Shown here: positions 1-64,000 of the stretch, one piece after another | How the letters are laid out: every line of letters starts with the position of its first letter | How positions within the stretch are numbered: the first letter of the stretch is position 1 | From: Chloroflexota bacterium | Lineage (GTDB): Bacteria; Chloroflexota; Anaerolineae; Anaerolineales; UBA11858 | NCBI GenBank assembly: GCA_018648225.1 | Contig: JABGRQ010000199.1 | Span: 6,606-70,605 of the forward strand | DNA length: 64,000 bases | Reading direction: 5' to 3' | Notes under the pieces: model-generated | Databases searched by the model: none | Told to the model about the DNA's origin: nothing | Seen by the model: only the letters and a program-made list of their open reading frames with translations | Made by a program: the position numbers and the translations under genes

Positions 1-516
1 CGAGACGGCGGCGTCGCGGCCATCGCGCACGATAAAGATCAGCTTGCCATCCGGGAAAATTTTGTGCATCCGGCGCACGGATTCGCCGTTGAGCAGGGCG
101 TTGGGGCTTTTGTCGCCGACGATGCGCGCCCCTTCTTGCCGGGCTTCACGCTCCATCACATATTCGACGGCGGCGCGCAGCATCACGGGCGAAAGATCGC
201 GGCCGCGGTTCCAGCGGTTGCTGCGGCGCGTCAGCCAGGATTCGATCATCGGGCTGTCCACCAGCGCTTCGAGCGTGGGCTGGCGGGTGAAGAAATGCCC
301 CTGATAATTGCAATGCACATCCGGGTGCAGGCGGATCAGCCGCGTGAGCAGCGTGGTCCCTGAGCGGGCGTGACCGTAAAGGAAAAATTTATCCCGCGGA
401 AAGAATTCCTTGAACTCGGCAACTTCTTCGGGGCTGATGGGTGGAACTTCGCCACGTTTTCCAGTAGTTGTTTTTCCGGTAAAAAAAACTTGTGCAACAC
501 TTTTGCTTCGGTTAAT
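1..516 (-). CDS. sulfotransferase-family protein, truncated by window edge; no canonical in-frame start codon
   Basis: Own translation of the minus strand (absent from the ORF track): ...PISPEEVAEFKEFFPRDKFFLYGHARSGTTLLTRLIRLHPDVHCNYQGHFF...KLIFIVRDGRDAAVS. The RSGTT PAPS-binding loop and RDGRD motif mirror the paralog at 22016-23023. The frame is open 1-516 (TAA at 517-519) but has no ATG/GTG/TTG upstream of the RSGTT loop. Confidence 0.6.
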   Translation of the reverse strand, partial: MNRSKSVAQVFFTGKTTTGKRGEVPPISPEEVAEFKEFFPRDKFFLYGHARSGTTLLTRLIRLHPDVHCNYQGHFFTRQPTLEALVDSPMIESWLTRRSNRWNRGRDLSPVMLRAAVEYVMEREARQEGARIVGDKSPNALLNGESVRRMHKIFPDGKLIFIVRDGRDAAVS

Positions 517-554
517 TATCTTGTGTATCACTTGTGATCCTCGCAAGTTATTTA

Positions 555-617
555 CCACGAAGACACAAAGGCACGAAGAAAAAGCAAATATTTCTTTGTG
601 TCTTCGTGTCTTTGTGG
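555..617. repeat. R-family composite hairpin (CAC[G/A]AAG units), copy 1
   Basis: CCACGAAGACACAAAGGCACGAAG - 15 nt A/T-rich loop - CTTTGTGTCTTCGTGTCTTTGTGG. Confidence 0.9.
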
Positions 618-623
618 TGAAAA

Positions 624-1022
624 CTATCGAATTACTCTCCTGATCCCTTTTTTGATGAGTGGAACATTGAAATTGATCAAAAATCCCAAACGTTTTTCTG
701 TAAGCTTAAGATAGGTCAATAATTGAGCCGTATGAACAGGGGCAATAGACGCAACCGACTTCAACTCACAAATGACCAAATTTTCGACCAGCACATCAAT
801 ACGAAAACCTTCATCAAACTTGATGCTGTCAAATACAATCGGCACAACCACTTGACGTCGTGCTTCAAAGCCCTGCTTCATCAAAACATGGCAAAAAGCG
901 GCTTCGTAAACACTCTCTAACAATCCCGGACCTAATTCGCGGTGGACTTGATAGGCAGCATCTACAACTGCAGTCGCTAGTGCTTCTTCCCGGTCTGACA
1001 ATGGAGTATATTTTGCATCCAT
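624..1022 (-). CDS. GxxExxY protein (PD-(D/E)XK-like small protein family)
   Basis: ELGPGLLESVYEAAF matches the GxxExxY signature. Start moved to the internal ATG (MDAKYTPL) because the upstream codons are hairpin-repeat sequence. The gene is visibly more AT-rich than its neighbours. Confidence 0.75.
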   Translation of the reverse strand: MDAKYTPLSDREEALATAVVDAAYQVHRELGPGLLESVYEAAFCHVLMKQGFEARRQVVVPIVFDSIKFDEGFRIDVLVENLVICELKSVASIAPVHTAQLLTYLKLTEKRLGFLINFNVPLIKKGIRRVIR

Positions 1023-1040
1023 ACCCTTACTCCTTTTTCT

Positions 1041-1107
1041 CACCACAAAAACACGAAGACACAAAAAAAGAATTTTGCAGTTCTTTGTGCCTTCGTGTCT
1101 TCGTGGT
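1041..1107. repeat. R-family composite hairpin, copy 2
   Basis: CACCACAAAAACACGAAGACACAAA - loop - CTTTGTGCCTTCGTGTCTTCGTGGT. Confidence 0.9.
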
Positions 1108-1112
1108 TATAT

Positions 1113-2549
1113 TTATATTTCCAATAGTTTCAACAAAAATTCAGCCGTATGCCGCCCGGCGTGGCCATCGGTGTGGGTGCATTCACGGGCGATGAAGTCA
1201 GTGCGGGCTTGCAAATCGGCTTGGGGGTCGTCAAGGTAGCGGTTGATGGCTTCACGCAGTTCTTCAGCATTGAGCGTTTCGCGCCCGGCTCCGGAATCAC
1301 GATAGCGTTGATGTGTGGGCCAGCCGCTAATCTCAGTCAGCGGCAGGGTGAATTTGCCCGGCCAGCCTGCGGGGTCATCCACACATAGGCTGATAACGGG
1401 CGTGCCGTGAATGGAGGCTTCCACCACCATCGTCGAGTAGACCGTCACCATCACATCGGAGTAGGCCATCATGGACGATTTTTCGGGCATATCTTCGCCG
1501 GAGTAGTAGCTCATGCCGCCTTCGCCCAGCGGAACGGGTTCAACGACGTGGACATGCGGCAATGTTCGGGCGAGTTCGCGGATTTTTTCGCGCTCTCCAG
1601 CATAATGCGGATGCTCTGAAAAGTGAGTAGGGTGCAGGCGAATGAGCAACTGCGCCGGTTGGGAGAGTTGGTCCTCGGCAACGAGACGCGCTAACATCGC
1701 CACATTGGGTAAGTTCGGCGAAAAGGTCACAAAACTGCTGGCATACGAAATCAGCTTGCGCGCCGGGTCAAGATTGTGCATGGCAAGGTATTCGTCACGG
1801 TCAATCAGCCACTCGCCGCGGAAATAGCCATCGTATGCCGGAACCCCCCCGATATTCACGCGTTCGGGAGGCCAATCCGCCCCGAGGGTAAGCTCCTCTT
1901 TTTGAAGCTCAGACCAACACGAAGCCCAGTCTACATTTGCGCCGGGCAGGCTGTAGCTGCTGGAGTTGTCCCAGCCAACAATCATAGCCGCAGTTTGAAC
2001 TCCCCGCTCAGCCGCTTCTCGCAATAAAAAGCGGTCGTAGCGCCAGCCAGGGGTGGCAGCGACAACCAGAGCGGGTTGATATTTTTCAAAAAGGTCAGCA
2101 TACAACGCCGGATTGAAGCGCGCCTGCGCCCGCATCACAATGCGGCGGGCAAGACGGCTGCGGCGCATGATGGCGACAACAGCCTGCATGAGCGGGAAGA
2201 GCTGCTTGCGGCGGGCATGGGCTTCGTCTTCGACCTGACTGATGAAACCATCCACAGCTTCGAGATTGATGCGGCTGGAAGCCCCGGCGCGGCGCAAAAA
2301 GTGCAGCCACCACTGCAACGAAGGGCTGACGGTACGCTCGTAGTGCCGCGCCTGGTCGAGCCGCAGACCTTCAATGGTCAGGCCAGGGCGAGCGAAACGC
2401 GCTTTGAGCGATTCTTGCAGGGCTTCGTCGGTGAAGAGTATGATCTCAATGCCCGCATCAAGCAACGTGGCAACAAGATCACTCTGGAGAAAATAGACAA
2501 CGGCAAGACCGTGGTCGGCGCTGATAAAAATTCGTTTGGGTTGGCTCAT
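1113..2549 (-). CDS. GT-B-like / capsule-synthesis-like protein of unknown specificity
   Basis: 478 aa counted from the internal ATG (MSQPKRIFISADHG); the first ATG lies inside repeat W1. The C-terminal LIRLHPTHF...VMVTVYSTMVVEASIHGTPVISL resembles the GT-B C-terminal half seen in KpsS/TagF-like enzymes. Confidence 0.45.
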   Translation of the reverse strand: MSQPKRIFISADHGLAVVYFLQSDLVATLLDAGIEIILFTDEALQESLKARFARPGLTIEGLRLDQARHYERTVSPSLQWWLHFLRRAGASSRINLEAVDGFISQVEDEAHARRKQLFPLMQAVVAIMRRSRLARRIVMRAQARFNPALYADLFEKYQPALVVAATPGWRYDRFLLREAAERGVQTAAMIVGWDNSSSYSLPGANVDWASCWSELQKEELTLGADWPPERVNIGGVPAYDGYFRGEWLIDRDEYLAMHNLDPARKLISYASSFVTFSPNLPNVAMLARLVAEDQLSQPAQLLIRLHPTHFSEHPHYAGEREKIRELARTLPHVHVVEPVPLGEGGMSYYSGEDMPEKSSMMAYSDVMVTVYSTMVVEASIHGTPVISLCVDDPAGWPGKFTLPLTEISGWPTHQRYRDSGAGRETLNAEELREAINRYLDDPQADLQARTDFIARECTHTDGHAGRHTAEFLLKLLEI

Positions 2550-2557
2550 AATGCTAT

Positions 2558-2624
2558 AAAATTGGTTCATTCTTTACGAAGCGAGTTGTATTCACCCGAA
2601 GCGCATTCAGATTGAACCAATTTT
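2558..2624. repeat. W-family inverted repeat (AAAATTGGTTCA...ATTCAGATTGAACCAATTTT), copy 1
   Basis: Its right arm shares 19 nt with the reverse complement of the left arm of the copy at 7690-7755. Confidence 0.8.
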
Positions 2625-3475
2625 CATTTCTTTCTATATACAATCTGATAACCCGTAGGAGCCAAGCTGATGGCTTCGTGGGGCGAGCGCACATGTCCGG
2701 GGCCAATGACCGGCTGCATAATACGCGCAAGAATACGCACACCCATCAGCAGCGCGCGCCCGACATATTGCCGCCAGCCGCGCATTTTGCGCAAAATCGG
2801 CCATTGGATATTGCGAATGCCCTCCCCCAGAAAAAACATGGGATCATAGAAACCTTCCAGCACGGAAACTTCAAGGCCGTGGTCGGTGGCCATTTGCTCG
2901 AGGGCAAAATGCGTGTAACGCACAAAATCGAGCGGAATCTGGTGCATCTTAACCATGAAGGGAATCGCCACGAGTAGCTTACCGCCGGGTTTGAGCAGTT
3001 GCGAAAGCGCGGCAAATAATTCTTTCGAATCGTAAACATGCTCCAACACGTTGAGCAGCAAAATCACATCCACGCTACCGGACTTGAAGGGGTTGGTACG
3101 CGTCAGATCGCAAACCATGTCAATCTCCGGGTAAGGGTAGACATCCAGCGCCAGGGCGTTGCGTCCTTTCAGACCATCGAAAAAATCGCCGCGGCCCGCG
3201 CCGACATCCAAAATCAGCGCATCGGGGGGAATTTCTTCGAGTTGCCGCGCCAGAAAACGCCAATTCTCTTGCCGCCAGGGGGTACCCAGCTCGGGGGAAC
3301 GCTCTTGCTTCTCGGAGGGGTTGATATTCTCCGGGGCAGGGGTAAACATCGGGGTGCCGCCCACCACCGGGGTCGTCTGCCCGCAGGCTGCGCATACCAA
3401 CCGCGCATCCCCATCGGGCTGGAAACTACCCCCGCAGTCGGGGCACAACACAATATCCAACAAACTTAATTTCAT
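2624..3475 (-). CDS. class I SAM-dependent methyltransferase with N-terminal zinc-ribbon
   Basis: CPDCGG...CAACG ribbon, then ILDVGAGRGDF (motif I) and VDVILLLNVLEHV. Start set at ATG 3475 (MKLSLLD), downstream of repeat R3. Confidence 0.8.
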   Translation of the reverse strand: MKLSLLDIVLCPDCGGSFQPDGDARLVCAACGQTTPVVGGTPMFTPAPENINPSEKQERSPELGTPWRQENWRFLARQLEEIPPDALILDVGAGRGDFFDGLKGRNALALDVYPYPEIDMVCDLTRTNPFKSGSVDVILLLNVLEHVYDSKELFAALSQLLKPGGKLLVAIPFMVKMHQIPLDFVRYTHFALEQMATDHGLEVSVLEGFYDPMFFLGEGIRNIQWPILRKMRGWRQYVGRALLMGVRILARIMQPVIGPGHVRSPHEAISLAPTGYQIVYRKK

Positions 3476-3484
3476 ATTTTTTTT

Positions 3485-3540
3485 ACCACGAAGACACAAA
3501 GACTCTAAGTTTCTTTCTTTGTGTCTTCGTGCCTTTGTGG
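3485..3540. repeat. R-family composite hairpin, copy 3
   Basis: CACGAAGACACAAAG pairs perfectly with CTTTGTGTCTTCGTG (15 bp), with an extra CCTTTGTGG unit. Confidence 0.9.
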
Positions 3541-3548
3541 TTTCGTTT

Positions 3549-4505
3549 TTATCGATGTAAAAATTCAAAGAGCCGATGATAAATCCAATACAGGATGTCT
3601 TCGGCGAGCTGCCATTTCAAAATCCACGGGCGGTTGCGCTGACGTTCATCGAGGCTGGTCGTTGGTATGCCCTGAGCGAATTCTGCCTCCGAGAGCCGAT
3701 TGCCCAAATGCTGCACCCACCACTCTGGCGTAGACAGGCGCAAATAGCCCTGATCGTTGATCGCCACATCCAGCAGACGCACTTGCCCCATCGGGCGCTT
3801 GTTGGGGATTGGCAAAACGCTGCGCAAGGCCGCCGCAGGAGCGACAAACTGAAAATGACTCGCCCCAACGTAATAGCGCTGGTCTTCATACGTCAGCCGC
3901 AAATCTGTAACTGAGTCGAAATGGGCACGGGCTTTTTCTTCGCTGGCCCCCAAACTGCGCGAATGCCGAAAATAATCTTCCCAGGGGAGGAATTTTCCCT
4001 GCTCAATCTGAACGCCATTTTTCTCGGCCCAGGCCACAGTGCTGGTGGCATATTCCGGCGGACTCCACATGGGCATACCGGTGACCATGCCGATCTCTGG
4101 GAACATATCAAGTACTTTAACCTGCGCCGAAAGCCAGCCGGGATAATAGTACACATCGCTGTCGGCGTAGGCAATAATTTCGCCGGGGGCCGCGCCAAAA
4201 ATAGCGTTCCAGGCCCCTGCTTTGCCGACGTTTTTTTCGGAAAGCAGCAGATATTGAATGCGCCCTGTGGCCTGCATTTCGAGCAGATATTGGCGCACTT
4301 CCGGGCAACTGGCGTTGTCAAAAACCATCAAATCATATTCCATCTGCGTATGTTGCCACAGGCTGTTGAAACACAGCTTGAGAATATCGATGCTTTGGGC
4401 GAAGTAACCGCTCGTCACCGGGATATAAGTCACGGTCGCAACGGTCACACGCGCCGGTTTAGGGCTTTCTTCAACAAATTTTGCGGGGTTTTGTCCGATA
4501 CGCAA
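3549..4505 (-). CDS. family 2 glycosyltransferase (paralog 1 of 3)
   Basis: TVATVTYIP...LMVFDNASCPE...AYADSDVYYYPGW (DxD). TTG start with GGAG 9 nt upstream. The N-terminus (M)RIGQNPAK aligns with the ATG starts of the paralogs at 7676 and 8698. Confidence 0.8.
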   Translation of the reverse strand: MRIGQNPAKFVEESPKPARVTVATVTYIPVTSGYFAQSIDILKLCFNSLWQHTQMEYDLMVFDNASCPEVRQYLLEMQATGRIQYLLLSEKNVGKAGAWNAIFGAAPGEIIAYADSDVYYYPGWLSAQVKVLDMFPEIGMVTGMPMWSPPEYATSTVAWAEKNGVQIEQGKFLPWEDYFRHSRSLGASEEKARAHFDSVTDLRLTYEDQRYYVGASHFQFVAPAAALRSVLPIPNKRPMGQVRLLDVAINDQGYLRLSTPEWWVQHLGNRLSEAEFAQGIPTTSLDERQRNRPWILKWQLAEDILYWIYHRLFEFLHR

Positions 4506-4524
4506 GGGGTAAAACTCCTGATTT

Positions 4525-4603
4525 CACCACAAAGGCACAGAGAGCACAGAGCGTCTTTGTGTTTTACTGATTCAACTCTGTGAACTTCGTGTCTCTGTGG
4601 TTG
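4525..4603. repeat. R-family composite hairpin, copy 4 (CACAGAG variant); right arm lies inside the upstream CDS
   Basis: CACCACAAAGGCACAGAGAGCACAGAG - loop - CTCTGTGAACTTCGTGTCTCTGTGGTTG. The stop codon of the 4564-6636 CDS falls in the loop. Confidence 0.85.
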
Positions 4604-6636
4604 TTTTTTGCTAATTGATCTAATAAAAGCGCGACAGCCATCCAACCAGCCAGGCGAAACTGGATTCCAACCGGGGCGGCGTGACGCTCGATTTCAATAG
4701 GGTTGCCATGCCAGACGATGAACATCAGCGGGTATAAGCTCACCAAAAATACCGCCACAACCAGCCAGGCCGGGGAAAGGTTTCTTTTGCTGAAAAAATA
4801 GGCTCCCGCTCCAACACTCATCAGGAAAAAAAAGCCCCACATCACCCAGGCATCGCGTGGGTAAAAACGCGCCGTGAGGGTTTGCAGCCAAAGTGGAATG
4901 GTCGGCACGCCAAAACGCGGCAGATGGTATTCCAGATTGTCGCCGCTCAAAATTGAGGGAAGTTGCTGTAAAGGGGCGATCATCGAATCCAATGGATGGG
5001 TGATGAGGAATTTGGCATAGGTGGCGACACCATACTGGTTGATCCAGTTCATCGCGGCAGCCATTTGGGGATCATTCAACAGGTAGGGTTGATACTCGTG
5101 CCCGGGCATGGCACTCATCTTCAAGAGATTCTCGCTCATCGGCAACCCAGCAGCGATGAAATAATCCACTGCTTTGGCATCAGGCAAAATACGCAGGGCC
5201 AGCAAATCGGCCATGTGAATTTGCCACAGGTCACTGGCCCCAAAGGATACATTTTTAAGTACAAGCACGCCGAAAAAGAGCAAGAGATAGACCCAATAGA
5301 ATTTGCGATTCTGCCGAGGCACTTTGCCAAAAAGCCCGGCAATCGGGAACAAGAGCGCGCCGAAAACGGCAAAATATTGATTGCTCTCACGCGTGAAGCT
5401 ATACAAAATCGTCAGTAGCGCGGCCAGAAATACAAAAGCCACGCCTGCCTGGGGGGGTAACGGTTTCTTGGTAGCGGCGTTCCACCATAACCAGGCAGCA
5501 ATCAGCAAGGCGAAGATCGAAAAAGAGAGCGACTCGGAGAGTAGAAGACTCTCCCACAGGCTGACCTCCAAATTCAAGCTAAAGAACAGAATTATCCCAA
5601 AGGCCAGCGGACGGAGCCACGATTGACGCATTAGCAATGAAAAGACCAGGCCTAATGCCGCCCAAGAGAGAATTGAAAACCAGTATTGCGCATCCACGGT
5701 GTCGCGGATGACATTGGCATCCAGATAATTTGCCTGCGTCACGCCGGTAAGTTTGTAGAAAAGCGGCAGTGTGAAGGGGCGCGTTCCGGCCCAGAATTCG
5801 AGCGAGTTGAGCGGCTCGTCGGCGGTTTCGACATACCAGGCGGTATCCCGAAAAACGCGCTCCCCGCTGAATGTTGTATAGCTTAGTTTTTGGAAAGTAA
5901 AAACAGCGAAGATGGCAAGATAGAGTATGACCAACAGCGCCTTGACGGCGGCGGGATGCAGCCAACGCGTCTCAACGATGAATGCGAAGATAAATATTAG
6001 CACCCACAGCGCCAGGAAATAGAATCCCTTGACAAGCAGAATCCAACCCGAGGCCGCGTCCGTTTGTCCCAACACAATATCGGTGGTCACGCTCTGGGGA
6101 GCGGATAAATCAATCTCGGTCGGTTCTCCATCCCACAGCAGTGACAATTTCCCCGCGTCCACATTATGGCGCACGCTCAACACCACGCCGCCCGGCATCA
6201 TCCCGGAGAGATGCCAATCATCCGTAAGCTGGAACACATCCAGCGAGACGGGCGTACCATCCAGATATTTCACCTGACGAATTTCGACCGGGCCGCCGAA
6301 TGCAGTCATTTGCAGGCTGTGCTGCGCCGAAAGCGCGGGAATGGGCAGCGGGAAGAGACAGAGTAGCAGGACGGCAATCAAACCGCAGATGAACGCAGAT
6401 ACACGCAGATTTTTAAAACAGGTTGGGGTACCCCATTTCGTCCAAATAATAAATCCAAGAAAAATAAACGGCAACAGGATGGCGCTTTTAAGCAGGCCGC
6501 GCGGCGCGAAGTAACCGTATTCGTTGCCGAAGAATAGCGCACTGATCGTCAGCCAAACCGCTACCGAGAGCAGCAAATTAAGCCCCCAGACAGCCAATGA
6601 TTTCCTGGTCAAAGGTTCCCGATTATTAAACACCAA
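4564..6636 (-). CDS. polytopic membrane protein, GT-C-like (PMT_2/ArnT-like) putative glycosyltransferase
   Basis: 690 aa with many hydrophobic segments. Loop motif VETADEPLNSLEFWAGTRPFTLPLFYKL resembles the acidic loop plus (R/H)PPLY box of GT39/GT83-type enzymes. Start is TTG 6636 or GTG 6633. Confidence 0.5.
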   Translation of the reverse strand: MVFNNREPLTRKSLAVWGLNLLLSVAVWLTISALFFGNEYGYFAPRGLLKSAILLPFIFLGFIIWTKWGTPTCFKNLRVSAFICGLIAVLLLCLFPLPIPALSAQHSLQMTAFGGPVEIRQVKYLDGTPVSLDVFQLTDDWHLSGMMPGGVVLSVRHNVDAGKLSLLWDGEPTEIDLSAPQSVTTDIVLGQTDAASGWILLVKGFYFLALWVLIFIFAFIVETRWLHPAAVKALLVILYLAIFAVFTFQKLSYTTFSGERVFRDTAWYVETADEPLNSLEFWAGTRPFTLPLFYKLTGVTQANYLDANVIRDTVDAQYWFSILSWAALGLVFSLLMRQSWLRPLAFGIILFFSLNLEVSLWESLLLSESLSFSIFALLIAAWLWWNAATKKPLPPQAGVAFVFLAALLTILYSFTRESNQYFAVFGALLFPIAGLFGKVPRQNRKFYWVYLLLFFGVLVLKNVSFGASDLWQIHMADLLALRILPDAKAVDYFIAAGLPMSENLLKMSAMPGHEYQPYLLNDPQMAAAMNWINQYGVATYAKFLITHPLDSMIAPLQQLPSILSGDNLEYHLPRFGVPTIPLWLQTLTARFYPRDAWVMWGFFFLMSVGAGAYFFSKRNLSPAWLVVAVFLVSLYPLMFIVWHGNPIEIERHAAPVGIQFRLAGWMAVALLLDQLAKNNHRDTKFTELNQ
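6383..6414. repeat. U-family repeat arm embedded in frame in a CDS
   Basis: CCGCAGATGAACGCAGATACACGCAGATTTTT (three CGCAGAT units) encodes FKNLRVSAFICG. Confidence 0.7.
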
Positions 6637-6647
6637 ATACCTGCAAC

Positions 6648-7676
6648 CTATTTTTTCGTGTAGAGAAGATCAAAAAGCAACGAATACAAACGCCGGACGA
6701 TGCGCTCCAGAGCGGTGAAGCGCTTCACGGCTTTGACCAGCATGTTCTTTACCAGGTTATGCTTTTTGTGCGTAGCATTGGACGCTGGCATAACAGACAC
6801 ACCGGCACGCTGGCGAACTTCAAACGCTTCCGCGGCATGACGACCTTGCAGGCTGTTGCCCATGTGGTAAACCAGCGCATCGGTGGTGGAAAGCTGCAAA
6901 TAACCCAGTGCTTCCATCCGCCGATTGATTTGCATATGGTCATCGGAGTCGAGCGTGTGGGTGGTGGGCAGTGGGATGATTTTGCGCGCCGCGTCCCGCC
7001 GGATTATAAATTGCATGGAGGTACTACCCATCACTGCCTGCGTGTTACCTTGCGAAGGAATGAGCAACAATAACCGGTTTTGCGCCATTTTTTTGCGAAT
7101 TTCAGCGGATGCATTAACACCATCGCAATATTCTTCAAAAGCATAAGAGAGGGGGTTAACTTCGTCGATTTGTACGCCCGAAAGCGCGCGGCCCATTTTT
7201 TCAGCAATCTGACGCATACGCTGCGTCTCGTTGAAAAATCCTGGCTGCGCGCTAACGATGCCAACTTGCTCGAAAGTATCAAAAATTTCCAAACTGCGTT
7301 CAACCCATCCGGGCCGAAACAGTACATCGCTATCCGTTGAAACGATGAATTCGTTGGGCATAGATGAAAAAATCCAGTTCAGTACCCCGGTTTTACCCAG
7401 ATTATGACGCGAAAGCATCAGCCAATCAATCATACCATCCTGATATTGCTGGGTCAGAAATTGGGTCACTTCTTCGCAACTACCGTTATCAAAAACCATC
7501 ACATCGGCCTGATCGCCAATCGTTTGGTGCAAGCTCTGCAAGTGGATAGCGAAAACATCCAGCGACTCGCGAAAAAAACCTTCCAGCACCGGCATAAAGG
7601 TGATGGAAACAATACCTATCCGTTTGGGATGATAGACGGGGTAACGGTTACGAACCGGGTTACTGCCAATGCGCAT
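6648..7676 (-). CDS. family 2 glycosyltransferase (paralog 2 of 3)
   Basis: MRIGSNPV...IGIVSITFMP...VMVFDNGSCEE...STDSDVLFRPGW. Confidence 0.8.
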   Translation of the reverse strand: MRIGSNPVRNRYPVYHPKRIGIVSITFMPVLEGFFRESLDVFAIHLQSLHQTIGDQADVMVFDNGSCEEVTQFLTQQYQDGMIDWLMLSRHNLGKTGVLNWIFSSMPNEFIVSTDSDVLFRPGWVERSLEIFDTFEQVGIVSAQPGFFNETQRMRQIAEKMGRALSGVQIDEVNPLSYAFEEYCDGVNASAEIRKKMAQNRLLLLIPSQGNTQAVMGSTSMQFIIRRDAARKIIPLPTTHTLDSDDHMQINRRMEALGYLQLSTTDALVYHMGNSLQGRHAAEAFEVRQRAGVSVMPASNATHKKHNLVKNMLVKAVKRFTALERIVRRLYSLLFDLLYTKK

Positions 7677-7689
7677 AATTTAAAAGGGT

Positions 7690-7755
7690 AAATTGGTTCA
7701 ATCTGAATATAAGTTGGGATGTATTCATACCGGCGGGAGAGAATTGAACCAATTT
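7690..7755. repeat. W-family inverted repeat, copy 2
   Basis: AAATTGGTTCAATCTGAAT ... GAATTGAACCAATTT. Confidence 0.8.
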
Positions 7756-7762
7756 TTCGGGT

Positions 7763-8698
7763 TCAACGATCAAAATATAGGCTAAAGATTTGATGATACA
7801 GCCACATGAGCGGCTTCTTGACCCAGGGCTGATTGACAAGCCGTCGGCGCGGGCGATAGGGTTGGGATATATACTCGCCGGGCAGGGTATTGCCCATGTG
7901 CGCCACCAGCGGATCGGCCGTCATCAGACGTAGATATCCCGCTGCGTTAAGTTGTTCATCGAGGGTGCGCACCTGCCCCATCGGCCTGTCCATCTCAAAG
8001 GGCAGAAATTCTTGCAGCACTCGTTTGTGCGCTACAAATTGAAAATGCGCCGCGCCCGCATAGGCTTGCACACCGCAGTAGCTCAACTTCCAGTCGCAGC
8101 TTTCGCTGAACCACTCGATCGACTGTGCCTCCTCGATGCCGCAACTCAACGAGTGCTGGTTGAAAATCTCCCAACTCGTGAATTGTCCCTGTTCCAGTTC
8201 TGCATCCGAGGTTTGACGCGCCCAATCGAGGGTAGCCGAAAAATAATGTTCTTTGCTACGCAACGGTCGCGCCGTGACCATGCCCACGCTGGGAAAGGTC
8301 TGTAATATCGCCAGCGACTGCTCCAGCCAGCCGGGATGATAAAGAATATCGCTATCGGCATAGGCGATAACTTCGCCGGGCGCGGCGTTGAAGACGAAGT
8401 TCCACGCGCCCCCTTTGCCAATATTTTTCCCAGAGAATATCAGATATTGAATATTCCCGGCATCATATTCGGCTTGTAGAAAAGCGCGCGTCTCTGAACC
8501 GCTGCCGTTGTCGAAGATGAGCAAATCAAACGGCTCTGGCGTACTCTCGCGCAGGCTGGACAGGCTCTTTTTGAGAACGTCCAGGCTTTGGGCATAGTAT
8601 CCGCTCAAAAAGGGGATGTAGGTGACGATGGCAACAGTCACAGCCCGGGGCTGGGCAACGCTATCGACTGATTTGGCAGGGTTTTGTCCGAGGCGCAT
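7763..8698 (-). CDS. family 2 glycosyltransferase (paralog 3 of 3)
   Basis: MRLGQNPAK...VAIVTYIP...LLIFDNGSGSE...AYADSDILYHPGW. Confidence 0.8.
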   Translation of the reverse strand: MRLGQNPAKSVDSVAQPRAVTVAIVTYIPFLSGYYAQSLDVLKKSLSSLRESTPEPFDLLIFDNGSGSETRAFLQAEYDAGNIQYLIFSGKNIGKGGAWNFVFNAAPGEVIAYADSDILYHPGWLEQSLAILQTFPSVGMVTARPLRSKEHYFSATLDWARQTSDAELEQGQFTSWEIFNQHSLSCGIEEAQSIEWFSESCDWKLSYCGVQAYAGAAHFQFVAHKRVLQEFLPFEMDRPMGQVRTLDEQLNAAGYLRLMTADPLVAHMGNTLPGEYISQPYRPRRRLVNQPWVKKPLMWLYHQIFSLYFDR

Positions 8699-8710
8699 TT
8701 TCTATTCGCA

Positions 8711-8774
8711 ACCGCAGATGCACGCCGATAAACGCAGATAAAAAACATCCGCGTGCATCTGCGTTCATCAGTGG
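8711..8774. repeat. U-family composite hairpin (CGCAGAT units), copy 1
   Basis: ACCGCAGATGCACGCCGATAAACGCAGAT AAAAAAC ATCCGCGTGCATCTGCGTTCATCAGTGG. Confidence 0.85.
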
Positions 8775-8775
8775 T

Positions 8776-9675
8776 TCACTTTACCGGAATCCAGGTTTGT
8801 TTGGGAAGCAATTTCGTCAACACTCGCCGCCAGAGCATCCCAACACGGCGTTTGAAACCAACATTGCGCTCGCCCCTCACCCCTGGCCCTCGCGACAGCA
8901 TACCCGAAGGGTGCTCTCCCGAGGCGAGAGGGGAAGCGACTACGGTAAGATAAAGCGGCAGCAGCCTCGAGCGCGGCTGGCCGTGTTTTTTCAGCGCAAT
9001 AACTTCGTACCCGGCTTGAGTCAGAATCTGTCGCAGGGTGTGGGCGCTGAAGCTGGTCATGTGGGCAATTTCGAAGCTCTCATGGGCGTAGAGATTGGGC
9101 ACTTCAATCAAGATCACCCCCGAGGGAATCAGCACGTCTCTGCGCAGTTTTGCAAGATACGCTACCGGGTCGGGGATATGTTCCAATACGTGCGCCATGC
9201 TAATCAGGTCGAAAGGCTTTTCATCTGCATCCCTCATATCAGAGAGATCGGCGAATACCGTCAGGCCGTTTTTATGGGCGTAGGCACGATAAGCTTCGCC
9301 CGGCTCAATCCCCGCGGCGACGCAGTTGAAGGCTTCTGCAAAACGCCCTAACAAAATTCCAGAGGATGCACCAATATCGAGGTAACGCCGTGGGGCAATC
9401 TTTTGCGCGACGAGGAAGGCCAGTAGCCAGTCGGCGCGGCCATTTTGTACGACCAGGTCTTTCTGCGTAGGGCCTTCAGCGCCCTGGTAAACCTGACGAT
9501 ATTCGCGAGCGTAAAACGTATCCAACTCGGCCGCGGTCATACGCGGTGACTGGAATACCAGCCCGCAATTGGCACAAAGGCGGTTTTCCACCACCTGTTC
9601 TCTAAACTGGCGTTGGTCAAAAAGTTGGCTTTTCTCGTGCTCACAAAGCGGGCAATTCGTTATGTTTTCAGGCAT
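8776..9675 (-). CDS. class I SAM-dependent methyltransferase with N-terminal Cys4 ribbon
   Basis: CPLCEH...CANCGLVFQSPR, then YLDIGASSGILL (motif I) and FDLISMAHVLEHI. Confidence 0.8.
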   Translation of the reverse strand: MPENITNCPLCEHEKSQLFDQRQFREQVVENRLCANCGLVFQSPRMTAAELDTFYAREYRQVYQGAEGPTQKDLVVQNGRADWLLAFLVAQKIAPRRYLDIGASSGILLGRFAEAFNCVAAGIEPGEAYRAYAHKNGLTVFADLSDMRDADEKPFDLISMAHVLEHIPDPVAYLAKLRRDVLIPSGVILIEVPNLYAHESFEIAHMTSFSAHTLRQILTQAGYEVIALKKHGQPRSRLLPLYLTVVASPLASGEHPSGMLSRGPGVRGERNVGFKRRVGMLWRRVLTKLLPKQTWIPVK

Positions 9676-9688
9676 AGGTTTTCAAACC

Positions 9689-9721
9689 AGGTTACAGGCA
9701 CTTTATATATGCCTGTAACCT
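9689..9721. repeat. 11-bp stem hairpin
   Basis: AGGTTACAGGC - ACTTTATATAT - GCCTGTAACCT. The CCTGTAACCT unit also occurs in S-family copy 26981-27050. Confidence 0.7.
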
Positions 9722-9732
9722 TTAAGGATTAT

Positions 9733-10629
9733 TTACTGCCCCACCAGCTTGCGGCGCAGCAGGCGCAGGCGTTTGGTAATAAGCCAACGCAAACCGCGCT
9801 GGCTGGGCGAATAGACCAGTCGTTCCAGGCGACGCACCAGTCGTTCGGGCTGGTGCCGCGCCGGCTGCACCTGTCCGGAAAGCAATTCATGGCTGGCATC
9901 CAAAGTCATATACATATTTTGCATTCCACCCCCTAGCGCGGCATTGATGTGCGTCTCTTCGAGATCGTAGTGCATTTGTCCATCAGGCAGGTGGCTATAA
10001 TCATGATTTTGATGAATCGCCATCAGGCTTCCGGATGCGTCCACCACAGGCCATTTTTGCTTAAGCCCCTGGTAGATCATCCAGTTATCCCAACCGGCGC
10101 GGCCAATCGCAAAATCGGGGATATTTTGGAAAATAGAACGCGGAAAGATGAAATAATCGCTGCCCGCGGGGGCGTGCAGTTCCCCCTGAGAGCGGACGAT
10201 CTCACTCAGGGCTGATTCCCATCCCGGTGTGAAGGGCAACCCCTGGCGGATGTCCAGGTCCCAGCGCCGCCCGACGATGAGGAATTTCTGCACCTGAGCA
10301 GCCACCAGGCGCGCAGTCTCGATGAAATCGGGCAACAACAATATATCGGCATTGACATAAGCCAGCAGTGGCGATTCGCTATATTGGCGCGCCAATGCAA
10401 AAATCGAACTCACCAGCGGCGTACCAAACTCGTTGCGGGCCACATCTGGCAGATGTTTGACGCCATACTCAGCGGCAACTTCGGCCAGACCATTTTCTTC
10501 ACCAATTAGCAGCACCTCCACATTCGCGCCAAGTTGAATCCACGATTGAATGGCATTGCGTTGGATAATATTGATATGCCTGTCGGTGAAGGGTTTAGGG
10601 GAAGTAAAGATGGTGAGGTAGGGCATCAT
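9733..10629 (-). CDS. GT-A-like nucleotide-sugar transferase-fold protein, function unknown
   Basis: LTIFTSPKPF...YVNADILLLPDF (DxD-like). ATG at 10629; a GTG at 10632 is also possible. Confidence 0.4.
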   Translation of the reverse strand: MMPYLTIFTSPKPFTDRHINIIQRNAIQSWIQLGANVEVLLIGEENGLAEVAAEYGVKHLPDVARNEFGTPLVSSIFALARQYSESPLLAYVNADILLLPDFIETARLVAAQVQKFLIVGRRWDLDIRQGLPFTPGWESALSEIVRSQGELHAPAGSDYFIFPRSIFQNIPDFAIGRAGWDNWMIYQGLKQKWPVVDASGSLMAIHQNHDYSHLPDGQMHYDLEETHINAALGGGMQNMYMTLDASHELLSGQVQPARHQPERLVRRLERLVYSPSQRGLRWLITKRLRLLRRKLVGQ

Positions 10630-10631
10630 CA

Positions 10632-11459
10632 CTAATTTCGCTCGTCAATGTCTAAGTGAGTCTTGTGCTGCACGGCGGCGTTGATGCGTGCCAAATTGGG
10701 TTCGCGCTCGATGAGGGCCAGCACATCTTTCCAGGAGAAGCGATCATCGGGGAAACGCGCGGCTATCTGGCGGATGAGTTCCAAATCTTCAGGGGTGTCT
10801 ACCGTCCAGCGCTGATGCCCGAAATCCGGATGGTAGTGCAGCAAGGCAATTTGCATCCCGTCAGGGGTCATCCCGCTAGAGAAAAGGGCATCTGTTATTT
10901 GTGGACGCAGATACGCTACCGGAGTTTCTTCGTAAAAAAATGGGGTCACATGCTCGCGCTGGTGTTTTGCGATGGCGCGCTTCCAGGCTTTTTCCAGGGC
11001 GCTAAAAGTGAAAACTTCTGTATCCAGGCCAATGGGATACGTACGTCCCCAGGGCGGGGGCAAGCGATTGGCAACGAAGTCGAAGCGTGGCGTGCGGGTT
11101 CTGCCACCAATCAGCGTGTTGACAGCATCATCCACCAGAACGGGGTCAATCAAGGGGCAATCGGCGGTGATGCGCACAATTACATCGGCTCGTGCGGCTT
11201 TGGCGGCCTGATAATAGCGATCTAATACATCATGCACGCTACCGCGCGAACAATTATAGCCTTGAGCCTGGCAAAATTCGACAACAGCATCATCGCTGGG
11301 GTCGGTGGTTGTGGCAACCACTACTTCTTCAACAGTCTGCGCCAGGCGGGTGCGCTCGACAACCCAGGCCAGCATGGGACGCTCTGCGATGGGTAACAGC
11401 ACTTTGCCCGGCAGGCGGGATGAACTCATGCGGGCTTGAATAATGGCGACAATCTTCAT
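10632..11459 (-). CDS. SpsF/NeuA-type cytidylyltransferase (CTP_transf_3-like)
   Basis: MKIVAIIQARMSSSRLPGKVLLPI...RITADCPLIDP. ATGA overlap with the upstream gene. Confidence 0.8.
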   Translation of the reverse strand: MKIVAIIQARMSSSRLPGKVLLPIAERPMLAWVVERTRLAQTVEEVVVATTTDPSDDAVVEFCQAQGYNCSRGSVHDVLDRYYQAAKAARADVIVRITADCPLIDPVLVDDAVNTLIGGRTRTPRFDFVANRLPPPWGRTYPIGLDTEVFTFSALEKAWKRAIAKHQREHVTPFFYEETPVAYLRPQITDALFSSGMTPDGMQIALLHYHPDFGHQRWTVDTPEDLELIRQIAARFPDDRFSWKDVLALIEREPNLARINAAVQHKTHLDIDERN

Positions 11460-12772
11460 GCGACTTGTGTCTCACCAGGAATTGGCAGATGTTCAACGAA
11501 GCCCTTCGCCCGGAACTTCTCAACATACTCGCGCACGACCCAATAGTCCAGGCCAACTTCCTGGGCGATATCGAAGATACTGTGCTGGCCTTCAAAACTC
11601 ATCATAATTTTTTCGATGGCACGGTTGAGGGCAAAATTTTCTTGCCAGTCTACCCACAGACCATGCCCGGAGAGAAACACAGGCCCTTTAAAAGTGCGTT
11701 TGGGAATATAGTTACTGGCGTAGATACGCACAATTTTTTCAACAACATCCGCCGCGTCTTGTAGCATTTCTTCTTCAATGATGTCAGGGTTATCGTCCGT
11801 GGTGTGGTATTCATCGTAGGGCCAGCGATTGATGGAAATACACGGCACATTGACGCCCGGCCCGTTAATGACGCGTTCATCATTGGGCGGAAAATCGGCA
11901 AAATTGCGCTCGACGTGTTCAGCATTCTCTAAAACGTGAGCCGTGATGCGGTCAAGCAGGTGATTATACTGGCGGGTGTGATGCCAGGCAATCGGGCTGT
12001 CGTTTCCAGTCATTTCGATAAAAATTCCACCCTTTAATTGGGGGATCAAATCTTCATGATGCGCCAGATAGACAATCGTACCGATGGTTTCGGGACCAAA
12101 CCAAAAACGCACATCCATCGAACCGGACGGCAGGGGGTTTGTGGCTAGCCGCTGAGCAACTTCGACAGCGGTGACGACGCCAGCGGTATCATCGTTAGCC
12201 TGCATGGGGTGGCACAGGTGAGACGAGATGAGCATCTCGCCCGCATCGGGTGTAGAACCGCCCTCAGGCTGGATGACCCCCACTGAGACCCGAAAGCCGC
12301 CTGCTTCGGGGGCTGACAAAAACTCCGAGCGAATCACCACTTGATAACGCGCATCCCGCGGTAAAACGTCAAAGACATCTTTGGGCAGACAAAAGCCCCA
12401 CTCACGCTGATAGTATTTAAAAATCCAGGGCGTGGCCCAGGGGCGCGCTTCGTTGTAATGCAGGTGCGGAGCCAACTCGTCCCAGGTGAGTACTGCATCG
12501 ATTGGCGGCGAATAGGAGACAATATGCAGCGGGTTATCAGCAAAATCCACAATGCGGCGACCATCTTCGAAGGCCAGGTAGGCTTCATGCACGCGGTAAC
12601 GCTCTGGTACGCGCCACGTCCAGACTGGCGTATTAGGAACAAAACTCTCGACGGTGTAATTGGCCGCAGCGGGCATGGCTTCGCCGACAATGCGCAGGGC
12701 TTCGTCCATCTCGGCGGAGGCGAGAGTGCGATGTAGGGGGTGGATGCGTGTGAGGAGGGATTTGAGTTTCAT
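11456..12772 (-). CDS. aminopeptidase-like-domain protein (COG4310 / DUF2172-DUF4910-like) with C-terminal winged-helix-like tail
   Basis: ISSHLCHPMQANDDTAGVVTAVEVAQRL resembles the metal-site region of M28-like polysaccharide-locus proteins. Confidence 0.5.
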   Translation of the reverse strand: MKLKSLLTRIHPLHRTLASAEMDEALRIVGEAMPAAANYTVESFVPNTPVWTWRVPERYRVHEAYLAFEDGRRIVDFADNPLHIVSYSPPIDAVLTWDELAPHLHYNEARPWATPWIFKYYQREWGFCLPKDVFDVLPRDARYQVVIRSEFLSAPEAGGFRVSVGVIQPEGGSTPDAGEMLISSHLCHPMQANDDTAGVVTAVEVAQRLATNPLPSGSMDVRFWFGPETIGTIVYLAHHEDLIPQLKGGIFIEMTGNDSPIAWHHTRQYNHLLDRITAHVLENAEHVERNFADFPPNDERVINGPGVNVPCISINRWPYDEYHTTDDNPDIIEEEMLQDAADVVEKIVRIYASNYIPKRTFKGPVFLSGHGLWVDWQENFALNRAIEKIMMSFEGQHSIFDIAQEVGLDYWVVREYVEKFRAKGFVEHLPIPGETQVA

Positions 12773-12779
12773 ATTTTTT

Positions 12780-12850
12780 CACCACAAAGACACAAAGGCA
12801 CGAAGGAGATAAATAACATCTCCTTTCTTTGAGTCTTCGAGCCTTGGTGG
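12780..12850. repeat. R-family composite hairpin, copy 5
   Basis: CACCACAAAGACACAAAGGCACGAAGGAGAT AAATAAC ATCTCCTTTCTTTGAGTCTTCGAGCCTTGGTGG. Confidence 0.9.
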
Positions 12851-12893
12851 TTCATTTCATGGCGCATTATCAGAAAGTATCCTTGGGGAAACC

Positions 12894-13646
12894 TTATTTA
12901 GCAATTTCATACAACAATTTTGGATCGCGGCGCATTTCGCGAGCGGTGAAATCGTAGATTTGGTTGGCGTTCATCAGCGAGACTTTGGCTGCGCCAATTT
13001 GCGCCACGGTGATAATTCCGGCTTCTTCGGCCAGGGCGCCCATCGGGTCTACCATCGTCTCAACGCCTTGATCGATATCACGTACCAACATTTGGAAGGA
13101 ATCTTCGTAGGTTTCGCCGTTCTCGTCTGTGACTATACCGGTGAAGGTTTTTAAATAACGATAATCCACACCTTCGAGTTCTTCAACATGGTGAAAAAAA
13201 GTCATGCTATCGTTGTAACTCAGGCCGACGACCATAATTTTGCCGTCGAGTTGGCGCAGCTTACCAAAGAGCGAGTTGCGCTCGTAGCTGCTCTTGTAAC
13301 GTTCACGAGTGAGAAAGTCGGCCTGCGCTCCAATGGCGGAAAATGAGTAAATCGGATGAAAGACGCGCTGGCTACGCGGATCTTTGCGCACTAACTCAGT
13401 AATAATGCCCATGTGCGAGGGGGTTTCGTTGACATCCCAGGTTTGACCTTTGCAAAAATCAAAATTGAAGGTGGGCATAATCAGAGTGCCTTCCTCGCCC
13501 AGCACATGCAGCAGGGCATCAATCACAATCTGCGGGCCGCCCTCTACGCCGCCGAAGGATTTGTAAGATGAGTGGGTGAGCAGCGTGTCACCTGCTTTTA
13601 CCCCGATGGCTTGAAATTCTACAATCAAATTATCTTTGGTAAGCAT
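12894..13646 (-). CDS. AAC(3)-family N-acetyltransferase
   Basis: MLTKDNLIVEFQAIGVKAGDTLLTHSSYKSFG...LIMPTFNF. ATG 13646 is preceded by GGAG at 6 nt. Confidence 0.75.
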   Translation of the reverse strand: MLTKDNLIVEFQAIGVKAGDTLLTHSSYKSFGGVEGGPQIVIDALLHVLGEEGTLIMPTFNFDFCKGQTWDVNETPSHMGIITELVRKDPRSQRVFHPIYSFSAIGAQADFLTRERYKSSYERNSLFGKLRQLDGKIMVVGLSYNDSMTFFHHVEELEGVDYRYLKTFTGIVTDENGETYEDSFQMLVRDIDQGVETMVDPMGALAEEAGIITVAQIGAAKVSLMNANQIYDFTAREMRRDPKLLYEIAK

Positions 13647-13662
13647 CTTCAACTCCAAATTT

Positions 13663-13779
13663 ATCACGAATGAATACGAATAACACCAATGACACGAATT
13701 TGATGAACACAGATTTTTTATCGCTTCATCCGATTTATCTGTGGCTATTTGCCAAATGCACGGTAGAAAAATTCGTGAT
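13663..13779. repeat. nested composite repeat (CACGAAT arms enclosing a U-like hairpin)
   Basis: Outer ATCACGAAT...ATTCGTGAT; inner GATGAACACAGATTTTTTATCGCTTCATCCGATTTATCTGTGG. Confidence 0.7.
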
Positions 13780-13795
13780 AAAAGTCCATAAATTT

Positions 13796-14632
13796 TTATT
13801 TTAGCGACAACACCCCAAAAGCCTGTGGCCGTGGCAGCACAGCGCTAAAACCGGCTTGCTTCAAACGCCGAACAACACCACTGGTCACGCGTGCGCCGGA
13901 TTTGCTCTCCGGGCTGCCAATATAGTGAAACATGCGTCCGTTGGATTTCAGCACACGATGGGCCTGACGATAGAATTCCAGCGAATATAGTTCCCCAGCC
14001 AGACTAAACATGGGCGGGTCGTGGATGATGGCGTTAAATCTCTCGGCGGGAAAGGTCTCAATCAGATCGTTGCTGTCGCCAATGAGCTGCTCAATCTTGG
14101 GGTTGTCGAACAGCCCTTGCGACCAGGGGTTTTGGCGGGCAATTTTCTGCGCCGCGGGGTCAAGCTCCACGGTGGTGATATGTGTGGCTTTCTCGGCGGC
14201 TAAAATCGCCGTGTAGCCCAACCCGGTAGTGGTATCCAACAGGCATCCACCCACTCGCCCCAACGCTTTGATCTTGCTGCGCGTATCCCGCCAGGGGTTG
14301 GTATCCTTGATACGGTGCATCGGGATACCAGAAACCAGCATCGTCGGAGCCGACTCGGTGGGGTAAAGCGTGTAGGCGCGTTGAAAAGTCTCTGAAAAAA
14401 CCTGAATAGCCTGGGCTTGACCATCTTCGACCCAAAAGCAGCTATTCTCATCGGCGGCAATTTCGGCAAGCACATCCCAGGCCAATACGTTATCGTCTGA
14501 GAAACGCGCACCGATTTCTGTCAAATCAACTGTGAGCCTAGAAATGCCTAAATCGAGTGATATTTCGATTGTGGATTGGCGATCCCGAACCTGAAGCAAG
14601 GGTCTGGCTTGATGATGTGAGAGAACAATCAT
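13796..14632 (-). CDS. SAM-dependent N-methyltransferase-like protein (DPPM motif IV)
   Basis: [13 protein letters not shown] (motif I) and IIHDPPMF ((D/N)PP(Y/F)-type motif of amino-group methyltransferases). ATGA overlap upstream. Confidence 0.65.
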
Positions 14633-15762
14633 GCGGATAGGGCCAGACGGTAGACTTCGAAAAGTTTGGGGAAATTCTTCTCCCAGTCGGCGCGTGACTC
14701 TGCTAAATGGCGGGCGGCTACACTCATAGCAGGTAACTGCTCCCGAAGGTCAAGGGCATGAAGAATGCCATCCCGCAGAGAGGCCATATCGCCATCTTTG
14801 AAGAGCCAACCGCTGCGACCCTCACCCTCCCCCGCTTCGCTCCCCCGCTTCACCCACTCCTGATTGCCGGGAATGTCAGTCAGCAGCACGGGTGTGCCAC
14901 AAGCCAGCGCTTCGAGCAGCGAAATCGATGTTCCGTCGCTGTGAGATGTACTAATATATAAATCGGCGGCGCGGTAATAGTTGGGCAAATCGGCCTGCTT
15001 GACCTGCCCCGGAAAATGCACCCGGTCGAGCAGATCGGCATTCATGAAGATGCGCCGGATGGTTGGGGCCAGCGGGCCATTGCCGAGCATCAGCAGGCGT
15101 AACTCCGGGCGCTGGCGGGCCGCCTGGACGAAGGCCTGCGCCAAATCTTCGACACCATAAATGGGCGACCACCCGCGGGTGGAGAGAAGAACAAAGGTAT
15201 CAGCACCCCAACCCAGACGCTTCCGCAAGCCGCCATCATCGCCGGGAGCATATTTCTGGATATTTGCCCCCCACGGAAAGGTCACAATCCGCTCCGGATT
15301 CATGCCATGTTGGACAGCCAGATTGCGAATCGTATCGCAATCACCTAAAAAAGCCGCACTGCGCTTGAGGGTGTATTCGGTTGCCCACCGCCACCAACGA
15401 TTGCGGTCTGCATCCATGAGCAGATCGTAGCCCCACGACATACTCACAAGCCGGCGAAAGCCAGTCAGGGCGGTGAGCAAAGCTGCCGTCTGGATGGGGC
15501 CGGCTTGAACAATATCAGGCTTGAAAGTGCGAATCACCCTCTTTAAACTGCGAACCAGCCGGAGCGCATCCCGCAGTTCCGCTTTGGATTGGCCACCCGC
15601 CCAGTGGAGTTGTTCAATTTCCGGGGGCAAAGGCCGATCATCGAGGGCATGTCCCCGACTTTCCAAACGCAGATAGCCAATCTGATGCTCAGTCTGTGCC
15701 AGCTTCGATAAAAAGCGATGGTCGTGAGTCGTATACTCTCTCGAAAAGTATAGGATTTTCAT
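14629..15762 (-). CDS. family 4 (GT-B) glycosyltransferase
   Basis: [10 protein letters not shown]...[31 protein letters not shown] (EX7E region). Confidence 0.8.
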
Positions 15763-15766
15763 GTTG

Positions 15767-15815
15767 GGTTGAATGTTGAAAGTTGAAGGCTACAAACAAC
15801 CTTCAACTTTCAACC
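15767..15815. repeat. S-family composite hairpin (GTTGAAG units), copy 1
   Basis: GGTTGAATGTTGAAAGTTGAAGGC TACAAAC AACCTTCAACTTTCAACC. Confidence 0.85.
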
Positions 15816-15821
15816 TATAAC

Positions 15822-16904
15822 TTATGAACTGATATTCTCCCAGCGCAAATCCATGCCATAGGGCATATCGATGAGAGCTTTTTTGCCAACGAGCTGCTCA
15901 AGTTCCCAGGGCTGAACCGCGCCTTCAACATTTGGGCGCAGCGGCTCGAGCATATCGGCAGTTATGATTTCTCCAGCTTTAATTTCACAGGCGGCGCGCA
16001 GGCAGCGGCGTTGCAGCCAATAGGTCTCCTGCTCGTTGCCGGTGACGAATTTGTCATACGAGCCTAAGGCGCGCTCCAGCGTGCGGACTTGCAGCACCAT
16101 CTCGGCCCAGTTTTCGGGGTTCATGGCGAATTTGTGGTCGGGGCCTTCACGGTCATTGCTATCGGTGAAGTGACGCTCAATCAGGCGCGCTCCCATCGTT
16201 ACTGCGCCAACCACCGGTGCTGAACTGTGGGTGTGGTCGGAGAGCCCCAGCACAAGATCGGGGAACATGGCGGCGTAAGTTTTTAGTACATTGAGGTTGA
16301 GGTGATCGTAGTTCGAGTCGGCGGCGGTGTAGTTGGTATTGCACTGGAAAAGCACGATCTCATTGTTGTGAGGCCGCACAGCGCGCACCGCCCGCACCAC
16401 GTCGCCAATATCAGCCGCACCCGATGCAATCAATATGGGTTTGTCGAATTTCGCCATGCGCACCAGCGCATCGGGCCAGGACATGAGGCCCGAACCGGCT
16501 TTGAAAGCCGGGACGTAAGCATCGAGCATGTCTATGGCTTCGTAGTCGTAAGGCGATGAGAAGTAGTGAATGCCGACTTTGTCGCATTCTTTTTTGAGGA
16601 TCGGCGTCCAGTCGAAGGGGACGGCAGCATCGGCATAAACTTCAAATACGCTCTTCTTCCAGGATGCCTGATGCGATAGCTGCCCGCCCAGTGATTTGAA
16701 ACCATAATCGGAGACAATCTTGGAAGCACGAAAGTTCTGGAATTTAGCCGCGTCGGCTCCGGCTTCTTTCGCCAGACGGATGAGCATTTTGGCGCGTTCC
16801 AGGTCGCCGTCGTGATTGGCAGCAATATCGGCAATGAAATAGGTGGGGTGATTCAGGCCAATTTTTTGACCGGCGATGGTGATTTCGGGAGCGGGGATTA
16901 TCAT
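15822..16904 (-). CDS. NeuB-family nonulosonic/sialic-acid synthase homolog with SAF domain
   Basis: YFIADIAANHDGDLERAKMLIRLAKEAGADAAKFQNF, LGLSDHT, and a C-terminal SAF-like AGEIITADMLEPLRP. AAGGAG RBS upstream. Confidence 0.8.
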   Translation of the reverse strand: MIIPAPEITIAGQKIGLNHPTYFIADIAANHDGDLERAKMLIRLAKEAGADAAKFQNFRASKIVSDYGFKSLGGQLSHQASWKKSVFEVYADAAVPFDWTPILKKECDKVGIHYFSSPYDYEAIDMLDAYVPAFKAGSGLMSWPDALVRMAKFDKPILIASGAADIGDVVRAVRAVRPHNNEIVLFQCNTNYTAADSNYDHLNLNVLKTYAAMFPDLVLGLSDHTHSSAPVVGAVTMGARLIERHFTDSNDREGPDHKFAMNPENWAEMVLQVRTLERALGSYDKFVTGNEQETYWLQRRCLRAACEIKAGEIITADMLEPLRPNVEGAVQPWELEQLVGKKALIDMPYGMDLRWENISS

Positions 16905-16925
16905 AAGATGTCTCCTTTATCTCGG

Positions 16926-17285
16926 TTACGGGCGCAGGCGAGCCGAAAGTTCACGCAACTGGTGGAAACTAATGGGCTTGGTCAATACAAGATCCGCTTC
17001 ACCGCGCAGCGATTCGGCCAAAGCCGCATCGGCACTGACAATGATCACACGCATATCTTCCAAACGTTCATTAGAGCGAATATACAACAAAATATCCTTA
17101 CCAGATACTTTTGGCAAATGAATATCCAGGATCATAATGGCTGGAATCGTTTCTTCCAGACGATCCAAAACAGCTTGCCCATTGGAAAAAATTTCGGTTT
17201 CGTAATCCGCAGCTTTCAAAGCCTCTTCAAAGACCGTTACGATGGTCAGATCATCTTCAACAATAAATGCCAGGGGCTTGGTCAT
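16926..17285 (-). CDS. receiver-only response regulator (CheY-like)
   Basis: FIVEDDL...IMILDIHLPKVSG...VLTKP. 119 aa with no output domain. ATGA overlap with the kinase gene. Confidence 0.85.
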   Translation of the reverse strand: MTKPLAFIVEDDLTIVTVFEEALKAADYETEIFSNGQAVLDRLEETIPAIMILDIHLPKVSGKDILLYIRSNERLEDMRVIIVSADAALAESLRGEADLVLTKPISFHQLRELSARLRP

Positions 17286-19060
17286 GATGCTTCCTCCATA
17301 CGCTCAGATGTTGGGATTTCAAGGGGTAACAGCACCGTAAACACAGCGCCCTCTCCCTCTTTGCTAACTAAACGCACTTCACCACCCATCAAGGTCACAA
17401 GTTGTTTAACGATGGCCAATCCCAGCCCAACGCCATCTTGCTCTCTGGTAATCGAATAATTCGCTTGCCGAAATGCATCAAACAAGTGTACTTGCACCGG
17501 CTCAGGAATGCCAATGCCGGTATCAGCAACTTCCATTGCCCAATGCGTATCATCCGGACAAAAAGCACGAACTTTTACACTGCCCTGATCGGTGAATTTA
17601 ATGGCATTATCAACCAGATTCGCCAAAATTTGATATAGCCTAGTCGCATCACCACACAGCATGGGAGGAATATCAGGCGCTATCTCTATGGAAAACACCA
17701 AACTTTTCTCTTGAAAGGCAGCCGCAAAATTTTCCTGTATCTGTTTTATCAAGTCAGCTACCTGATAAGCATTCATCGCCAAACTAAATTGACCACTTTC
17801 CAAACGCGTCAAATCCAATAGATCATTAACAAGGCTGGTCAGATAATTCGTTCGGCCAATAATGCGCCGTAAAACCTCGCCCTGTTGCTCAGTTACCGAG
17901 CCATAGACCCCATACTCCATCATTTCCACCAGCCCTAAAATGCCCCCAATCGGGGTGCGCAACTCGTGCCCAACTTTAGCCAGAAACTCTGTGCGTACCT
18001 GAGCCATCGCCAACGCTTCTTCAGCCAGCTTGTCACGGGTAATATCGCTCAACATCACCAGGCGTCCGGTAATTTTGCCCGTCTGCGTATGAATTGGCGA
18101 AATTTGCACTTTGAGATATTGCCGAGCATCACCCACAGGGACAGAAATCTCTTCGGTAATTTCAAAAACGCCCGCAAATTGCGCCAGGATTTCAGGCCAC
18201 CGGCCAAACACCTGATCGGCTGTCAAACCGTTGATACTGCTACCTTCACTATTGATCATCACTAAAGCAGCCGGGTTCGCATCCACCACACGATCATGCT
18301 GATCGAGGACAAACATGGCTATGCTCATATTATCCACAACCAACGAACGCGCCACCGGCACCATATCAAACAACCGGAACCGGAAGATCCCCCACCCCAG
18401 GATGATGGCGCTGCCGGTGAAAGCAAACGGCCCTAAATCAAGCTGTGGAACCGGGCTGATTCGAGCAATATAAAGCGCGTTCCCCACCCAGGGGAGAATC
18501 GGGCTGAGGATCAACAAAACCAATTGCCAGCGATAAGCCGCCGGAAAATTCCACAGGGCAATGATCAACGCCACAGAGCCAACAAAGAGCAGCACATAGG
18601 CGTACACGAAATATATCCACCACCCAACCCCATAAGTTGCATCCAGCATCACAAAAGGGCCATCCGTGTTGAGCGTCAACGCAGACCAGTGCCAACCGTG
18701 CCACTCATTCGTGAACGCAGAAATAACGGTGAGTACCGGAATAACACTTAAAATGGCAATCCACACGGGTTTCCACCACTGCTCGCGTCCGGAGAAACCC
18801 ATCGCAAAGAGAAACCATCCCACCGGGATATACGCGATCCCCACATACTGGAATTTCGACCACAGAATAATTGTGGTAATATCTTGCGCCCAAACTTCCA
18901 GGGCATAGAAAAGCGACCAGGTAGCCAAAGATGCCGTCACCATTGCGAAAGCGCGCGCACCTGGTAGCTCCCGGCGTTGCCATGCAAAAAATGTCATCAC
19001 CAATGCCGCAACCGCCGAGATGAACAACAATACAAAAACTAGAAGGGTTTGCCAGTTCAT
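17282..19060 (-). CDS. sensor histidine kinase with N-terminal 7TM sensor region, PAS-like domain, HisKA and HATPase domains
   Basis: H-box HELRTPIGGILG; N-box NLVDNAIKFT; DTGIGI; GVGLGL. Hydrophobic N-terminus AWQRRELPGARAF...YVGIAYIPVGW. Confidence 0.85.
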   Translation of the reverse strand: MNWQTLLVFVLLFISAVAALVMTFFAWQRRELPGARAFAMVTASLATWSLFYALEVWAQDITTIILWSKFQYVGIAYIPVGWFLFAMGFSGREQWWKPVWIAILSVIPVLTVISAFTNEWHGWHWSALTLNTDGPFVMLDATYGVGWWIYFVYAYVLLFVGSVALIIALWNFPAAYRWQLVLLILSPILPWVGNALYIARISPVPQLDLGPFAFTGSAIILGWGIFRFRLFDMVPVARSLVVDNMSIAMFVLDQHDRVVDANPAALVMINSEGSSINGLTADQVFGRWPEILAQFAGVFEITEEISVPVGDARQYLKVQISPIHTQTGKITGRLVMLSDITRDKLAEEALAMAQVRTEFLAKVGHELRTPIGGILGLVEMMEYGVYGSVTEQQGEVLRRIIGRTNYLTSLVNDLLDLTRLESGQFSLAMNAYQVADLIKQIQENFAAAFQEKSLVFSIEIAPDIPPMLCGDATRLYQILANLVDNAIKFTDQGSVKVRAFCPDDTHWAMEVADTGIGIPEPVQVHLFDAFRQANYSITREQDGVGLGLAIVKQLVTLMGGEVRLVSKEGEGAVFTVLLPLEIPTSERMEEAS

Positions 19061-19061
19061 A

Positions 19062-19982
19062 TCAATTTCTCCGAGTCATTTCTCGCAACATCTGTGGATA
19101 ACTCTGTTGATAATGTTGATGAAACCGCTCCAACCCTGTGGATATTGTGGGGGGTATTGTGCCTAAATCGTGGATAAGTTTATCCACGCTCATCGTCAAA
19201 TTGGGGGAACGCGTAGCCCGCAGACCCGCGGCAGAAACAGCGATGGGCGCGATCAGCTCGGGGTTGAGTGCAAATTTTTGAGCGATTTCTACCCCGAAAG
19301 TGTACTTGCTCATATGATCGCTGCTGAAAACATGGTACAACCCGCTCAACCCCTTGGAAAGCATCTGCAAGAAGATATGCGCCATATCATTGGCATATAA
19401 TGGACAAAAATATACATCCGTAAAGCCTTTAACTGACGCCCCGGCCTGGAGATTATAGAAAAAGAACTCTGCCAGACTACGTTGACCGAGCAGGCTCCAG
19501 CCAAACAAGTTGACTCTGACAATGATCGCATCGGGGTTGGCTTCCTGCACGGCGCGCTCCCCGGCCAGCTTGGTTTGAGCATAAACGCTCAGGGGATTCG
19601 GCGCATCTTCTTCAGTGTAGTTCCCCGTCACGCCATCAAAGACCGCATCCGTAGAAACATGCAACAGGCGCGCTCCGCCCCTGGCGACATAGCGAGCCAG
19701 TTTCCGGGGAAGATCAATATTCAATTCCCCGGCCAGTTCGGGGTCTTTCTCACAAGCTTCTAAATTTGCCAGGGCGGCACAATGGATTACCCAATCGGGT
19801 TGTACGTTATCGAAAAGGCGTTCTACTGTGCCGGGGGTACGCAGGTCTACCTGTTGAACCGAGAAAGCCTGTGTTTTCAAGGGGTGACGGTTGACAATGC
19901 CAACCACGTCATGATTTTGAGCAGCTTCTAAAGCAATATTGATACCCAGCAAGCCGCTTACCCCGGTCACTAAAATTTTCAT
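19062..19982 (-). CDS. RmlD-like NAD(P)-dependent sugar 4-reductase (SDR)
   Basis: MKILVTGVSGLLG...STDAVFDG...YAQTKLAGE (YxxxK). ATG at 19982; the track start is a GTG 2 codons upstream. Confidence 0.7.
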   Translation of the reverse strand: MKILVTGVSGLLGINIALEAAQNHDVVGIVNRHPLKTQAFSVQQVDLRTPGTVERLFDNVQPDWVIHCAALANLEACEKDPELAGELNIDLPRKLARYVARGGARLLHVSTDAVFDGVTGNYTEEDAPNPLSVYAQTKLAGERAVQEANPDAIIVRVNLFGWSLLGQRSLAEFFFYNLQAGASVKGFTDVYFCPLYANDMAHIFLQMLSKGLSGLYHVFSSDHMSKYTFGVEIAQKFALNPELIAPIAVSAAGLRATRSPNLTMSVDKLIHDLGTIPPTISTGLERFHQHYQQSYPQMLREMTRRN

Positions 19983-20049
19983 AAACACTTGCCCATATGC
20001 ATTGCTAACGGGCCACGATTGAATCGTCGAGGCTATTCAAACTTGAGGG

Positions 20050-21057
20050 TCATGTTAATTTTCCTTGAGCAAATTCCTCCTCAAATGGAGCAATAATCTT
20101 TTTAATTTCGTCCAGTTCCAACCATTCAGTGTTTTTATCACTGGAATAGCGGAAACCATCGAGAACGGGGTCCCCTTTTTCTTGCCACTCACCACCGAAC
20201 CAGAACGCTTCCACCGGAAGAACTACATACATATCGTCGAGTTCAATCGTCGAGCGTGATTCGTCACGCGAAATCATCATCTCATGCAATTTTTCCCCGG
20301 GGCGGATTCCGACTATATCGAGTTCAGCATTGGGAGCAATGGCTTTTGCTAAATCAACAACTTTCATGCTGGGAATTTTGGGGACGAAGACTTCCCCGCC
20401 CTGCATGTGTTCAATATTCTTGATGACAAAGCGTACACCTTGTTCTAGCGAAAGCCAGAAACGAGTCATGCGGTCATCGGTAACGCTCAGTGTGCCGCTG
20501 TCGCGCTGGCGCAGAAAAACTGGTACAACACTGCCCCGGCTGCCCACCACATTACCATAACGCACACAACTCAGGCGGGTGGCATATTTTCCGGCGTAGG
20601 CGTTGCTTTGTACAACCAGTTTTTCGGCAGCCAATTTCGTAGCCCCATAGAGATTCACCGGGCTGACCGCTTTGTCGGTACTCAGCGCGAGTACTTTTTT
20701 GACTCCGCTGTCGAGGGCGGCATTAACCACGTTGCTGCTGCCAAGAATATTGGTTTTGATGGCTTCCATCGGGTTGTATTCACACGCTGGAACCTGCTTG
20801 AGGGCGGCGGCATGAACCACAATATCCACCCCTTGCATGGCGCGCTTCATACGTTCCAAATCGCGCACATCGCCAATGAAATAGCGCAAATTGGGGTGAT
20901 CGTAGCCAGCGGTGCGCATTTCGTGTTGTTTGAGTTCATCACGGCTGTAAACAATTATCTTTTTGGGCTGATATTCATCCATCAAGATGCGAATGAATTT
21001 TTTACCAAATGAGCCGGTGCCACCGGTAACGAGGACAACTTGTTCTTTCCAGTTCAT
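20050..21057 (-). CDS. pseB: UDP-N-acetylglucosamine 4,6-dehydratase, PseB/FlaA1/CapD-short type
   Basis: VLVTGGTGSFGKKF...YSRDELKQHEM...GDVRD...STDKAVSPVNLYGATKL...RYGNVVGSRGSV. Confidence 0.75.
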   Translation of the reverse strand: MNWKEQVVLVTGGTGSFGKKFIRILMDEYQPKKIIVYSRDELKQHEMRTAGYDHPNLRYFIGDVRDLERMKRAMQGVDIVVHAAALKQVPACEYNPMEAIKTNILGSSNVVNAALDSGVKKVLALSTDKAVSPVNLYGATKLAAEKLVVQSNAYAGKYATRLSCVRYGNVVGSRGSVVPVFLRQRDSGTLSVTDDRMTRFWLSLEQGVRFVIKNIEHMQGGEVFVPKIPSMKVVDLAKAIAPNAELDIVGIRPGEKLHEMMISRDESRSTIELDDMYVVLPVEAFWFGGEWQEKGDPVLDGFRYSSDKNTEWLELDEIKKIIAPFEEEFAQGKLT

Positions 21058-21085
21058 ATCAACTCCACAAGTATTATTTTTTTCT

Positions 21086-21128
21086 CACCACAAAGACACA
21101 AAGCTTTTTTTCTTCGTGTCTTCGTGGT
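21086..21128. repeat. R-family composite hairpin, copy 6 (short)
   Basis: CACCACAAAGACACAAAG CTTTTTTT CTTCGTGTCTTCGTGGT. Confidence 0.9.
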
Positions 21129-21138
21129 AGATGTTCTT

Positions 21139-22008
21139 TCAATCTTTCCGAATCACGACCAACGGATACTGCCCGTTTTCGCCAAAGTAACGCGGGGCGC
21201 GCGCTTCGAGCCAGAATAACAGGCGCAGTAATATGCGCCCACCAAAACCGGAATGTACAAAAGTACGCAAGTGTTTTACACTGACGGCGCGCCAGACGAA
21301 GATGTCAAACGCCAGGATTGGAGTAAGCTGGTCTTTGAGCCACTCAGCATCGTATTTGCGTACGAAGGTGCTTTTGCGCTGTTCACTCTCCGGAGTTGGG
21401 GAGGGTTTCGCCGGGTGTAGCGGTGCCTGAATGCCAAAGATGCGCCGTAGAATGCCAATAATGCGATTCATCCAGCGCATGGGTTTGACTAATAACCGCG
21501 GGATGCGCGCATCCCCCCAGCCATTGACCACCACCCCTGTCGAATCAACCTTCAGGACACGGTACAACTCCTGATAAGCAGGGATGTGCTCATCCTGCGG
21601 CAGGTGATGCAGCGTGTGCAGCGAGACCAGTCCATCGAACACATCGTTGGCAAAGGGTAAATGAGCCACATCAGCAACCACGCACAGGGCATGGCCTTCG
21701 CCAGCGCGCTTGCGAGCATCTTTCAGGGCGACGTGCGAAATATCGGCACAGACACGAAAATCATAGCCCTGTGAGTAGGTCAAATATTCCGGGTACTGGA
21801 TCGGGCCAGAACCAGCATCGAGCAAAAAATGCCCTGTCGGTTTGAGATGCCGATTGACGCGTAAATGACAGCGATGAATATAATCACGCGAGACCGGGCG
21901 CAAGTCTTCGTAGCGCGCATTTTGATACACACCCTCGCCGACTTCCTGCCACCCCACCTGATCGTAGAATTCGCGAACTTCTTGTTTTATGTCTGCTTCC
22001 GTACTCAT
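21139..22008 (-). CDS. class I SAM-dependent methyltransferase
   Basis: LLDAGSGPIQY (motif I), FDGLVSLHTLHHL. ATG 22008 (MSTEAD) has AGGA 8 nt upstream and lies 8 nt past the upstream stop. Confidence 0.75.
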   Translation of the reverse strand: MSTEADIKQEVREFYDQVGWQEVGEGVYQNARYEDLRPVSRDYIHRCHLRVNRHLKPTGHFLLDAGSGPIQYPEYLTYSQGYDFRVCADISHVALKDARKRAGEGHALCVVADVAHLPFANDVFDGLVSLHTLHHLPQDEHIPAYQELYRVLKVDSTGVVVNGWGDARIPRLLVKPMRWMNRIIGILRRIFGIQAPLHPAKPSPTPESEQRKSTFVRKYDAEWLKDQLTPILAFDIFVWRAVSVKHLRTFVHSGFGGRILLRLLFWLEARAPRYFGENGQYPLVVIRKD

Positions 22009-22015
22009 GCCTGTC

Positions 22016-23023
22016 CTATAAATCAATCCCGGAAATATCCGTAGGGTCAATATTTGATAATACGTGGCGATAATAACTCAGCCACCCGCGAAAAATATGC
22101 AAACTTGAGGCCAGTGATGGCTTTGTTTCAGTTAAGTAGTCCGAACGCTGCATGGTTCTTCCAGTAATTTGCTCGATGGTCTGTGTTTCTAGTAGGGTGA
22201 GTTCGTCTTTCCAGCGTGCAACCGGCTGAGTGCTGATACCTGCCAACGAATCGGTAAAGGTCGAATTGCCTTCCCAGGGCATGCCCAACTCCGAAGGGGT
22301 TTTTAAAGTATCCGCGTACTCAATTTCCAGGAAACTCGTCAATTCTGTCAGGGCATTTTCCGGATTCTGTACCAGGTGCTCGTATTTGAAGATCAAATAC
22401 CGACCGTGGCCATATTTGCGCTGATTCGCCCATCCCTGTTCGGCGCTTTTTTGCCAACGCAGGGCAAATTTGCGCGGCAGCACTTTTTTACGCCGAGGGT
22501 GATAGGAAACAAAAACATCGCGCGGATCGCGCATCACATGGATGCAGCGCGCTTCCGGCCACCAATTGAAAATCTGCTCGGCGAAGAATTCATTGAAAAT
22601 CGATTTTTCCAGCCAGTAGCACGTTTCGGGGCCGATCAACTGGTATACCTGTCCAAACGCCAGAATCACCGCAGCCAATAAATCGCCGTCGTGACGATAG
22701 CCATAATCCTGAACATGCTGCTGAACCGCCAGACAGATTTGGGCGAAGGCTTGAATTTTGCGTGCCTCGGCAGGGAATTGCTCGAATTCGGCAGCCATCT
22801 CTGGGCGCAGTTTAAAGAACTGGAGTAAATATCTGGCAGCAAATTCAATGCGCTTATCGGCATTCAGTTTGGCGGCCTGAGGTAAAAATCCGCGGAAAAA
22901 GAAACTCTCAAACGGATATACAACGACCTGAGGATGCCCGTCAAACAAGGAGCGCAGCAAGCTGGTGCCAGAACGCGGATGACCACATAAAAAGATGGGG
23001 CGGTCGCGCAGGCTTTCAATCAC
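22016..23023 (-). CDS. sulfotransferase-family protein
   Basis: FLCGHPRSGTSLLRSL (PAPS 5-prime phosphosulfate loop) and HVMRDPRDVFVS. GTG start. Confidence 0.8.
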   Translation of the reverse strand: MIESLRDRPIFLCGHPRSGTSLLRSLFDGHPQVVVYPFESFFFRGFLPQAAKLNADKRIEFAARYLLQFFKLRPEMAAEFEQFPAEARKIQAFAQICLAVQQHVQDYGYRHDGDLLAAVILAFGQVYQLIGPETCYWLEKSIFNEFFAEQIFNWWPEARCIHVMRDPRDVFVSYHPRRKKVLPRKFALRWQKSAEQGWANQRKYGHGRYLIFKYEHLVQNPENALTELTSFLEIEYADTLKTPSELGMPWEGNSTFTDSLAGISTQPVARWKDELTLLETQTIEQITGRTMQRSDYLTETKPSLASSLHIFRGWLSYYRHVLSNIDPTDISGIDL

Positions 23024-23025
23024 GG

Positions 23026-24633
23026 CTACTCGTCTCCTGCCGCAGACAAAGACCAGTCAATGGGATCACCGACCAGATAGCGGAAGGTATTGCCAAAACG
23101 CGCCATCCCTTCCGGGCTGAAGACGCGCTCAATGCTCCAGTCTTCGACACTTTTCCAGATATTGGGCACACGCCAGGGGTAAGGTTGTGGATACTCGAAG
23201 AAAAAGCGGTAAGCGTAACACCAGGCTAATTCCACTTGTTCTTCGGATAAATAATAGTCCTTCGGGTTTTGCAGCACATTTTCCAAGAGTTCGAAAAATC
23301 CATCCCAAGATTCGGCATCCAGAGTAAAGCCTTTGCCGCGGTAGTGCGTCTGGCCGGATACGATGACCGGCTTGCCAATTAAGGCCATCTCCATACCAGT
23401 AGTGGTGGTGAACACCAGGCCAAAATCGGCGGCGTCTACCAGATCGTAGGTATTGACAGTCGAATCGGCAGGCAGAACGCGCACATTTTCGGGAAATTCT
23501 TTGAAGCGTTCCAGCAATATATCGTAGACTGAAAGCCCCCAGCCGACGCGCTCGCCCGGATGCACGCGGATGACCAGTTGCGCTTCGGGGTGCTGACCAA
23601 AGAATTTAATTGTGCGCGTCATCCATTCGGTCATCGATTCGCTAAAGAGATGGCGGCCCAATGTTAAGCTGTCACCCAGCACATTGGCAGGAATCAACAC
23701 CAGGGGACGAGAATCCAGCCCGAGGTCGCGCCGCACCGCGCTCCCACCTACTTTGGGCGCATCCTGCCATTGGCGGGCGAAATTCTGCCACAAATTCGCT
23801 CCCTGCCGGGAAGCAAATAACTTTTCGATGCGTTCCTTTTCGATCGCGGTCAATGGCGTTTTGCCGCGCGCTTCCCACAAAGCCGAAGTATCCTGCCGCA
23901 TAACATCATCATTTTGCGCCATCCACATGCGGCTGTCTTGCTCACCGAATTCGTAGGTGTTAACCGGGATGCCCAGATAACGCGCCACACGGTAGGTGAT
24001 GCCAAACTCCAGAATACTGCCATTGGGCACGACGACAACATCGGGACGCTGTTTTTGCATATAGGCCAGCATCCGGCGGGCGTGAACTTCATTGCGCGCC
24101 TGACGCAGATAATACAGGTCGCTCTCGGGGTCAATATCTTCACGCAGCAGGCTGTATTGCGTATCACGGAAAGCCGCCGCGGGCATCTGCGCAGCCAGTT
24201 CAGCGGGGAGTACCCGCGCCTGGGGCGCATCGAGCAAGGATTCGATCTGGATAAAGGGCTTGACTTGCTCGACAACACTCTTGACGTACATATCTTGGCG
24301 ACGCAAATCGAAGCGGTTGATATGCTTTTTCCAGTGGGCATAGGGCAGGTAGGTGAGGGTCACATCGTGCCCCAACGCGGCCAGCGCCAAACTGGTGATA
24401 AGGGTGTGTTCCAGCCAATAGCGCAGCACGCCAAATACCAGCACGCGTTTGGGCTGTTGCGCGTCAGTTTTCGCCGCCTGAGCCTGTTCCAACCATTGCG
24501 GTATATACTTTTCGAGGTTATCCAGGTGATAGCCCCCCACTGGCGGCTCGCTATTCTGGCGCAGCAGCCAGTAGAGTTCGGCGGTCAGAGGCAGTTCGCC
24601 CAGAATTTTTTTTGCGGTTTCTTTTGCAATCAT
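23026..24633 (-). CDS. capsule-synthesis (KpsC/KpsS, PF05159-like) GT-B protein
   Basis: LVIRVHPGE...TYDLVDAADFGLVFTTTTGMEMALIGKPVIVSGQTHYRGKGFT resembles the HP...SxxGxEAL...G.P.Y.G.G.T pattern. Confidence 0.5.
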   Translation of the reverse strand: MIAKETAKKILGELPLTAELYWLLRQNSEPPVGGYHLDNLEKYIPQWLEQAQAAKTDAQQPKRVLVFGVLRYWLEHTLITSLALAALGHDVTLTYLPYAHWKKHINRFDLRRQDMYVKSVVEQVKPFIQIESLLDAPQARVLPAELAAQMPAAAFRDTQYSLLREDIDPESDLYYLRQARNEVHARRMLAYMQKQRPDVVVVPNGSILEFGITYRVARYLGIPVNTYEFGEQDSRMWMAQNDDVMRQDTSALWEARGKTPLTAIEKERIEKLFASRQGANLWQNFARQWQDAPKVGGSAVRRDLGLDSRPLVLIPANVLGDSLTLGRHLFSESMTEWMTRTIKFFGQHPEAQLVIRVHPGERVGWGLSVYDILLERFKEFPENVRVLPADSTVNTYDLVDAADFGLVFTTTTGMEMALIGKPVIVSGQTHYRGKGFTLDAESWDGFFELLENVLQNPKDYYLSEEQVELAWCYAYRFFFEYPQPYPWRVPNIWKSVEDWSIERVFSPEGMARFGNTFRYLVGDPIDWSLSAAGDE

Positions 24634-24646
24634 TCAAATTTCCATA

Positions 24647-24690
24647 AGGAAGCCAGGAAACCAGGAGAAAATTCCTGGCTTCGTGGTTTC
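24647..24690. repeat. X-family hairpin (CCAGGAAA units)
   Basis: AGGAAGCCAGGAAACCAGGAG AAAATT CCTGGCTTCGTGGTTTC. Confidence 0.75.
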
Positions 24691-24694
24691 ATCA

Positions 24695-26020
24695 TCATTT
24701 ACGATTTTTTTCTTCGATGCGCCATTGCAAACGCGGGCGGATCAAACCCACGCGCCGCTCCGACCACTGCTTTCCGGGTGCGCCCATGCCATCTACGTTG
24801 AAAGTCAGGGCACGTTCATCCATGAAATAACGTTTCACACGGAAAGAACTGGCGTTCAAACCCACAGTATAGCGACCTTCGTTGAGCAAATCCGGGGGAA
24901 TGGTGCAAATGCTGCAATAATGCCCCGCCGGGCGGATACCAAATTGATTGTATTGTTCTGGCTCGTCGGTGTCGAAGGATGTAAAGACGTACTCGCCGCG
25001 GGCGCTCATCAGATACAGGCCAACGCGCAGCCCCTGGATGGGTTCGGCGAGTTCGTACTCGACCTCGAGGTGGATTGCCTCGGTGGAGCGGACGACATCC
25101 ACGTTGTTTTGGCGTGCATCCCGCACGCGTAGCGCAATGGGGGTAAATGGCGCGGCGGCGTCAGGAATCTCATCGACTTCCCATTTGCGCTCTCCGGCTT
25201 CGGAAAAACCAGATGTCATATAGTAATCTACGGCTTCGACGGTTGGGGCGCGATATACGATCTTGCCGCCTTCTAACACAATCGCTTCCTCGGTCAGGCG
25301 TAAAATGGCCGACATATCATGGCTGACAAAAAGCACCGTGCGGCCTTCCTGAGCCACATCACTCATCTTGCCGATGCACTTGCGCTGGAATTCAGCATCA
25401 CCCACAGCCAAAACTTCATCCACAACGAGAATCTCCGGCTCCAAATGGGCCGCCACGGCGAAGGCCAACCGCAAATACATACCGCTGGAATAGCGTTTGA
25501 CCGGCGTATCAATAAATTGCTCCACACCCGAGAAATCCACGATCTCGTCGTATTTGCCATCGATTTCGTTACGCTTCATACCCAAAATGGCGCCATTGAG
25601 ATAGATATTCTCGCGCCCGGTTAGTTCGGGGTGGAAGCCAGTCCCGACTTCGAGTAGAGAACCCACTCGACCGCGAATCTCAACTTCACCAACAGTCGGT
25701 TCGGTGACGCGCGAAAGCACTTTGAGTAGGGTACTTTTTCCGGCTCCGTTGCGACCAATCACGCCCAACACGGAGCCTTGTTCTACAGTGAAGGAAACAT
25801 CACGCAACGCCCAAATCGTATCAGATTGCTCCGCGCCCGTAGGAGCCAGCCCGCGGCGGATGCGTTGAATCGGCCAGGTTGCGACATTGACAATACTCTC
25901 GCGCAGCGTACGATATTTTTCCGGCGCGATGCCGATGCGGTATTGTTTGCCGAGGTTTTCTACTCGGATAGCAAGGCCATCCGGCGACGGAGGACCGAGG
26001 ACGTGGGACGGGGGAGTCAT
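24695..26020 (-). CDS. wzt: glycan ABC exporter ATP-binding protein with extended C-terminal domain (Wzt/TagH type)
   Basis: Walker A GRNGAGKSTLL, signature YSSGM, Walker B ILVVDE, plus ~180 extra C-terminal residues. Confidence 0.85.
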   Translation of the reverse strand: MTPPSHVLGPPSPDGLAIRVENLGKQYRIGIAPEKYRTLRESIVNVATWPIQRIRRGLAPTGAEQSDTIWALRDVSFTVEQGSVLGVIGRNGAGKSTLLKVLSRVTEPTVGEVEIRGRVGSLLEVGTGFHPELTGRENIYLNGAILGMKRNEIDGKYDEIVDFSGVEQFIDTPVKRYSSGMYLRLAFAVAAHLEPEILVVDEVLAVGDAEFQRKCIGKMSDVAQEGRTVLFVSHDMSAILRLTEEAIVLEGGKIVYRAPTVEAVDYYMTSGFSEAGERKWEVDEIPDAAAPFTPIALRVRDARQNNVDVVRSTEAIHLEVEYELAEPIQGLRVGLYLMSARGEYVFTSFDTDEPEQYNQFGIRPAGHYCSICTIPPDLLNEGRYTVGLNASSFRVKRYFMDERALTFNVDGMGAPGKQWSERRVGLIRPRLQWRIEEKNRK

Positions 26021-26116
26021 TTACGATTTCTCTTTCGGAAAGCTTGTAGTTTTATAAAGAATTGATGACCGCTATCTATCACGGCGTTTAGATCATCGGG
26101 TTTCATACTCCCGTCC

Positions 26117-26977
26117 TTAAACCATATCCGCAAATGTACGTTCCATGCGACGGAAATAGAACAAGCCGGAGACCAGCACCACAATCGCCACGCCGACCGA
26201 AATCGCCATGGTAACAGATGCCGAAGGGTCTAACTCTATGCCAAGCAGCGCCCAGCGGAAACCATCCACCGCCCCCGCCATTGGGTTGAGGGCGTAGATC
26301 AACTTCCAGGTTCCGGTGATATACCCGGCAGAGTAGGCTACGGGTGTGAGGTATTTCCACATTTCAGTGATAAAAGGCAGCATATAGCCAACATCGCGGT
26401 ATAGCACATTCAGTGAAGAGAACCACAATCCAACACCTAGCGCCGTAATCATGGTCAACAACAAGAAGAGCGGCAGCGTCCAAATGGCCGGGGTCAGGGG
26501 AATTTTATAGTAAAACAACATCCCGATGAGAACCAAGAAAGCGATGAAAAAATCTACCAGTCCACTGAGTACTGTTGATATGGGAATCACCAAACGCGGG
26601 AAGTAGATTTTGGTAATCATATTACGATTGGAGACCATCGAGCGCCCGGTATCGTTCATTGCTTTGGAAAATAACTGCCAGGGCAAAAGCGCCGCGTAGG
26701 TAAAGACCGTGTAAGGAACACCTTCTGAATCCAGATTCGCCAATTGACCAAATATCAACGCGTAGACGAGCATCGACATTACCGGACGAATAATTGCCCA
26801 GGCCATCCCCAGAACTGTTTGTTTGTAGCGCACTTTAATATCGCGCCAAGTGAGAAAGAAAATTAACTCACGATAACGCCACAAATCGCCCAGATTCAAT
26901 GCCGTCCAGCCGCGCGTGGGGCGCAGGAGGATCGTTTCGGCAGGGGCCGTGATGGGAGTAGGGGAAGTTTCAGTCAT
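26117..26977 (-). CDS. wzm: ABC-2 type glycan exporter permease
   Basis: LWRYRELIFFLTWRDIKVRYKQTVLGMAWAII...KIYFPRLVIP with 6 hydrophobic segments. Confidence 0.85.
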   Translation of the reverse strand: MTETSPTPITAPAETILLRPTRGWTALNLGDLWRYRELIFFLTWRDIKVRYKQTVLGMAWAIIRPVMSMLVYALIFGQLANLDSEGVPYTVFTYAALLPWQLFSKAMNDTGRSMVSNRNMITKIYFPRLVIPISTVLSGLVDFFIAFLVLIGMLFYYKIPLTPAIWTLPLFLLLTMITALGVGLWFSSLNVLYRDVGYMLPFITEMWKYLTPVAYSAGYITGTWKLIYALNPMAGAVDGFRWALLGIELDPSASVTMAISVGVAIVVLVSGLFYFRRMERTFADMV

Positions 26978-26980
26978 AAG

Positions 26981-27050
26981 GGTTGAAGGTTAAAAATTGA
27001 AGGTTGAAGGTTGAAGGTATATAAAATTTTCAACCTTCAACCTGTAACCT
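26981..27050. repeat. S-family composite hairpin, copy 2
   Basis: GGTTGAAGGTTAAAAATTGAAGGTTGAAGGTTGAAGGT ATATAAAATTTT CAACCTTCAACCTGTAACCT. Confidence 0.85.
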
Positions 27051-27060
27051 TAAACTCGTA

Positions 27061-29102
<2,042 letters not shown>

Positions 29103-29197
29103 ATTTTTTTCCTTCTATTCAACAACCAGGAAACCATGTTTTTTCCTGCAATCCAGACTCCCTAACAAAGAAATTGTTTAGCTTTGAACTGAAAGAG

Positions 29198-29254
29198 GCC
29201 GAAAAAAGGGGTGTGCGTGGGGGCTGCGCCCCCACGCACACCCCTTTTTTCGGC
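29198..29254. terminator. bidirectional intrinsic-terminator-like perfect palindrome
   Basis: GCCGAAAAAAGGGGTGTGCGTGGGGGC TGC GCCCCCACGCACACCCCTTTTTTCGGC. 27-bp perfect stem, 3-nt loop, with A6/T6 tracts flanking the GC core on both strands. Confidence 0.75.
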
Positions 29255-29311
29255 ATTTTCTTTGCGAAGACATTAGCCTGAGCAGTTACCAAATACTAAC
29301 TCAATCCTGCT

Positions 29312-30322
29312 TCACTGCACGATAAAACGCGCATTGCGATAACGCGGATCGGTGGGGTTGCGGATCAGGCCATTTTGCAGAGCCAGCAGAATTTCGCGCA
29401 CACCATTATCCACCGTGTAGCGGGCAGTAAAACCCAACTCGCGCTGGATTTTCTCGAACGAAACGGCAATATCGCGCATATCGCCGCCGAAGGTAATATC
29501 TTTATTATCAACAATCGTCTCCGGCAGGCGTTTGAGGATTAGCTGCACCACCTGATCTTTGGTCAGGTTGCCATCATCCGCGCCGACATTGTAAATTTGC
29601 CCGCGGATTTTCTCCAGCGGCGCTCGAAGACCCAAAATAATACCATGAACCGAGTCGGCAATGTGGACAAAAGAGCGCGAGTAACCGCGTTGATAAATCA
29701 TCAAGCGCCGCTTTGTGAAGGCATCCAGCACAAACTGATTGACGATGAGATCGAAACGTGGACGCGGCGAGAGGCCATAAAGCGTCGCCGGGCGGAATAT
29801 CAGCGGCGCACATGTGCTGCTTTCCGACTGCGCCAGCAAATAACGTTCTGAGGCAACTTTCGTTTCGGCATACAGCGATTGCGGGTTTACTGGCGTCTCT
29901 TCCGTTACAGGATTTCCATCCATGGAAAGGCCATAATTACTATACGTAGAGATGTAGATGAAACGCTCCACGCCCATATTTTCGGCCTGCTCGAAAACTC
30001 GCTGAGTCGATTCGACGTTATAGCGCCAAGCCACCTGTCGTCCTACCGACTGACAGGCCGGAAATCCAGCAATCGCAGCCAGATGTATTACGGCTGCGGG
30101 CACAGGCCAATCATCGGGTGCGGCAGTGCGGATGGCGCGGTTTTCACAGACATCGGCTTTGACGAAATGAAAATCATCATTGGGCAAATAGGCCAACAGC
30201 GACTCACCGCCATAGAGCAGATCATCCACTACAGTCACGCGATGCCCTCGACGCAGCAATTCGCCAGTTAGATACGAACCAATATACCCTGCCCCTCCGG
30301 TAATCAGAATATGCTCGCTCAT
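29312..30322 (-). CDS. NAD-dependent sugar epimerase/dehydratase (extended SDR)
   Basis: ILITGGAGYIGSYL...YAETKVASE. ATGA overlap with the regulator gene upstream. Confidence 0.8.
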   Translation of the reverse strand: MSEHILITGGAGYIGSYLTGELLRRGHRVTVVDDLLYGGESLLAYLPNDDFHFVKADVCENRAIRTAAPDDWPVPAAVIHLAAIAGFPACQSVGRQVAWRYNVESTQRVFEQAENMGVERFIYISTYSNYGLSMDGNPVTEETPVNPQSLYAETKVASERYLLAQSESSTCAPLIFRPATLYGLSPRPRFDLIVNQFVLDAFTKRRLMIYQRGYSRSFVHIADSVHGIILGLRAPLEKIRGQIYNVGADDGNLTKDQVVQLILKRLPETIVDNKDITFGGDMRDIAVSFEKIQRELGFTARYTVDNGVREILLALQNGLIRNPTDPRYRNARFIVQ

Positions 30323-30801
30323 GGCTGCATCTCCTTCTCTGAACGGTAAACTCGCCAGCCGCGTATTTCCAGTGCGGGTGCGGCTGGGTCACCTTCAACG
30401 CCCATACCTTGTTCCAGGCACGTCAGACGAATCACATCCACCAGATCGCCGTTGCCCAAAATGCGGATGCTTTCATAACCTTCAGTGCGAATATCCATCA
30501 GCAGTTCCAACGTCCGGCGGCGGGTGCGGCGGAAAAGCAACATCGAGTTTTCCACATAATTCACAGTCAACTGAGCGCGAAAAGCCAGCCCCTCGGGGGT
30601 GATGATATAGCGCAGCTTTTTGCGCTCAGCGCGTTTCAGCTTAATGAAACCTTTTTCGACCAGGCGCTTAATATGCCAATTGACCGTACCAACGGCCACA
30701 TCCAGCTTGTCAGCCAAAGTAGTCTGATTCACATCGGGGTTCTGTTCAATGGTTTCGAGCAGAAGCAACTCGCGGGTTTCGTGTGCGTCATCCAGATTCA
30801 T
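30319..30801 (-). CDS. winged-helix (MarR-like, EPS-locus type) transcriptional regulator with extra C-terminal domain
   Basis: LLLLETIEQNPDVNQTTLADKLDVAVGTVNWHIKRLVEKGFIKLKR. Start set at the internal ATG (MNLDDA); the longer track ORF would run through the 30886-30917 hairpin. Confidence 0.65.
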   Translation of the reverse strand: MNLDDAHETRELLLLETIEQNPDVNQTTLADKLDVAVGTVNWHIKRLVEKGFIKLKRAERKKLRYIITPEGLAFRAQLTVNYVENSMLLFRRTRRRTLELLMDIRTEGYESIRILGNGDLVDVIRLTCLEQGMGVEGDPAAPALEIRGWRVYRSEKEMQP

Positions 30802-30885
30802 AGCATAAGTCCTAAAATTCAATTCCTGAATTATAACCGCGGGCGTCCACAGGTCAAGATACGGGTATAATCTGAATGCAAAAGC

Positions 30886-30921
30886 AGGAGGGGTGGACAT
30901 GCAAGTCCACCCCTCCTTTTT
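30886..30921 (+). terminator. terminator/attenuator-like hairpin in divergent intergenic region
   Basis: AGGAGGGGTGGAC ATGCAA GTCCACCCCTCCT followed by TTTT. A TATAAT hexamer lies at 30866-30871. Confidence 0.5.
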
Positions 30922-30971
30922 GAGCAAAGATATACCCTATCAGATAGACACACCCGCGAAAGACAATCCTC

Positions 30972-32009
30972 ATGATTAACCACATTGCACCTAATTTGCG
31001 TAAGCCACTCGCCCTGTTATTTGATATCGCCGGGATCATGCTCATCTTTGGCGTGCTGAAACTTGATTTGATTTACAACCCCGCCGGGAGTTATGGCATC
31101 GGGGCGATGCAAATCGCCGGGGTGGTGGCCGGTTTCGTGGCCGTCATTTTTAGCAGTTTCATCAACCCTCGCGAGGCGCGCTACACAAAATTCGCCAGCG
31201 CGGTTGCCTTCGGCATCAGTGTTCTTTTGCTGCTTATCAACTTCAGCGGCGTGCTGATTCCGCTGCGCAATCCAGCAGTATATGATGAAATCGAGTATGC
31301 AGGCAAACAGCGCACAGCACAATACGCCCCCCAGGAAGTTTACACCCAAATGAACCGCGACGTGGCGATTGACGAACAGTATCCCGAATATGTTAAACGC
31401 CTGACGCAGCTCATTTTCGATGGCACGGTGCATTACTGGCCGGAGAGCGGCGACCCGGCTTTCCGATTGCGCGTACCACTGCGCGAAAATTACCTGATCT
31501 TCTTCGATCAAATATTACGCGGCGAGCGCGCCAATTACGAATTCTGCCGCGCCGAACGCGCCATCGAGCGAGCAACTTCAGTATGCTCACAATCTTCCAA
31601 AATGCTGGCCGATATTCTGGGCCGCAACCGCGTTAAAGCCCATATCGTCGGGCTGGAGGGACATGTGGTAACACGCGCCCGCGTGGATAATGAAAACGAC
31701 ATTTGGTGGATTTTAGATGCCGACTACGGGGTGGTCGTGGAGCATGATATAGATGCCATCGAAGCCGATCCTGAGCGAATTCGCCCCTTCTACGCGGCCC
31801 AGGGGTATAACGATGCGGTGATTGATATTTTGGTGGGAATCTACGGCCCCGAGGGGAATCAGACGATTGACGAGAATCTACAATGCGAGGGGGAGGATCA
31901 CTATTACCTGCTCAAGTGGCTGCTCCCCGTTGTGGGGCTGATCCCGCTCCCGCTGCATATTCTGATCGCCTGGGCGCGCGGGAAAAAAGTTCATCCTGAA
32001 AAAAACTAA
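30972..32009 (+). CDS. membrane-anchored hypothetical protein with possible transglutaminase/papain-like Cys-His-Asp core
   Basis: Besides the truncated yhhQ at the window edge, the only plus-strand gene. Hydrophobic segments at the N-terminus and the extreme C-terminus. SVCSQSSKMLADILGRNRVKAHIVGLEGHVVTRARVDNENDIWWILDADYG. No obvious RBS. Confidence 0.55.
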   Translation: MINHIAPNLRKPLALLFDIAGIMLIFGVLKLDLIYNPAGSYGIGAMQIAGVVAGFVAVIFSSFINPREARYTKFASAVAFGISVLLLLINFSGVLIPLRNPAVYDEIEYAGKQRTAQYAPQEVYTQMNRDVAIDEQYPEYVKRLTQLIFDGTVHYWPESGDPAFRLRVPLRENYLIFFDQILRGERANYEFCRAERAIERATSVCSQSSKMLADILGRNRVKAHIVGLEGHVVTRARVDNENDIWWILDADYGVVVEHDIDAIEADPERIRPFYAAQGYNDAVIDILVGIYGPEGNQTIDENLQCEGEDHYYLLKWLLPVVGLIPLPLHILIAWARGKKVHPEKN

Positions 32010-32249
32010 CCACAAAGACACGAAGGCCACAGAGATTTTTTGTTTTTCTGTAATAATCAAGAATAGCTTGAACACTTTGCTTGCCGATGGCACGTCACCG
32101 CGTAGCGTGAACGGAGTGACACTTGCGCCTGCGCTAGACCCTTCGCATTCGCTCAGGGTGACGATCAAATTTTTAGACATACTGTTCAAGCTTCTGTTGA
32201 CCAATACAGATTTTTTGTTTTTCTCTGTGTTCTCCGTGTCTCTGTGGTT
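32008..32249. repeat. R-family hairpin (copy 7) split by a 158-nt insertion with 17-nt duplication
   Basis: Arms at 32008-32034 and 32223-32249. AGATTTTTTGTTTTTCT occurs at both 32033-32049 and 32208-32224. The insert has 10-bp inverted ends AGCTTGAACA / TGTTCAAGCT. Confidence 0.8.
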
Positions 32250-32259
32250 AAGTTCTATA

Positions 32260-33672
32260 TCAATCTACGATCTTATAGTCGGCGACGCGCTGTTCGAGTT
32301 CATTCCATACATCCACAGGGGGATGCCCGGCGGAAAGATTCTCGGCGATGAAGCGCCCCATATCCACGCAGTGATCGGAGTTGTTGTAGTTATACATGCC
32401 GATGCGCCCGGTTAGCAATAAATTTTCGGTTTCCTGCAACTGATTACTAACCTGCTTCATCTTCTCAACATAGGTTAGATCGTAACGGGGGTAAAAATTG
32501 CGCGTCCGCGTGACGTAATATCTGCTAACATCTTCTTCTTTTAGGAAACCGCCCTCAACCAAGCCTTCAATGGTTTTCTGGGCCAGTTCTTCGTCGCTGG
32601 CCTGCCACTGCCAGCTATCTTCGTTGCAGGTGAAATCGCAGGCTATCGCCGTACGGCCAGCGGGCCCCAGTTCGGGATTCATCTGCTTTTGTTCAAAGAT
32701 GCGGCTGAAAATATACTCGCGCTCGGGGAAGAAAATCCACTGATCTTCAAGCAAAAGATCTTTTTCGGCGAAAATATACACCAGCACCAGATGACGGAAC
32801 GCTAACTCGTCGATCGATGGCAAAACAGCAGCGTCCGAGCCAAAGAGCAAACGCCCCAGCACGGGCAGAGGAATGGATGAGACAAGATAATCGATCTCAA
32901 ATTCGGCAGGCTTACCAGCCACCGTGCCGCTCACGGCAGTGATTTTTGCGCCGTCGCGCGCCAACTCGCGCACATCGGCATTGACAATCACCTGCCCGCC
33001 GCTGGCTTCAATCATTTCCACCATCGCCTGAGGCAGATCGCCAAATCCGGCGCGCGGGTAGTAGAAGAATTCGGCGTTGGTTTCGGCAGTCTCTTTTTTG
33101 ATGCCCAACAGTTTGAGAATCACTTCGATGCCACCCGAGGCGGGGACGCGTGCCCGCGCCATCTCGGGGTGCAGGGTGTTGGGGCCGCCCCAGACTTTGT
33201 CGGCCAGGGGTTCGAAAACTAATTCGTAGGCAGGCCGCCCAAAACGCTGGATCATATATTCTTCATAGCTCTTCGGGGTTGGACTTCCTAAAATGCCACG
33301 CGCCAACTCCAGGGCGTAGCCCAGTCCCAGCCGTATAAAGGTGCCAAATCCCAGCACTTTCGCCAGATTCCCCAATTTAAGCGGGTAATCCACCAAATGT
33401 CCCCGCAGAAACAGGCGGTTCTTTTTGGGCAGGGTCAGCAGACGGTCGCCCATCAGGGTTTGGATTTCATCCAGCACGCCGGGGATGACGGAGTAAATTT
33501 TGTGCGCCCCATAGTCAAGGGTGAAACCGTCGTGCTCAAAGCTGGCACACAACCCGCCGGTTACGCGGGCCTTCTCTAAAACGGTAACTTCATATTTTCC
33601 AGTTTTGGCGAGGAAATAACCCGCCGAAAGTCCGCCGATACCGGCGCCAAGTACAACAATTTTTTCTTTCAT
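32260..33672 (-). CDS. NAD(P)/FAD-dependent oxidoreductase (amine-oxidase / UDP-galactopyranose-mutase-like fold)
   Basis: MKEKIVVLGAGIGGLSAGYFLAKTGKYEVTVLEK dinucleotide-binding motif. Confidence 0.75.
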   Translation of the reverse strand: MKEKIVVLGAGIGGLSAGYFLAKTGKYEVTVLEKARVTGGLCASFEHDGFTLDYGAHKIYSVIPGVLDEIQTLMGDRLLTLPKKNRLFLRGHLVDYPLKLGNLAKVLGFGTFIRLGLGYALELARGILGSPTPKSYEEYMIQRFGRPAYELVFEPLADKVWGGPNTLHPEMARARVPASGGIEVILKLLGIKKETAETNAEFFYYPRAGFGDLPQAMVEMIEASGGQVIVNADVRELARDGAKITAVSGTVAGKPAEFEIDYLVSSIPLPVLGRLLFGSDAAVLPSIDELAFRHLVLVYIFAEKDLLLEDQWIFFPEREYIFSRIFEQKQMNPELGPAGRTAIACDFTCNEDSWQWQASDEELAQKTIEGLVEGGFLKEEDVSRYYVTRTRNFYPRYDLTYVEKMKQVSNQLQETENLLLTGRIGMYNYNNSDHCVDMGRFIAENLSAGHPPVDVWNELEQRVADYKIVD

Positions 33673-33688
33673 AGTATCCAAATTTTTA

Positions 33689-33750
33689 ACCACAGATGAA
33701 CGCAAATGAACGCTGATTTTTTATCCGCGTTTATCGGCGTTCATCTGCGG
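33689..33750. repeat. U-family composite hairpin, copy 2
   Basis: ACCACAGATGAACGCAAATGAACGCTGAT TTTTT ATCCGCGTTTATCGGCGTTCATCTGCGG. Confidence 0.85.
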
Positions 33751-33758
33751 TTTCCTTC

Positions 33759-34697
33759 TTATTTTATTTCTGGTTGGGCGATGACAAGGATTTGGCCCAT
33801 CCAATAGGGGATTTGTAAATGTTCGATGTGCAGGGCTTTGACGATTTTGGTGCCCAGCTTGGAAAGCCAGGGGATATACGGTCCCATACGGAAAAGGATA
33901 TAACCCAGCTCGAGGCTTTGCCAGTGCAATTTGATGCGCCGGGTGGAGAAGCCGCTGGCGGCGAGCATCTTTTGGATGGTCTCGCGGGTGAAGTAGTAGA
34001 GATGCACCGAGAGCAGGAAAACCCACCTGCGCCCCATGAGACGCGAGACCAGGGCGGCGATGTCGGGGTAATTGACAACCAGGACACCATCGGGTTTGAG
34101 CACGCGGCGGCATTCGGCGAGTACAGCTTTGGGGTCGGGGGTGTGTTCGAGGACATCCCACAGGGTGAGTACATCAAAACTGTTGTCGGCGAGTTCCATA
34201 TCGTTCATGGTTCCGGCCTGAATTTCGATGCCGTAGTGCTGACTGCCCCATTCGGCCATCCACTTGTTGGGTTCGCAGCCCGCTACTTCCCAGCCAAGGC
34301 GATGGGCAACGCCGAGGAAAGCGCCGCCTGCGGTGCCAACATCGAGGATGCGGCCGCGTTGGGGTTTGTATTTCTCGATAAGATTGAGTGATTTAGCGAA
34401 GGTGATCTCGCGACCTTTATTCTGCGAGATGAAGGCTTCGTCGGTGCCTTCACTGTATCCGGTGATAACCACGTCGCTCTTCAAGCGCGGGGTCAGGTAC
34501 TGCAATCCGCATTGGTTGCAGCGCACGAGTTGATCAACCAGAATTTCATCGCCCGATGAGCGGAAGGTTTCCAGGATATCATCGGGGCGGGCATCTTCGT
34601 AGCGCGGGGGGTAGACAACTTCGAAGTCGTCCGCGCCGCACAGGTTGCAGGGGACATCTTCGAGCAGGGCTTGATATTGTTCATACGAGTTTGTCAT
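33759..34697 (-). CDS. class I SAM-dependent methyltransferase with N-terminal Cys4 ribbon
   Basis: CNLCGADD...CNQCGLQYLTPR, ILDVGTAGGAFL, FDVLTLWDVLEH. Confidence 0.8.
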   Translation of the reverse strand: MTNSYEQYQALLEDVPCNLCGADDFEVVYPPRYEDARPDDILETFRSSGDEILVDQLVRCNQCGLQYLTPRLKSDVVITGYSEGTDEAFISQNKGREITFAKSLNLIEKYKPQRGRILDVGTAGGAFLGVAHRLGWEVAGCEPNKWMAEWGSQHYGIEIQAGTMNDMELADNSFDVLTLWDVLEHTPDPKAVLAECRRVLKPDGVLVVNYPDIAALVSRLMGRRWVFLLSVHLYYFTRETIQKMLAASGFSTRRIKLHWQSLELGYILFRMGPYIPWLSKLGTKIVKALHIEHLQIPYWMGQILVIAQPEIK

Positions 34698-34733
34698 AAT
34701 TTCCTTCTATAAGTACCAGAACCCCCATCCCGG

Positions 34734-34794
34734 CCCTCCCCCGCAACGAGGGAGGGGTACCGGCATTCTTCGCCCTTCCATTTAGGGAAGGGGC
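34734..34794. repeat. two short GC-rich hairpins
   Basis: CCCTCCC CCGCAACGA GGGAGGG and CCCTTCC ATTTAG GGAAGGG. Confidence 0.6.
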
Positions 34795-34814
34795 TATAGG
34801 GGATGGATCGGCAG

Positions 34815-35711
34815 TTATTTTCTCTGCATAATTTGTTTGAGCTGCCGGAAACGCGTATTGACGGCGTTCAGCACCAGTCCCAATCCAAAGGATGATGCGC
34901 TTAAGAGTGCCAGCAACGCGCTGTAGATCAATAGGGATAGATTCCCCGCCAGAGTCAGCGCCAGCAGCACCAAAGCCGCCAATAATAACACAAAAGCAAG
35001 CAACCCGAAGACACGCAGTGGATTATGATCGCGCAGCAATATCGCCGCGGTGAGCATAATGCGATAACCATCGCGCACAGCATTAAGTTTGGAATGACTA
35101 TCGGCAGGGCGGCTGCGGTACGAGATCGGCATTTCGATGATTTCCATACCCTCTTCCAGGGCTTGCAGGGTCATCTCGGTTTCGGTCTCGAAGCCCGGCG
35201 TCAACAGGGGGACATTTTGCACAAAACGACGGCTGAAAACGCGGTAGCCGGAGAGAATATCGCGGTAGCGCGTCCGAAACATAAAATTGATACTCCACAC
35301 AATCAGCCGGTTGCCCAAATGACGGTGCCAGCGCATATTCTCATCAGAAGCCGTCGGCAGGCGGTCGCCGACGACCATATCCACGTTGCCGCTCAAGACC
35401 GGCTCCAGCAATTTATGCACATCTTCCGCAAAATAAGTTCCATCGCCATCTGCCATTACCAATGCGTCGACCACAACAATTTCAAAGGCTTTCTGGATTA
35501 CATATCCTTTGCCTTGTTTACGGACCGAATGCACAATCGCCCCGGCTTCGGCGGCTAGCTTTGCGCTGTCATCGCTGGAATTATTGTCAAAGACATGAAT
35601 TTCAGCGTCGGGCAGTTGGGCGCGGAAATCGGCGATGACCTGTTGAATGGTAATCGCTTCGTTATAGCAGGGAAGGACAACGGCAATATGCAGGGTTTGG
35701 TTTTTAGTCAT
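34815..35711 (-). CDS. GT2 polyprenyl-phosphate sugar synthase-like (DPM1/GtrB-like) with C-terminal TM helices
   Basis: IAVVLPCYNEAITI...VFDNNSSDDS...MADGDGTY...hydrophobic LLAFVLLLAALVLLAL tail. Confidence 0.75.
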   Translation of the reverse strand: MTKNQTLHIAVVLPCYNEAITIQQVIADFRAQLPDAEIHVFDNNSSDDSAKLAAEAGAIVHSVRKQGKGYVIQKAFEIVVVDALVMADGDGTYFAEDVHKLLEPVLSGNVDMVVGDRLPTASDENMRWHRHLGNRLIVWSINFMFRTRYRDILSGYRVFSRRFVQNVPLLTPGFETETEMTLQALEEGMEIIEMPISYRSRPADSHSKLNAVRDGYRIMLTAAILLRDHNPLRVFGLLAFVLLLAALVLLALTLAGNLSLLIYSALLALLSASSFGLGLVLNAVNTRFRQLKQIMQRK

Positions 35712-35725
35712 TTTATAAGATTCTC

Positions 35726-35806
35726 AACGCAAGGACGCAAAGGGACGCAGGCGCAGAGATTTGCTTTATTTTCCTTTGCGTCTCTGCAGCTTTGCGCCTT
35801 TGCGTT
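35726..35806. repeat. Q-family composite hairpin (CGCAAAG units), copy 1
   Basis: AACGCAAGGACGCAAAGGGACGCAGGCGCAGAG - loop - CCTTTGCGTCTCTGCAGCTTTGCGCCTTTGCGTT. Confidence 0.85.
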
Positions 35807-35817
35807 AATTAGGCCCT

Positions 35818-37314
35818 TCATGGATTCGTCTTTCGGTCAAGCCATTTTAGCACGAGAGCGCGGTACGGCACCATCTCCATTTTCGTCTCAAAGCGGCGGC
35901 GGAGAAAATTCCACGCCTGACGGATGATTTTGCCGGGGTAATGGCGCAGTTTCCACAACAAGAAGGCCCCGTACAGTCGCAAACGGAATTTACTCAAGTC
36001 TTCGTAATCATCGCGCCAGGTGGGGGTGAAATTCATATCCGAGAGCGACTCGTAACCACGAAACTCATCGAAAATTGCCGAACCCGGCACGGGCGTGATA
36101 ATGAACAGGGCGATCTCGTCCACGCCTTTGCGCGTCAGGTCGTGTACCATCTCCCAAGTCATCTGCAAATCTTCGGCGGTTTCACCGGGGAAACCCAACA
36201 CAAAGCAGGCCTGCGAGCGGATGCCCACCTGATTCATGCGCCGCACCAAGCGCACGGCATGATCCAAATCAAAGGGTTTGCGCATCAACTTTAGCACGCG
36301 CGGCGAGCCGGTCTCCGGCGAGATCGAAATATAGCGGCAGCCTGCCTGCGCCATCAGGTCAAGCGTTTCTTCGCTACGGATCGTTTCGACCTTCGTCCCG
36401 GCGACGATCTTCCAGGTGATTTTCAGACCGCGGCGCAAAATCTCGGCGCACATCTCGCGAATACGCGCGTCCGAAATCGTGGGGTCAACATCTTCAATAT
36501 GAAACTCGCTCACACCAAACATCTTGACGTGATGCTCCATCTCGTCCACAACGTTGACCGCCGAGCGCGCCCGCCATTTTTGGCCGTTGGTCGCCGGAAC
36601 CACGCAAAAGCGGCACGGATACGGACAGCCGCGCGAGGTCAGCAGAGGCAGATAGCGATTATCATGCTGCGGCCCGTGGGCGAAACGCAAATTCCAGTAA
36701 TTATCGATGGGAAATAAATCCCAGGCCGGAAAAGGGAGCGAGTCCAAATCCTGAATAAATTCTTTCGGGGGATTATAAAAGGACGCGCTACCCAGGCCCG
36801 CGAGTTGATTCAGTTCGCCGGGTGGATTCTGCGCCTCCAGGTGACGCGCCAAAATTACAGCCGCGCGCTCCGACTCGCCTGTGAGCACATAATCGGCTCC
36901 GGCATCGAAGAAAACCTGTCGCACATGCTCCAAGGCATAGGCTGTAACGGCCTGCGTATTCTCCAGAATCACGACGGGCAAATCCGGGCGTTCGCGTTTG
37001 ACGGCCCGCAAAATATTTTCGCTGGCAATATGATTGGTCAGGTTAATGGCGAAAAGAAAGACCAGCCCGGCATCCGCGGGGATGCGCGCCAAAACTTCAT
37101 CATCCGTCAAACCCATCAGGGTGAATTTTTCGCTGCGACGCGCCTGGCGCGGGTCTTCGGCAAAAGCATCAATCACCTGCACAGGTAGACCGGCTTCACG
37201 CAGCGCGGCAGCCGTATAGGCCAGCCCGATGGGCATGTAAACAATCCCCGTGGTGAAGGGATCATTACGCTGAACAACAAGGTTGGGGTTGATGAGGATG
37301 ATCGGTTTCTTCAT
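35818..37314 (-). CDS. B12-binding-domain radical SAM protein
   Basis: N-terminal Rossmann-like MPIGLAYTAAALREAGLPVQVIDA, and the LLTSRGCPYPCRFC CxxxCxxC cluster. Confidence 0.8.
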   Translation of the reverse strand: MKKPIILINPNLVVQRNDPFTTGIVYMPIGLAYTAAALREAGLPVQVIDAFAEDPRQARRSEKFTLMGLTDDEVLARIPADAGLVFLFAINLTNHIASENILRAVKRERPDLPVVILENTQAVTAYALEHVRQVFFDAGADYVLTGESERAAVILARHLEAQNPPGELNQLAGLGSASFYNPPKEFIQDLDSLPFPAWDLFPIDNYWNLRFAHGPQHDNRYLPLLTSRGCPYPCRFCVVPATNGQKWRARSAVNVVDEMEHHVKMFGVSEFHIEDVDPTISDARIREMCAEILRRGLKITWKIVAGTKVETIRSEETLDLMAQAGCRYISISPETGSPRVLKLMRKPFDLDHAVRLVRRMNQVGIRSQACFVLGFPGETAEDLQMTWEMVHDLTRKGVDEIALFIITPVPGSAIFDEFRGYESLSDMNFTPTWRDDYEDLSKFRLRLYGAFLLWKLRHYPGKIIRQAWNFLRRRFETKMEMVPYRALVLKWLDRKTNP

Positions 37315-37327
37315 AAAATACAAGCGC

Positions 37328-37428
37328 AACGCAATACCCCAAAGGGCACAGGTGGCGCAAAGGTGCTAAGTCGCGAAGCGCTTTTTATTTTCTTCTTTTG
37401 CATCTTTGCTCCTTAGCGGCTTTGCGTT
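37328..37428. repeat. Q-family composite hairpin, copy 2, with conserved 22-nt box
   Basis: AACGCAATACCCCAAAGGGCAC ... GGCGCAAAGG ... GCGGCTTTGCGTT. Confidence 0.8.
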
Positions 37429-37433
37429 AAAAA

Positions 37434-40052
37434 TTACGGAATGTCGTCGCAAGATAGCTCAGACGACGAGCGCAGGGTAGTATACCCGTCTTCGTTGTGC
37501 AGGACAACCAGCCGGGCCGAGATGTAGTCATCGGCGCGGCAACCCAGGACGAGGACATCGGCAGCGTGGGGAAAGTAAGCTGGGGCTTCGTCGAGGGGCA
37601 TGACAATATTGGCGTGCGAGACCGTCAACAGAACAAAGCCCAAACGGCGATAATCACGCGGCGAGAAAGCCGTCCATTCGTTGCCGGGTTCGCCTTCGTT
37701 GGGCAGGTAAAAGCGCGGGTAGAGGGCACGCCCTTCTAGCAATGTAGCGCGCTCGTCTTCGAGCAAGGCTTCCACCGAGGGGAGAATCGGCTCGATTTCG
37801 GAGATCAACTCGAAAGTCGTGCGAATATCCGCCGGGAAAGGAGAATCAAGCCGAGGGATGAGGGCTTCCATCATTAACGGACTAAATCCCAGAGCCAGAA
37901 AAATCAATCCAAGAAAAATGGTTGAAGGTTGAAGGGTATAGGTTGAAATGCGTCGGACGTTCGATGCTGGATATCTGACAAAAGCGCCGGGGTCGCGCTG
38001 AATATAGAACCGCAGCCAAACGGCACCCTGACCCAAACCAATCGAGAGATATAGCAGCACCACCCAGTCGGCGGGGAGCAGCAGCCGCCAGCCGGAGTAG
38101 CGGCCCACGGCGGTGCTGAGGATATAAATCAGCGCCACGCCCAACGGCAACCAACCGATAAGTTGATTTCGACGAAAGGCCGCGCTCAGGCCAAGCGCCA
38201 GCATCCCCAAATTGAGGGCCAGCATGAGGGTGTTTTCAGTGGTGAGTGCGTCTTTCCAACCCTCCCAAAAGGGCTGAGCGCCAACATAGGCTTTAGGAGA
38301 GCAACAATCATCCCACAGATCGTCGGCTTGCGTGCGCCAGTAGGGGAATAGGTCACTCTCGGCGGCCTGCACGACCCAAGGAGAGAGCGGCAGGGCAAGC
38401 AGGGCTTCGACCCAATTATGGGCAAAATGGCGCGTAATGAATGTAGTCACGTAACCAGGGTTAGCGCGCACAAATCCGGAGAGATAGGCATCCACGCGTT
38501 GGGCAAATTCAGCGTCGCTTTCGCCAGAGTTGCGTACAATGCGGCTCTCTCCAGGTGTAAGGCTGTACTGTTGGGTCAGGAAGGCGTTTTGGGATGGATC
38601 ATTAAGGGAAAATTGGCCGATGAGTTGATAGCTGCGCCACAACCAGGGGAGCAGGGTGAGCGTCAGACCAAGAATGAAGAATGCTGAATGCTGAATGCTG
38701 AATGCTGAATGGCGGGTGGCGGGCGACGAAGGTTGAAGGTTAAAGGTTGAAGGTCGAAGGGATACAAGCAGAATAAGCACGATCAGCGCCGGAATGAAAA
38801 CAACGATCTGCGGGCGGACGAGCAGGAGCAAGCCAAGCACACCGCCAATGGCGAGGGGTGCGGCACGACGGCGATCGGGCTGGCGCAGCCAGTAGACGAT
38901 GATGGCGGTCAGCAGCACCACACCGAGCGTGGCGGGCAGGTCGGACATGAGCAATTTGGCATTAGAAACGCCGATGGTACCGGAAAGCATGAGGGCGTTG
39001 CGCTCGCGCAGAATAATCAGTGCGGCGGCAATTACCCCGGAGACGCGCAAATGCAACGTTTTCGTAATCCAATAGAGGCCAACCGGCAGCAAAGCGAGCA
39101 CCATCATTTGCAAGCGGGCAATCTGGGCATAATCTTCCCCGGCGAGCCAATGCAGCCACGTCAGAAAAACCGAATAGAGCGGCTTACGAGCGACACCGTC
39201 AAAACCATCACCCATCAGCAAACGTTGGGCGGCGATGTCGTGCATGGTCGCGTCGGAGTGGGGATAATATGCGAAGTTCGGCGGCTGCGGCGCGGGGGCA
39301 AAATAGTCGGCGCGCATGGGTTGTTGATTCCAAAGGAAGGCAGCCACACCCCAAATAAGGAGACTGATAAAAATATCGAAGAGTAAGGGTTTGGGGAGAT
39401 TTTCCGTTGGCAAAGCCAGCCAGACAAATGCCACCAGCCATACCAACCCAACGGATGCAACCGTCAGCGGAACCCCCGGAGGGTCCCAGCCAATGGCATC
39501 GGGCTTCACCCCGAGACCGGTGAGGGCAACGATGGCCCAAATGAAGAGAAGCAGGCCAAAGATGATGCCACCAAGGCGTACTACTTTGCCATCTAGAAAA
39601 TCAACCCATCCGTGACGCAGCAGAGGGAGGATGATTAGGTTTTGCAGGCTGAACGTGGTGACAAGAAGAAACAGAGGTACCAAACGAGTCAGAAGGCCAC
39701 CTATGTAGGGATCGGCAACAATGTGTGCAAGATGCCAGAGTTGAGAACCAAACATAAATCCGAGCAATGAGCCGAACAACGCAAGCCCGTAAAGCCAGCG
39801 ATTGCTTACCCATGTAAGAATGCGCTCACGCAAAGATGATGAACGACGCACAAGCACAGCGGTGCAGGCCACGACAAGTACCCATAAGAGTAAGGCGATG
39901 GCCAGCAATGCGCGGGTTTTAGAAATGCCTAAAATCCAGGCGCTGGCGGCTTCGCTGGGTTGGGCAAAGAGCAGCACCAGCGCGGCCAATGCACCCGCCG
40001 CAGCGATCCAGAAGTAGATTTGAAGTAGCGTTGAAGAAGAAAGTTTTTTCAT
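37434..40052 (-). CDS. large polytopic GT-C-like membrane protein (paralog A1)
   Basis: ~872 aa. Loop YPHSDATMHDIAAQRLLMGDGFDGVARKPLYSVFL (acidic loop plus RKPLY box). About 50 percent identical by eye to the 40141-42762 product. Confidence 0.55.
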   Translation of the reverse strand: MKKLSSSTLLQIYFWIAAAGALAALVLLFAQPSEAASAWILGISKTRALLAIALLLWVLVVACTAVLVRRSSSLRERILTWVSNRWLYGLALFGSLLGFMFGSQLWHLAHIVADPYIGGLLTRLVPLFLLVTTFSLQNLIILPLLRHGWVDFLDGKVVRLGGIIFGLLLFIWAIVALTGLGVKPDAIGWDPPGVPLTVASVGLVWLVAFVWLALPTENLPKPLLFDIFISLLIWGVAAFLWNQQPMRADYFAPAPQPPNFAYYPHSDATMHDIAAQRLLMGDGFDGVARKPLYSVFLTWLHWLAGEDYAQIARLQMMVLALLPVGLYWITKTLHLRVSGVIAAALIILRERNALMLSGTIGVSNAKLLMSDLPATLGVVLLTAIIVYWLRQPDRRRAAPLAIGGVLGLLLLVRPQIVVFIPALIVLILLVSLRPSTFNLQPSSPATRHSAFSIQHSAFFILGLTLTLLPWLWRSYQLIGQFSLNDPSQNAFLTQQYSLTPGESRIVRNSGESDAEFAQRVDAYLSGFVRANPGYVTTFITRHFAHNWVEALLALPLSPWVVQAAESDLFPYWRTQADDLWDDCCSPKAYVGAQPFWEGWKDALTTENTLMLALNLGMLALGLSAAFRRNQLIGWLPLGVALIYILSTAVGRYSGWRLLLPADWVVLLYLSIGLGQGAVWLRFYIQRDPGAFVRYPASNVRRISTYTLQPSTIFLGLIFLALGFSPLMMEALIPRLDSPFPADIRTTFELISEIEPILPSVEALLEDERATLLEGRALYPRFYLPNEGEPGNEWTAFSPRDYRRLGFVLLTVSHANIVMPLDEAPAYFPHAADVLVLGCRADDYISARLVVLHNEDGYTTLRSSSELSCDDIP
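37920..37948. repeat. S-family units in frame inside CDS
   Basis: GGTTGAAGGTTGAAGGGTATAGGTTGAAA encodes ISTYTLQPST. Confidence 0.7.
38672..38761. repeat. T-family and S-family heptamer tracts in frame inside CDS
   Basis: GAATGAA (GAATGCT)x4 GAATGGC, a 15-nt spacer, then CGAAGGTTGAAGGTTAAAGGTTGAAGGTCGAAGG. Encodes PSTFNLQPSSPATRHSAFSIQHSAFF. Confidence 0.85.
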
Positions 40053-40061
40053 CAAAAAATA

Positions 40062-40119
40062 CTGCAAAGACACCAAGACTCAAAGCTATTTTTCTTGGTG
40101 TCTGTGCATCTTCGTGGTG
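40062..40119. repeat. R-family composite hairpin, copy 8 (degenerate)
   Basis: CTGCAAAGACACCAAGACTCAAAG CTATTTTT CTTGGTGTCTGTGCATCTTCGTGGTG. Confidence 0.8.
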
Positions 40120-40140
40120 AAATTTTTGTCTTTTTGTCCA

Positions 40141-42762
40141 TTATCGAAAGACCGGGCATAGGGCTTCAATTTCAGCCGAAGCCGTGTAAAGTTGTTCGCG
40201 CTTATCGTGCACATATACCGCCAGAGCGTAGACAACGTCATCTGCTTCGCAGCCGATGAGAGTCACGTCAGTCGCGTTGGGGAAATAGTCCGGTGAGGTT
40301 TCATGCAGAAGTATGATTTGAGCATCATTCGGGCCGACTAATGTAAAGCCTAAACGGGGAAAATCTCTGGGGATATAAGCGCTCCACCCTTCGCCGGATT
40401 CGCCAAAACCAGTTTCGTAGTAACGGGGATATAGGGCGCGTCCCTGTAGGATAACGATCTCATCCTTTTCCAGACTCTGCTGGAGGGTAGGCTCATCCAG
40501 TGCAGGAAATTCTTCGAAGAAATTCATCTCTTCAAGTAGGGCAACCCGCTCTGAGGTCGAAAGTGCCGCGTAGTGCTGGGGAATCAAATTTTCCACCATC
40601 AATGGAGAAATCCCAAAACTCAGTAAAATTATCCCAATCGCCATATTCAGCTTCCAAGCGCTTCGATAGTTGCTTTTGACAGGTTGAACACTTTCTTCGA
40701 TCCAATCAGAGCTGTTCACACTCGATAAATACTCAAAAAGCCAAATTGTCACTTGGGCGATACCGATGGCAAGGTATACAAACTCTACCCAGTGAATAGG
40801 TGTGACAAAACGCCAGCCGGAGCGGCGCGCAACTGCCGTGCTCAGGCTGTAAGCAAGGCTCATAACGAGGGGGATCAGGCCAACAATGCCATATTGCGCC
40901 CAGGCCGCACCCAGGCCAATGGCGATCAGCGCCAGGTTTGCGCCCAGCATAGCCACCATGATGGGCGGCAAATGCCCATTCCATCCCGACCAAAACGGCA
41001 TTTGGGCAACATACTGGTTGACCGTGCAGCAATCTTCCCAAAGGCGCTGTAAATCGCCTGTTTTTGCGTTGAAGGCGACCATGTTGGGGTCTTGCAGATA
41101 CCACGGCGTGAGGGGCAGGGTGAACAGTAGCCCCAATTCGTTATTCAAAAAATGCGCCAGCACAAAATCAACCACAACGCCGGGATGGCTGAGCGTAAAA
41201 TCGCGCATATAGGCGTTGGCGCGCGCAACATATTGTTTTTCGGTTTCACCGGGCAGGCGCGTGAACTCGATTTGACCGATTTCTTCGGTGTACAATTCGG
41301 CGTGAAAAACAACCTGCGCAGGCTCGTTGAGCGTAAATTGCCCCGTCAACTGATAACTGCGCCACATCCAGGGGAAAATGACGAGCATCAGCCCCAGCGC
41401 AAACAAGCCTGCCGGGGCAATGGCCGCACGCCATTTACGATAAAACGCAACCGCAATCGCCCCAAGCACCACGGGCAGCAAAAAAATGCTGTTCGAGCGG
41501 ATCATCACCGTAATGCCAAAAACACCCCCGGCCAGCAGCGGGAACCAGCGCCAGCGCTCCGGGTTTTGCAGCCAGCGCATCACCAGCCACGACAACAAAA
41601 CCACGCCAAACGCGGCAAACATATCCGGCATCATTAGCTTCGAGTTGGAAACCCGAATATCCGCAGAAAGCGCAATGGCATTTTTCTCTTGCAAAATGAA
41701 CAACAGCGCGGCAATCGTCCCCGTAAAACGCCAGTGCAGCGATTTTGTCAGCCAATACACCATCACCGGGAGCATGGCCAAAAACAAAATTTGCAAATTG
41801 ACAATGGCGTTATAGCTATCGCCCACAACCGCGTGCGCAAAAACCAAAAACAACACATAAAAAGGCTTGCGATCAATACCCGAAAACCCTTCGCCCACCA
41901 GCACCCGGTGCGCGCCGCTATCATACATAGCCGCATCCGAGTAAGGATACAACTCAGCGTTTGGCGGTCGTTCCATCGGGGCATAAAAAGCCCTGTCCAG
42001 CGGGACATTGCGCCACAAATAGAATGCGGCCAAAAAAAGTACCAGACTGAGAAGAATATCAAAAAAACGGGTTAAAAGTTCGGATTTCTGGTTGGAGAGA
42101 GACCATTCTGCAAAAAAGATGAACATCCCCAAAAGCCCGGCGATAGCAATCTGGATGGAAACGAGCGGCGCTCCGGGTGGGTCCCAGGCGAAAGCATCGG
42201 GCTTAATCCCCAGGCCGGTTGCAGCAATCATGCCCCACAGTAGAAGCAACACACCAAAAATACCCGCACTCCAACGAAAAACGCGCTTTTGTCCATCACT
42301 CCACACCTGACGATCTTCATAGCGCAAAACAGGCAATATAAAAATGAATTGCCAACTCATCACCCCGCCCCAGGCGATCAGCGGAACCAGACGCGTCAAC
42401 ACGCCATGCAGAAATTCATCGGTGAGTGTGCCGGAGAGCCATAACAGATGACCAGCAATAACGCCACCGAGCAGGAAAAAGAACACTGTCGGATAGTAAA
42501 ATTCACCACGCTGAGCAAGAGATTGCAGAGGCGTGAGGGTTTCTGGTTTGCGCCAGAAGGTAAATGCGACCAACACAAAAACGGCGATCCCGGCTAGCAG
42601 CATAGTCGCCAACGCAAAGCGCGTTTTTGAAAGCCCTAAGAGCCAGGCATTTTGCACGTCGCCGGGGATGCGCAGCAAGTAAATGAGCGCGGCAACCCCC
42701 TCGAGGGCAAAAATGCTGGCGAAGATGCTGATGGTTTTATTGCGCCCACCGATTTGGTTCAT
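40141..42762 (-). CDS. large polytopic GT-C-like membrane protein (paralog A2)
   Basis: ~873 aa. YPYSDAAMYDSGAHRVLVGEGFSGIDRKPFYVLFL. Shares PWMWRSYQLTGQFTLNEP and LWEDCC motifs with A1. Confidence 0.55.
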   Translation of the reverse strand: MNQIGGRNKTISIFASIFALEGVAALIYLLRIPGDVQNAWLLGLSKTRFALATMLLAGIAVFVLVAFTFWRKPETLTPLQSLAQRGEFYYPTVFFFLLGGVIAGHLLWLSGTLTDEFLHGVLTRLVPLIAWGGVMSWQFIFILPVLRYEDRQVWSDGQKRVFRWSAGIFGVLLLLWGMIAATGLGIKPDAFAWDPPGAPLVSIQIAIAGLLGMFIFFAEWSLSNQKSELLTRFFDILLSLVLFLAAFYLWRNVPLDRAFYAPMERPPNAELYPYSDAAMYDSGAHRVLVGEGFSGIDRKPFYVLFLVFAHAVVGDSYNAIVNLQILFLAMLPVMVYWLTKSLHWRFTGTIAALLFILQEKNAIALSADIRVSNSKLMMPDMFAAFGVVLLSWLVMRWLQNPERWRWFPLLAGGVFGITVMIRSNSIFLLPVVLGAIAVAFYRKWRAAIAPAGLFALGLMLVIFPWMWRSYQLTGQFTLNEPAQVVFHAELYTEEIGQIEFTRLPGETEKQYVARANAYMRDFTLSHPGVVVDFVLAHFLNNELGLLFTLPLTPWYLQDPNMVAFNAKTGDLQRLWEDCCTVNQYVAQMPFWSGWNGHLPPIMVAMLGANLALIAIGLGAAWAQYGIVGLIPLVMSLAYSLSTAVARRSGWRFVTPIHWVEFVYLAIGIAQVTIWLFEYLSSVNSSDWIEESVQPVKSNYRSAWKLNMAIGIILLSFGISPLMVENLIPQHYAALSTSERVALLEEMNFFEEFPALDEPTLQQSLEKDEIVILQGRALYPRYYETGFGESGEGWSAYIPRDFPRLGFTLVGPNDAQIILLHETSPDYFPNATDVTLIGCEADDVVYALAVYVHDKREQLYTASAEIEALCPVFR

Positions 42763-42783
42763 CAAAAATCTCCAGAAAAATAT

Positions 42784-42861
42784 AACCACAAAAGGTACGA
42801 AGACACAAAGGAATGCAGCTATTTACCGATGTCAACTTCGAGTTTTGGTGTCTTGATGGTG
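42784..42861. repeat. R-family composite hairpin, copy 9 (degenerate)
   Basis: AACCACAAAAGGTACGAAGACACAAAGG - loop - CTTCGAGTTTTGGTGTCTTGATGGTG. Confidence 0.8.
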
Positions 42862-42868
42862 AAGATCA

Positions 42869-45076
42869 TTACGGATAATACGAACAATCGCCAATCTCTT
42901 CACGCGGGACAAAGAACCAGACATGCGTCTTGTCTTTCGAGTATTTAGGTTTATAGTAACAGTACAACGGTTCTGTAACCCACTGTACCCAGGTATCGTT
43001 CTCAGCATCCCATTGCTCTTCTTCGCGAGAGTAACGGATGCGCTGCGGATCAGTGATAATCAGGCCGAAGCGCTGCTCGGCGAGATCGCGGTAAAACGGC
43101 ATCAAATATTCCATATCTTGCGCCAGAGCGCGATCCATGACCTGTTTTTTTTCATATTCCGGCACCAGAGGAATATCCACCACGCCGAAGGTAATCAGTT
43201 GACGTTGATCCATAAAGAGGACTTCGCCGCCTTGCGCGACCACATGCTCGGATTCAGTGATGAGCAAGTCGATGGTGTGATCGACATACTGCTGCTCGGG
43301 GAGTTCTAGCGGCATGGCATCCATGAGGGGTAAGAAGGCGGGAATCAAAGCCAGGAATAAAAAGAGTATCTTGACTCCCGAGGTTTGTTCCTGCAAATTC
43401 GCGAGAATCTGTCCGCCGCCACGTTCCCACGCCGCCGCGGCAACAAAGACCAGACTAACAAGGAATATATCCAGGTTGTGCAGGTTGCTGCCACCGCCAA
43501 TTTTAACGCTAATAATCAGCCCGATGCCCAAAAAGCCCAGCAACCCGCCAGCTACGGCCAGTTTTTGCCAGATGTTGAGCTGCCAATTTGGACGCGGATC
43601 AACGCGGACACTTGCGCCTGCGGTGTCAAGTGCAGGTGTGAACGCGGATTTTTTGTCATGTATCCTGCGTTTATCTGTGTTTATCTGTGGTTCTTTATTT
43701 TGTGACTGTATTGCCAAGTAAATCAATAAAATGACAAGCGGCAAAACGGCTAATGCCAATTCTAAAACGATGCCCAACCCGTTGGTGGGGTTGGGCCACA
43801 GGCGCTCCCAGAGCAAGGGCTGATCAGTGAGAAAGGAATTGCTGCCGCTGCTGACGGCTTCGACCGTGTCGGCGGTATCGGTGAAAATTGCCGCGGGGGC
43901 AGGCATCGGCAAGTTGACCTGCACCCCACCCTGAGCTGCGTTCGCCAATCCCAGTTGTCGCGAGATGCGCTCCCAGCCGCGTTTAATTCCCACGCCGCCA
44001 AATAATCCCGCCAAACCATATAATCCAACCTGCAGCCATGAACGCCAGGGCATACGCTCGCCGGGGGATGTTTCATCATCGAGCAAGGCTACCAACACTG
44101 CCCAAACTGCCGGGGCAATCATCCAGGTCAGGCGGCTGAGTTGAGCATAATATCCGGCCAGATAAATCAGGGGCAGGGCAATCCATAACGCTTTGCGGCG
44201 CGCTCCGGCGACGAGAATGGCGCTCAGAACGAGGGGGGTGTAAATGGGGCCTTGATAGAGGAACAGGAAGAGCCACACGCCCGCCCAGGACCAATCTTTG
44301 CGGAGGGCGGGGAGCGCGCGCAACGCTAACCAACCCAGAAACAGATACGGCACAGTGAAAACCAACGCCGACCACAGACGCACGCCTTCAAGCGTCACGC
44401 CGCCAAATAAGAAAGGCAACCCCCACAATGACTGCCGCCCAATATCAATATACGCTTCGAAACGCTGATTGAGCGGATAATCGTAGAAGCGTCGCCCGTA
44501 AAGCCAGGAATAATCCCAGATGCGGTTGCCCTCCGACCAGGTTAATGAGAGGGGGTAATCAACCACGGTGACGAACTCGACAGCGAAGACAATCACCGCG
44601 CCCACAGCGACAAAACTTAGCATCAAAGGCCGCCAACGGATCAGATGACGCGGATGACGTGTGGCAAATAGCGCCATCGCCAGCCCTACAGCTATCAGGA
44701 AGGCCAGCCGAAAGGCCGCACCGGTGATTTTATAGCCAAGCGGGGTGTAGAGAAAAATTTTAGCGGGCAGAAAGGCCAGCGCGGCGAAAAACAGCCAGCG
44801 CAGGGGGCCAAGTTTGTCACGGCTGCGCGCCAGTGCCACCACAAGGTCATCGGTTTTCTGTGGCAGCCATAAACTTGTCAGACCCAACGCCACCGCCAAC
44901 GTGCCAAAGAGCATCATCCCGGCCAGCGGCAGGCCCCAGGTGATGGTGAATTTGCCGATCCAGTTCTGCGTGCCTTCAACGACTGCGTAGAAATCGCTCC
45001 CGGCAAAAACCAGCAAGAGCAACACGGCAAACGTAACCAGTAAACGCGCCATCAACGCGCGATCAAATGGCTTCAT
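42869..45076 (-). CDS. polytopic membrane protein with C-terminal soluble domain (paralog B1), putative membrane glycosyltransferase
   Basis: 735 aa. LSLTWSEGNRIWDY loop, SVKIGGGSNLHNLD motif, and a C-terminal GGEVLFMDQRQLITFG...RFGLIITDP domain shared with 58792-60852. Confidence 0.45.
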   Translation of the reverse strand: MKPFDRALMARLLVTFAVLLLLVFAGSDFYAVVEGTQNWIGKFTITWGLPLAGMMLFGTLAVALGLTSLWLPQKTDDLVVALARSRDKLGPLRWLFFAALAFLPAKIFLYTPLGYKITGAAFRLAFLIAVGLAMALFATRHPRHLIRWRPLMLSFVAVGAVIVFAVEFVTVVDYPLSLTWSEGNRIWDYSWLYGRRFYDYPLNQRFEAYIDIGRQSLWGLPFLFGGVTLEGVRLWSALVFTVPYLFLGWLALRALPALRKDWSWAGVWLFLFLYQGPIYTPLVLSAILVAGARRKALWIALPLIYLAGYYAQLSRLTWMIAPAVWAVLVALLDDETSPGERMPWRSWLQVGLYGLAGLFGGVGIKRGWERISRQLGLANAAQGGVQVNLPMPAPAAIFTDTADTVEAVSSGSNSFLTDQPLLWERLWPNPTNGLGIVLELALAVLPLVILLIYLAIQSQNKEPQINTDKRRIHDKKSAFTPALDTAGASVRVDPRPNWQLNIWQKLAVAGGLLGFLGIGLIISVKIGGGSNLHNLDIFLVSLVFVAAAAWERGGGQILANLQEQTSGVKILFLFLALIPAFLPLMDAMPLELPEQQYVDHTIDLLITESEHVVAQGGEVLFMDQRQLITFGVVDIPLVPEYEKKQVMDRALAQDMEYLMPFYRDLAEQRFGLIITDPQRIRYSREEEQWDAENDTWVQWVTEPLYCYYKPKYSKDKTHVWFFVPREEIGDCSYYP
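43590..43690. repeat. complete U-family element in frame inside CDS
   Basis: Minus strand: CCACAGATAAACACAGATAAACGCAGGAT...AAAAAATCCGCGTTCAC...GTCCGCGTTGATCCGCGTCC. Encodes PQINTDKRRIHDKKSAFTPALDTAGASVRVDPRP. Confidence 0.8.
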
Positions 45077-45096
45077 GCGGCACCACAGCGAAATTT

Positions 45097-45175
45097 AACA
45101 CATAGGCGCAAGGAAACCAAGCTGCAAAGTTTCTTTTTTATTCTTTGCGTCCCTGCACCTTTGCGACTTTGCGTT
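45097..45175. repeat. Q-family composite hairpin, copy 3
   Basis: AACACATAGGCGCAAGGAAACCAAGCTGCAAAG - loop - CTTTGCGTCCCTGCACCTTTGCGACTTTGCGTT. Confidence 0.8.
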
Positions 45176-45181
45176 AGATTT

Positions 45182-46339
45182 TTAGAGTATGCCATCTTGA
45201 TACAATCGCAAAAATAATGCTTCATAATCCGAACACATCCGCTCCAGGGTGTAGTGTGTCAGCACCAGGCGGCGACCCTCTGCAGCCAGCCCCTCTCGCA
45301 GCGCGGTATCACTCAGCAATCTCGCCAATGCAGACGCCAGCGATTGTACCTCACCCGGCGCAGGCAACAACCCATGCCGCCCATCTTCGACCACGCTGGC
45401 AATTCCCTCTAACGCAGTAGCCACCACCGGAAGCCCCATGCCCATCGCTTCCAGCAACGCCATTGGCAAGCCTTCAGAGAGCGAGGGCAGCACGAAAATA
45501 TCCGCAGCGTGCAACAGGGCGTAAACATCATCACGCGTGCCTAAAAAGCGCAGCGATTTTTCGATACCAATTTTTTTGGCCTGATTTTTTAAAGCTGGAT
45601 GGAGAGGTCCATCGCCAACCAGAGCAAATACCGCCCGAGGATGCGATTCCAGCACCGCGGGAATAGCCTCCAGGAGAATCGAATGCCCTTTTTGGTGGGT
45701 CTGCCGTCCCACAGTGATGATCAATTCCGAGGTTGAATCCAGTTCGAGCGTGTCCCGAAGGGTTTGCCGCTTCTCGAGGATAAACGTCTCAGCCCCAGGG
45801 ATTTGCACCCCGTTGGGAATCAGAATCACCTTTTCGGGCCGCGTGCGCTCCACCGCCAACGTCAATTGCTGCACCCGCGTCGAGACCGCCACCAACGCCG
45901 ATACCATCCGGGAATTAATCATCATCCCGTGCAGGCGCTCCACCAACGGCGAGATATTCTCAATCAATCCGTGATGTGATCCCACCCGCACCGGAACGCG
46001 TGCAAAAAAGGCCAGCGGCAAGCCGAGCAAATTGCTGTCCGGGGTGAAGGTCTCGATGATGTCGAACCGCTCCCGGCGCAGTAAACGCCACAGATTCAGC
46101 AGTCCGCGCAACAAACCCGCAACACCGCCGCGGGCCGAGCCCGGCTCACGGGTGCGTAAATCCACCACAGGGAAAGGATATTGGGCTTCCCAGGCAGCGC
46201 GCAAATTATCTTTATCGTAAAAAAAGGCTACCGTCACCCGATAGCCGCGCGCGTGAAACCATTCGGCCTGAGTCAGCAACACGCGCTGCGCCCCGCCAAT
46301 AGTCATTTGTGTGCCCAAGAATAGAATCGATAAGGTCAT
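45182..46339 (-). CDS. family 4 (GT-B) glycosyltransferase
   Basis: MTLSILFLGTQMTIGGAQRV...PSLSEGLPMALLEAMGMGLPVVAT. Start at the internal ATG downstream of repeat Q4. Confidence 0.8.
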   Translation of the reverse strand: MTLSILFLGTQMTIGGAQRVLLTQAEWFHARGYRVTVAFFYDKDNLRAAWEAQYPFPVVDLRTREPGSARGGVAGLLRGLLNLWRLLRRERFDIIETFTPDSNLLGLPLAFFARVPVRVGSHHGLIENISPLVERLHGMMINSRMVSALVAVSTRVQQLTLAVERTRPEKVILIPNGVQIPGAETFILEKRQTLRDTLELDSTSELIITVGRQTHQKGHSILLEAIPAVLESHPRAVFALVGDGPLHPALKNQAKKIGIEKSLRFLGTRDDVYALLHAADIFVLPSLSEGLPMALLEAMGMGLPVVATALEGIASVVEDGRHGLLPAPGEVQSLASALARLLSDTALREGLAAEGRRLVLTHYTLERMCSDYEALFLRLYQDGIL

Positions 46340-46352
46340 AGCCAAAAATTTT

Positions 46353-46440
46353 AACGTAAAGGCGCAAGGGAGCAAAGCTTTTTGATGTTTTTTGCGTCCT
46401 GCCTTCTTTGCGACACCCATGCCCTTTAGGGTATTGCGTT
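46353..46440. repeat. Q-family composite hairpin, copy 4 (22-nt box in opposite orientation)
   Basis: AACGTAAAGGCGCAAGGGAGCAAAG ... ATGCCCTTTAGGGTATTGCGTT. Confidence 0.8.
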
Positions 46441-46443
46441 AAA

Positions 46444-47376
46444 TTAACGGAGCTTGCGCCAGAGAACGAGCAGCTTTTGACGCATCTGCGGCCCAATCCA
46501 CGAAGCCAACCAGCCGAGGTAGGCGCTCCATTGGGCAGGATTTTGGCGAATGGCTTTTAGGCTATACGCACGAACGGCGGACATTTGCTCAAGCTGCCCC
46601 GCGGCAAGAATATTGTGTCCGGCGTTGCTGTACAATTTTGCCCATGCCCGACGGCGAAATTTGGGCGAGAGCACCAGATCATCATCAAGCGCTTTTTGCA
46701 AATAACGCTCAAAATCGGCAATGGCGCGCAAATCGGCTTTTGCAACTGAAGTATTTTCGGTGTGGACGCGCATCGTAGTTAGAATCTCGGGGATAGCGGC
46801 GAAGTGATAGTGCCGCGCCACGCGCCGCCACAGGTCAATATCTTCTCCCCAGCGCATGGCTTGGTCAAAGCCGCCGGTTTCGATCAGTGCGGCAGCGCGC
46901 AGCATCACGCACGAGGGCGGAATCAGCACCGACCAATCGAGCAGCATCTCTGGGTAGACATTTCCAGAAAAATTTGATGTATCTCGCTCGGCCAGCAAAT
47001 TATCGTCCATGTCCACGCGGCGAAAACTGCCATGCACCAGCCCAATTTCAGAATCTGCATCGAGGAGGGCGGCCTGTTTCTCGAGTTTATCGGGGGCAAA
47101 CAAGTCATCGGAATCGAGGAAAGCGAGATACGCCCCCTGCGCCAGCGCAATTGCCCGGTTGCGCGCCGCTGAAACCCCGCGATTCTCCTGACGAGAATAG
47201 CGAATTTGGCCCGCGTCGATCCACGGTTGAAGTACAGCCTGTGTGCCATCGGTCGAGCCGTCATCGACAATGATAATCTCAACATCGCGAAACGTCTGCG
47301 CTTGCACACTCTCGATGGCTTCGACAATATAGTCGGCGCGGTTATAGGTGGGGATAATGACGCTAACTTTGGGCAT
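46444..47376 (-). CDS. family 2 glycosyltransferase
   Basis: MPKVSVIIPTYNRADYIVEAIESVQAQTF...IIVDDGSTDGT...FLDSDDLF. Confidence 0.85.
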   Translation of the reverse strand: MPKVSVIIPTYNRADYIVEAIESVQAQTFRDVEIIIVDDGSTDGTQAVLQPWIDAGQIRYSRQENRGVSAARNRAIALAQGAYLAFLDSDDLFAPDKLEKQAALLDADSEIGLVHGSFRRVDMDDNLLAERDTSNFSGNVYPEMLLDWSVLIPPSCVMLRAAALIETGGFDQAMRWGEDIDLWRRVARHYHFAAIPEILTTMRVHTENTSVAKADLRAIADFERYLQKALDDDLVLSPKFRRRAWAKLYSNAGHNILAAGQLEQMSAVRAYSLKAIRQNPAQWSAYLGWLASWIGPQMRQKLLVLWRKLR

Positions 47377-47388
47377 GACAAGTATTTT

Positions 47389-47456
47389 CACCACCAAGAC
47401 TCAAAGACACGAAGGGAAATTGTCAAAAAAATTTATGTCTTTGTGCCTTCGTGGTG
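47389..47456. repeat. R-family composite hairpin, copy 10
   Basis: CACCACCAAGACTCAAAGACACGAAGG - loop - TGTCTTTGTGCCTTCGTGGTG. Confidence 0.9.
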
Positions 47457-47462
47457 AGATTT

Positions 47463-48788
47463 TTAAACCAATATTTCGCGCCAACGCTTCACACGGCGGG
47501 CGATTTCGGCGGGGTTGATAGCATCGCTTTCGTGCGCTGTCCAACCTTGATCCTGGGTTTGGATGCCCAGCGCGGCGAGGGTGTTCTGAAACAGCCGCCA
47601 GCCATGTTTGCGCGCCGTACGATACAAACGCTCCGCAGTAACACGTTCCAACTGACGGGCAATTTCCAGTGGCGGCGGGGTGGAAAGTTCACCCTTCGCT
47701 TTGACGGTGAGCATGCGGGCGATATTAGCAATGGCGTCGCCGCGGCTCATCATCAGGGGAATGAGCCATTTTTCCAGTTCAACCCAATTCTTAGTGAGTT
47801 CTTTCTGCGAGATCGCTGCGAGAAAATCGGTCTGGGTTTCGAGTTGGTCGGTGAGCGCGTACCAATCGGCGTGGAGCAACGCAGGGAAGGGCTGCGGGGC
47901 CAGCATATACACCGGTTTGCGAGCAACCGCGCCTTCGAGCATGGTGGTGCTGTACGAAGAGACGACCACATCCGCTGCCAAAATCCACTCGCGCACCGTA
48001 CCGTGTTTGATGAAATGCAAACGGTTGGGCAAATCTCCGGCGCACTCACGCACCCGCTCGATAAAATTTTGCGCCGGGATCGCCGGGCGGGGACGGATAA
48101 TAATTTCCAGTTCATCAATTTTCGCAGCTTCCCGCCACCAGATAGAGACAGCACGCAACGAAGCACGAGCAAAATCACGATACTCGTAGGCTTGCTGCGG
48201 GTCAAAGCCCCGCCGGATGCGGGCGCGTACCATGTGGTCTTCAAAAAAGGCCCAGCCGTAATTTTCAGGGATGAAAACCCAGCGTTTCCCCGCGTCCAGG
48301 CCAAATTGCTTCGCCAACGCTTCACGTTGATTGTCATAATAATCTGCATAGGGCGGGCGGTAGAGCGCATACGAGGGATTGCCGTTGATATAAATATGTT
48401 CCGGCGGCACGGCATGGGTTTTTAAATACTCGGCGAAAAAATCACCCCAGGCGTGATACAAAACAAATTTTTGGGCAAACTCGTCTTTGGGCGAGTTCAA
48501 ATCCTTTTGCGCCTGCCCCAAAACCTGCTCATACGAAAGACTGACATATTCGGCCTGCGGCCAGCGCGCCACAATTTTGTCCAGCCCGGCTTCATGAACA
48601 GCGACACAATAGGGCAGGGTCACGACGCGCGGCTGGAAGTTGGTCAGTGTTTCCTCGATGCGATGTGTAATCGAAACGATTTCGACTCTTAGTTCCGTAT
48701 CGCGCTCGATAATGGCCTTCACCGCACAAGCAATATCCAGCTCGCGGGCGACGTGTTCAACAAAGTAGAGAATATCAACGGATTTCAT
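47463..48788 (-). CDS. GT-B-like surface-carbohydrate biosynthesis protein, candidate nonulosonic-acid transferase
   Basis: MKSVDILYFVEHVARELD...VVVSSYSTTMLEGAVARKPVYML. ATGA overlap with neuA. Confidence 0.4.
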   Translation of the reverse strand: MKSVDILYFVEHVARELDIACAVKAIIERDTELRVEIVSITHRIEETLTNFQPRVVTLPYCVAVHEAGLDKIVARWPQAEYVSLSYEQVLGQAQKDLNSPKDEFAQKFVLYHAWGDFFAEYLKTHAVPPEHIYINGNPSYALYRPPYADYYDNQREALAKQFGLDAGKRWVFIPENYGWAFFEDHMVRARIRRGFDPQQAYEYRDFARASLRAVSIWWREAAKIDELEIIIRPRPAIPAQNFIERVRECAGDLPNRLHFIKHGTVREWILAADVVVSSYSTTMLEGAVARKPVYMLAPQPFPALLHADWYALTDQLETQTDFLAAISQKELTKNWVELEKWLIPLMMSRGDAIANIARMLTVKAKGELSTPPPLEIARQLERVTAERLYRTARKHGWRLFQNTLAALGIQTQDQGWTAHESDAINPAEIARRVKRWREILV

Positions 48789-49489
48789 AGGGAATTTTTC
48801 TGGCGCGCCAACCAAAATTCGGCCAAGTCCAAATCTTCAGGCGAATCAATATCTATCGAGGAAGTTGGATCCATCTCATAGGGCAGGGTTTTTGCCCCGT
48901 AGAGGTGGTCCTGCTCGAGGGTGGCGCGGCGAATAACGAGCACGGCTGGCCCGTTGCGGGCGTAAACGCGCGGTTTATCTTGCCGCCGAAGGATCATTTC
49001 ACCGGGTAAGAAGGGTTGCAAACAACCTTCATCGTCGAGTTGCATCACCGAGACGGGGTTGAAGTGATGGGGGACAGCCACAACCGAGACGACAGTATCT
49101 GCCCCTTTTGTTAGGAGCAACTCCACCGCCGCGTCAATGTGCTCCGCGCTACGCAGGGGTGATGTCGGTTGGAGCAGCACCAGCACATCCACAGGAAAAT
49201 CTTGCTCGGCAGCCATCCAATCCAGCGTGTGCTGTAAAACGGGCAGCATGGGGGTATCGTCGGCGGCGAGATAAGCGGGGCGCATGAACGGCACATCGAT
49301 ACCACAGGCGCGGCCAACTTCAGCTATTTCGGGATTATCGGTATTGAGAATCACGCGAGACAACCGCTGACTGCTCAACGCGGCTTCGCAGGTGTAGGCC
49401 AGCAGGGGCTTGCCCGCCAGGGGGGTGATATTTTTGTGCGGGATGGCTTTCGAGCCGCCGCGAGCGGGGATGATGCCGAGAATATTCAC
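48785..49489 (-). CDS. neuA: acylneuraminate (CMP-nonulosonate) cytidylyltransferase
   Basis: (GTG)NILGIIPARGGSKAIPHKNITPLAGKPLLAYT...LLQPTSPLR. Confidence 0.85.
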   Translation of the reverse strand: MNILGIIPARGGSKAIPHKNITPLAGKPLLAYTCEAALSSQRLSRVILNTDNPEIAEVGRACGIDVPFMRPAYLAADDTPMLPVLQHTLDWMAAEQDFPVDVLVLLQPTSPLRSAEHIDAAVELLLTKGADTVVSVVAVPHHFNPVSVMQLDDEGCLQPFLPGEMILRRQDKPRVYARNGPAVLVIRRATLEQDHLYGAKTLPYEMDPTSSIDIDSPEDLDLAEFWLARQKNSL

Positions 49490-49490
49490 A

Positions 49491-50654
49491 CTAATACGTC
49501 ATGCGTTTGTTAATATTGAACTCCGCCGTCGCCAAAATATCGGCGATGCGTTCACCGGCGCGGCCGTCGCCATAGATGGGTTCGGAGGGGTAATGACCAT
49601 GCTCCACCTGCTGTTGAATGGCGGCCACGATTTGGGCGCGGTCGTAAGCCACATCGATGACGTTCTTACCGCGTTCGCGGCCAATCTGACGCGTGCCCAC
49701 GTTGACAGCGGGAACGCCGAGAAACGCGCCCTCGCGGATGGCAGCGCTAGAATTGCCAATTTTGCAGGCGCAGTTTTTCATCAATCGCACATAAGTATCT
49801 ACGGAGAAATTTTTGTAAAAACGGATGTAGTCGTGATTATAGTGTTCACGGAATTTACGCATACCACGGGCAATATCATCGGAACCGGCATCCACATTGG
49901 GCCAGAGCATGATGGTGGGCATTTTAAGTTCCTGCAATGCCATCAGGGTTTCGGTAATCTGACGCTCCCCATCGCCATATTCGGTGGTGACGGGGTGCTG
50001 CGAGACGAGCAAAAAGGGTTCATCCAGACTAATCTGCCCACCCACACCTTCATATTCCAGCCAGGCTTTTTCAGGCAAGCGATGATTCTCGGATGCAATT
50101 TCAGCCACCAAGTCAATGCGCGGACAGCCGGTGACATGCACAGTGGTCGGGTCTTCACCCATGCGGAGAATGCGCGTGGCGGCATCCTGGCTGGCGGGGA
50201 AGTGAATATGCGAGAGCTTGGTGATGGCGTGGCGGATATTCTCATCGATGGTGCCAGAAACTTCGCCACCCATGGTGTGCGCCAGGGGGATGTTCATATA
50301 GGCCGCGGCGATAGCCGTTGCCATGGTCTCGAAGCGATCGCCCACGGTAACGACGACATCTGGGTTGAGTTGTTCGATCACGCCGGGCAGTTCCAGCAGC
50401 CCCAGGCCGGTGGATTTTGCCATCGTGGTGGGATTTTCGCCCTCAATAATCATGTGGACGCGAGCGTCAATCTCGAAGCCGTCGGCGATTACAGTATCTA
50501 CCACCGCGCCGAAGCGGTCGAGCAGCGCTGAGGCTCCGGCAATAGTCTGTAAATTTAAAGCGGGATGCTGCTGCACGGCGCGCATCACACTTTTGATGCT
50601 ACTGTAATTGGCTCGTGAACCGACAACGATACATATTTTTCTCATAGGTTTCAT
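49491..50654 (-). CDS. neuC: UDP-N-acetylglucosamine 2-epimerase (hydrolysing type)
   Basis: MRKICIVVGSRANY...AHTMGGEVSGTIDENIRHAITKLSHIHF. Start is ATG 50654 or 50645; the track start lies in repeat R11. Confidence 0.8.
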   Translation of the reverse strand: MKPMRKICIVVGSRANYSSIKSVMRAVQQHPALNLQTIAGASALLDRFGAVVDTVIADGFEIDARVHMIIEGENPTTMAKSTGLGLLELPGVIEQLNPDVVVTVGDRFETMATAIAAAYMNIPLAHTMGGEVSGTIDENIRHAITKLSHIHFPASQDAATRILRMGEDPTTVHVTGCPRIDLVAEIASENHRLPEKAWLEYEGVGGQISLDEPFLLVSQHPVTTEYGDGERQITETLMALQELKMPTIMLWPNVDAGSDDIARGMRKFREHYNHDYIRFYKNFSVDTYVRLMKNCACKIGNSSAAIREGAFLGVPAVNVGTRQIGRERGKNVIDVAYDRAQIVAAIQQQVEHGHYPSEPIYGDGRAGERIADILATAEFNINKRMTY

Positions 50655-50667
50655 CCACAGATTTTTT

Positions 50668-50729
50668 ACCACAAAGACACGAAGGCTCAAAGAAAAAATA
50701 AAATTTCGTGTCTTTGTGCCTTTGTGGTG
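50668..50729. repeat. R-family composite hairpin, copy 11
   Basis: ACCACAAAGACACGAAGGCTCAAAG AAAAAATAAAAT TTCGTGTCTTTGTGCCTTTGTGGTG. Confidence 0.9.
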
Positions 50730-50737
50730 AAGTTTTT

Positions 50738-51739
50738 TTATCTGAAATCTTCTTCAGCCAGCAAAGCGCCGACTGCTATATCACGCGTAACCTTACGCCC
50801 AATGAACTCATCCAGGCGCGCCGCGGAGATGCCAGTACCCGGCTTTTTGATGCCGACCAGCTCACGGGTCAGAATCGTTCCGGCGGGGATGTCCATCGCC
50901 GCGACCAGGCTTTTTTCGAAGATGTTCTTCATGTCCTGGTACGGCTCCGTCCGTTTCTCTACATCCGCAGCTAACATGCGTTCAATGGCGCGCACACCTT
51001 GCACCAAATCCATCATTTCAGCGGGTTCGAGCGAATGGCGCGCATCGCTGCCATACATCAGACGGCTGAAAGTAAAATGCTTCTCGATTACGACCGCGCC
51101 CAGCGTAACGGCAGCAAAGACAGCGTAATTGGTCAGGGTGTGATCCGACAGGCCAACGGGAACGTTGTAACGCGCCGCCATCGCCTGCATCACGTTCAGG
51201 CCAACCCGCTCATAGGGCGTGGGATAAGCACTGGTGCATTGCATCACCATCAGGGGGGCGTTGTGCATTTGGATGACGGCCACGGCGCGGTCAATCTCAT
51301 CCCAGGAGGACATACCCGAAGAGAGGATGGCCGGCTTCCCGAGGCGGGCAATCTTTTCCAGCATGGGGAGGTTGGTAACTTCCCCCGAGGGGATTTTGTA
51401 CTGCGTCATGCCAACTTCTTCGAGCAAATCCACCGCTTCTTCCGAGAAGGGCGACGACAAAAAAGTGACACCATGCTCGTCGCAGTGCTGCTTGAGTTGT
51501 TTCCATTGTTCGAGGGTGAAACCCGTGCGCCGAAAATACTCAAAACGCGGCTCACCTTTGAAGTAGGGCGGCATGGGCGCATCGGGCAGAGTCTCGGCCT
51601 CGGGGATATGCGTCTGGAATTTAACCGCATCCACACCACAAGCGGCGGCGGCTTCGATCAACTTGGTGGCATTACCAAAGCTGCCATCGTGTACGGAGCC
51701 AATTTCGGCGATGATGAAGACTTTATTTAAGTTTCTCAT
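50738..51739 (-). CDS. neuB: N-acetylneuraminate-type (nonulosonic acid) synthase with SAF domain
   Basis: VFIIAEIGSVHDGSFGNATKLIEAAAACGVDAVKFQTH...GLSDHT...SAF-like GTILTRELVGIKKPGTG. Confidence 0.85.
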   Translation of the reverse strand: MRNLNKVFIIAEIGSVHDGSFGNATKLIEAAAACGVDAVKFQTHIPEAETLPDAPMPPYFKGEPRFEYFRRTGFTLEQWKQLKQHCDEHGVTFLSSPFSEEAVDLLEEVGMTQYKIPSGEVTNLPMLEKIARLGKPAILSSGMSSWDEIDRAVAVIQMHNAPLMVMQCTSAYPTPYERVGLNVMQAMAARYNVPVGLSDHTLTNYAVFAAVTLGAVVIEKHFTFSRLMYGSDARHSLEPAEMMDLVQGVRAIERMLAADVEKRTEPYQDMKNIFEKSLVAAMDIPAGTILTRELVGIKKPGTGISAARLDEFIGRKVTRDIAVGALLAEEDFR

Positions 51740-53280
51740 ACGGCTACAAATTCCTGTATGGCTTCAACCAACCGGGCAGCTTTTTCGTCGGCGGTGAGCG
51801 GCTTGATTTGTAAATGCGGCTCTACAGAGACATCAATGGCGGTTTTTTCTAGCGCAGAAACGAAGAGCCTGATTTTTTGCTCATCCAATGCATACCCGGT
51901 GCGGATTTTTTCCAACGCTGAGAGGCAGCTTTCGTAGGTGTCAATCTGGAAGGTACCTTCACAGCCACGATACCAGGGCAGACCAAAGAGCAGAACCGGC
52001 TTGCCACGATGCAGCGCTTCCCAGCCCGCGGTACCGGTTGTGGCAGCAACGGCTTGGGCATGATCGATCAAATCATACGATGAAATATCCAGCGGCACCA
52101 GTTGTACATTGGGCAAAGCTGCCAGATCATCGTACAGATCAAGTGAACGCCCGCTTTGGGCGCGAAAATATTTAGCGGGCGTAAACTGCGTCGGATGTTC
52201 TTTAACGTAGATTTTCCAATCTTTGGGAACGGCCTTCGACAACATATCCACAATGAGATATTGCTCGACGAACGCGCCTGCCATCGGTGAAGTGGTGCGC
52301 TCGGGCTGATAACTCAGGGCAACGAAAATATAGGGCTGATCGAAATCTAACTCAACCGCAAGTTGTTTATAACGCTGTTCCAGTTGACGCATTCGCCGCC
52401 GCGATCTGGCTCGAAAAATCTGGTACGCCAGAAAATTCATCTGTGAGTTTTCCAGCTTTTTGTGTTTTTGCTTGACATAGTTCTGGGGCACGGTCACACG
52501 GGCGCGCAAAATGCGGATCTGTTTCTTAATATATTGGGCGTACTTCTCAAAATCAAGCAATTTTTGCAGCACCGATTTCTGAGAAGATGTGCTGCCTTGA
52601 TAAAGCTTTTTCTTTGGGTCGCGGCGAATGTAGATCGGCGCATCTTGGTAGGAGCCCTTGAATGAGTGGATATAGTTTTCCACCTCATCAGAGAGAAAAA
52701 TATCATCGGGCACAGGATCAGCCAAGAGCTTGTTGTAGAGAGTTTCTGCCGGGGACGCACTCTCAAAGGTTTCCATGATAAAGGTTCTTCCCAAAAAGGG
52801 TGTACTTTCAAACATCAAAGTACGGATGCCGCGCTGCTTGCAATATTCGTGCAACACATAGTCGTAGATCATGTGCGGAATGACGGTGAACACCACTATA
52901 TCGGGCTGGGTCTCGTCGAGGACGGTTTGCCAGTACATCATCAGGCGGTGCAGCAGGCGCACGCGGTCGTTGTAATCGAAAGAGCCTAGCGCATCGTAGC
53001 GATCCATCATGCGCAGTAAAAGCAGTTCGGTGTAAGCATTCTGCTGAATTATGGGCTGATCCAGCGGCGCACACAAACGCTCCGCGTATACCGGGGCAGG
53101 GATGCCCTTAATGGCATCCAGCAGGGGATGAAAAATCACATCGGGATAGCGGCCCCGGATAATGGTTTCAGCTTCGGGCATCGCGATCCAGTACACCGGC
53201 TGCCAGCCATTCTCATCCGACAACAATTGCGCCGTTTTCAGCCAATATTCTTCAAACAGACCCGAATAAATGACTTTCAT
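51736..53280 (-). CDS. capsule-synthesis (KpsC/KpsS, PF05159-like) GT-B protein, candidate nonulosonic-acid transferase
   Basis: VKEHPTQF...SYDLIDHAQAVAATTGTAGWEALHRGKPVLLFGLPWYRGCEGTF. ATGA overlap with neuB. Confidence 0.5.
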   Translation of the reverse strand: MKVIYSGLFEEYWLKTAQLLSDENGWQPVYWIAMPEAETIIRGRYPDVIFHPLLDAIKGIPAPVYAERLCAPLDQPIIQQNAYTELLLLRMMDRYDALGSFDYNDRVRLLHRLMMYWQTVLDETQPDIVVFTVIPHMIYDYVLHEYCKQRGIRTLMFESTPFLGRTFIMETFESASPAETLYNKLLADPVPDDIFLSDEVENYIHSFKGSYQDAPIYIRRDPKKKLYQGSTSSQKSVLQKLLDFEKYAQYIKKQIRILRARVTVPQNYVKQKHKKLENSQMNFLAYQIFRARSRRRMRQLEQRYKQLAVELDFDQPYIFVALSYQPERTTSPMAGAFVEQYLIVDMLSKAVPKDWKIYVKEHPTQFTPAKYFRAQSGRSLDLYDDLAALPNVQLVPLDISSYDLIDHAQAVAATTGTAGWEALHRGKPVLLFGLPWYRGCEGTFQIDTYESCLSALEKIRTGYALDEQKIRLFVSALEKTAIDVSVEPHLQIKPLTADEKAARLVEAIQEFVAV

Positions 53281-53283
53281 GGG

Positions 53284-54552
53284 CTATCCGTTGGCCCCTA
53301 AATTCCAGCTGTGCTCGCACAGCACATCACCATCATTAGGGTGTGTGGGAATTTTGCCGCTGCCATAATAATCGCCATCAATCACGTCCAACGTCACGGC
53401 GCGAATTAGGCGATCGGCCTTGACGGTACCAATATCGGCCCCGAAATCGAGATAATAGCGCCCGGCCCGCAAAGGGAAACGCGGCACATGGCAAATTAAT
53501 TCACCTTTCTCCGGGAGCACAGAAAAATCCTGCGCTGTGAGATCCGTGCCCAAACGCAACATACCTTTTGTAAAGGCATCGCGAAGCCAGAGCAAAATCG
53601 TGATATTCTGAATTTCTGCTTCCGAGCGTTTGTAGTGCAACACAAAATCCACTGGCTCACCGGAGACCGCTGCATCTACCCGGTCGCCCTGGGGAGATCG
53701 CAACTCAAACCCGGTGAAACGGATCGCTCCATTCCCCTTGCGGTCGGAGCGTTCGGCAATGCTCGTGTGCCACTCCCCTTTTTCGCTGGCGTTTATTAAA
53801 TATTGCTGCACCACGCTGTCTACATCTCCATCGGCGACGGCTTGCCCACCTTCCAGCAATACAGCGCGGGTACACAAATTCTTAATCGCGCCCATATTAT
53901 GACTCACAAAAACCACCGTGCGACCACTCTCGGCGACTTCGGACATTTTTCCCAACGATTTCTTCTGGAAAGCAGCATCGCCCACGGCCAAAACTTCATC
54001 CACCAGCAAAATCTCAGGGTCCAGGTGCGCGGCAACCGCAAAGGCCAGACGTACCCCCATCCCACTGGAATATCGCTTGACCGGTGTGTCAATATAGGCT
54101 TCCACGCCGGAGAATTCCACAATTTGGTCGAATTTGCGGTCGATTTCGGATTTACGCATTCCCAAGATGGCACCGCTGAGATAAATATTTTCACGCCCGG
54201 TGAGTTCGGTATGGAAACCGGTACCGACCTCGAGCAGGGCACCCACGCGCCCGTAGAGATCAATATACCCCGCGGAGGGTTCTGTGATGCGTGAGAGCAC
54301 TTTTAAAAGCGTGCTTTTCCCGGCACCATTACGCCCAATCAGACCAATGACTTCGCCTTCAGCAATATCAAAAGAGACATCCTTCAACGCCCAAATTTCC
54401 TGCTTCCGGGTGGAAGCTGCGCCGCGCCGTAAGGGTTTGCGCGCTAAATTGACCAGATCATCTTGCAATGTGCGCGAAACCGCTCCGCCGGTGGTAGCGT
54501 CAATACGATAGACCTTGCTGATATTTTCAATATGAATCGCCAGTTTACTCAT
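53284..54552 (-). CDS. wzt: glycan ABC exporter ATP-binding protein with extended C-terminal domain (second Wzt)
   Basis: GRNGAGKSTLL, YSSGM, ILLVDE. The nucleotide-binding domain is close to that of 24695-26020, but the C-terminal ~170 aa are not alignable by eye. Confidence 0.85.
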   Translation of the reverse strand: MSKLAIHIENISKVYRIDATTGGAVSRTLQDDLVNLARKPLRRGAASTRKQEIWALKDVSFDIAEGEVIGLIGRNGAGKSTLLKVLSRITEPSAGYIDLYGRVGALLEVGTGFHTELTGRENIYLSGAILGMRKSEIDRKFDQIVEFSGVEAYIDTPVKRYSSGMGVRLAFAVAAHLDPEILLVDEVLAVGDAAFQKKSLGKMSEVAESGRTVVFVSHNMGAIKNLCTRAVLLEGGQAVADGDVDSVVQQYLINASEKGEWHTSIAERSDRKGNGAIRFTGFELRSPQGDRVDAAVSGEPVDFVLHYKRSEAEIQNITILLWLRDAFTKGMLRLGTDLTAQDFSVLPEKGELICHVPRFPLRAGRYYLDFGADIGTVKADRLIRAVTLDVIDGDYYGSGKIPTHPNDGDVLCEHSWNLGANG

Positions 54553-55391
54553 CAGATCACATCCGCAAAACCGCGCTCAATGCGGCGAAATACCATCGCG
54601 CCAGAGATAAAAATCAGAATACTCACCGACAGCGAAACAGCGAACGACAGCCAGGAAAACTCACCCTGCCCCAGCAACGCCCAACGAAAACCTTCGATCA
54701 CGCCCACCATCGGGTTGAGGGCGTAGAGCGCCTCCCACTGTTCTGGAACGATGCTGCTGGAATAGGCCACCGGAGAGGCATACATCCAGGCCTGCACTAA
54801 AAATGGCAGCGCGTAGATAAAATCGCGGTAGTGCACACTAAACGCCGAAATCCAGAAACTGACCCCGACCGAAATTAGCAAATTCACCAATACCAAACCG
54901 GGTAAGGCCAATAAATTCCATGTGAACGGCGTCTGATAGATCAATAATAATCCCCCCAGAGTCACCAAGCCCACAAAAAAATCGACCAGCACCGAGAAGG
55001 AACTCGCAATCGGCAGCACCAGACGCGGAAAATAAACTTTCGAAATCAACTCGCGCCCGCTGACAAGACTGCTCCCAGCGCGTTGCAACGACTGTGCAAA
55101 CAATGTCCAGGGCAATGTTCCCGCGAAGGCAAATAGCAGATAGGGCGAATCATCCGAGGGCAGTTTTGCCAAAACGCCAAAGATCACTGCGAAAATACCC
55201 GATGTTAGAATGGGCTGCAAAATCACCCAGGTTACACCCAGCGCGGTTTGTTTGTAGCGCAGTTTCACATCGCGCCAGGCTAATATCCAAAATAAATCGC
55301 GGTACGCCCACAACTCGCGCAAGCGTAACCCAGCCCACCCTTTCGTGCGTTGGATACGAATGTGGATACCACTGGCTAGTTTTTGTGTCAT
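54552..55391 (-). CDS. wzm: ABC-2 type glycan exporter permease (second Wzm)
   Basis: LWAYRDLFWILAWRDVKLRYKQTALGVTWVIL...KVYFPRLVLP. Its TGA stop shares one nucleotide with the wzt ATG (TGATG). Confidence 0.85.
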   Translation of the reverse strand: MTQKLASGIHIRIQRTKGWAGLRLRELWAYRDLFWILAWRDVKLRYKQTALGVTWVILQPILTSGIFAVIFGVLAKLPSDDSPYLLFAFAGTLPWTLFAQSLQRAGSSLVSGRELISKVYFPRLVLPIASSFSVLVDFFVGLVTLGGLLLIYQTPFTWNLLALPGLVLVNLLISVGVSFWISAFSVHYRDFIYALPFLVQAWMYASPVAYSSSIVPEQWEALYALNPMVGVIEGFRWALLGQGEFSWLSFAVSLSVSILIFISGAMVFRRIERGFADVI

Positions 55392-55413
55392 GTATGTCTC
55401 ATTCGAGTTTTTT

Positions 55414-55472
55414 CACCACAAAGGCACGAAGAAACAAAGAAAAACTCTTCGCGCCTTTGTGCCTTCGTGGTG
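55414..55472. repeat. R-family composite hairpin, copy 12
   Basis: CACCACAAAGGCACGAAGAAACAAAG AAAAACT CTTCGCGCCTTTGTGCCTTCGTGGTG. Confidence 0.9.
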
Positions 55473-55545
55473 AATGTTTGTAAAACAATTTTCGTGGAGT
55501 TTGTGTGTTCCACCAGTTGAATTCTGTCACGAAGGGGTCAACCTG

Positions 55546-57435
55546 TCAAGCGGCCTGCCGCGCCCACAGTTCCAGCACCGCCAGGGCGTAAATGCGCTTG
55601 CCATGATCAGCGCGCCCGGCGAGATGCTCTTCGATGAGTTGCTGACGCGGCTGGATGTGGAACCACTCGCTGAGATGACTGTCTGGAGAGAGCAGGATTT
55701 GGCGCGACCAATCGGCCAGTGGCCCACGGAACCAGGCCCCGAGCGGAATCCCGAACCCTTGCTTGCCACGTGCCTGGACGCGTGGCGGTAGATCCGCGGC
55801 AAAGGCCTGACGTAACAGATATTTGCCTGTGCGGCCACGCACTCGCATGCGCTCTGGCAAACGCGCCGCCCAACTTGCCAACTCGTGATCGAGAAAGGGC
55901 GAACGCCCTTCGAGGGAATTCGCCATCGTCATACGGTCAGCCTTGACCAACAAATCGCCCGGCAAATAGGCGTGAATATCCGTGTACAGCGTGCGATCCA
56001 TGAAGGATTGGGCATGAGCGTTTTCGAATTTTTCGATGAGAAAACGCTCAACCGCGCGTGCGCCAAACTGCGCGGCAAAATCGGGTTTCCACAAGAGCGC
56101 CGCCCAATCGGGTGAGAAGTACGATCCCCAGCGCAAAATGCTGGCGCGGGGGTCAATGGCGGCAAGTTGCTCGAGGCGTTTGATCCCATCGAGCAGGCTG
56201 CTGCCCACCGGGGCGTTGGCCTTATTGGGCAGCAGGCGCGCCAGAGCGGGAATCAGCTTTTTGGTCAGGATCCGCGGCGAGCGCGCGTAGCGATTCCCCC
56301 ACGGGTCAAGCCAGTAACGCCAATAGCCCGCAAAAGCCTCATCACCACCATCCCCATTCAAGGCCACGGTGACGTATTCCCGCGTCAATTTTGAAAGATG
56401 GTAAAGGGGAATCGCCGACGGGTCGGCAAAAGGTTCGCCGAAATGCCTTGTCAGCGTTGTGAGGGTTTCAGGAATATCGCCGAAGGTGAGGGTGAACTCG
56501 TGATGCTCGGTGGCATAACGCTCGGCTACGGCGCGGGCATAGGGCAATTCGGAGAAAGCGCTTTCTTCAAACCCCACCGAGAAGGTCTTCACCGGCTGAG
56601 AACTGGCCTGCGCCATCAACGCCACAATCACGCTCGAATCGATCCCGCCACTGATGTGCGCGCCGAGAGGCACATCGCTAGTCATGCGCATTTCGACCGC
56701 AGCTTGCATGCGTTGGCGCAACTCGGCGATTAATTCATCTTCGGGGGCATCAAGTTTGGGTTCATACTCTAGCTGCCAGTAGCGTTCAATCGTCAACTGC
56801 TCACCTTCAACCGTAAGCGTGTGGGCCGCGGGAAGCTTGAAAATATTTTCGTAGGGCGTAAGCGGTTCGGGGATGTATTGCAGGCCAAGAAATAAATCAA
56901 TGGCGGGCAGATGAATTTTTGGGCGCTGCGGCAGAGCCTCGAGCAGGCTGGTCAGTTCGGAACTGAAGTACAAGCTGCCGTTCTGATAGCTATAATAAAG
57001 CGGCTTCTGCCCCATACGGTCGCGGGCGATAAAAAGTCTTTGGCGGTTTGCATCCCAGATGGCAAAGGCAAACTGGCCGCGCAGATGCTGCACACAGTCG
57101 TCGCCATATTCTTCGTAGAGATGGACGATGCACTCGGTATCGGTTTGGGTGCGAAAATGGTGGCCGCGTTGTTGCAGATCGGCGCGCAGGGTTGGGAAGT
57201 TGAATATTTCGCCGTTGAAGACAATCCAGACCGACTCATCTTCGTTGGGGATGGGCTGATCGCCGGTGTTGAGGTCAATAATCGCCAGGCGACGCATGGC
57301 GAGGCCTACGCCCGGCGCATAGAAAAAACCATCGCCATCTGGCCCGCGGTGAAAGATAGCCGCGTTCATGGCCGCCAGGGTATCCCGCTTGACGGGTTGG
57401 TTATTCGAGTGAGTAATTCCGCAAATGCCACACAT
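55546..57435 (-). CDS. asparagine synthase (glutamine-hydrolysing) family amidotransferase
   Basis: MCGICGI N-terminal nucleophile Cys, and HISGGIDSS PP-loop. Confidence 0.85.
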   Translation of the reverse strand: MCGICGITHSNNQPVKRDTLAAMNAAIFHRGPDGDGFFYAPGVGLAMRRLAIIDLNTGDQPIPNEDESVWIVFNGEIFNFPTLRADLQQRGHHFRTQTDTECIVHLYEEYGDDCVQHLRGQFAFAIWDANRQRLFIARDRMGQKPLYYSYQNGSLYFSSELTSLLEALPQRPKIHLPAIDLFLGLQYIPEPLTPYENIFKLPAAHTLTVEGEQLTIERYWQLEYEPKLDAPEDELIAELRQRMQAAVEMRMTSDVPLGAHISGGIDSSVIVALMAQASSQPVKTFSVGFEESAFSELPYARAVAERYATEHHEFTLTFGDIPETLTTLTRHFGEPFADPSAIPLYHLSKLTREYVTVALNGDGGDEAFAGYWRYWLDPWGNRYARSPRILTKKLIPALARLLPNKANAPVGSSLLDGIKRLEQLAAIDPRASILRWGSYFSPDWAALLWKPDFAAQFGARAVERFLIEKFENAHAQSFMDRTLYTDIHAYLPGDLLVKADRMTMANSLEGRSPFLDHELASWAARLPERMRVRGRTGKYLLRQAFAADLPPRVQARGKQGFGIPLGAWFRGPLADWSRQILLSPDSHLSEWFHIQPRQQLIEEHLAGRADHGKRIYALAVLELWARQAA

Positions 57436-57482
57436 AGTGAGACGGGGGACAGAAGACAGGAAAGCGACTACCGACCGCCGAT

Positions 57483-58688
57483 TTACAACTCCGAATTCCT
57501 GAATGCCAGATCGCCAATTAGCTCCATATATTGCGCCGCAATTTGGCTCCAGGCGTAGTGTGCTTCCACGCGCTGACGGCCCGCAGCGCCCATACGCTTA
57601 CATCGTTCAGGGTCTACGAGCAGTTGCGCCAAAGCCTGCTGCAAAGCATCCACGTCTTCTGGTGGTATCAGCAGGCCAGTCTCGCCATTCACAACCAGTT
57701 CTTCGTTGCCAGCAATGTGCGAGGCGATCACGGGCAGGCCGCAGGCCATCGCTTCCAGAACGGCGTTGGGCATACCTTCGTGCCGCGAGGGAAAGACAAA
57801 GAGATTGGACTGGTGATATTCTTCCAACAGGGCTGAGCCATCCAGCCAGTTAGCAAAACGCACACGCGCGGTGATTTGATTTTTCTCGGCAAAAGACTCC
57901 AGCCGCGGACGTTGGGGACCATCGCCGACCAGACAGAGTTCCCAGGGATGTGCGTGTAACTCGGCCAGCGCCTTGAAGAGCAAATCCAGCCCTTTTTGAT
58001 AGACCAGCCGCCCGACGAAAAGCAGGCGCGGCGGTGCATCCTGAGACTTCCGAAGTCTTTGCAATTCCATTTCCGCCGGTAATTCTCTTGTTAAAACTTC
58101 GGAAGTCTTAGCCGGAGCATATTTCTGTAAATCTACCCCGTTGGGGATGACGCACAAAGGTACGTCGGCGTCAAACGCACGCGCCAACTCGGCCAGGCCG
58201 GCGCTGTTGGCGACAATCATCTGCGCCCGCCGCCAGATCATGCGAATTAGCGGAGCCGCCAAACGATGGTAACGGGCAAAATCATAGGGGCGAAAACCTG
58301 GCACATCGCCGCCACGCAACGAGACGATATACGGAACCCCAGCCAGCACGTTTGCCCCCCAGGCCGCCAATCCGCTGGGGATACCGAAGAAAGCCACAAT
58401 CACATCCGGGCGGCTCTTTGGAAGCAGGCTTAAGGTTCGGAGGGTACTGACCAGCATAAAAACAATTTGCTCTACTGCGCTGGAACGATCTAATTTGCGA
58501 CGGAAAGCCCAAATGCGCTGAATCTGCACCCCGCCTCGTCGTTCCGTGCGCGGTAAATCGGCATAGGCCGCGGTCAGCACCTGCACATCATGTCCCGCAG
58601 CGACCAATTCCCGCGCCAAAAATTCACTGGCATTGCCTGCACCGCCACCGATGGGAGGATATTCGCTGTTGATAATTAGAATTCGCAT
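57483..58688 (-). CDS. family 4 (GT-B) glycosyltransferase carrying an in-frame repeat in the interdomain linker
   Basis: MRILIINSEYPPIGGGAGN...PSRHEGMPNAVLEAMACGLPVIAS. Confidence 0.8.
   Translation of the reverse strand: MRILIINSEYPPIGGGAGNASEFLARELVAAGHDVQVLTAAYADLPRTERRGGVQIQRIWAFRRKLDRSSAVEQIVFMLVSTLRTLSLLPKSRPDVIVAFFGIPSGLAAWGANVLAGVPYIVSLRGGDVPGFRPYDFARYHRLAAPLIRMIWRRAQMIVANSAGLAELARAFDADVPLCVIPNGVDLQKYAPAKTSEVLTRELPAEMELQRLRKSQDAPPRLLFVGRLVYQKGLDLLFKALAELHAHPWELCLVGDGPQRPRLESFAEKNQITARVRFANWLDGSALLEEYHQSNLFVFPSRHEGMPNAVLEAMACGLPVIASHIAGNEELVVNGETGLLIPPEDVDALQQALAQLLVDPERCKRMGAAGRQRVEAHYAWSQIAAQYMELIGDLAFRNSEL
58043..58111. repeat. V-family element (GACTTCCGAAGTC palindromes) in frame inside CDS
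   Basis: GAGACTTCCGAAGTCTT - 38 nt - AAACTTCGGAAGTCTTAG. Encodes KTSEVLTRELPAEMELQRLRKSQ. Confidence 0.8.
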
Positions 58689-58695
58689 ACGTTTT

Positions 58696-58786
58696 AACGC
58701 AATACCCTAAAGGGCACGGGGTTCGCGAAGACGCCAGGGCGCAAAGATTTTTTCTTTGCGACTTTCCTTCTTGGCGCCTTTGCGTT
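58696..58786. repeat. Q-family composite hairpin, copy 5, with conserved 22-nt box
   Basis: AACGCAATACCCTAAAGGGCAC ... GGGCGCAAAG ATTTTTT CTTTGCGAC...GGCGCCTTTGCGTT. Confidence 0.8.
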
Positions 58787-58791
58787 ATTTT

Positions 58792-60852
58792 TTACGGCAA
58801 TATTTGCCGGGCTTCATCCAAGGCCGGGCAGTTATCCACATTGGAGCGCGGATAAAGGATTTGCAAATGCACCTGGCGCAAGGTCAGGCGCGGCTCGTAA
58901 TAGCACAGCAAGGGCCGCGAGACCAACTGCACCCAGAGATTATGTTCCTCGACCCAGGCTTCTTCAGTGGGGTCTTTGTAGTTCTCTAGCACCTGATCGG
59001 TGATAATGGCCACAAAGCGTTGATTTTGCACGTCAGCATAGAAAGCGTTCAAATAATCAGCATTGCGCGACATAACCATTTCCATAAAAAAGACTTTTTC
59101 GTACTTCGACACAAGCGGCAGGTCAATCTGCTCATCGAAATAGAGCAAGTGGCGTTGCGAGATCAACAAAACCTCACCGCCATCGCGTGCGGCGTAATTG
59201 ATTTGCTGATGCACCGCATCCAGCGAGGCATTAACCACATTTGAAGCAGGCAAGTCAAACGGCGCGCCGGATTTTAGCGTCAACAAGACCGGTACGACTA
59301 CCAAAGAAAGCAGCAGCGGCCAGGTTGCAGATTTCCAAAGTCTTACCGAAGTGATTTCCAACGCAGATTTCTTTGTAGAGACTTCGGAAGTCTCCGCGGT
59401 AAAACGCCCAAAGAAGAAATACCCGCCCAATACCATCCACAAGGCCAGGTAAGCATCCAGGTTGTGCAAGTTGCTGCCGCCGCCAATTTTCACGCTGACG
59501 ATTAGACCGCCCGCGAATAAGGCCAACACCAACGCCAGCAACCCCAGCATACGGATTCCCGCCTGCCGACCGCGGCGCGCTAATAACAACCACAACACTG
59601 GCAACGAAACCAGCAAGGCATTCAGCACCAACCCCAGTGCATAGGTTTCATTCGGCCACAGACGGTACCATAATAAATCTGATGAAAAACTGGATGTAAA
59701 TTTTTCGGCATCATTGCCCGACACAACGACATACGCGGCTTGGGTTATAAAGGCCGTCACCGTACCCACCAGCCCCCAAACAGCAGGCGGCAGCAGATAA
59801 CGCCACCAGGGTATTTCATTCTGCGGCGCTTCGAGCAAATAGAGCATCGCTGCCAGCATCGCCGGAACCGGGAACCAATTCAGACGGCTGACTCCTGCCC
59901 ATACCGAAGCCAGCACGACCACCAGCAAATTGCGCCAGAATTTTTTGGCATCAAAGCCTGCAAAAACGATCATCAACGGTATGGCCAGATGATAATACAC
60001 CGGCCCCTGGAACAGGAATAGATAACCCCAAAAAACTATCATCCACAACACAAGCGGATTTTTCAAGCGTAAACGGCGGGCAAAGAGCCAGGCCGCCCCC
60101 AAAGTGAAAAACACCCACAAGACAACCTGCCACAGGCGATGTCCCCAAAGCGGAATGCCATCGATCAAAAAGGGCAACGATTGCATCAGATAGCGCGTGG
60201 GGTGCAGCACGGAAGGCGGCAGTGCCATGCCATACACTTTTTCGGCAAAAAACAGCGACGCATAATAAAAACGGCTGGTTTCCGACCAACTCAGGGAAAA
60301 AGGATAAGCGCTGATGCTCAGCCCGAAGGTGGCGATCTGGTAACTGAAGGCAATCAATAATCCGGCGACCAGCGCCGCGGCGCGCAGTTTCAAACGCGCA
60401 TCGGCTACGCGCAAAGCAAGCGCGCCCATCAATGTCAGGATCAGATATACCAAAAGCCGTGGGAAAATATCGGCGAGCAGATCGCTCATCAGGGCCAGCA
60501 CCAGGGCTGGGTACAGCGCAATGACGAAAATAATACCCCCGAAGCCCAGCCAGCGCAGGCGGCGCACACAACGAGGGAAACGCACCCACTTGACGAAGAG
60601 ACGCCCCCCGAGGGAAGTCCGCATAAATGCGGCCAAACTTAGGGTTAAAACTCCAAGCCCGTAAAGGCCGATCACCAACCACCAGCGTTGCGCCCGCAGA
60701 GTAAAAATCGCACCAAGGGCCAGGAGCTGCTGCGAAATCTGGTATGCCGATCCGCTAAATAATCCAGCAAAAACGATTAACAACCACGTTAGATCATTAC
60801 GCGGTTGGCGGGATTCAAAAATCGCTTCCAAACGGGGTTCAGGCGAGGTCAT
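58792..60852 (-). CDS. polytopic membrane protein with C-terminal soluble domain (paralog B2)
   Basis: ~686 aa from ATG 60852 (MTSPEPRL). FSLSWSETSRFYY, SVKIGGGSNLHNLD, and GGEVLLISQRHLLYF...RFVAIITDQ, as in 42869-45076. Confidence 0.45.
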   Translation of the reverse strand: MTSPEPRLEAIFESRQPRNDLTWLLIVFAGLFSGSAYQISQQLLALGAIFTLRAQRWWLVIGLYGLGVLTLSLAAFMRTSLGGRLFVKWVRFPRCVRRLRWLGFGGIIFVIALYPALVLALMSDLLADIFPRLLVYLILTLMGALALRVADARLKLRAAALVAGLLIAFSYQIATFGLSISAYPFSLSWSETSRFYYASLFFAEKVYGMALPPSVLHPTRYLMQSLPFLIDGIPLWGHRLWQVVLWVFFTLGAAWLFARRLRLKNPLVLWMIVFWGYLFLFQGPVYYHLAIPLMIVFAGFDAKKFWRNLLVVVLASVWAGVSRLNWFPVPAMLAAMLYLLEAPQNEIPWWRYLLPPAVWGLVGTVTAFITQAAYVVVSGNDAEKFTSSFSSDLLWYRLWPNETYALGLVLNALLVSLPVLWLLLARRGRQAGIRMLGLLALVLALFAGGLIVSVKIGGGSNLHNLDAYLALWMVLGGYFFFGRFTAETSEVSTKKSALEITSVRLWKSATWPLLLSLVVVPVLLTLKSGAPFDLPASNVVNASLDAVHQQINYAARDGGEVLLISQRHLLYFDEQIDLPLVSKYEKVFFMEMVMSRNADYLNAFYADVQNQRFVAIITDQVLENYKDPTEEAWVEEHNLWVQLVSRPLLCYYEPRLTLRQVHLQILYPRSNVDNCPALDEARQILP
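59330..59394. repeat. V-family element in frame inside CDS
   Basis: GATTTCCAAAGTCTTACCGAAGTGATTTCC...GAGACTTCGGAAGTCTC. Encodes ETSEVSTKKSALEITSVRLWKS. Confidence 0.75.
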
Positions 60853-61768
60853 TTTTATCTCTTGCCGCCATGATCGCAGGCACAAAAGCCGCGCCGGGCA
60901 AACTGGCAAACATTTGCAGGGTACGGATCAGCAAGGCAATCGTCAGGCCGCTTTGCAAAGAAATACCACCCACATTGGTATAGATGAGCGTCACGGCGAT
61001 TTCTTGCACGCCATAGCCGTTGATCGAAATCGGCAGCAAGGTAATCAGGTAGACAAAACTCCACAACCCGGCAATCAGGCCAAAGGGAATGGGGTCGTGC
61101 ATCTCGCGCAGCAACAAGGCAATGGTGGTGTAAAGAAAGAGCATGTGCAAGCTGGTCATCGCCAGGGAAAGTAACAACGCGGCGGGCTGGCGTTTCCACA
61201 AACCAAAAGCGCCGAAAAGTCGATTGAGCAAGTTCTTCACCCGCAGCCAGAGACCGCCCAACCCGGCAGCAGCCAGCGAGGATTGAAAAGCGTCTCTCCA
61301 GCCCTGATCGAGGATCAACCAGTTCCACAAGGGCGCCGCGCCGAAAGGCACCGCCAAGGCCATCCCCAGCAGGCCAATCAGCCGGTCTACCACCAGGGAG
61401 GCGGCGCTAATGGGGCCATCAAGCTTGAGTTGCACCGCGCCCGCCAGACGTACAACATCGCCACCAACTGTGGTGGGAAGAAAATTCGAAGCGAATAATC
61501 CCGCAAACGTGAGCTGGGCGGTTTTTTTATAGGAGACTTCCATCTCCGGAATCGAAAGTAGAAAATACCAACGCCCAGCAACCGCCAGCCGGGAAAACAA
61601 GGTCAGCAATAAAGCCAACACAAGATGCCACCAGGAAATTTGCGCAATCGCCGCCAGAATATCGCCCCATCCCTGGCGGGTGAAAAGATAACCCAGCAAG
61701 GCCAGGGTCAGCAGAGTCCCGGCCCAACGGAGCCAGGTTCTTTTTTGAGAGGGTTTTAAAGAAGACAT
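60839..61768 (-). CDS. flippase-like / LPG-synthase-TM (UPF0104) family membrane protein
   Basis: FASNFLPTTVGGDVVRL motif with ~8 hydrophobic segments. Confidence 0.7.
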   Translation of the reverse strand: MSSLKPSQKRTWLRWAGTLLTLALLGYLFTRQGWGDILAAIAQISWWHLVLALLLTLFSRLAVAGRWYFLLSIPEMEVSYKKTAQLTFAGLFASNFLPTTVGGDVVRLAGAVQLKLDGPISAASLVVDRLIGLLGMALAVPFGAAPLWNWLILDQGWRDAFQSSLAAAGLGGLWLRVKNLLNRLFGAFGLWKRQPAALLLSLAMTSLHMLFLYTTIALLLREMHDPIPFGLIAGLWSFVYLITLLPISINGYGVQEIAVTLIYTNVGGISLQSGLTIALLIRTLQMFASLPGAAFVPAIMAARDKNDLA

Positions 61769-61778
61769 GATGGGAAGT

Positions 61779-61844
61779 CAGAAATGCAGAACGATGAATG
61801 ATGAATGCAGAATATTCACCGTTCAGCATTCATCATTCATCATT
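61779..61844. repeat. T-family composite hairpin (GAATG units)
   Basis: CAGAAATGCAGAACGATGAATGATGAATGCAGAAT ATTCACC GTTCAGCATTCATCATTCATCATT. Confidence 0.85.
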
Positions 61845-61851
61845 TTTCTCC

Positions 61852-62808
61852 CTACTCCTTACTTCCTACATTCAGTTTACGCCGCACGGTATACGTCGGC
61901 TTCTTCTGCGATTCGTGATAAGTACGTACCTGTAATTCGGCAATCAGGCCCATGAGAATAGACTGGAAGCCCATAATCAGGAGAATCAGGCTGACTGGAA
62001 AAAAAGGCGATTCGAGTACAGAGACCAATGTCACAATGCGCCGAATCACCAAAAAAGCCAGCAAGCCCGTTCCAGCGGCCATCATAGCCATACCGGGGCC
62101 GCCAAAAAGATAATTGGGTTTGTGTCCGTAGCTAATCAAAAATTTGACTGTCAGTAAATCGAGGATCACCTTGAGAATTCGCTCCAGACCATACTTGGTT
62201 TTACCAAATTCGCGCGGGTGATGTCGCACGGGGACTTCGATAATTTTTGCGCCAACATATCCGGCATAGGCGGGAATAAAACGGTGCATCTCGCCATACA
62301 GGCGGAAGCCGGTAATCACATCGCGGCGATAGGCTTTAAGCGTGCAGCCGTAATCGTGCAGTTTAACGCCCGTAACCCACGAGATCAGTCCATTGGCAAT
62401 GCGCGAGGGCAGCGTGCGCGTGAAAAAAGTATCCTGACGCTTGATGCGCCATCCACTGACCACATCGTAGCCTTCATCCATTTTTTCGAGCATCATCGGG
62501 ATATCGGCGGGATCATTCTGCATATCGGCATCCATCAAGACAATCACATCACCCATCGCATAATCCAGCCCGGCCGCAATCGCTGCCGTCTGGCCGAAAT
62601 TGCGCCGCAGGGCAACCACACGCGTGTGCTTCGTATCCGCCTCGGCCAATTCGGCCAGCGCATCGGGGCTGCCATCCGTGCTGCCATCATCCACATATAC
62701 AATTTCCCAAGGATACGAAATCACGCCAAGCGCTTCATTCAGAGCGGCATGTAATTTCGGCAGGCTCTCTTTTTCATTGTAGACAGGAATTACAACAGAT
62801 AGTTCCAT
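61852..62808 (-). CDS. GT2 polyprenyl-phosphate glycosyltransferase (GtrB/ArnC/DPM1-like)
   Basis: LSVVIPVYNEKESL...IVYVDDGSTDGS...LMDADMQNDP...GWRIKRQD plus two C-terminal TM helices. Confidence 0.85.
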   Translation of the reverse strand: MELSVVIPVYNEKESLPKLHAALNEALGVISYPWEIVYVDDGSTDGSPDALAELAEADTKHTRVVALRRNFGQTAAIAAGLDYAMGDVIVLMDADMQNDPADIPMMLEKMDEGYDVVSGWRIKRQDTFFTRTLPSRIANGLISWVTGVKLHDYGCTLKAYRRDVITGFRLYGEMHRFIPAYAGYVGAKIIEVPVRHHPREFGKTKYGLERILKVILDLLTVKFLISYGHKPNYLFGGPGMAMMAAGTGLLAFLVIRRIVTLVSVLESPFFPVSLILLIMGFQSILMGLIAELQVRTYHESQKKPTYTVRRKLNVGSKE

Positions 62809-62819
62809 AAGTTTTTCTT

Positions 62820-62898
62820 CAGACCTCCGAGATTTTCACAAAACCGGTCTGCAAAGATTTTTTCGCTGAAATCTCGGAGGTCTTTCAGCGAAATCTTC
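62820..62898. repeat. V-family composite hairpin, intergenic copy
   Basis: CAGACCTCCGAGATTT ... AAATCTCGGAGGTCT plus overlapping GCTGAAA/TTTCAGC. Confidence 0.8.
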
Positions 62899-62963
62899 AT
62901 TATCGATCCGACAAACATCAGGCATTGTAGTTCAGGCGTTGGCGATGGTCAAGCTGTGCAAAA

Positions 62964-63530
62964 TCAGGCTTCCGGCTCATCCAGGGAGCGAATCAACCGG
63001 GCCGGGATACCACCAAAGAGAGAGTAGGCTGGCACATCAGCCGCGACTACCGCCCCGGCGGCGATAACGCTGCCACGCCCAATGGTGACTCCAGGCAAGA
63101 TGGTGACACCAGCCCCAAGCCATACCTGATCCTCAACAACGACCGAACGTGGTTCAGCAACTCGATGACCCTGCGCATCCGCCACCAGCGCATGATGGAT
63201 GGTTTCAAAAGAGCAACGCGGGCCAATATAAACACTTTTGCCTATCGTGATTGTTGCGGGGGGGCGAGCCGCAAAACGAGCATGACTATTGATGAATGTA
63301 TCGCGCCCAATCGTTACGTTTCCAGCCGCGCCAATTGGACGCATTTCAACTGGCGCCCAAATCTGTACAGGGTATTGAATCTGCATTCCAGCGAGTTTCA
63401 AAACCAAAGCCCGCAACGCGTCTGCCGTGTGCAAACGCGGCAAGTGATTTGCGATCCAAAGAAAGATTGCCTCACGAAACACTTGAAAGTGAAAATCTTT
63501 TTTGAGTACATCGAGAGCTTGCGAAAACAT
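62964..63530 (-). CDS. hexapeptide-repeat (LbH) O-acetyltransferase
   Basis: VWLGAGVTILPGVTIGRGSVIAAGAVVAADVP. ATG 63530 (MFSQALD) has GGAG 6 nt upstream. Confidence 0.8.
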   Translation of the reverse strand: MFSQALDVLKKDFHFQVFREAIFLWIANHLPRLHTADALRALVLKLAGMQIQYPVQIWAPVEMRPIGAAGNVTIGRDTFINSHARFAARPPATITIGKSVYIGPRCSFETIHHALVADAQGHRVAEPRSVVVEDQVWLGAGVTILPGVTIGRGSVIAAGAVVAADVPAYSLFGGIPARLIRSLDEPEA

Positions 63531-63567
63531 TGAAACTCCAACAGACAGGTAAATTCCTGAACAATTT

Positions 63568-63596
63568 TTTACAATACAGCGCAGGAATAGTATACT
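63568..63596 (+). promoter_or_regulatory. candidate sigma70-type promoter for the yhhQ-like gene
   Basis: TTTACA - 17 nt - TATACT. It would give a ~70-nt leader. Confidence 0.3.
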
Positions 63597-63674
63597 TGAT
63601 TGCGCTACAGAAACCACTGCTTTCCCATAACCATACATTTTATAAACGCAATTATTTTTATTTGGAGTGCAATT

Positions 63675-64000
63675 ATGTTGACCGCTATTCTTACCTCAGC
63701 TGCGTATGTGGCCTTTCAGATGATGGCCGATATTGCCAGCCTGCGGATCGTGATGATCGCCGGATTTTCAATTGACGCCGGGACATTCGTTTACCCCTTC
63801 ACCTTCACGCTGCGCGATATGGTGCATAAAGCTGCCGGGATCAAAGCTGCCCGCGCTCTGATTGTAGCCGCAGCCGTTATTAACCTTTTAATGGCCGGGC
63901 TTTTCTGGCTGACATCCATTCTGCCTGCCGATATGGCTGTGGGGCCTCAAAAAGAGTTCGGCATGGTGCTTGCCCCCGTCTGGCGAATTGTATTTGCCTC
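63675..64000 (+). CDS. yhhQ: queuosine-precursor transporter (YhhQ/DUF165 family), 5-prime part
   Basis: Own translation: MLTAILTSAAYVAFQMMADIASLRIVMIAGFSIDAGTFVYPFTFTLRDMVHKAAG... GGAG 8 nt upstream. Runs off the window. Confidence 0.75.
   Translation, partial: MLTAILTSAAYVAFQMMADIASLRIVMIAGFSIDAGTFVYPFTFTLRDMVHKAAGIKAARALIVAAAVINLLMAGLFWLTSILPADMAVGPQKEFGMVLAPVWRIVFA

Follow-up and report, generated by a model that had tools for sequence, protein, structure and literature searches.

We analyzed a 64,000-nt stretch of DNA, hereafter the window, from an uncultured, free-living Anaerolineae bacterium of seawater. Its minus strand carries the 735-aa membrane protein gene B1, in which a palindromic element resembling hairpins that lie between genes (U type) is embedded in frame. 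A previous sequence-only reading had quoted the minus strand at 43590-43690 letter for letter as we found it, inside the 735-aa ORF and with an unbroken frame. The features of B1 and the intergenic elements compared with it are as follows.

42869..45076, minus strand: host gene B1, 735-aa ORF, from the program-made ORF list
43586..43702, minus strand: extra segment in comparison with orthologs that lack the insert, net 39 codons (residues 459-497), QNKEPQINTDKRRIHDKKSAFTPALDTAGASVRVDPRPN, from protein, DNA and codon alignments
43590-43692, minus strand: U-type element in B1, translated as ...PQINTDKRRIHDKKSAFTPALDTAGASVRVDPRP...
43662..43692, minus strand: left arm of the B1 element in sense orientation, AACCACAGATAA ACACAGATAA ACGCAGGAT, read directly and aligned to the U copies
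43650..43661, minus strand: loop of the B1 element, ACATGACAAAAA
43639..43649, minus strand: right arm unit 1 of the B1 element, ATCCGCGTTCA
43609..43638, minus strand: nested 30-nt module interrupting the right arm, CACCTGCACTTGACACCGCAGGCGCAAGTG, a mini-hairpin of its own
43590..43608, minus strand: right arm units 2-3 of the B1 element, TCCGCGTTGA TCCGCGTCC
8710..8776, plus strand: intergenic U-type hairpin used as reference (copy 8711), RNA fold -28.7 kcal/mol, z -5.4
33688..33752, plus strand: intergenic U-type hairpin used as reference (copy 33688), RNA fold -37.8 kcal/mol, z -9.3
6381..6424, plus strand: U-type half copy, left arm only, three units, nhmmer E 0.002-0.005 against the U copies

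The host gene

The B1 product is a polytopic membrane protein with a soluble C-terminal domain, and its family is uncharacterised but conserved in Chloroflexota glycan-synthesis clusters, with 512 homologs at E ≤ 1e-10 and a typical length of ~696 aa. Close homologs all came from Anaerolineae/Chloroflexota MAGs, and genome and metagenome scans with B1 recovered no lineages beyond those from the protein search, the genome scan set consisting of species representatives among which the window's own genome does not figure. Neither B1 nor its paralog B2 matched Pfam, NCBIfam or PDB sequences. Foldseek with a moderate-quality B1 model returned nothing significant, and the top match, STT3 of OST (E 0.18, TM 0.27), gives a faint hint of GT-C resemblance. 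The dN/dS values of B1 against four orthologs (0.10-0.12), alike for insert-bearing and insert-free pairs, indicate purifying selection on a working gene. Both ORF and insert were intact and identical in strain variants from independent assemblies.

U-type hairpins and the element in B1

The intergenic comparators named in the sequence-only reading exist and consist of three 10-nt units, an A/T5-6 loop and three inverted units. The units follow ACGCNNATRA and its inverse, and the ends read AACC...GGTT. Copy 33688 sits immediately upstream of the start codon of the following gene on the minus strand and contains stop codons in all six frames, so that there can be no family-wide encoded peptide; copy 8711 is stopped in three of the six. 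In the window as a whole we counted 18 strong hairpins, versus 0 in shuffles. Unit-type hairpins were seen in close but not in distant relatives; those of the close relatives were many, had arms of tandem 7-10-nt units and lay nearly all in short spacers of co-directional gene clusters. The hairpin class is thus real and clade-specific. No intergenic U-type copy was seen in ~45 kb of DNA from close relatives, and the spacer orthologous to that of copy 33688 held a hairpin of another unit type in a sister species. At 13665-13780 one hairpin is nested in the loop of another. Rfam at gathering thresholds assigned no family anywhere in the window, and the repeat family is undescribed and of unusual build, its arms consisting of short tandem units. 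A reading of the intergenic hairpins as intrinsic terminators was discarded: the consensus scan called no unit-type hairpin in 26000-45500, and its total of 34 calls was no excess over shuffles (26 ± 5).

Once its 30-nt block was set aside, the B1 element aligned end to end with both intergenic copies (55/67 identical positions with copy 8711 and 53/65 with copy 33688), an 82% full-length identity whose score was reached by 0 of 2000 shuffles. In nhmmer searches of the whole window these two copies were also the best non-self matches of the block-less element (E 1.5e-5 and 8.9e-5), compared with E 0.013 and 0.042 when the block was left in. By these matches the B1 element is a member of the U-type family, with the right end reading GTCC rather than GGTT, a loop of 12 nt rather than 5-6 and one interrupted arm. 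Its earlier description as a complete U element therefore holds for the end-to-end match of the block-less sequence, and has to be amended for the right arm, split by 30 nt, and for the longer loop. The loop and the first A of the right arm together form an A6 run, which the intergenic copies carry too, and the loop-proximal unit ATCCGCGT of the right arm is the same in both of them.

The 30-nt module is unique in the window, and neither the U copies nor the orthologous inserts contain it. Since its length is a multiple of three, the frame of B1 is kept. Other contigs from the same metagenomes carry a 34-nt near-copy with 3 mismatches, which there sits in the loop of another hairpin element. 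The B1 element is open in one sense frame only, and its score as a palindrome at the DNA level falls short of the window's 18 strong hairpins and of the scan threshold. As mRNA, its sense strand folds with -25.1 kcal/mol (z -1.9), compared with z -5 to -9 for the intergenic copies; the antisense strand, with -42.7 kcal/mol (z -4.3), is more stable by 17.6 kcal/mol. The earlier suggestion that an mRNA hairpin might cause pausing finds no support in this sense fold of the window copy.

Orthologs and history of the insert

At the insert site, 16 orthologs, one of them 86% identical, have an invariantly short 3-residue loop within T-K-R-W. Extra codons, 37-46 in number and in the same place, were found only in P0001/P0121 (the window lineage), P0002/L001 and P0003/L005, so that the orthologous site is filled in three lineages and empty in L003 and 15 others. 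The paralog B2 was also shorter here, as had been noted from the sequence, with the short loop ARRGRQAGIR, although by ~38 residues and not by the 25 first estimated. The insert is not private to the window genome, given that the two related lineages have an equivalent segment with the same junctions. The sequence-only reading had held that equivalent segments in homologs lacking U repeats would speak against an inserted element. On this point the result is borderline: no intergenic U copy was seen in the ~45 kb from close relatives, yet the segments are themselves symmetric 84-nt hairpins (29/35 pairs each, z -4.1 in L001 and -3.6 in L005), and for this reason they speak for an older insertion rather than a native loop.

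Both the L001 and the L005 insert consist of ACGCNNAT/ATNNGCGT units (CGAAT flavour), and the two are collinear, with 77% identity to each other compared with 80% for the gene. Searches with nhmmer using these two inserts gave no match to the window insert or the U copies, and their placement in the U family would rest on the shared architecture and the ACGCNNAT unit pattern. All three inserts have the left junction S-Q/E and the right junction N-W in common, whereas K-R-W stands there in empty orthologs, and the outermost unit pair of the window copy can be aligned with sequence that flanks the inserts of L005 and L001. The insert peptides, on the other hand, differ almost completely between sister lineages. 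The window copy has ~70% identity to the orthologous insert of its sister, in an alignment with many gaps, and 82% identity to the U copies of its own genome, the host genes being 87.5% identical. Vertical descent alone does not predict this order, and it makes the simple account of a U copy that jumped in incomplete: the copy was later remodelled, converted or re-inserted.

Rooting of the four close lineages gave no resolution (34/41/30 sites), which leaves room for a single gain once the empty lineage had split off. In the neighbor-joining protein tree the empty lineage P0004 paired with P0003 in 79% of bootstraps, a grouping that, if right, would need precise loss or two separate gains. A single origin of the B1 insert appears plausible, and comparison of the orthologs indicates that the insertion is old and common to the three lineages. 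A target-site duplication at the B1 junctions is at most hinted at: the L001 copy stands between A-rich direct repeats (GAAAAAAGG / GAAAAAAAA), and an N-W/K-R motif seems doubled in P0003 and P0002, at junctions too diverged for such a call. As neither a target-site duplication nor a terminal signature was identified, mobility is deduced solely from presence/absence and copy similarity.

Expression, structure and evolution of the insert

The stretches 43557-44031 and 43558-44008 are covered by metatranscriptome contigs that show 0 differences; these contigs are unstranded and may hold contaminating DNA. Across eight DNA or RNA runs, every contig crossing the site carried the insert, without a skipping joint, and no alleles lacking the insert or the 30-nt module were seen at contig level, where rare variants are hidden. 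An intron or intein was likewise not indicated, the RNA contigs having no joints (rare spliced forms are invisible in contigs) and the 39-residue insert no domain match. The element is present in RNA, with no sign of removal at contig level, and the insert is presumably translated; SAFTPALDTAGASVR would be its insert-specific tryptic peptide.

The insert is rich in K/R. In the AlphaFold model (pLDDT 61.9, pTM 0.49), residues 460-496, flanked by helices 430-460 and 502-526, are coil and have pLDDT <50, and the insert is thus modelled as a disordered loop between two predicted transmembrane helices. By the positive-inside rule this loop likely faces the cytoplasm. The insert had dN 0.24, dS 0.36 and ω ~0.7, compared with ω 0.12 in the rest of the gene, which suggests that it evolves almost neutrally. 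Its dS was below that of the rest of the gene (0.86), a comparison of 28 codons only. Stem changes between L001 and L005 were one-sided in 11 cases and two-sided in 2, with 6 mismatches in each hairpin at different places, and the search for compensatory evolution returned a pattern resembling neutral decay. Selection against mRNA structure was also considered, since in each of the older in-gene copies the antisense strand folds better than the sense strand, and was set aside: this difference traces to about two independent events with duplicated units and is statistically not meaningful.

Ortholog presence/absence, purifying selection and RNA contigs all agree with the central claim of the sequence-only reading, that a hairpin of intergenic type stands in frame within a working gene. 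Nor does B1 resemble the pseudogene that would have spoken against that claim, given a dN/dS of ~0.1, an intact ORF and RNA contigs across the element.

Further in-frame hairpins in GT4 and B2

Two more coding hairpins lie in neighboring genes of the window.

58044..58108, minus strand: second in-frame hairpin, inside the GT4 glycosyltransferase gene 57483..58688, with a 16-bp perfect stem, encoding KTSEVLTRELPAEMELQRLRKS
59329..59397, minus strand: related element in the paralog B2 (58792..60852), encoding AETSEVSTKKSALEITSVRLWKS, matched by the GT4 element in nhmmer with E 9e-6

The GT4 segment is missing from all nine closest orthologs, one of them 86% identical, and is present only in the window lineage. 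Its RNA folds with -28.7 kcal/mol (z -4.2), and an RNA contig spans it. Comparison of the filled with the empty site indicates that 15 nt were replaced, not duplicated. This ortholog distribution suggests that the GT4 element is a younger, independent in-frame hairpin. The loop resembles the replaced 15 nt, and we considered whether the arms had been built around a retained target sequence; this reading was rejected given that the same loop sequence occurs in the B2 copy. The GT4 and B2 elements align over their full length as DNA, loop included, and the B2 element is also found in the ortholog of NIOZ-UU35 (GCA_014382605.1). The B2 element is likely the source or a sibling of the GT4 copy, in a protein whose homologs vary in loop length, so that the insertion status of the B2 segment is not proven.

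Discussion

We consider it probable that a palindromic repeat, selfish or neutral, inserted at a site of the working gene B1 that could tolerate it. An element of ~110-140 nt would have been inserted into the codons of the short basic T-K-R-W loop between two transmembrane helices, in the common ancestor of the three present lineages. Survival in a constrained gene was possible only if the frame was kept and no stop arose, and the insert would consequently have been read through ever since, yielding a hydrophilic, basic and disordered extra loop of ~39 residues on the cytoplasmic side. Peptide and hairpin would thereafter have drifted almost neutrally, while the window-lineage copy would have been reshaped towards the U flavour of its own genome and would have acquired the nested 30-nt module. 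Likely routes of this remodelling are slippage of units, ectopic conversion with a U copy as donor, or a new insertion into the old hairpin.

The most serious competitor, which we regard as improbable but not far-fetched, is that the site is a hot spot with two or more independent insertions, and that the window's U copy arrived later, into the same codons or in place of an older hairpin, and does not descend from the L001/L005 element. Such a history would account for a window copy nearer to its own U copies (82%) than to the sister insert (~70%, gapped) in host genes that are 87.5% identical, for the lack of an nhmmer match between the L001/L005 inserts and the window insert, for the other unit type in a sister species' spacer orthologous to that of copy 33688, and for the 79% neighbor-joining value for (P0003, P0004). 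Nested hairpins do occur, both at 13665-13780 and around the 34-nt module, and hairpins may therefore attract insertions. However, the junction residues S-Q/E and N-W are common to all three inserts, the outermost unit pair of the window copy still aligns with the flanks of the L005/L001 inserts, no remnant of a second arm pair is visible in the window, and slippage can bring about turnover of tandem units with no further insertion.

It seems to us quite unlikely that the insert was kept for a function, either as an mRNA hairpin that slows ribosomes or regulates expression or through a protein role of the basic loop. The insert has stayed in frame across a dS of 0.5-0.9, the L001 and L005 copies fold well as mRNA (-32 and -29 kcal/mol), and dS is lower inside the insert (0.36 against 0.86). 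Nevertheless, this last comparison covers just 28 codons, the window copy is weak as mRNA (z -1.9, 17.6 kcal/mol below its antisense), the 11 one-sided versus 2 two-sided changes are not a compensatory pattern, the peptide has ω ~0.7 and is almost wholly different between sister lineages, and most orthologs work without it. We give still less credence to a native loop that was expanded by local slippage or duplication and resembles the intergenic repeats by chance: although the A-rich Lys/Arg stretch at the site is prone to slippage and other loops of the protein family vary in length, the full-length identity to two intergenic copies (82%, 0/2000 shuffles, E 1e-5), the inverted-repeat architecture in all three lineages and the invariant short loop in 16 orthologs argue strongly against it. 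That B1 is a pseudogene, the insert an assembly artefact or a segment removed from RNA is barely credible. Nothing in support of such a reading was found in our data, and against it stand the intact ORF, identical in several independent assemblies and runs, the dN/dS of ~0.1 and RNA contigs, at contig level, that cross the element without a joint.

The insertion of a repeat into a tolerant loop of B1 has its closest parallel in the RPE of Rickettsia (Ogata et al., 2000, Science 290:347; Ogata et al., 2002, Genome Res 12:808), as far as these are summarised in PMC10969869. According to that summary, RPE are dispersed palindromic repeats of ~100-150 nt found between genes and inside ORFs, and their in-gene copies keep the frame, lie in conserved working genes at protein sites that tolerate extra segments, vary in presence/absence between related species and affect several genes per genome. 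Palindromic repeats in several copies and in frame in functional ORFs are likewise what we found, here in B1, GT4 and probably B2 within 64 kb. The host of RPE is an obligate intracellular alphaproteobacterium, in contrast to the free-living marine Chloroflexota studied here. The two also appear unrelated in sequence, the present elements being told from RPE-1 to RPE-10 by host clade and the absence of an Rfam match rather than by direct alignment. Further differences are arms of tandem 7-10-nt units with fast sequence turnover, no conserved open frame or peptide across the U copies, and a B1 copy that changed its unit flavour between sister lineages.

In-frame fusions are also known for MITEs, including intragenic ERIC, large BOX elements, Anabaena MITEs and Correia elements (PMC10969869). 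Like the present hairpins, these are short, non-autonomous repeats of inverted symmetry, mostly intergenic, occasionally in genes and polymorphic in presence/absence (PMC10969869), a polymorphism that we found at the orthologous sites of B1 and GT4. Unlike MITEs, the elements described here have no terminal inverted repeats distinct from their body and no clear target-site duplication, and each consists as a whole of a single long, imperfect hairpin built from periodic units. REP/BIME sequences, which are associated with RAYT transposases, measure 20-40 nt as REPs, bear a GTAG or CGTC tag at one end and are extragenic by definition (PMC3733652). They share with our elements the abundance of small palindromes in co-directional operon spacers and likely RNA or DNA hairpins without a T-tract tail (PMC3733652). 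The U copies, in contrast, are 65-100 nt long, start with AACC, end with GGTT and have no conserved tag; with elements of 65-103 nt and neither GTAG nor CGTC at the ends of the two intergenic copies, an assignment to REPs does not fit.

In-frame palindromic repeats in working genes are best known from Rickettsia and have been treated as a peculiarity of that genus. The B1 case is a real phenomenon of the Rickettsia RPE kind in a new phylum, and the 64 kb analyzed here, from a free-living and uncultured Chloroflexota of the sea, show the same outcome two or three times. It reveals no new molecular machine; its interest is that in genomes other than reduced intracellular ones, too, selfish hairpin DNA could extend the loops of conserved proteins, both membrane proteins and glycosyltransferases. 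For annotators, lineage-specific inserts of 20-45 residues in such MAGs may derive from repeats, and the pair of one old and one young dated example lends itself to the study of how inserts decay, are remodelled and are copied.

A more speculative possibility, about which we remain doubtful, is that the hairpin repeats of this clade form an actively homogenising system and are not inert relics. If so, hairpin-directed copying or conversion would repeatedly rewrite and seed short stretches of coding sequence within genes that are conserved, and this in a free-living bacterium, with template switching, ectopic gene conversion and loop-targeted insertion as candidate processes. This view draws on the in-frame switch of the B1 copy from the CGAAT flavour, kept in two relatives, to U, on the difference in unit type between sister species in one orthologous spacer, and on the coding hairpin of B2, which was apparently copied 1.3 kb away into the neighboring GT4.

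Anatomy and relatives of the in-frame element

The sequence quoted in the sequence-only reading for the minus strand at 43590-43690 was an exact match. It lies within ORF 42869..45076(-), here B1, which encodes a 735-aa membrane protein, and the element is read as ...PQINTDKRRIHDKKSAFTPALDTAGASVRVDPRP... within it. Its parts are listed below together with the U-type hairpins, an intergenic class in which three 10-nt units (ACGCNNATRA) and three inverted units enclose an A/T-rich loop of 5-6 nt.

Parts of the B1 element (sense orientation) and U-type hairpins of the window
43692-43662, sense, left arm AACCACAGATAA ACACAGATAA ACGCAGGAT
43661-43650, sense, loop ACATGACAAAAA
43649-43639, sense, first unit of the right arm ATCCGCGTTCA
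43638-43609, sense, foreign 30-nt block CACCTGCACTTGACACCGCAGGCGCAAGTG
43608-43590, sense, remaining units of the right arm TCCGCGTTGA TCCGCGTCC
8710-8776, intergenic U-type hairpin, fold -28.7 kcal/mol, z -5.4
33688-33752, intergenic U-type hairpin, fold -37.8 kcal/mol, z -9.3
6381-6424, U-type half copy

With the 30-nt block removed, the B1 element aligned end to end with the 8711 copy at 55 of 67 positions and with the 33688 copy at 53 of 65, and its score against the U copies was matched by none of 2000 shuffles. When the whole window was searched on both strands with nhmmer, the U copies were the top non-self matches (E 1.5e-5 and 8.9e-5), and they remained so with the block retained (E 0.013 and 0.042). 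These statistics confirm the likeness of the B1 element to the U copies. A complete U-type hairpin had been proposed here; the resemblance held, but for a copy with an interruption in one arm, a longer loop than its intergenic counterparts, and a degraded hairpin structure. As mRNA, the element folded at -25.1 kcal/mol (z -1.9) versus -42.7 kcal/mol (z -4.3) for the antisense strand, on which its A·C mismatches become G·U pairs.

A near-copy of the interrupting block (43608-43641, 30-34 nt), with 3 mismatches, was present on other contigs of the public seawater runs X1, X6, X13, X19, and X20. There, it is carried within the loop of a hairpin built from a different type of unit (flanks AAATGCAGAATGCAGAAGGATAA / TGAACATTCTGCATTCCGCATTCATCATTC). 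Possibly, the block is a short module able to lodge in hairpins.

Insertion and inheritance in the B1 family

B1 had 512 homologs (E<=1e-10) in Anaerolineae/Chloroflexota MAGs, typically of ~696 aa, and no match in Pfam, NCBIfam, or PDB sequences. We aligned the 19 closest B1 proteins and the corresponding DNA. In 16 of the 19, the stretch preceding the invariant SVKIGGGSNLHNLD has two hydrophobic helices joined by a 3-residue loop (consensus T-K-R-W); among these short-loop proteins, P0004 shares 86% identity with the window protein. Extra codons were confined to the other three, at a single shared place.

Extra codons at the B1 loop
P0001/P0121 (window protein), 39 extra codons
P0002 (NIOZ-UU35-like MAG), 37 extra codons
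P0003/P0123, ~46 extra codons

The alignment of paralogs and orthologs thus gave a clean presence/absence pattern, and the loop is likewise short in B2, the paralog at 58792..60852(-). Given the short loop in 16 orthologs and in B2, the long loop is the derived state. The insert-bearing trio also share junction characters absent from the empty orthologs, S-Q/E on the left and N-W, not R-W, on the right. B2 had been taken to lack any repeat-like sequence just upstream of the shared motif; this is right for the B1 insert site, but B2 carries a repeat-like segment elsewhere, at 59329-59397.

B1 and B2 are 29%-identical paralogs in a large unnamed Chloroflexota family whose members (~690 aa) have many transmembrane helices, a soluble C-terminal domain, and the invariant motifs WSEGNR and SVKIGGGSNLHNLD. 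They adjoin PMT_2-like and GT2/GT4 genes, and the sole hint of a structural match was a non-significant one to STT3 (E 0.18).

The insert cores of the two insert-bearing relatives, L001 (encoding P0002) and L005 (encoding P0003), are 84-nt symmetric palindromes of ~9-nt units (ACGCGAAT / ATTCGCGT), each with 29 of 35 positions paired and folding at -33 to -37 kcal/mol (z -4.1 and -3.6). They are collinear and 77% identical, while the surrounding gene is 80% identical, and therefore represent one vertically inherited insertion. The unrooted quartet ((window, L001), (L005, L003)), in which L003 is an empty locus, was favored by 102 sites over 28 and 26 for the alternatives. The three possible root placements had 34, 41, and 30 derived sites and thus gave no clear root, so that the insert could have been gained once, after the divergence of the empty lineage. 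We regard this history as the most likely one. Less likely but conceivable alternatives are an additional gain and a precise loss, with which the protein neighbor-joining tree is consistent: in 79% of its bootstraps, P0003 grouped with P0004, which is empty.

Remodelling of the window copy

The CGAAT flavour of repeat unit occurs both in L001, the sister of the window gene (87.5% nucleotide identity), and in the more distant L005, and by parsimony is the older state. The window copy was only ~70% identical to these inserts, with many gaps, and nhmmer found no match between them, versus 82% identity to the U copies of its own genome; it was thus reshaped after the split. This could have happened by slippage-driven turnover of its tandem units, by ectopic conversion with a U copy as donor, or by re-insertion.

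In the window, the spacer at 33688-33752 separates a methyltransferase gene from an amine-oxidase gene and contains a U-type hairpin, whereas the orthologous spacer of a sister species (L024:5868-5965; methyltransferase 93% identical) holds one of CACGGAGA/CACAGAGA type. Hairpin position is conserved here, and unit sequence is not. In a composite intergenic element at 13665-13780, a U-type hairpin in degenerate form (GAACACAGATtttttATCGCTTCATCCGATTTATCTGTGG) is enclosed by CGAAT-type units (CACGAATGAATACGAATAACACCAATGACACGAAT ... AATTCGTGAT) resembling those of the L001 and L005 inserts; the window genome thus contains hairpins within hairpins and has both flavours. Fast turnover of units fits the 33688 spacer, this nesting, and the near-copy of the 30-nt block.

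Activity of the host gene and fate of the insert

The reading frame is intact across the element, as the sequence-only reading had it, and the gene is not a pseudogene: dN/dS was 0.10-0.12 in every B1 pair, insert-bearing or insert-free alike, and the ORF with its insert was identical among strain variants in independent assemblies. B1 was found in 20 public seawater runs. In the eight examined, all contigs crossing the site contained the insert, and a joint skipping it was not seen among these contigs, which hide rare forms. Metatranscriptome contigs from two runs (43557-44031 and 43558-44008) matched with 0 differences, and RNA thus retains the element, allowing for possible DNA carry-over and for contigs that lack strand information and mask rare forms. 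We infer that the insert would be translated. In an AlphaFold model of moderate confidence (mean pLDDT 61.9), residues 460-496 are coil (pLDDT <50) between helices 430-460 and 502-526. Both the T-K-R-W loop and the inserts are basic, and by the positive-inside rule the loop is probably cytoplasmic.

Nothing points to a function of the insert. Between L001 and L005 it had dN 0.24 and dS 0.36 (omega ~0.7, versus 0.12 for the rest of the gene). Each stem has 6 mismatches, mostly at different positions, and the 11 one-sided versus 2 two-sided changes indicate decay, not compensatory maintenance. The window insert is open in only one sense frame out of three, and stops interrupt every one of the six frames of the U copy at 33688; frame preservation therefore reflects survivorship of insertions and is not a property of the family. 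The older in-gene copies (43590-43692, 59320-59405, L001, and L005) all fold less stably as mRNA than as the antisense strand (difference 4 to 18 kcal/mol), with A·C mismatches on the sense strand that become G·U on the other, while the young copy in the GT4 glycosyltransferase gene is symmetric; they trace to too few independent events to show selection against mRNA structure.

Comparison with known elements

The observation is genuine, and the original interpretation holds at its core: an intergenic-type hairpin embedded in frame in a working gene is borne out by the U-copy alignment, the presence/absence pattern among orthologs, dN/dS, and the RNA contigs. Rickettsia palindromic elements are dispersed palindromes described as occupying sites in functional genes where an in-frame insertion is tolerated (Ogata et al., 2000, 2002; summarised in PMC10969869). 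The outcome in B1, an in-frame palindrome within a working gene, is the same, and the element also resembles occasional in-frame MITE fusions. However, it comes from another phylum and has no known sequence relation to either, and no peptide is conserved across copies of the window family. The B1 and U elements lack the GTAG or CGTC tag of REP sequences (PMC3733652), and no clear target-site duplication was seen at the B1 insert junctions. The B1 element is thus not a member of any known family compared, and our literature search found no link between Chloroflexi/Anaerolineae and such in-frame palindromic elements. B1 adds a new case to a known phenomenon; the architecture of its element is unusual, and there is evidence that it was remodelled later.

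Further hairpins in genes and spacers

A second in-frame hairpin family occurs in GT4 (57483..58688, minus strand) and B2.

In-gene copies of the GT4 element family
58044-58108, minus strand, in-frame hairpin in GT4, perfect 16-bp stem, -28.7 kcal/mol, z -4.2
59329-59397, minus strand, degenerate copy in B2 encoding AETSEVSTKKSALEITSVRLWKS, nhmmer E 9e-6

GT4 encodes 401 aa. Its nine closest orthologs, one of them 86% identical, are all ~378 aa long and lack the additional segment of ~20 residues, KTSEVLTRELPAEMELQRLRKS, which coincides with the hairpin and lies in the linker before the C-terminal Rossmann domain; in the DNA, 15 nt of the empty site have given way to 75 nt. The best relative of the GT4 element is the B2 copy, not an intergenic one, and the two align through the loop. 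The NIOZ-UU35 B2 ortholog shares the B2 copy, and in that ortholog the right arm is identical to the one in GT4. This suggests that a hairpin in the B2 coding sequence may have been copied 1.3 kb into the neighboring GT4 gene. A weaker relative is intergenic (62821-62883) and conserved at the orthologous NIOZ-UU35 spacer. Both in-gene copies were spanned by RNA contigs. The B2 loop at 59329-59397 varies in length among homologs, and the segment is a candidate insertion.

The window holds at least 18 strong DNA hairpins, versus 0 in shuffles, and weaker ones too (e.g., 35720-35806). With few exceptions, they occupy the short spacers of a single long glycan-synthesis cluster whose genes are co-directional on the minus strand.

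Example hairpins of the window, by position
554, 1042, 3487, 15775, 27001, 35720, 40063, 47388, 50670, 55412, 58724, 61793, 62821

Their arms consist of tandem 7-10-nt units in several families (CACGAAGA/CACAAAGA, CGCAAAGG, GTTGAAG, GATGAAT, ACGCNNAT, and AGACYTCCGAR). Similar elements occur in close relatives; distant orthologous loci have none, and carry G+C-rich GAAAAAAGGGGTGTG... hairpins instead. No Rfam family matched the unit-type hairpins, their orientation relative to transcription is not fixed, and a consensus scan found them not terminator-like. They could be involved in mRNA processing or stability, or be purely selfish.

A class of G+C-rich perfect palindromes (..GAAAAAAGGGGTGTGCG...CGCACACCCCTTTTTTC..) recurs in distant relatives within this group.

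G+C-rich palindromes
window, 29198-29254
L006 (locus from a relative), 31-83
L009 (locus from a relative), 5407-5457, 6281-6337, and 21313-21369
L015 (locus from a relative), 4573-4626

With A/T runs on either side, this palindrome looks like a putative bidirectional terminator.
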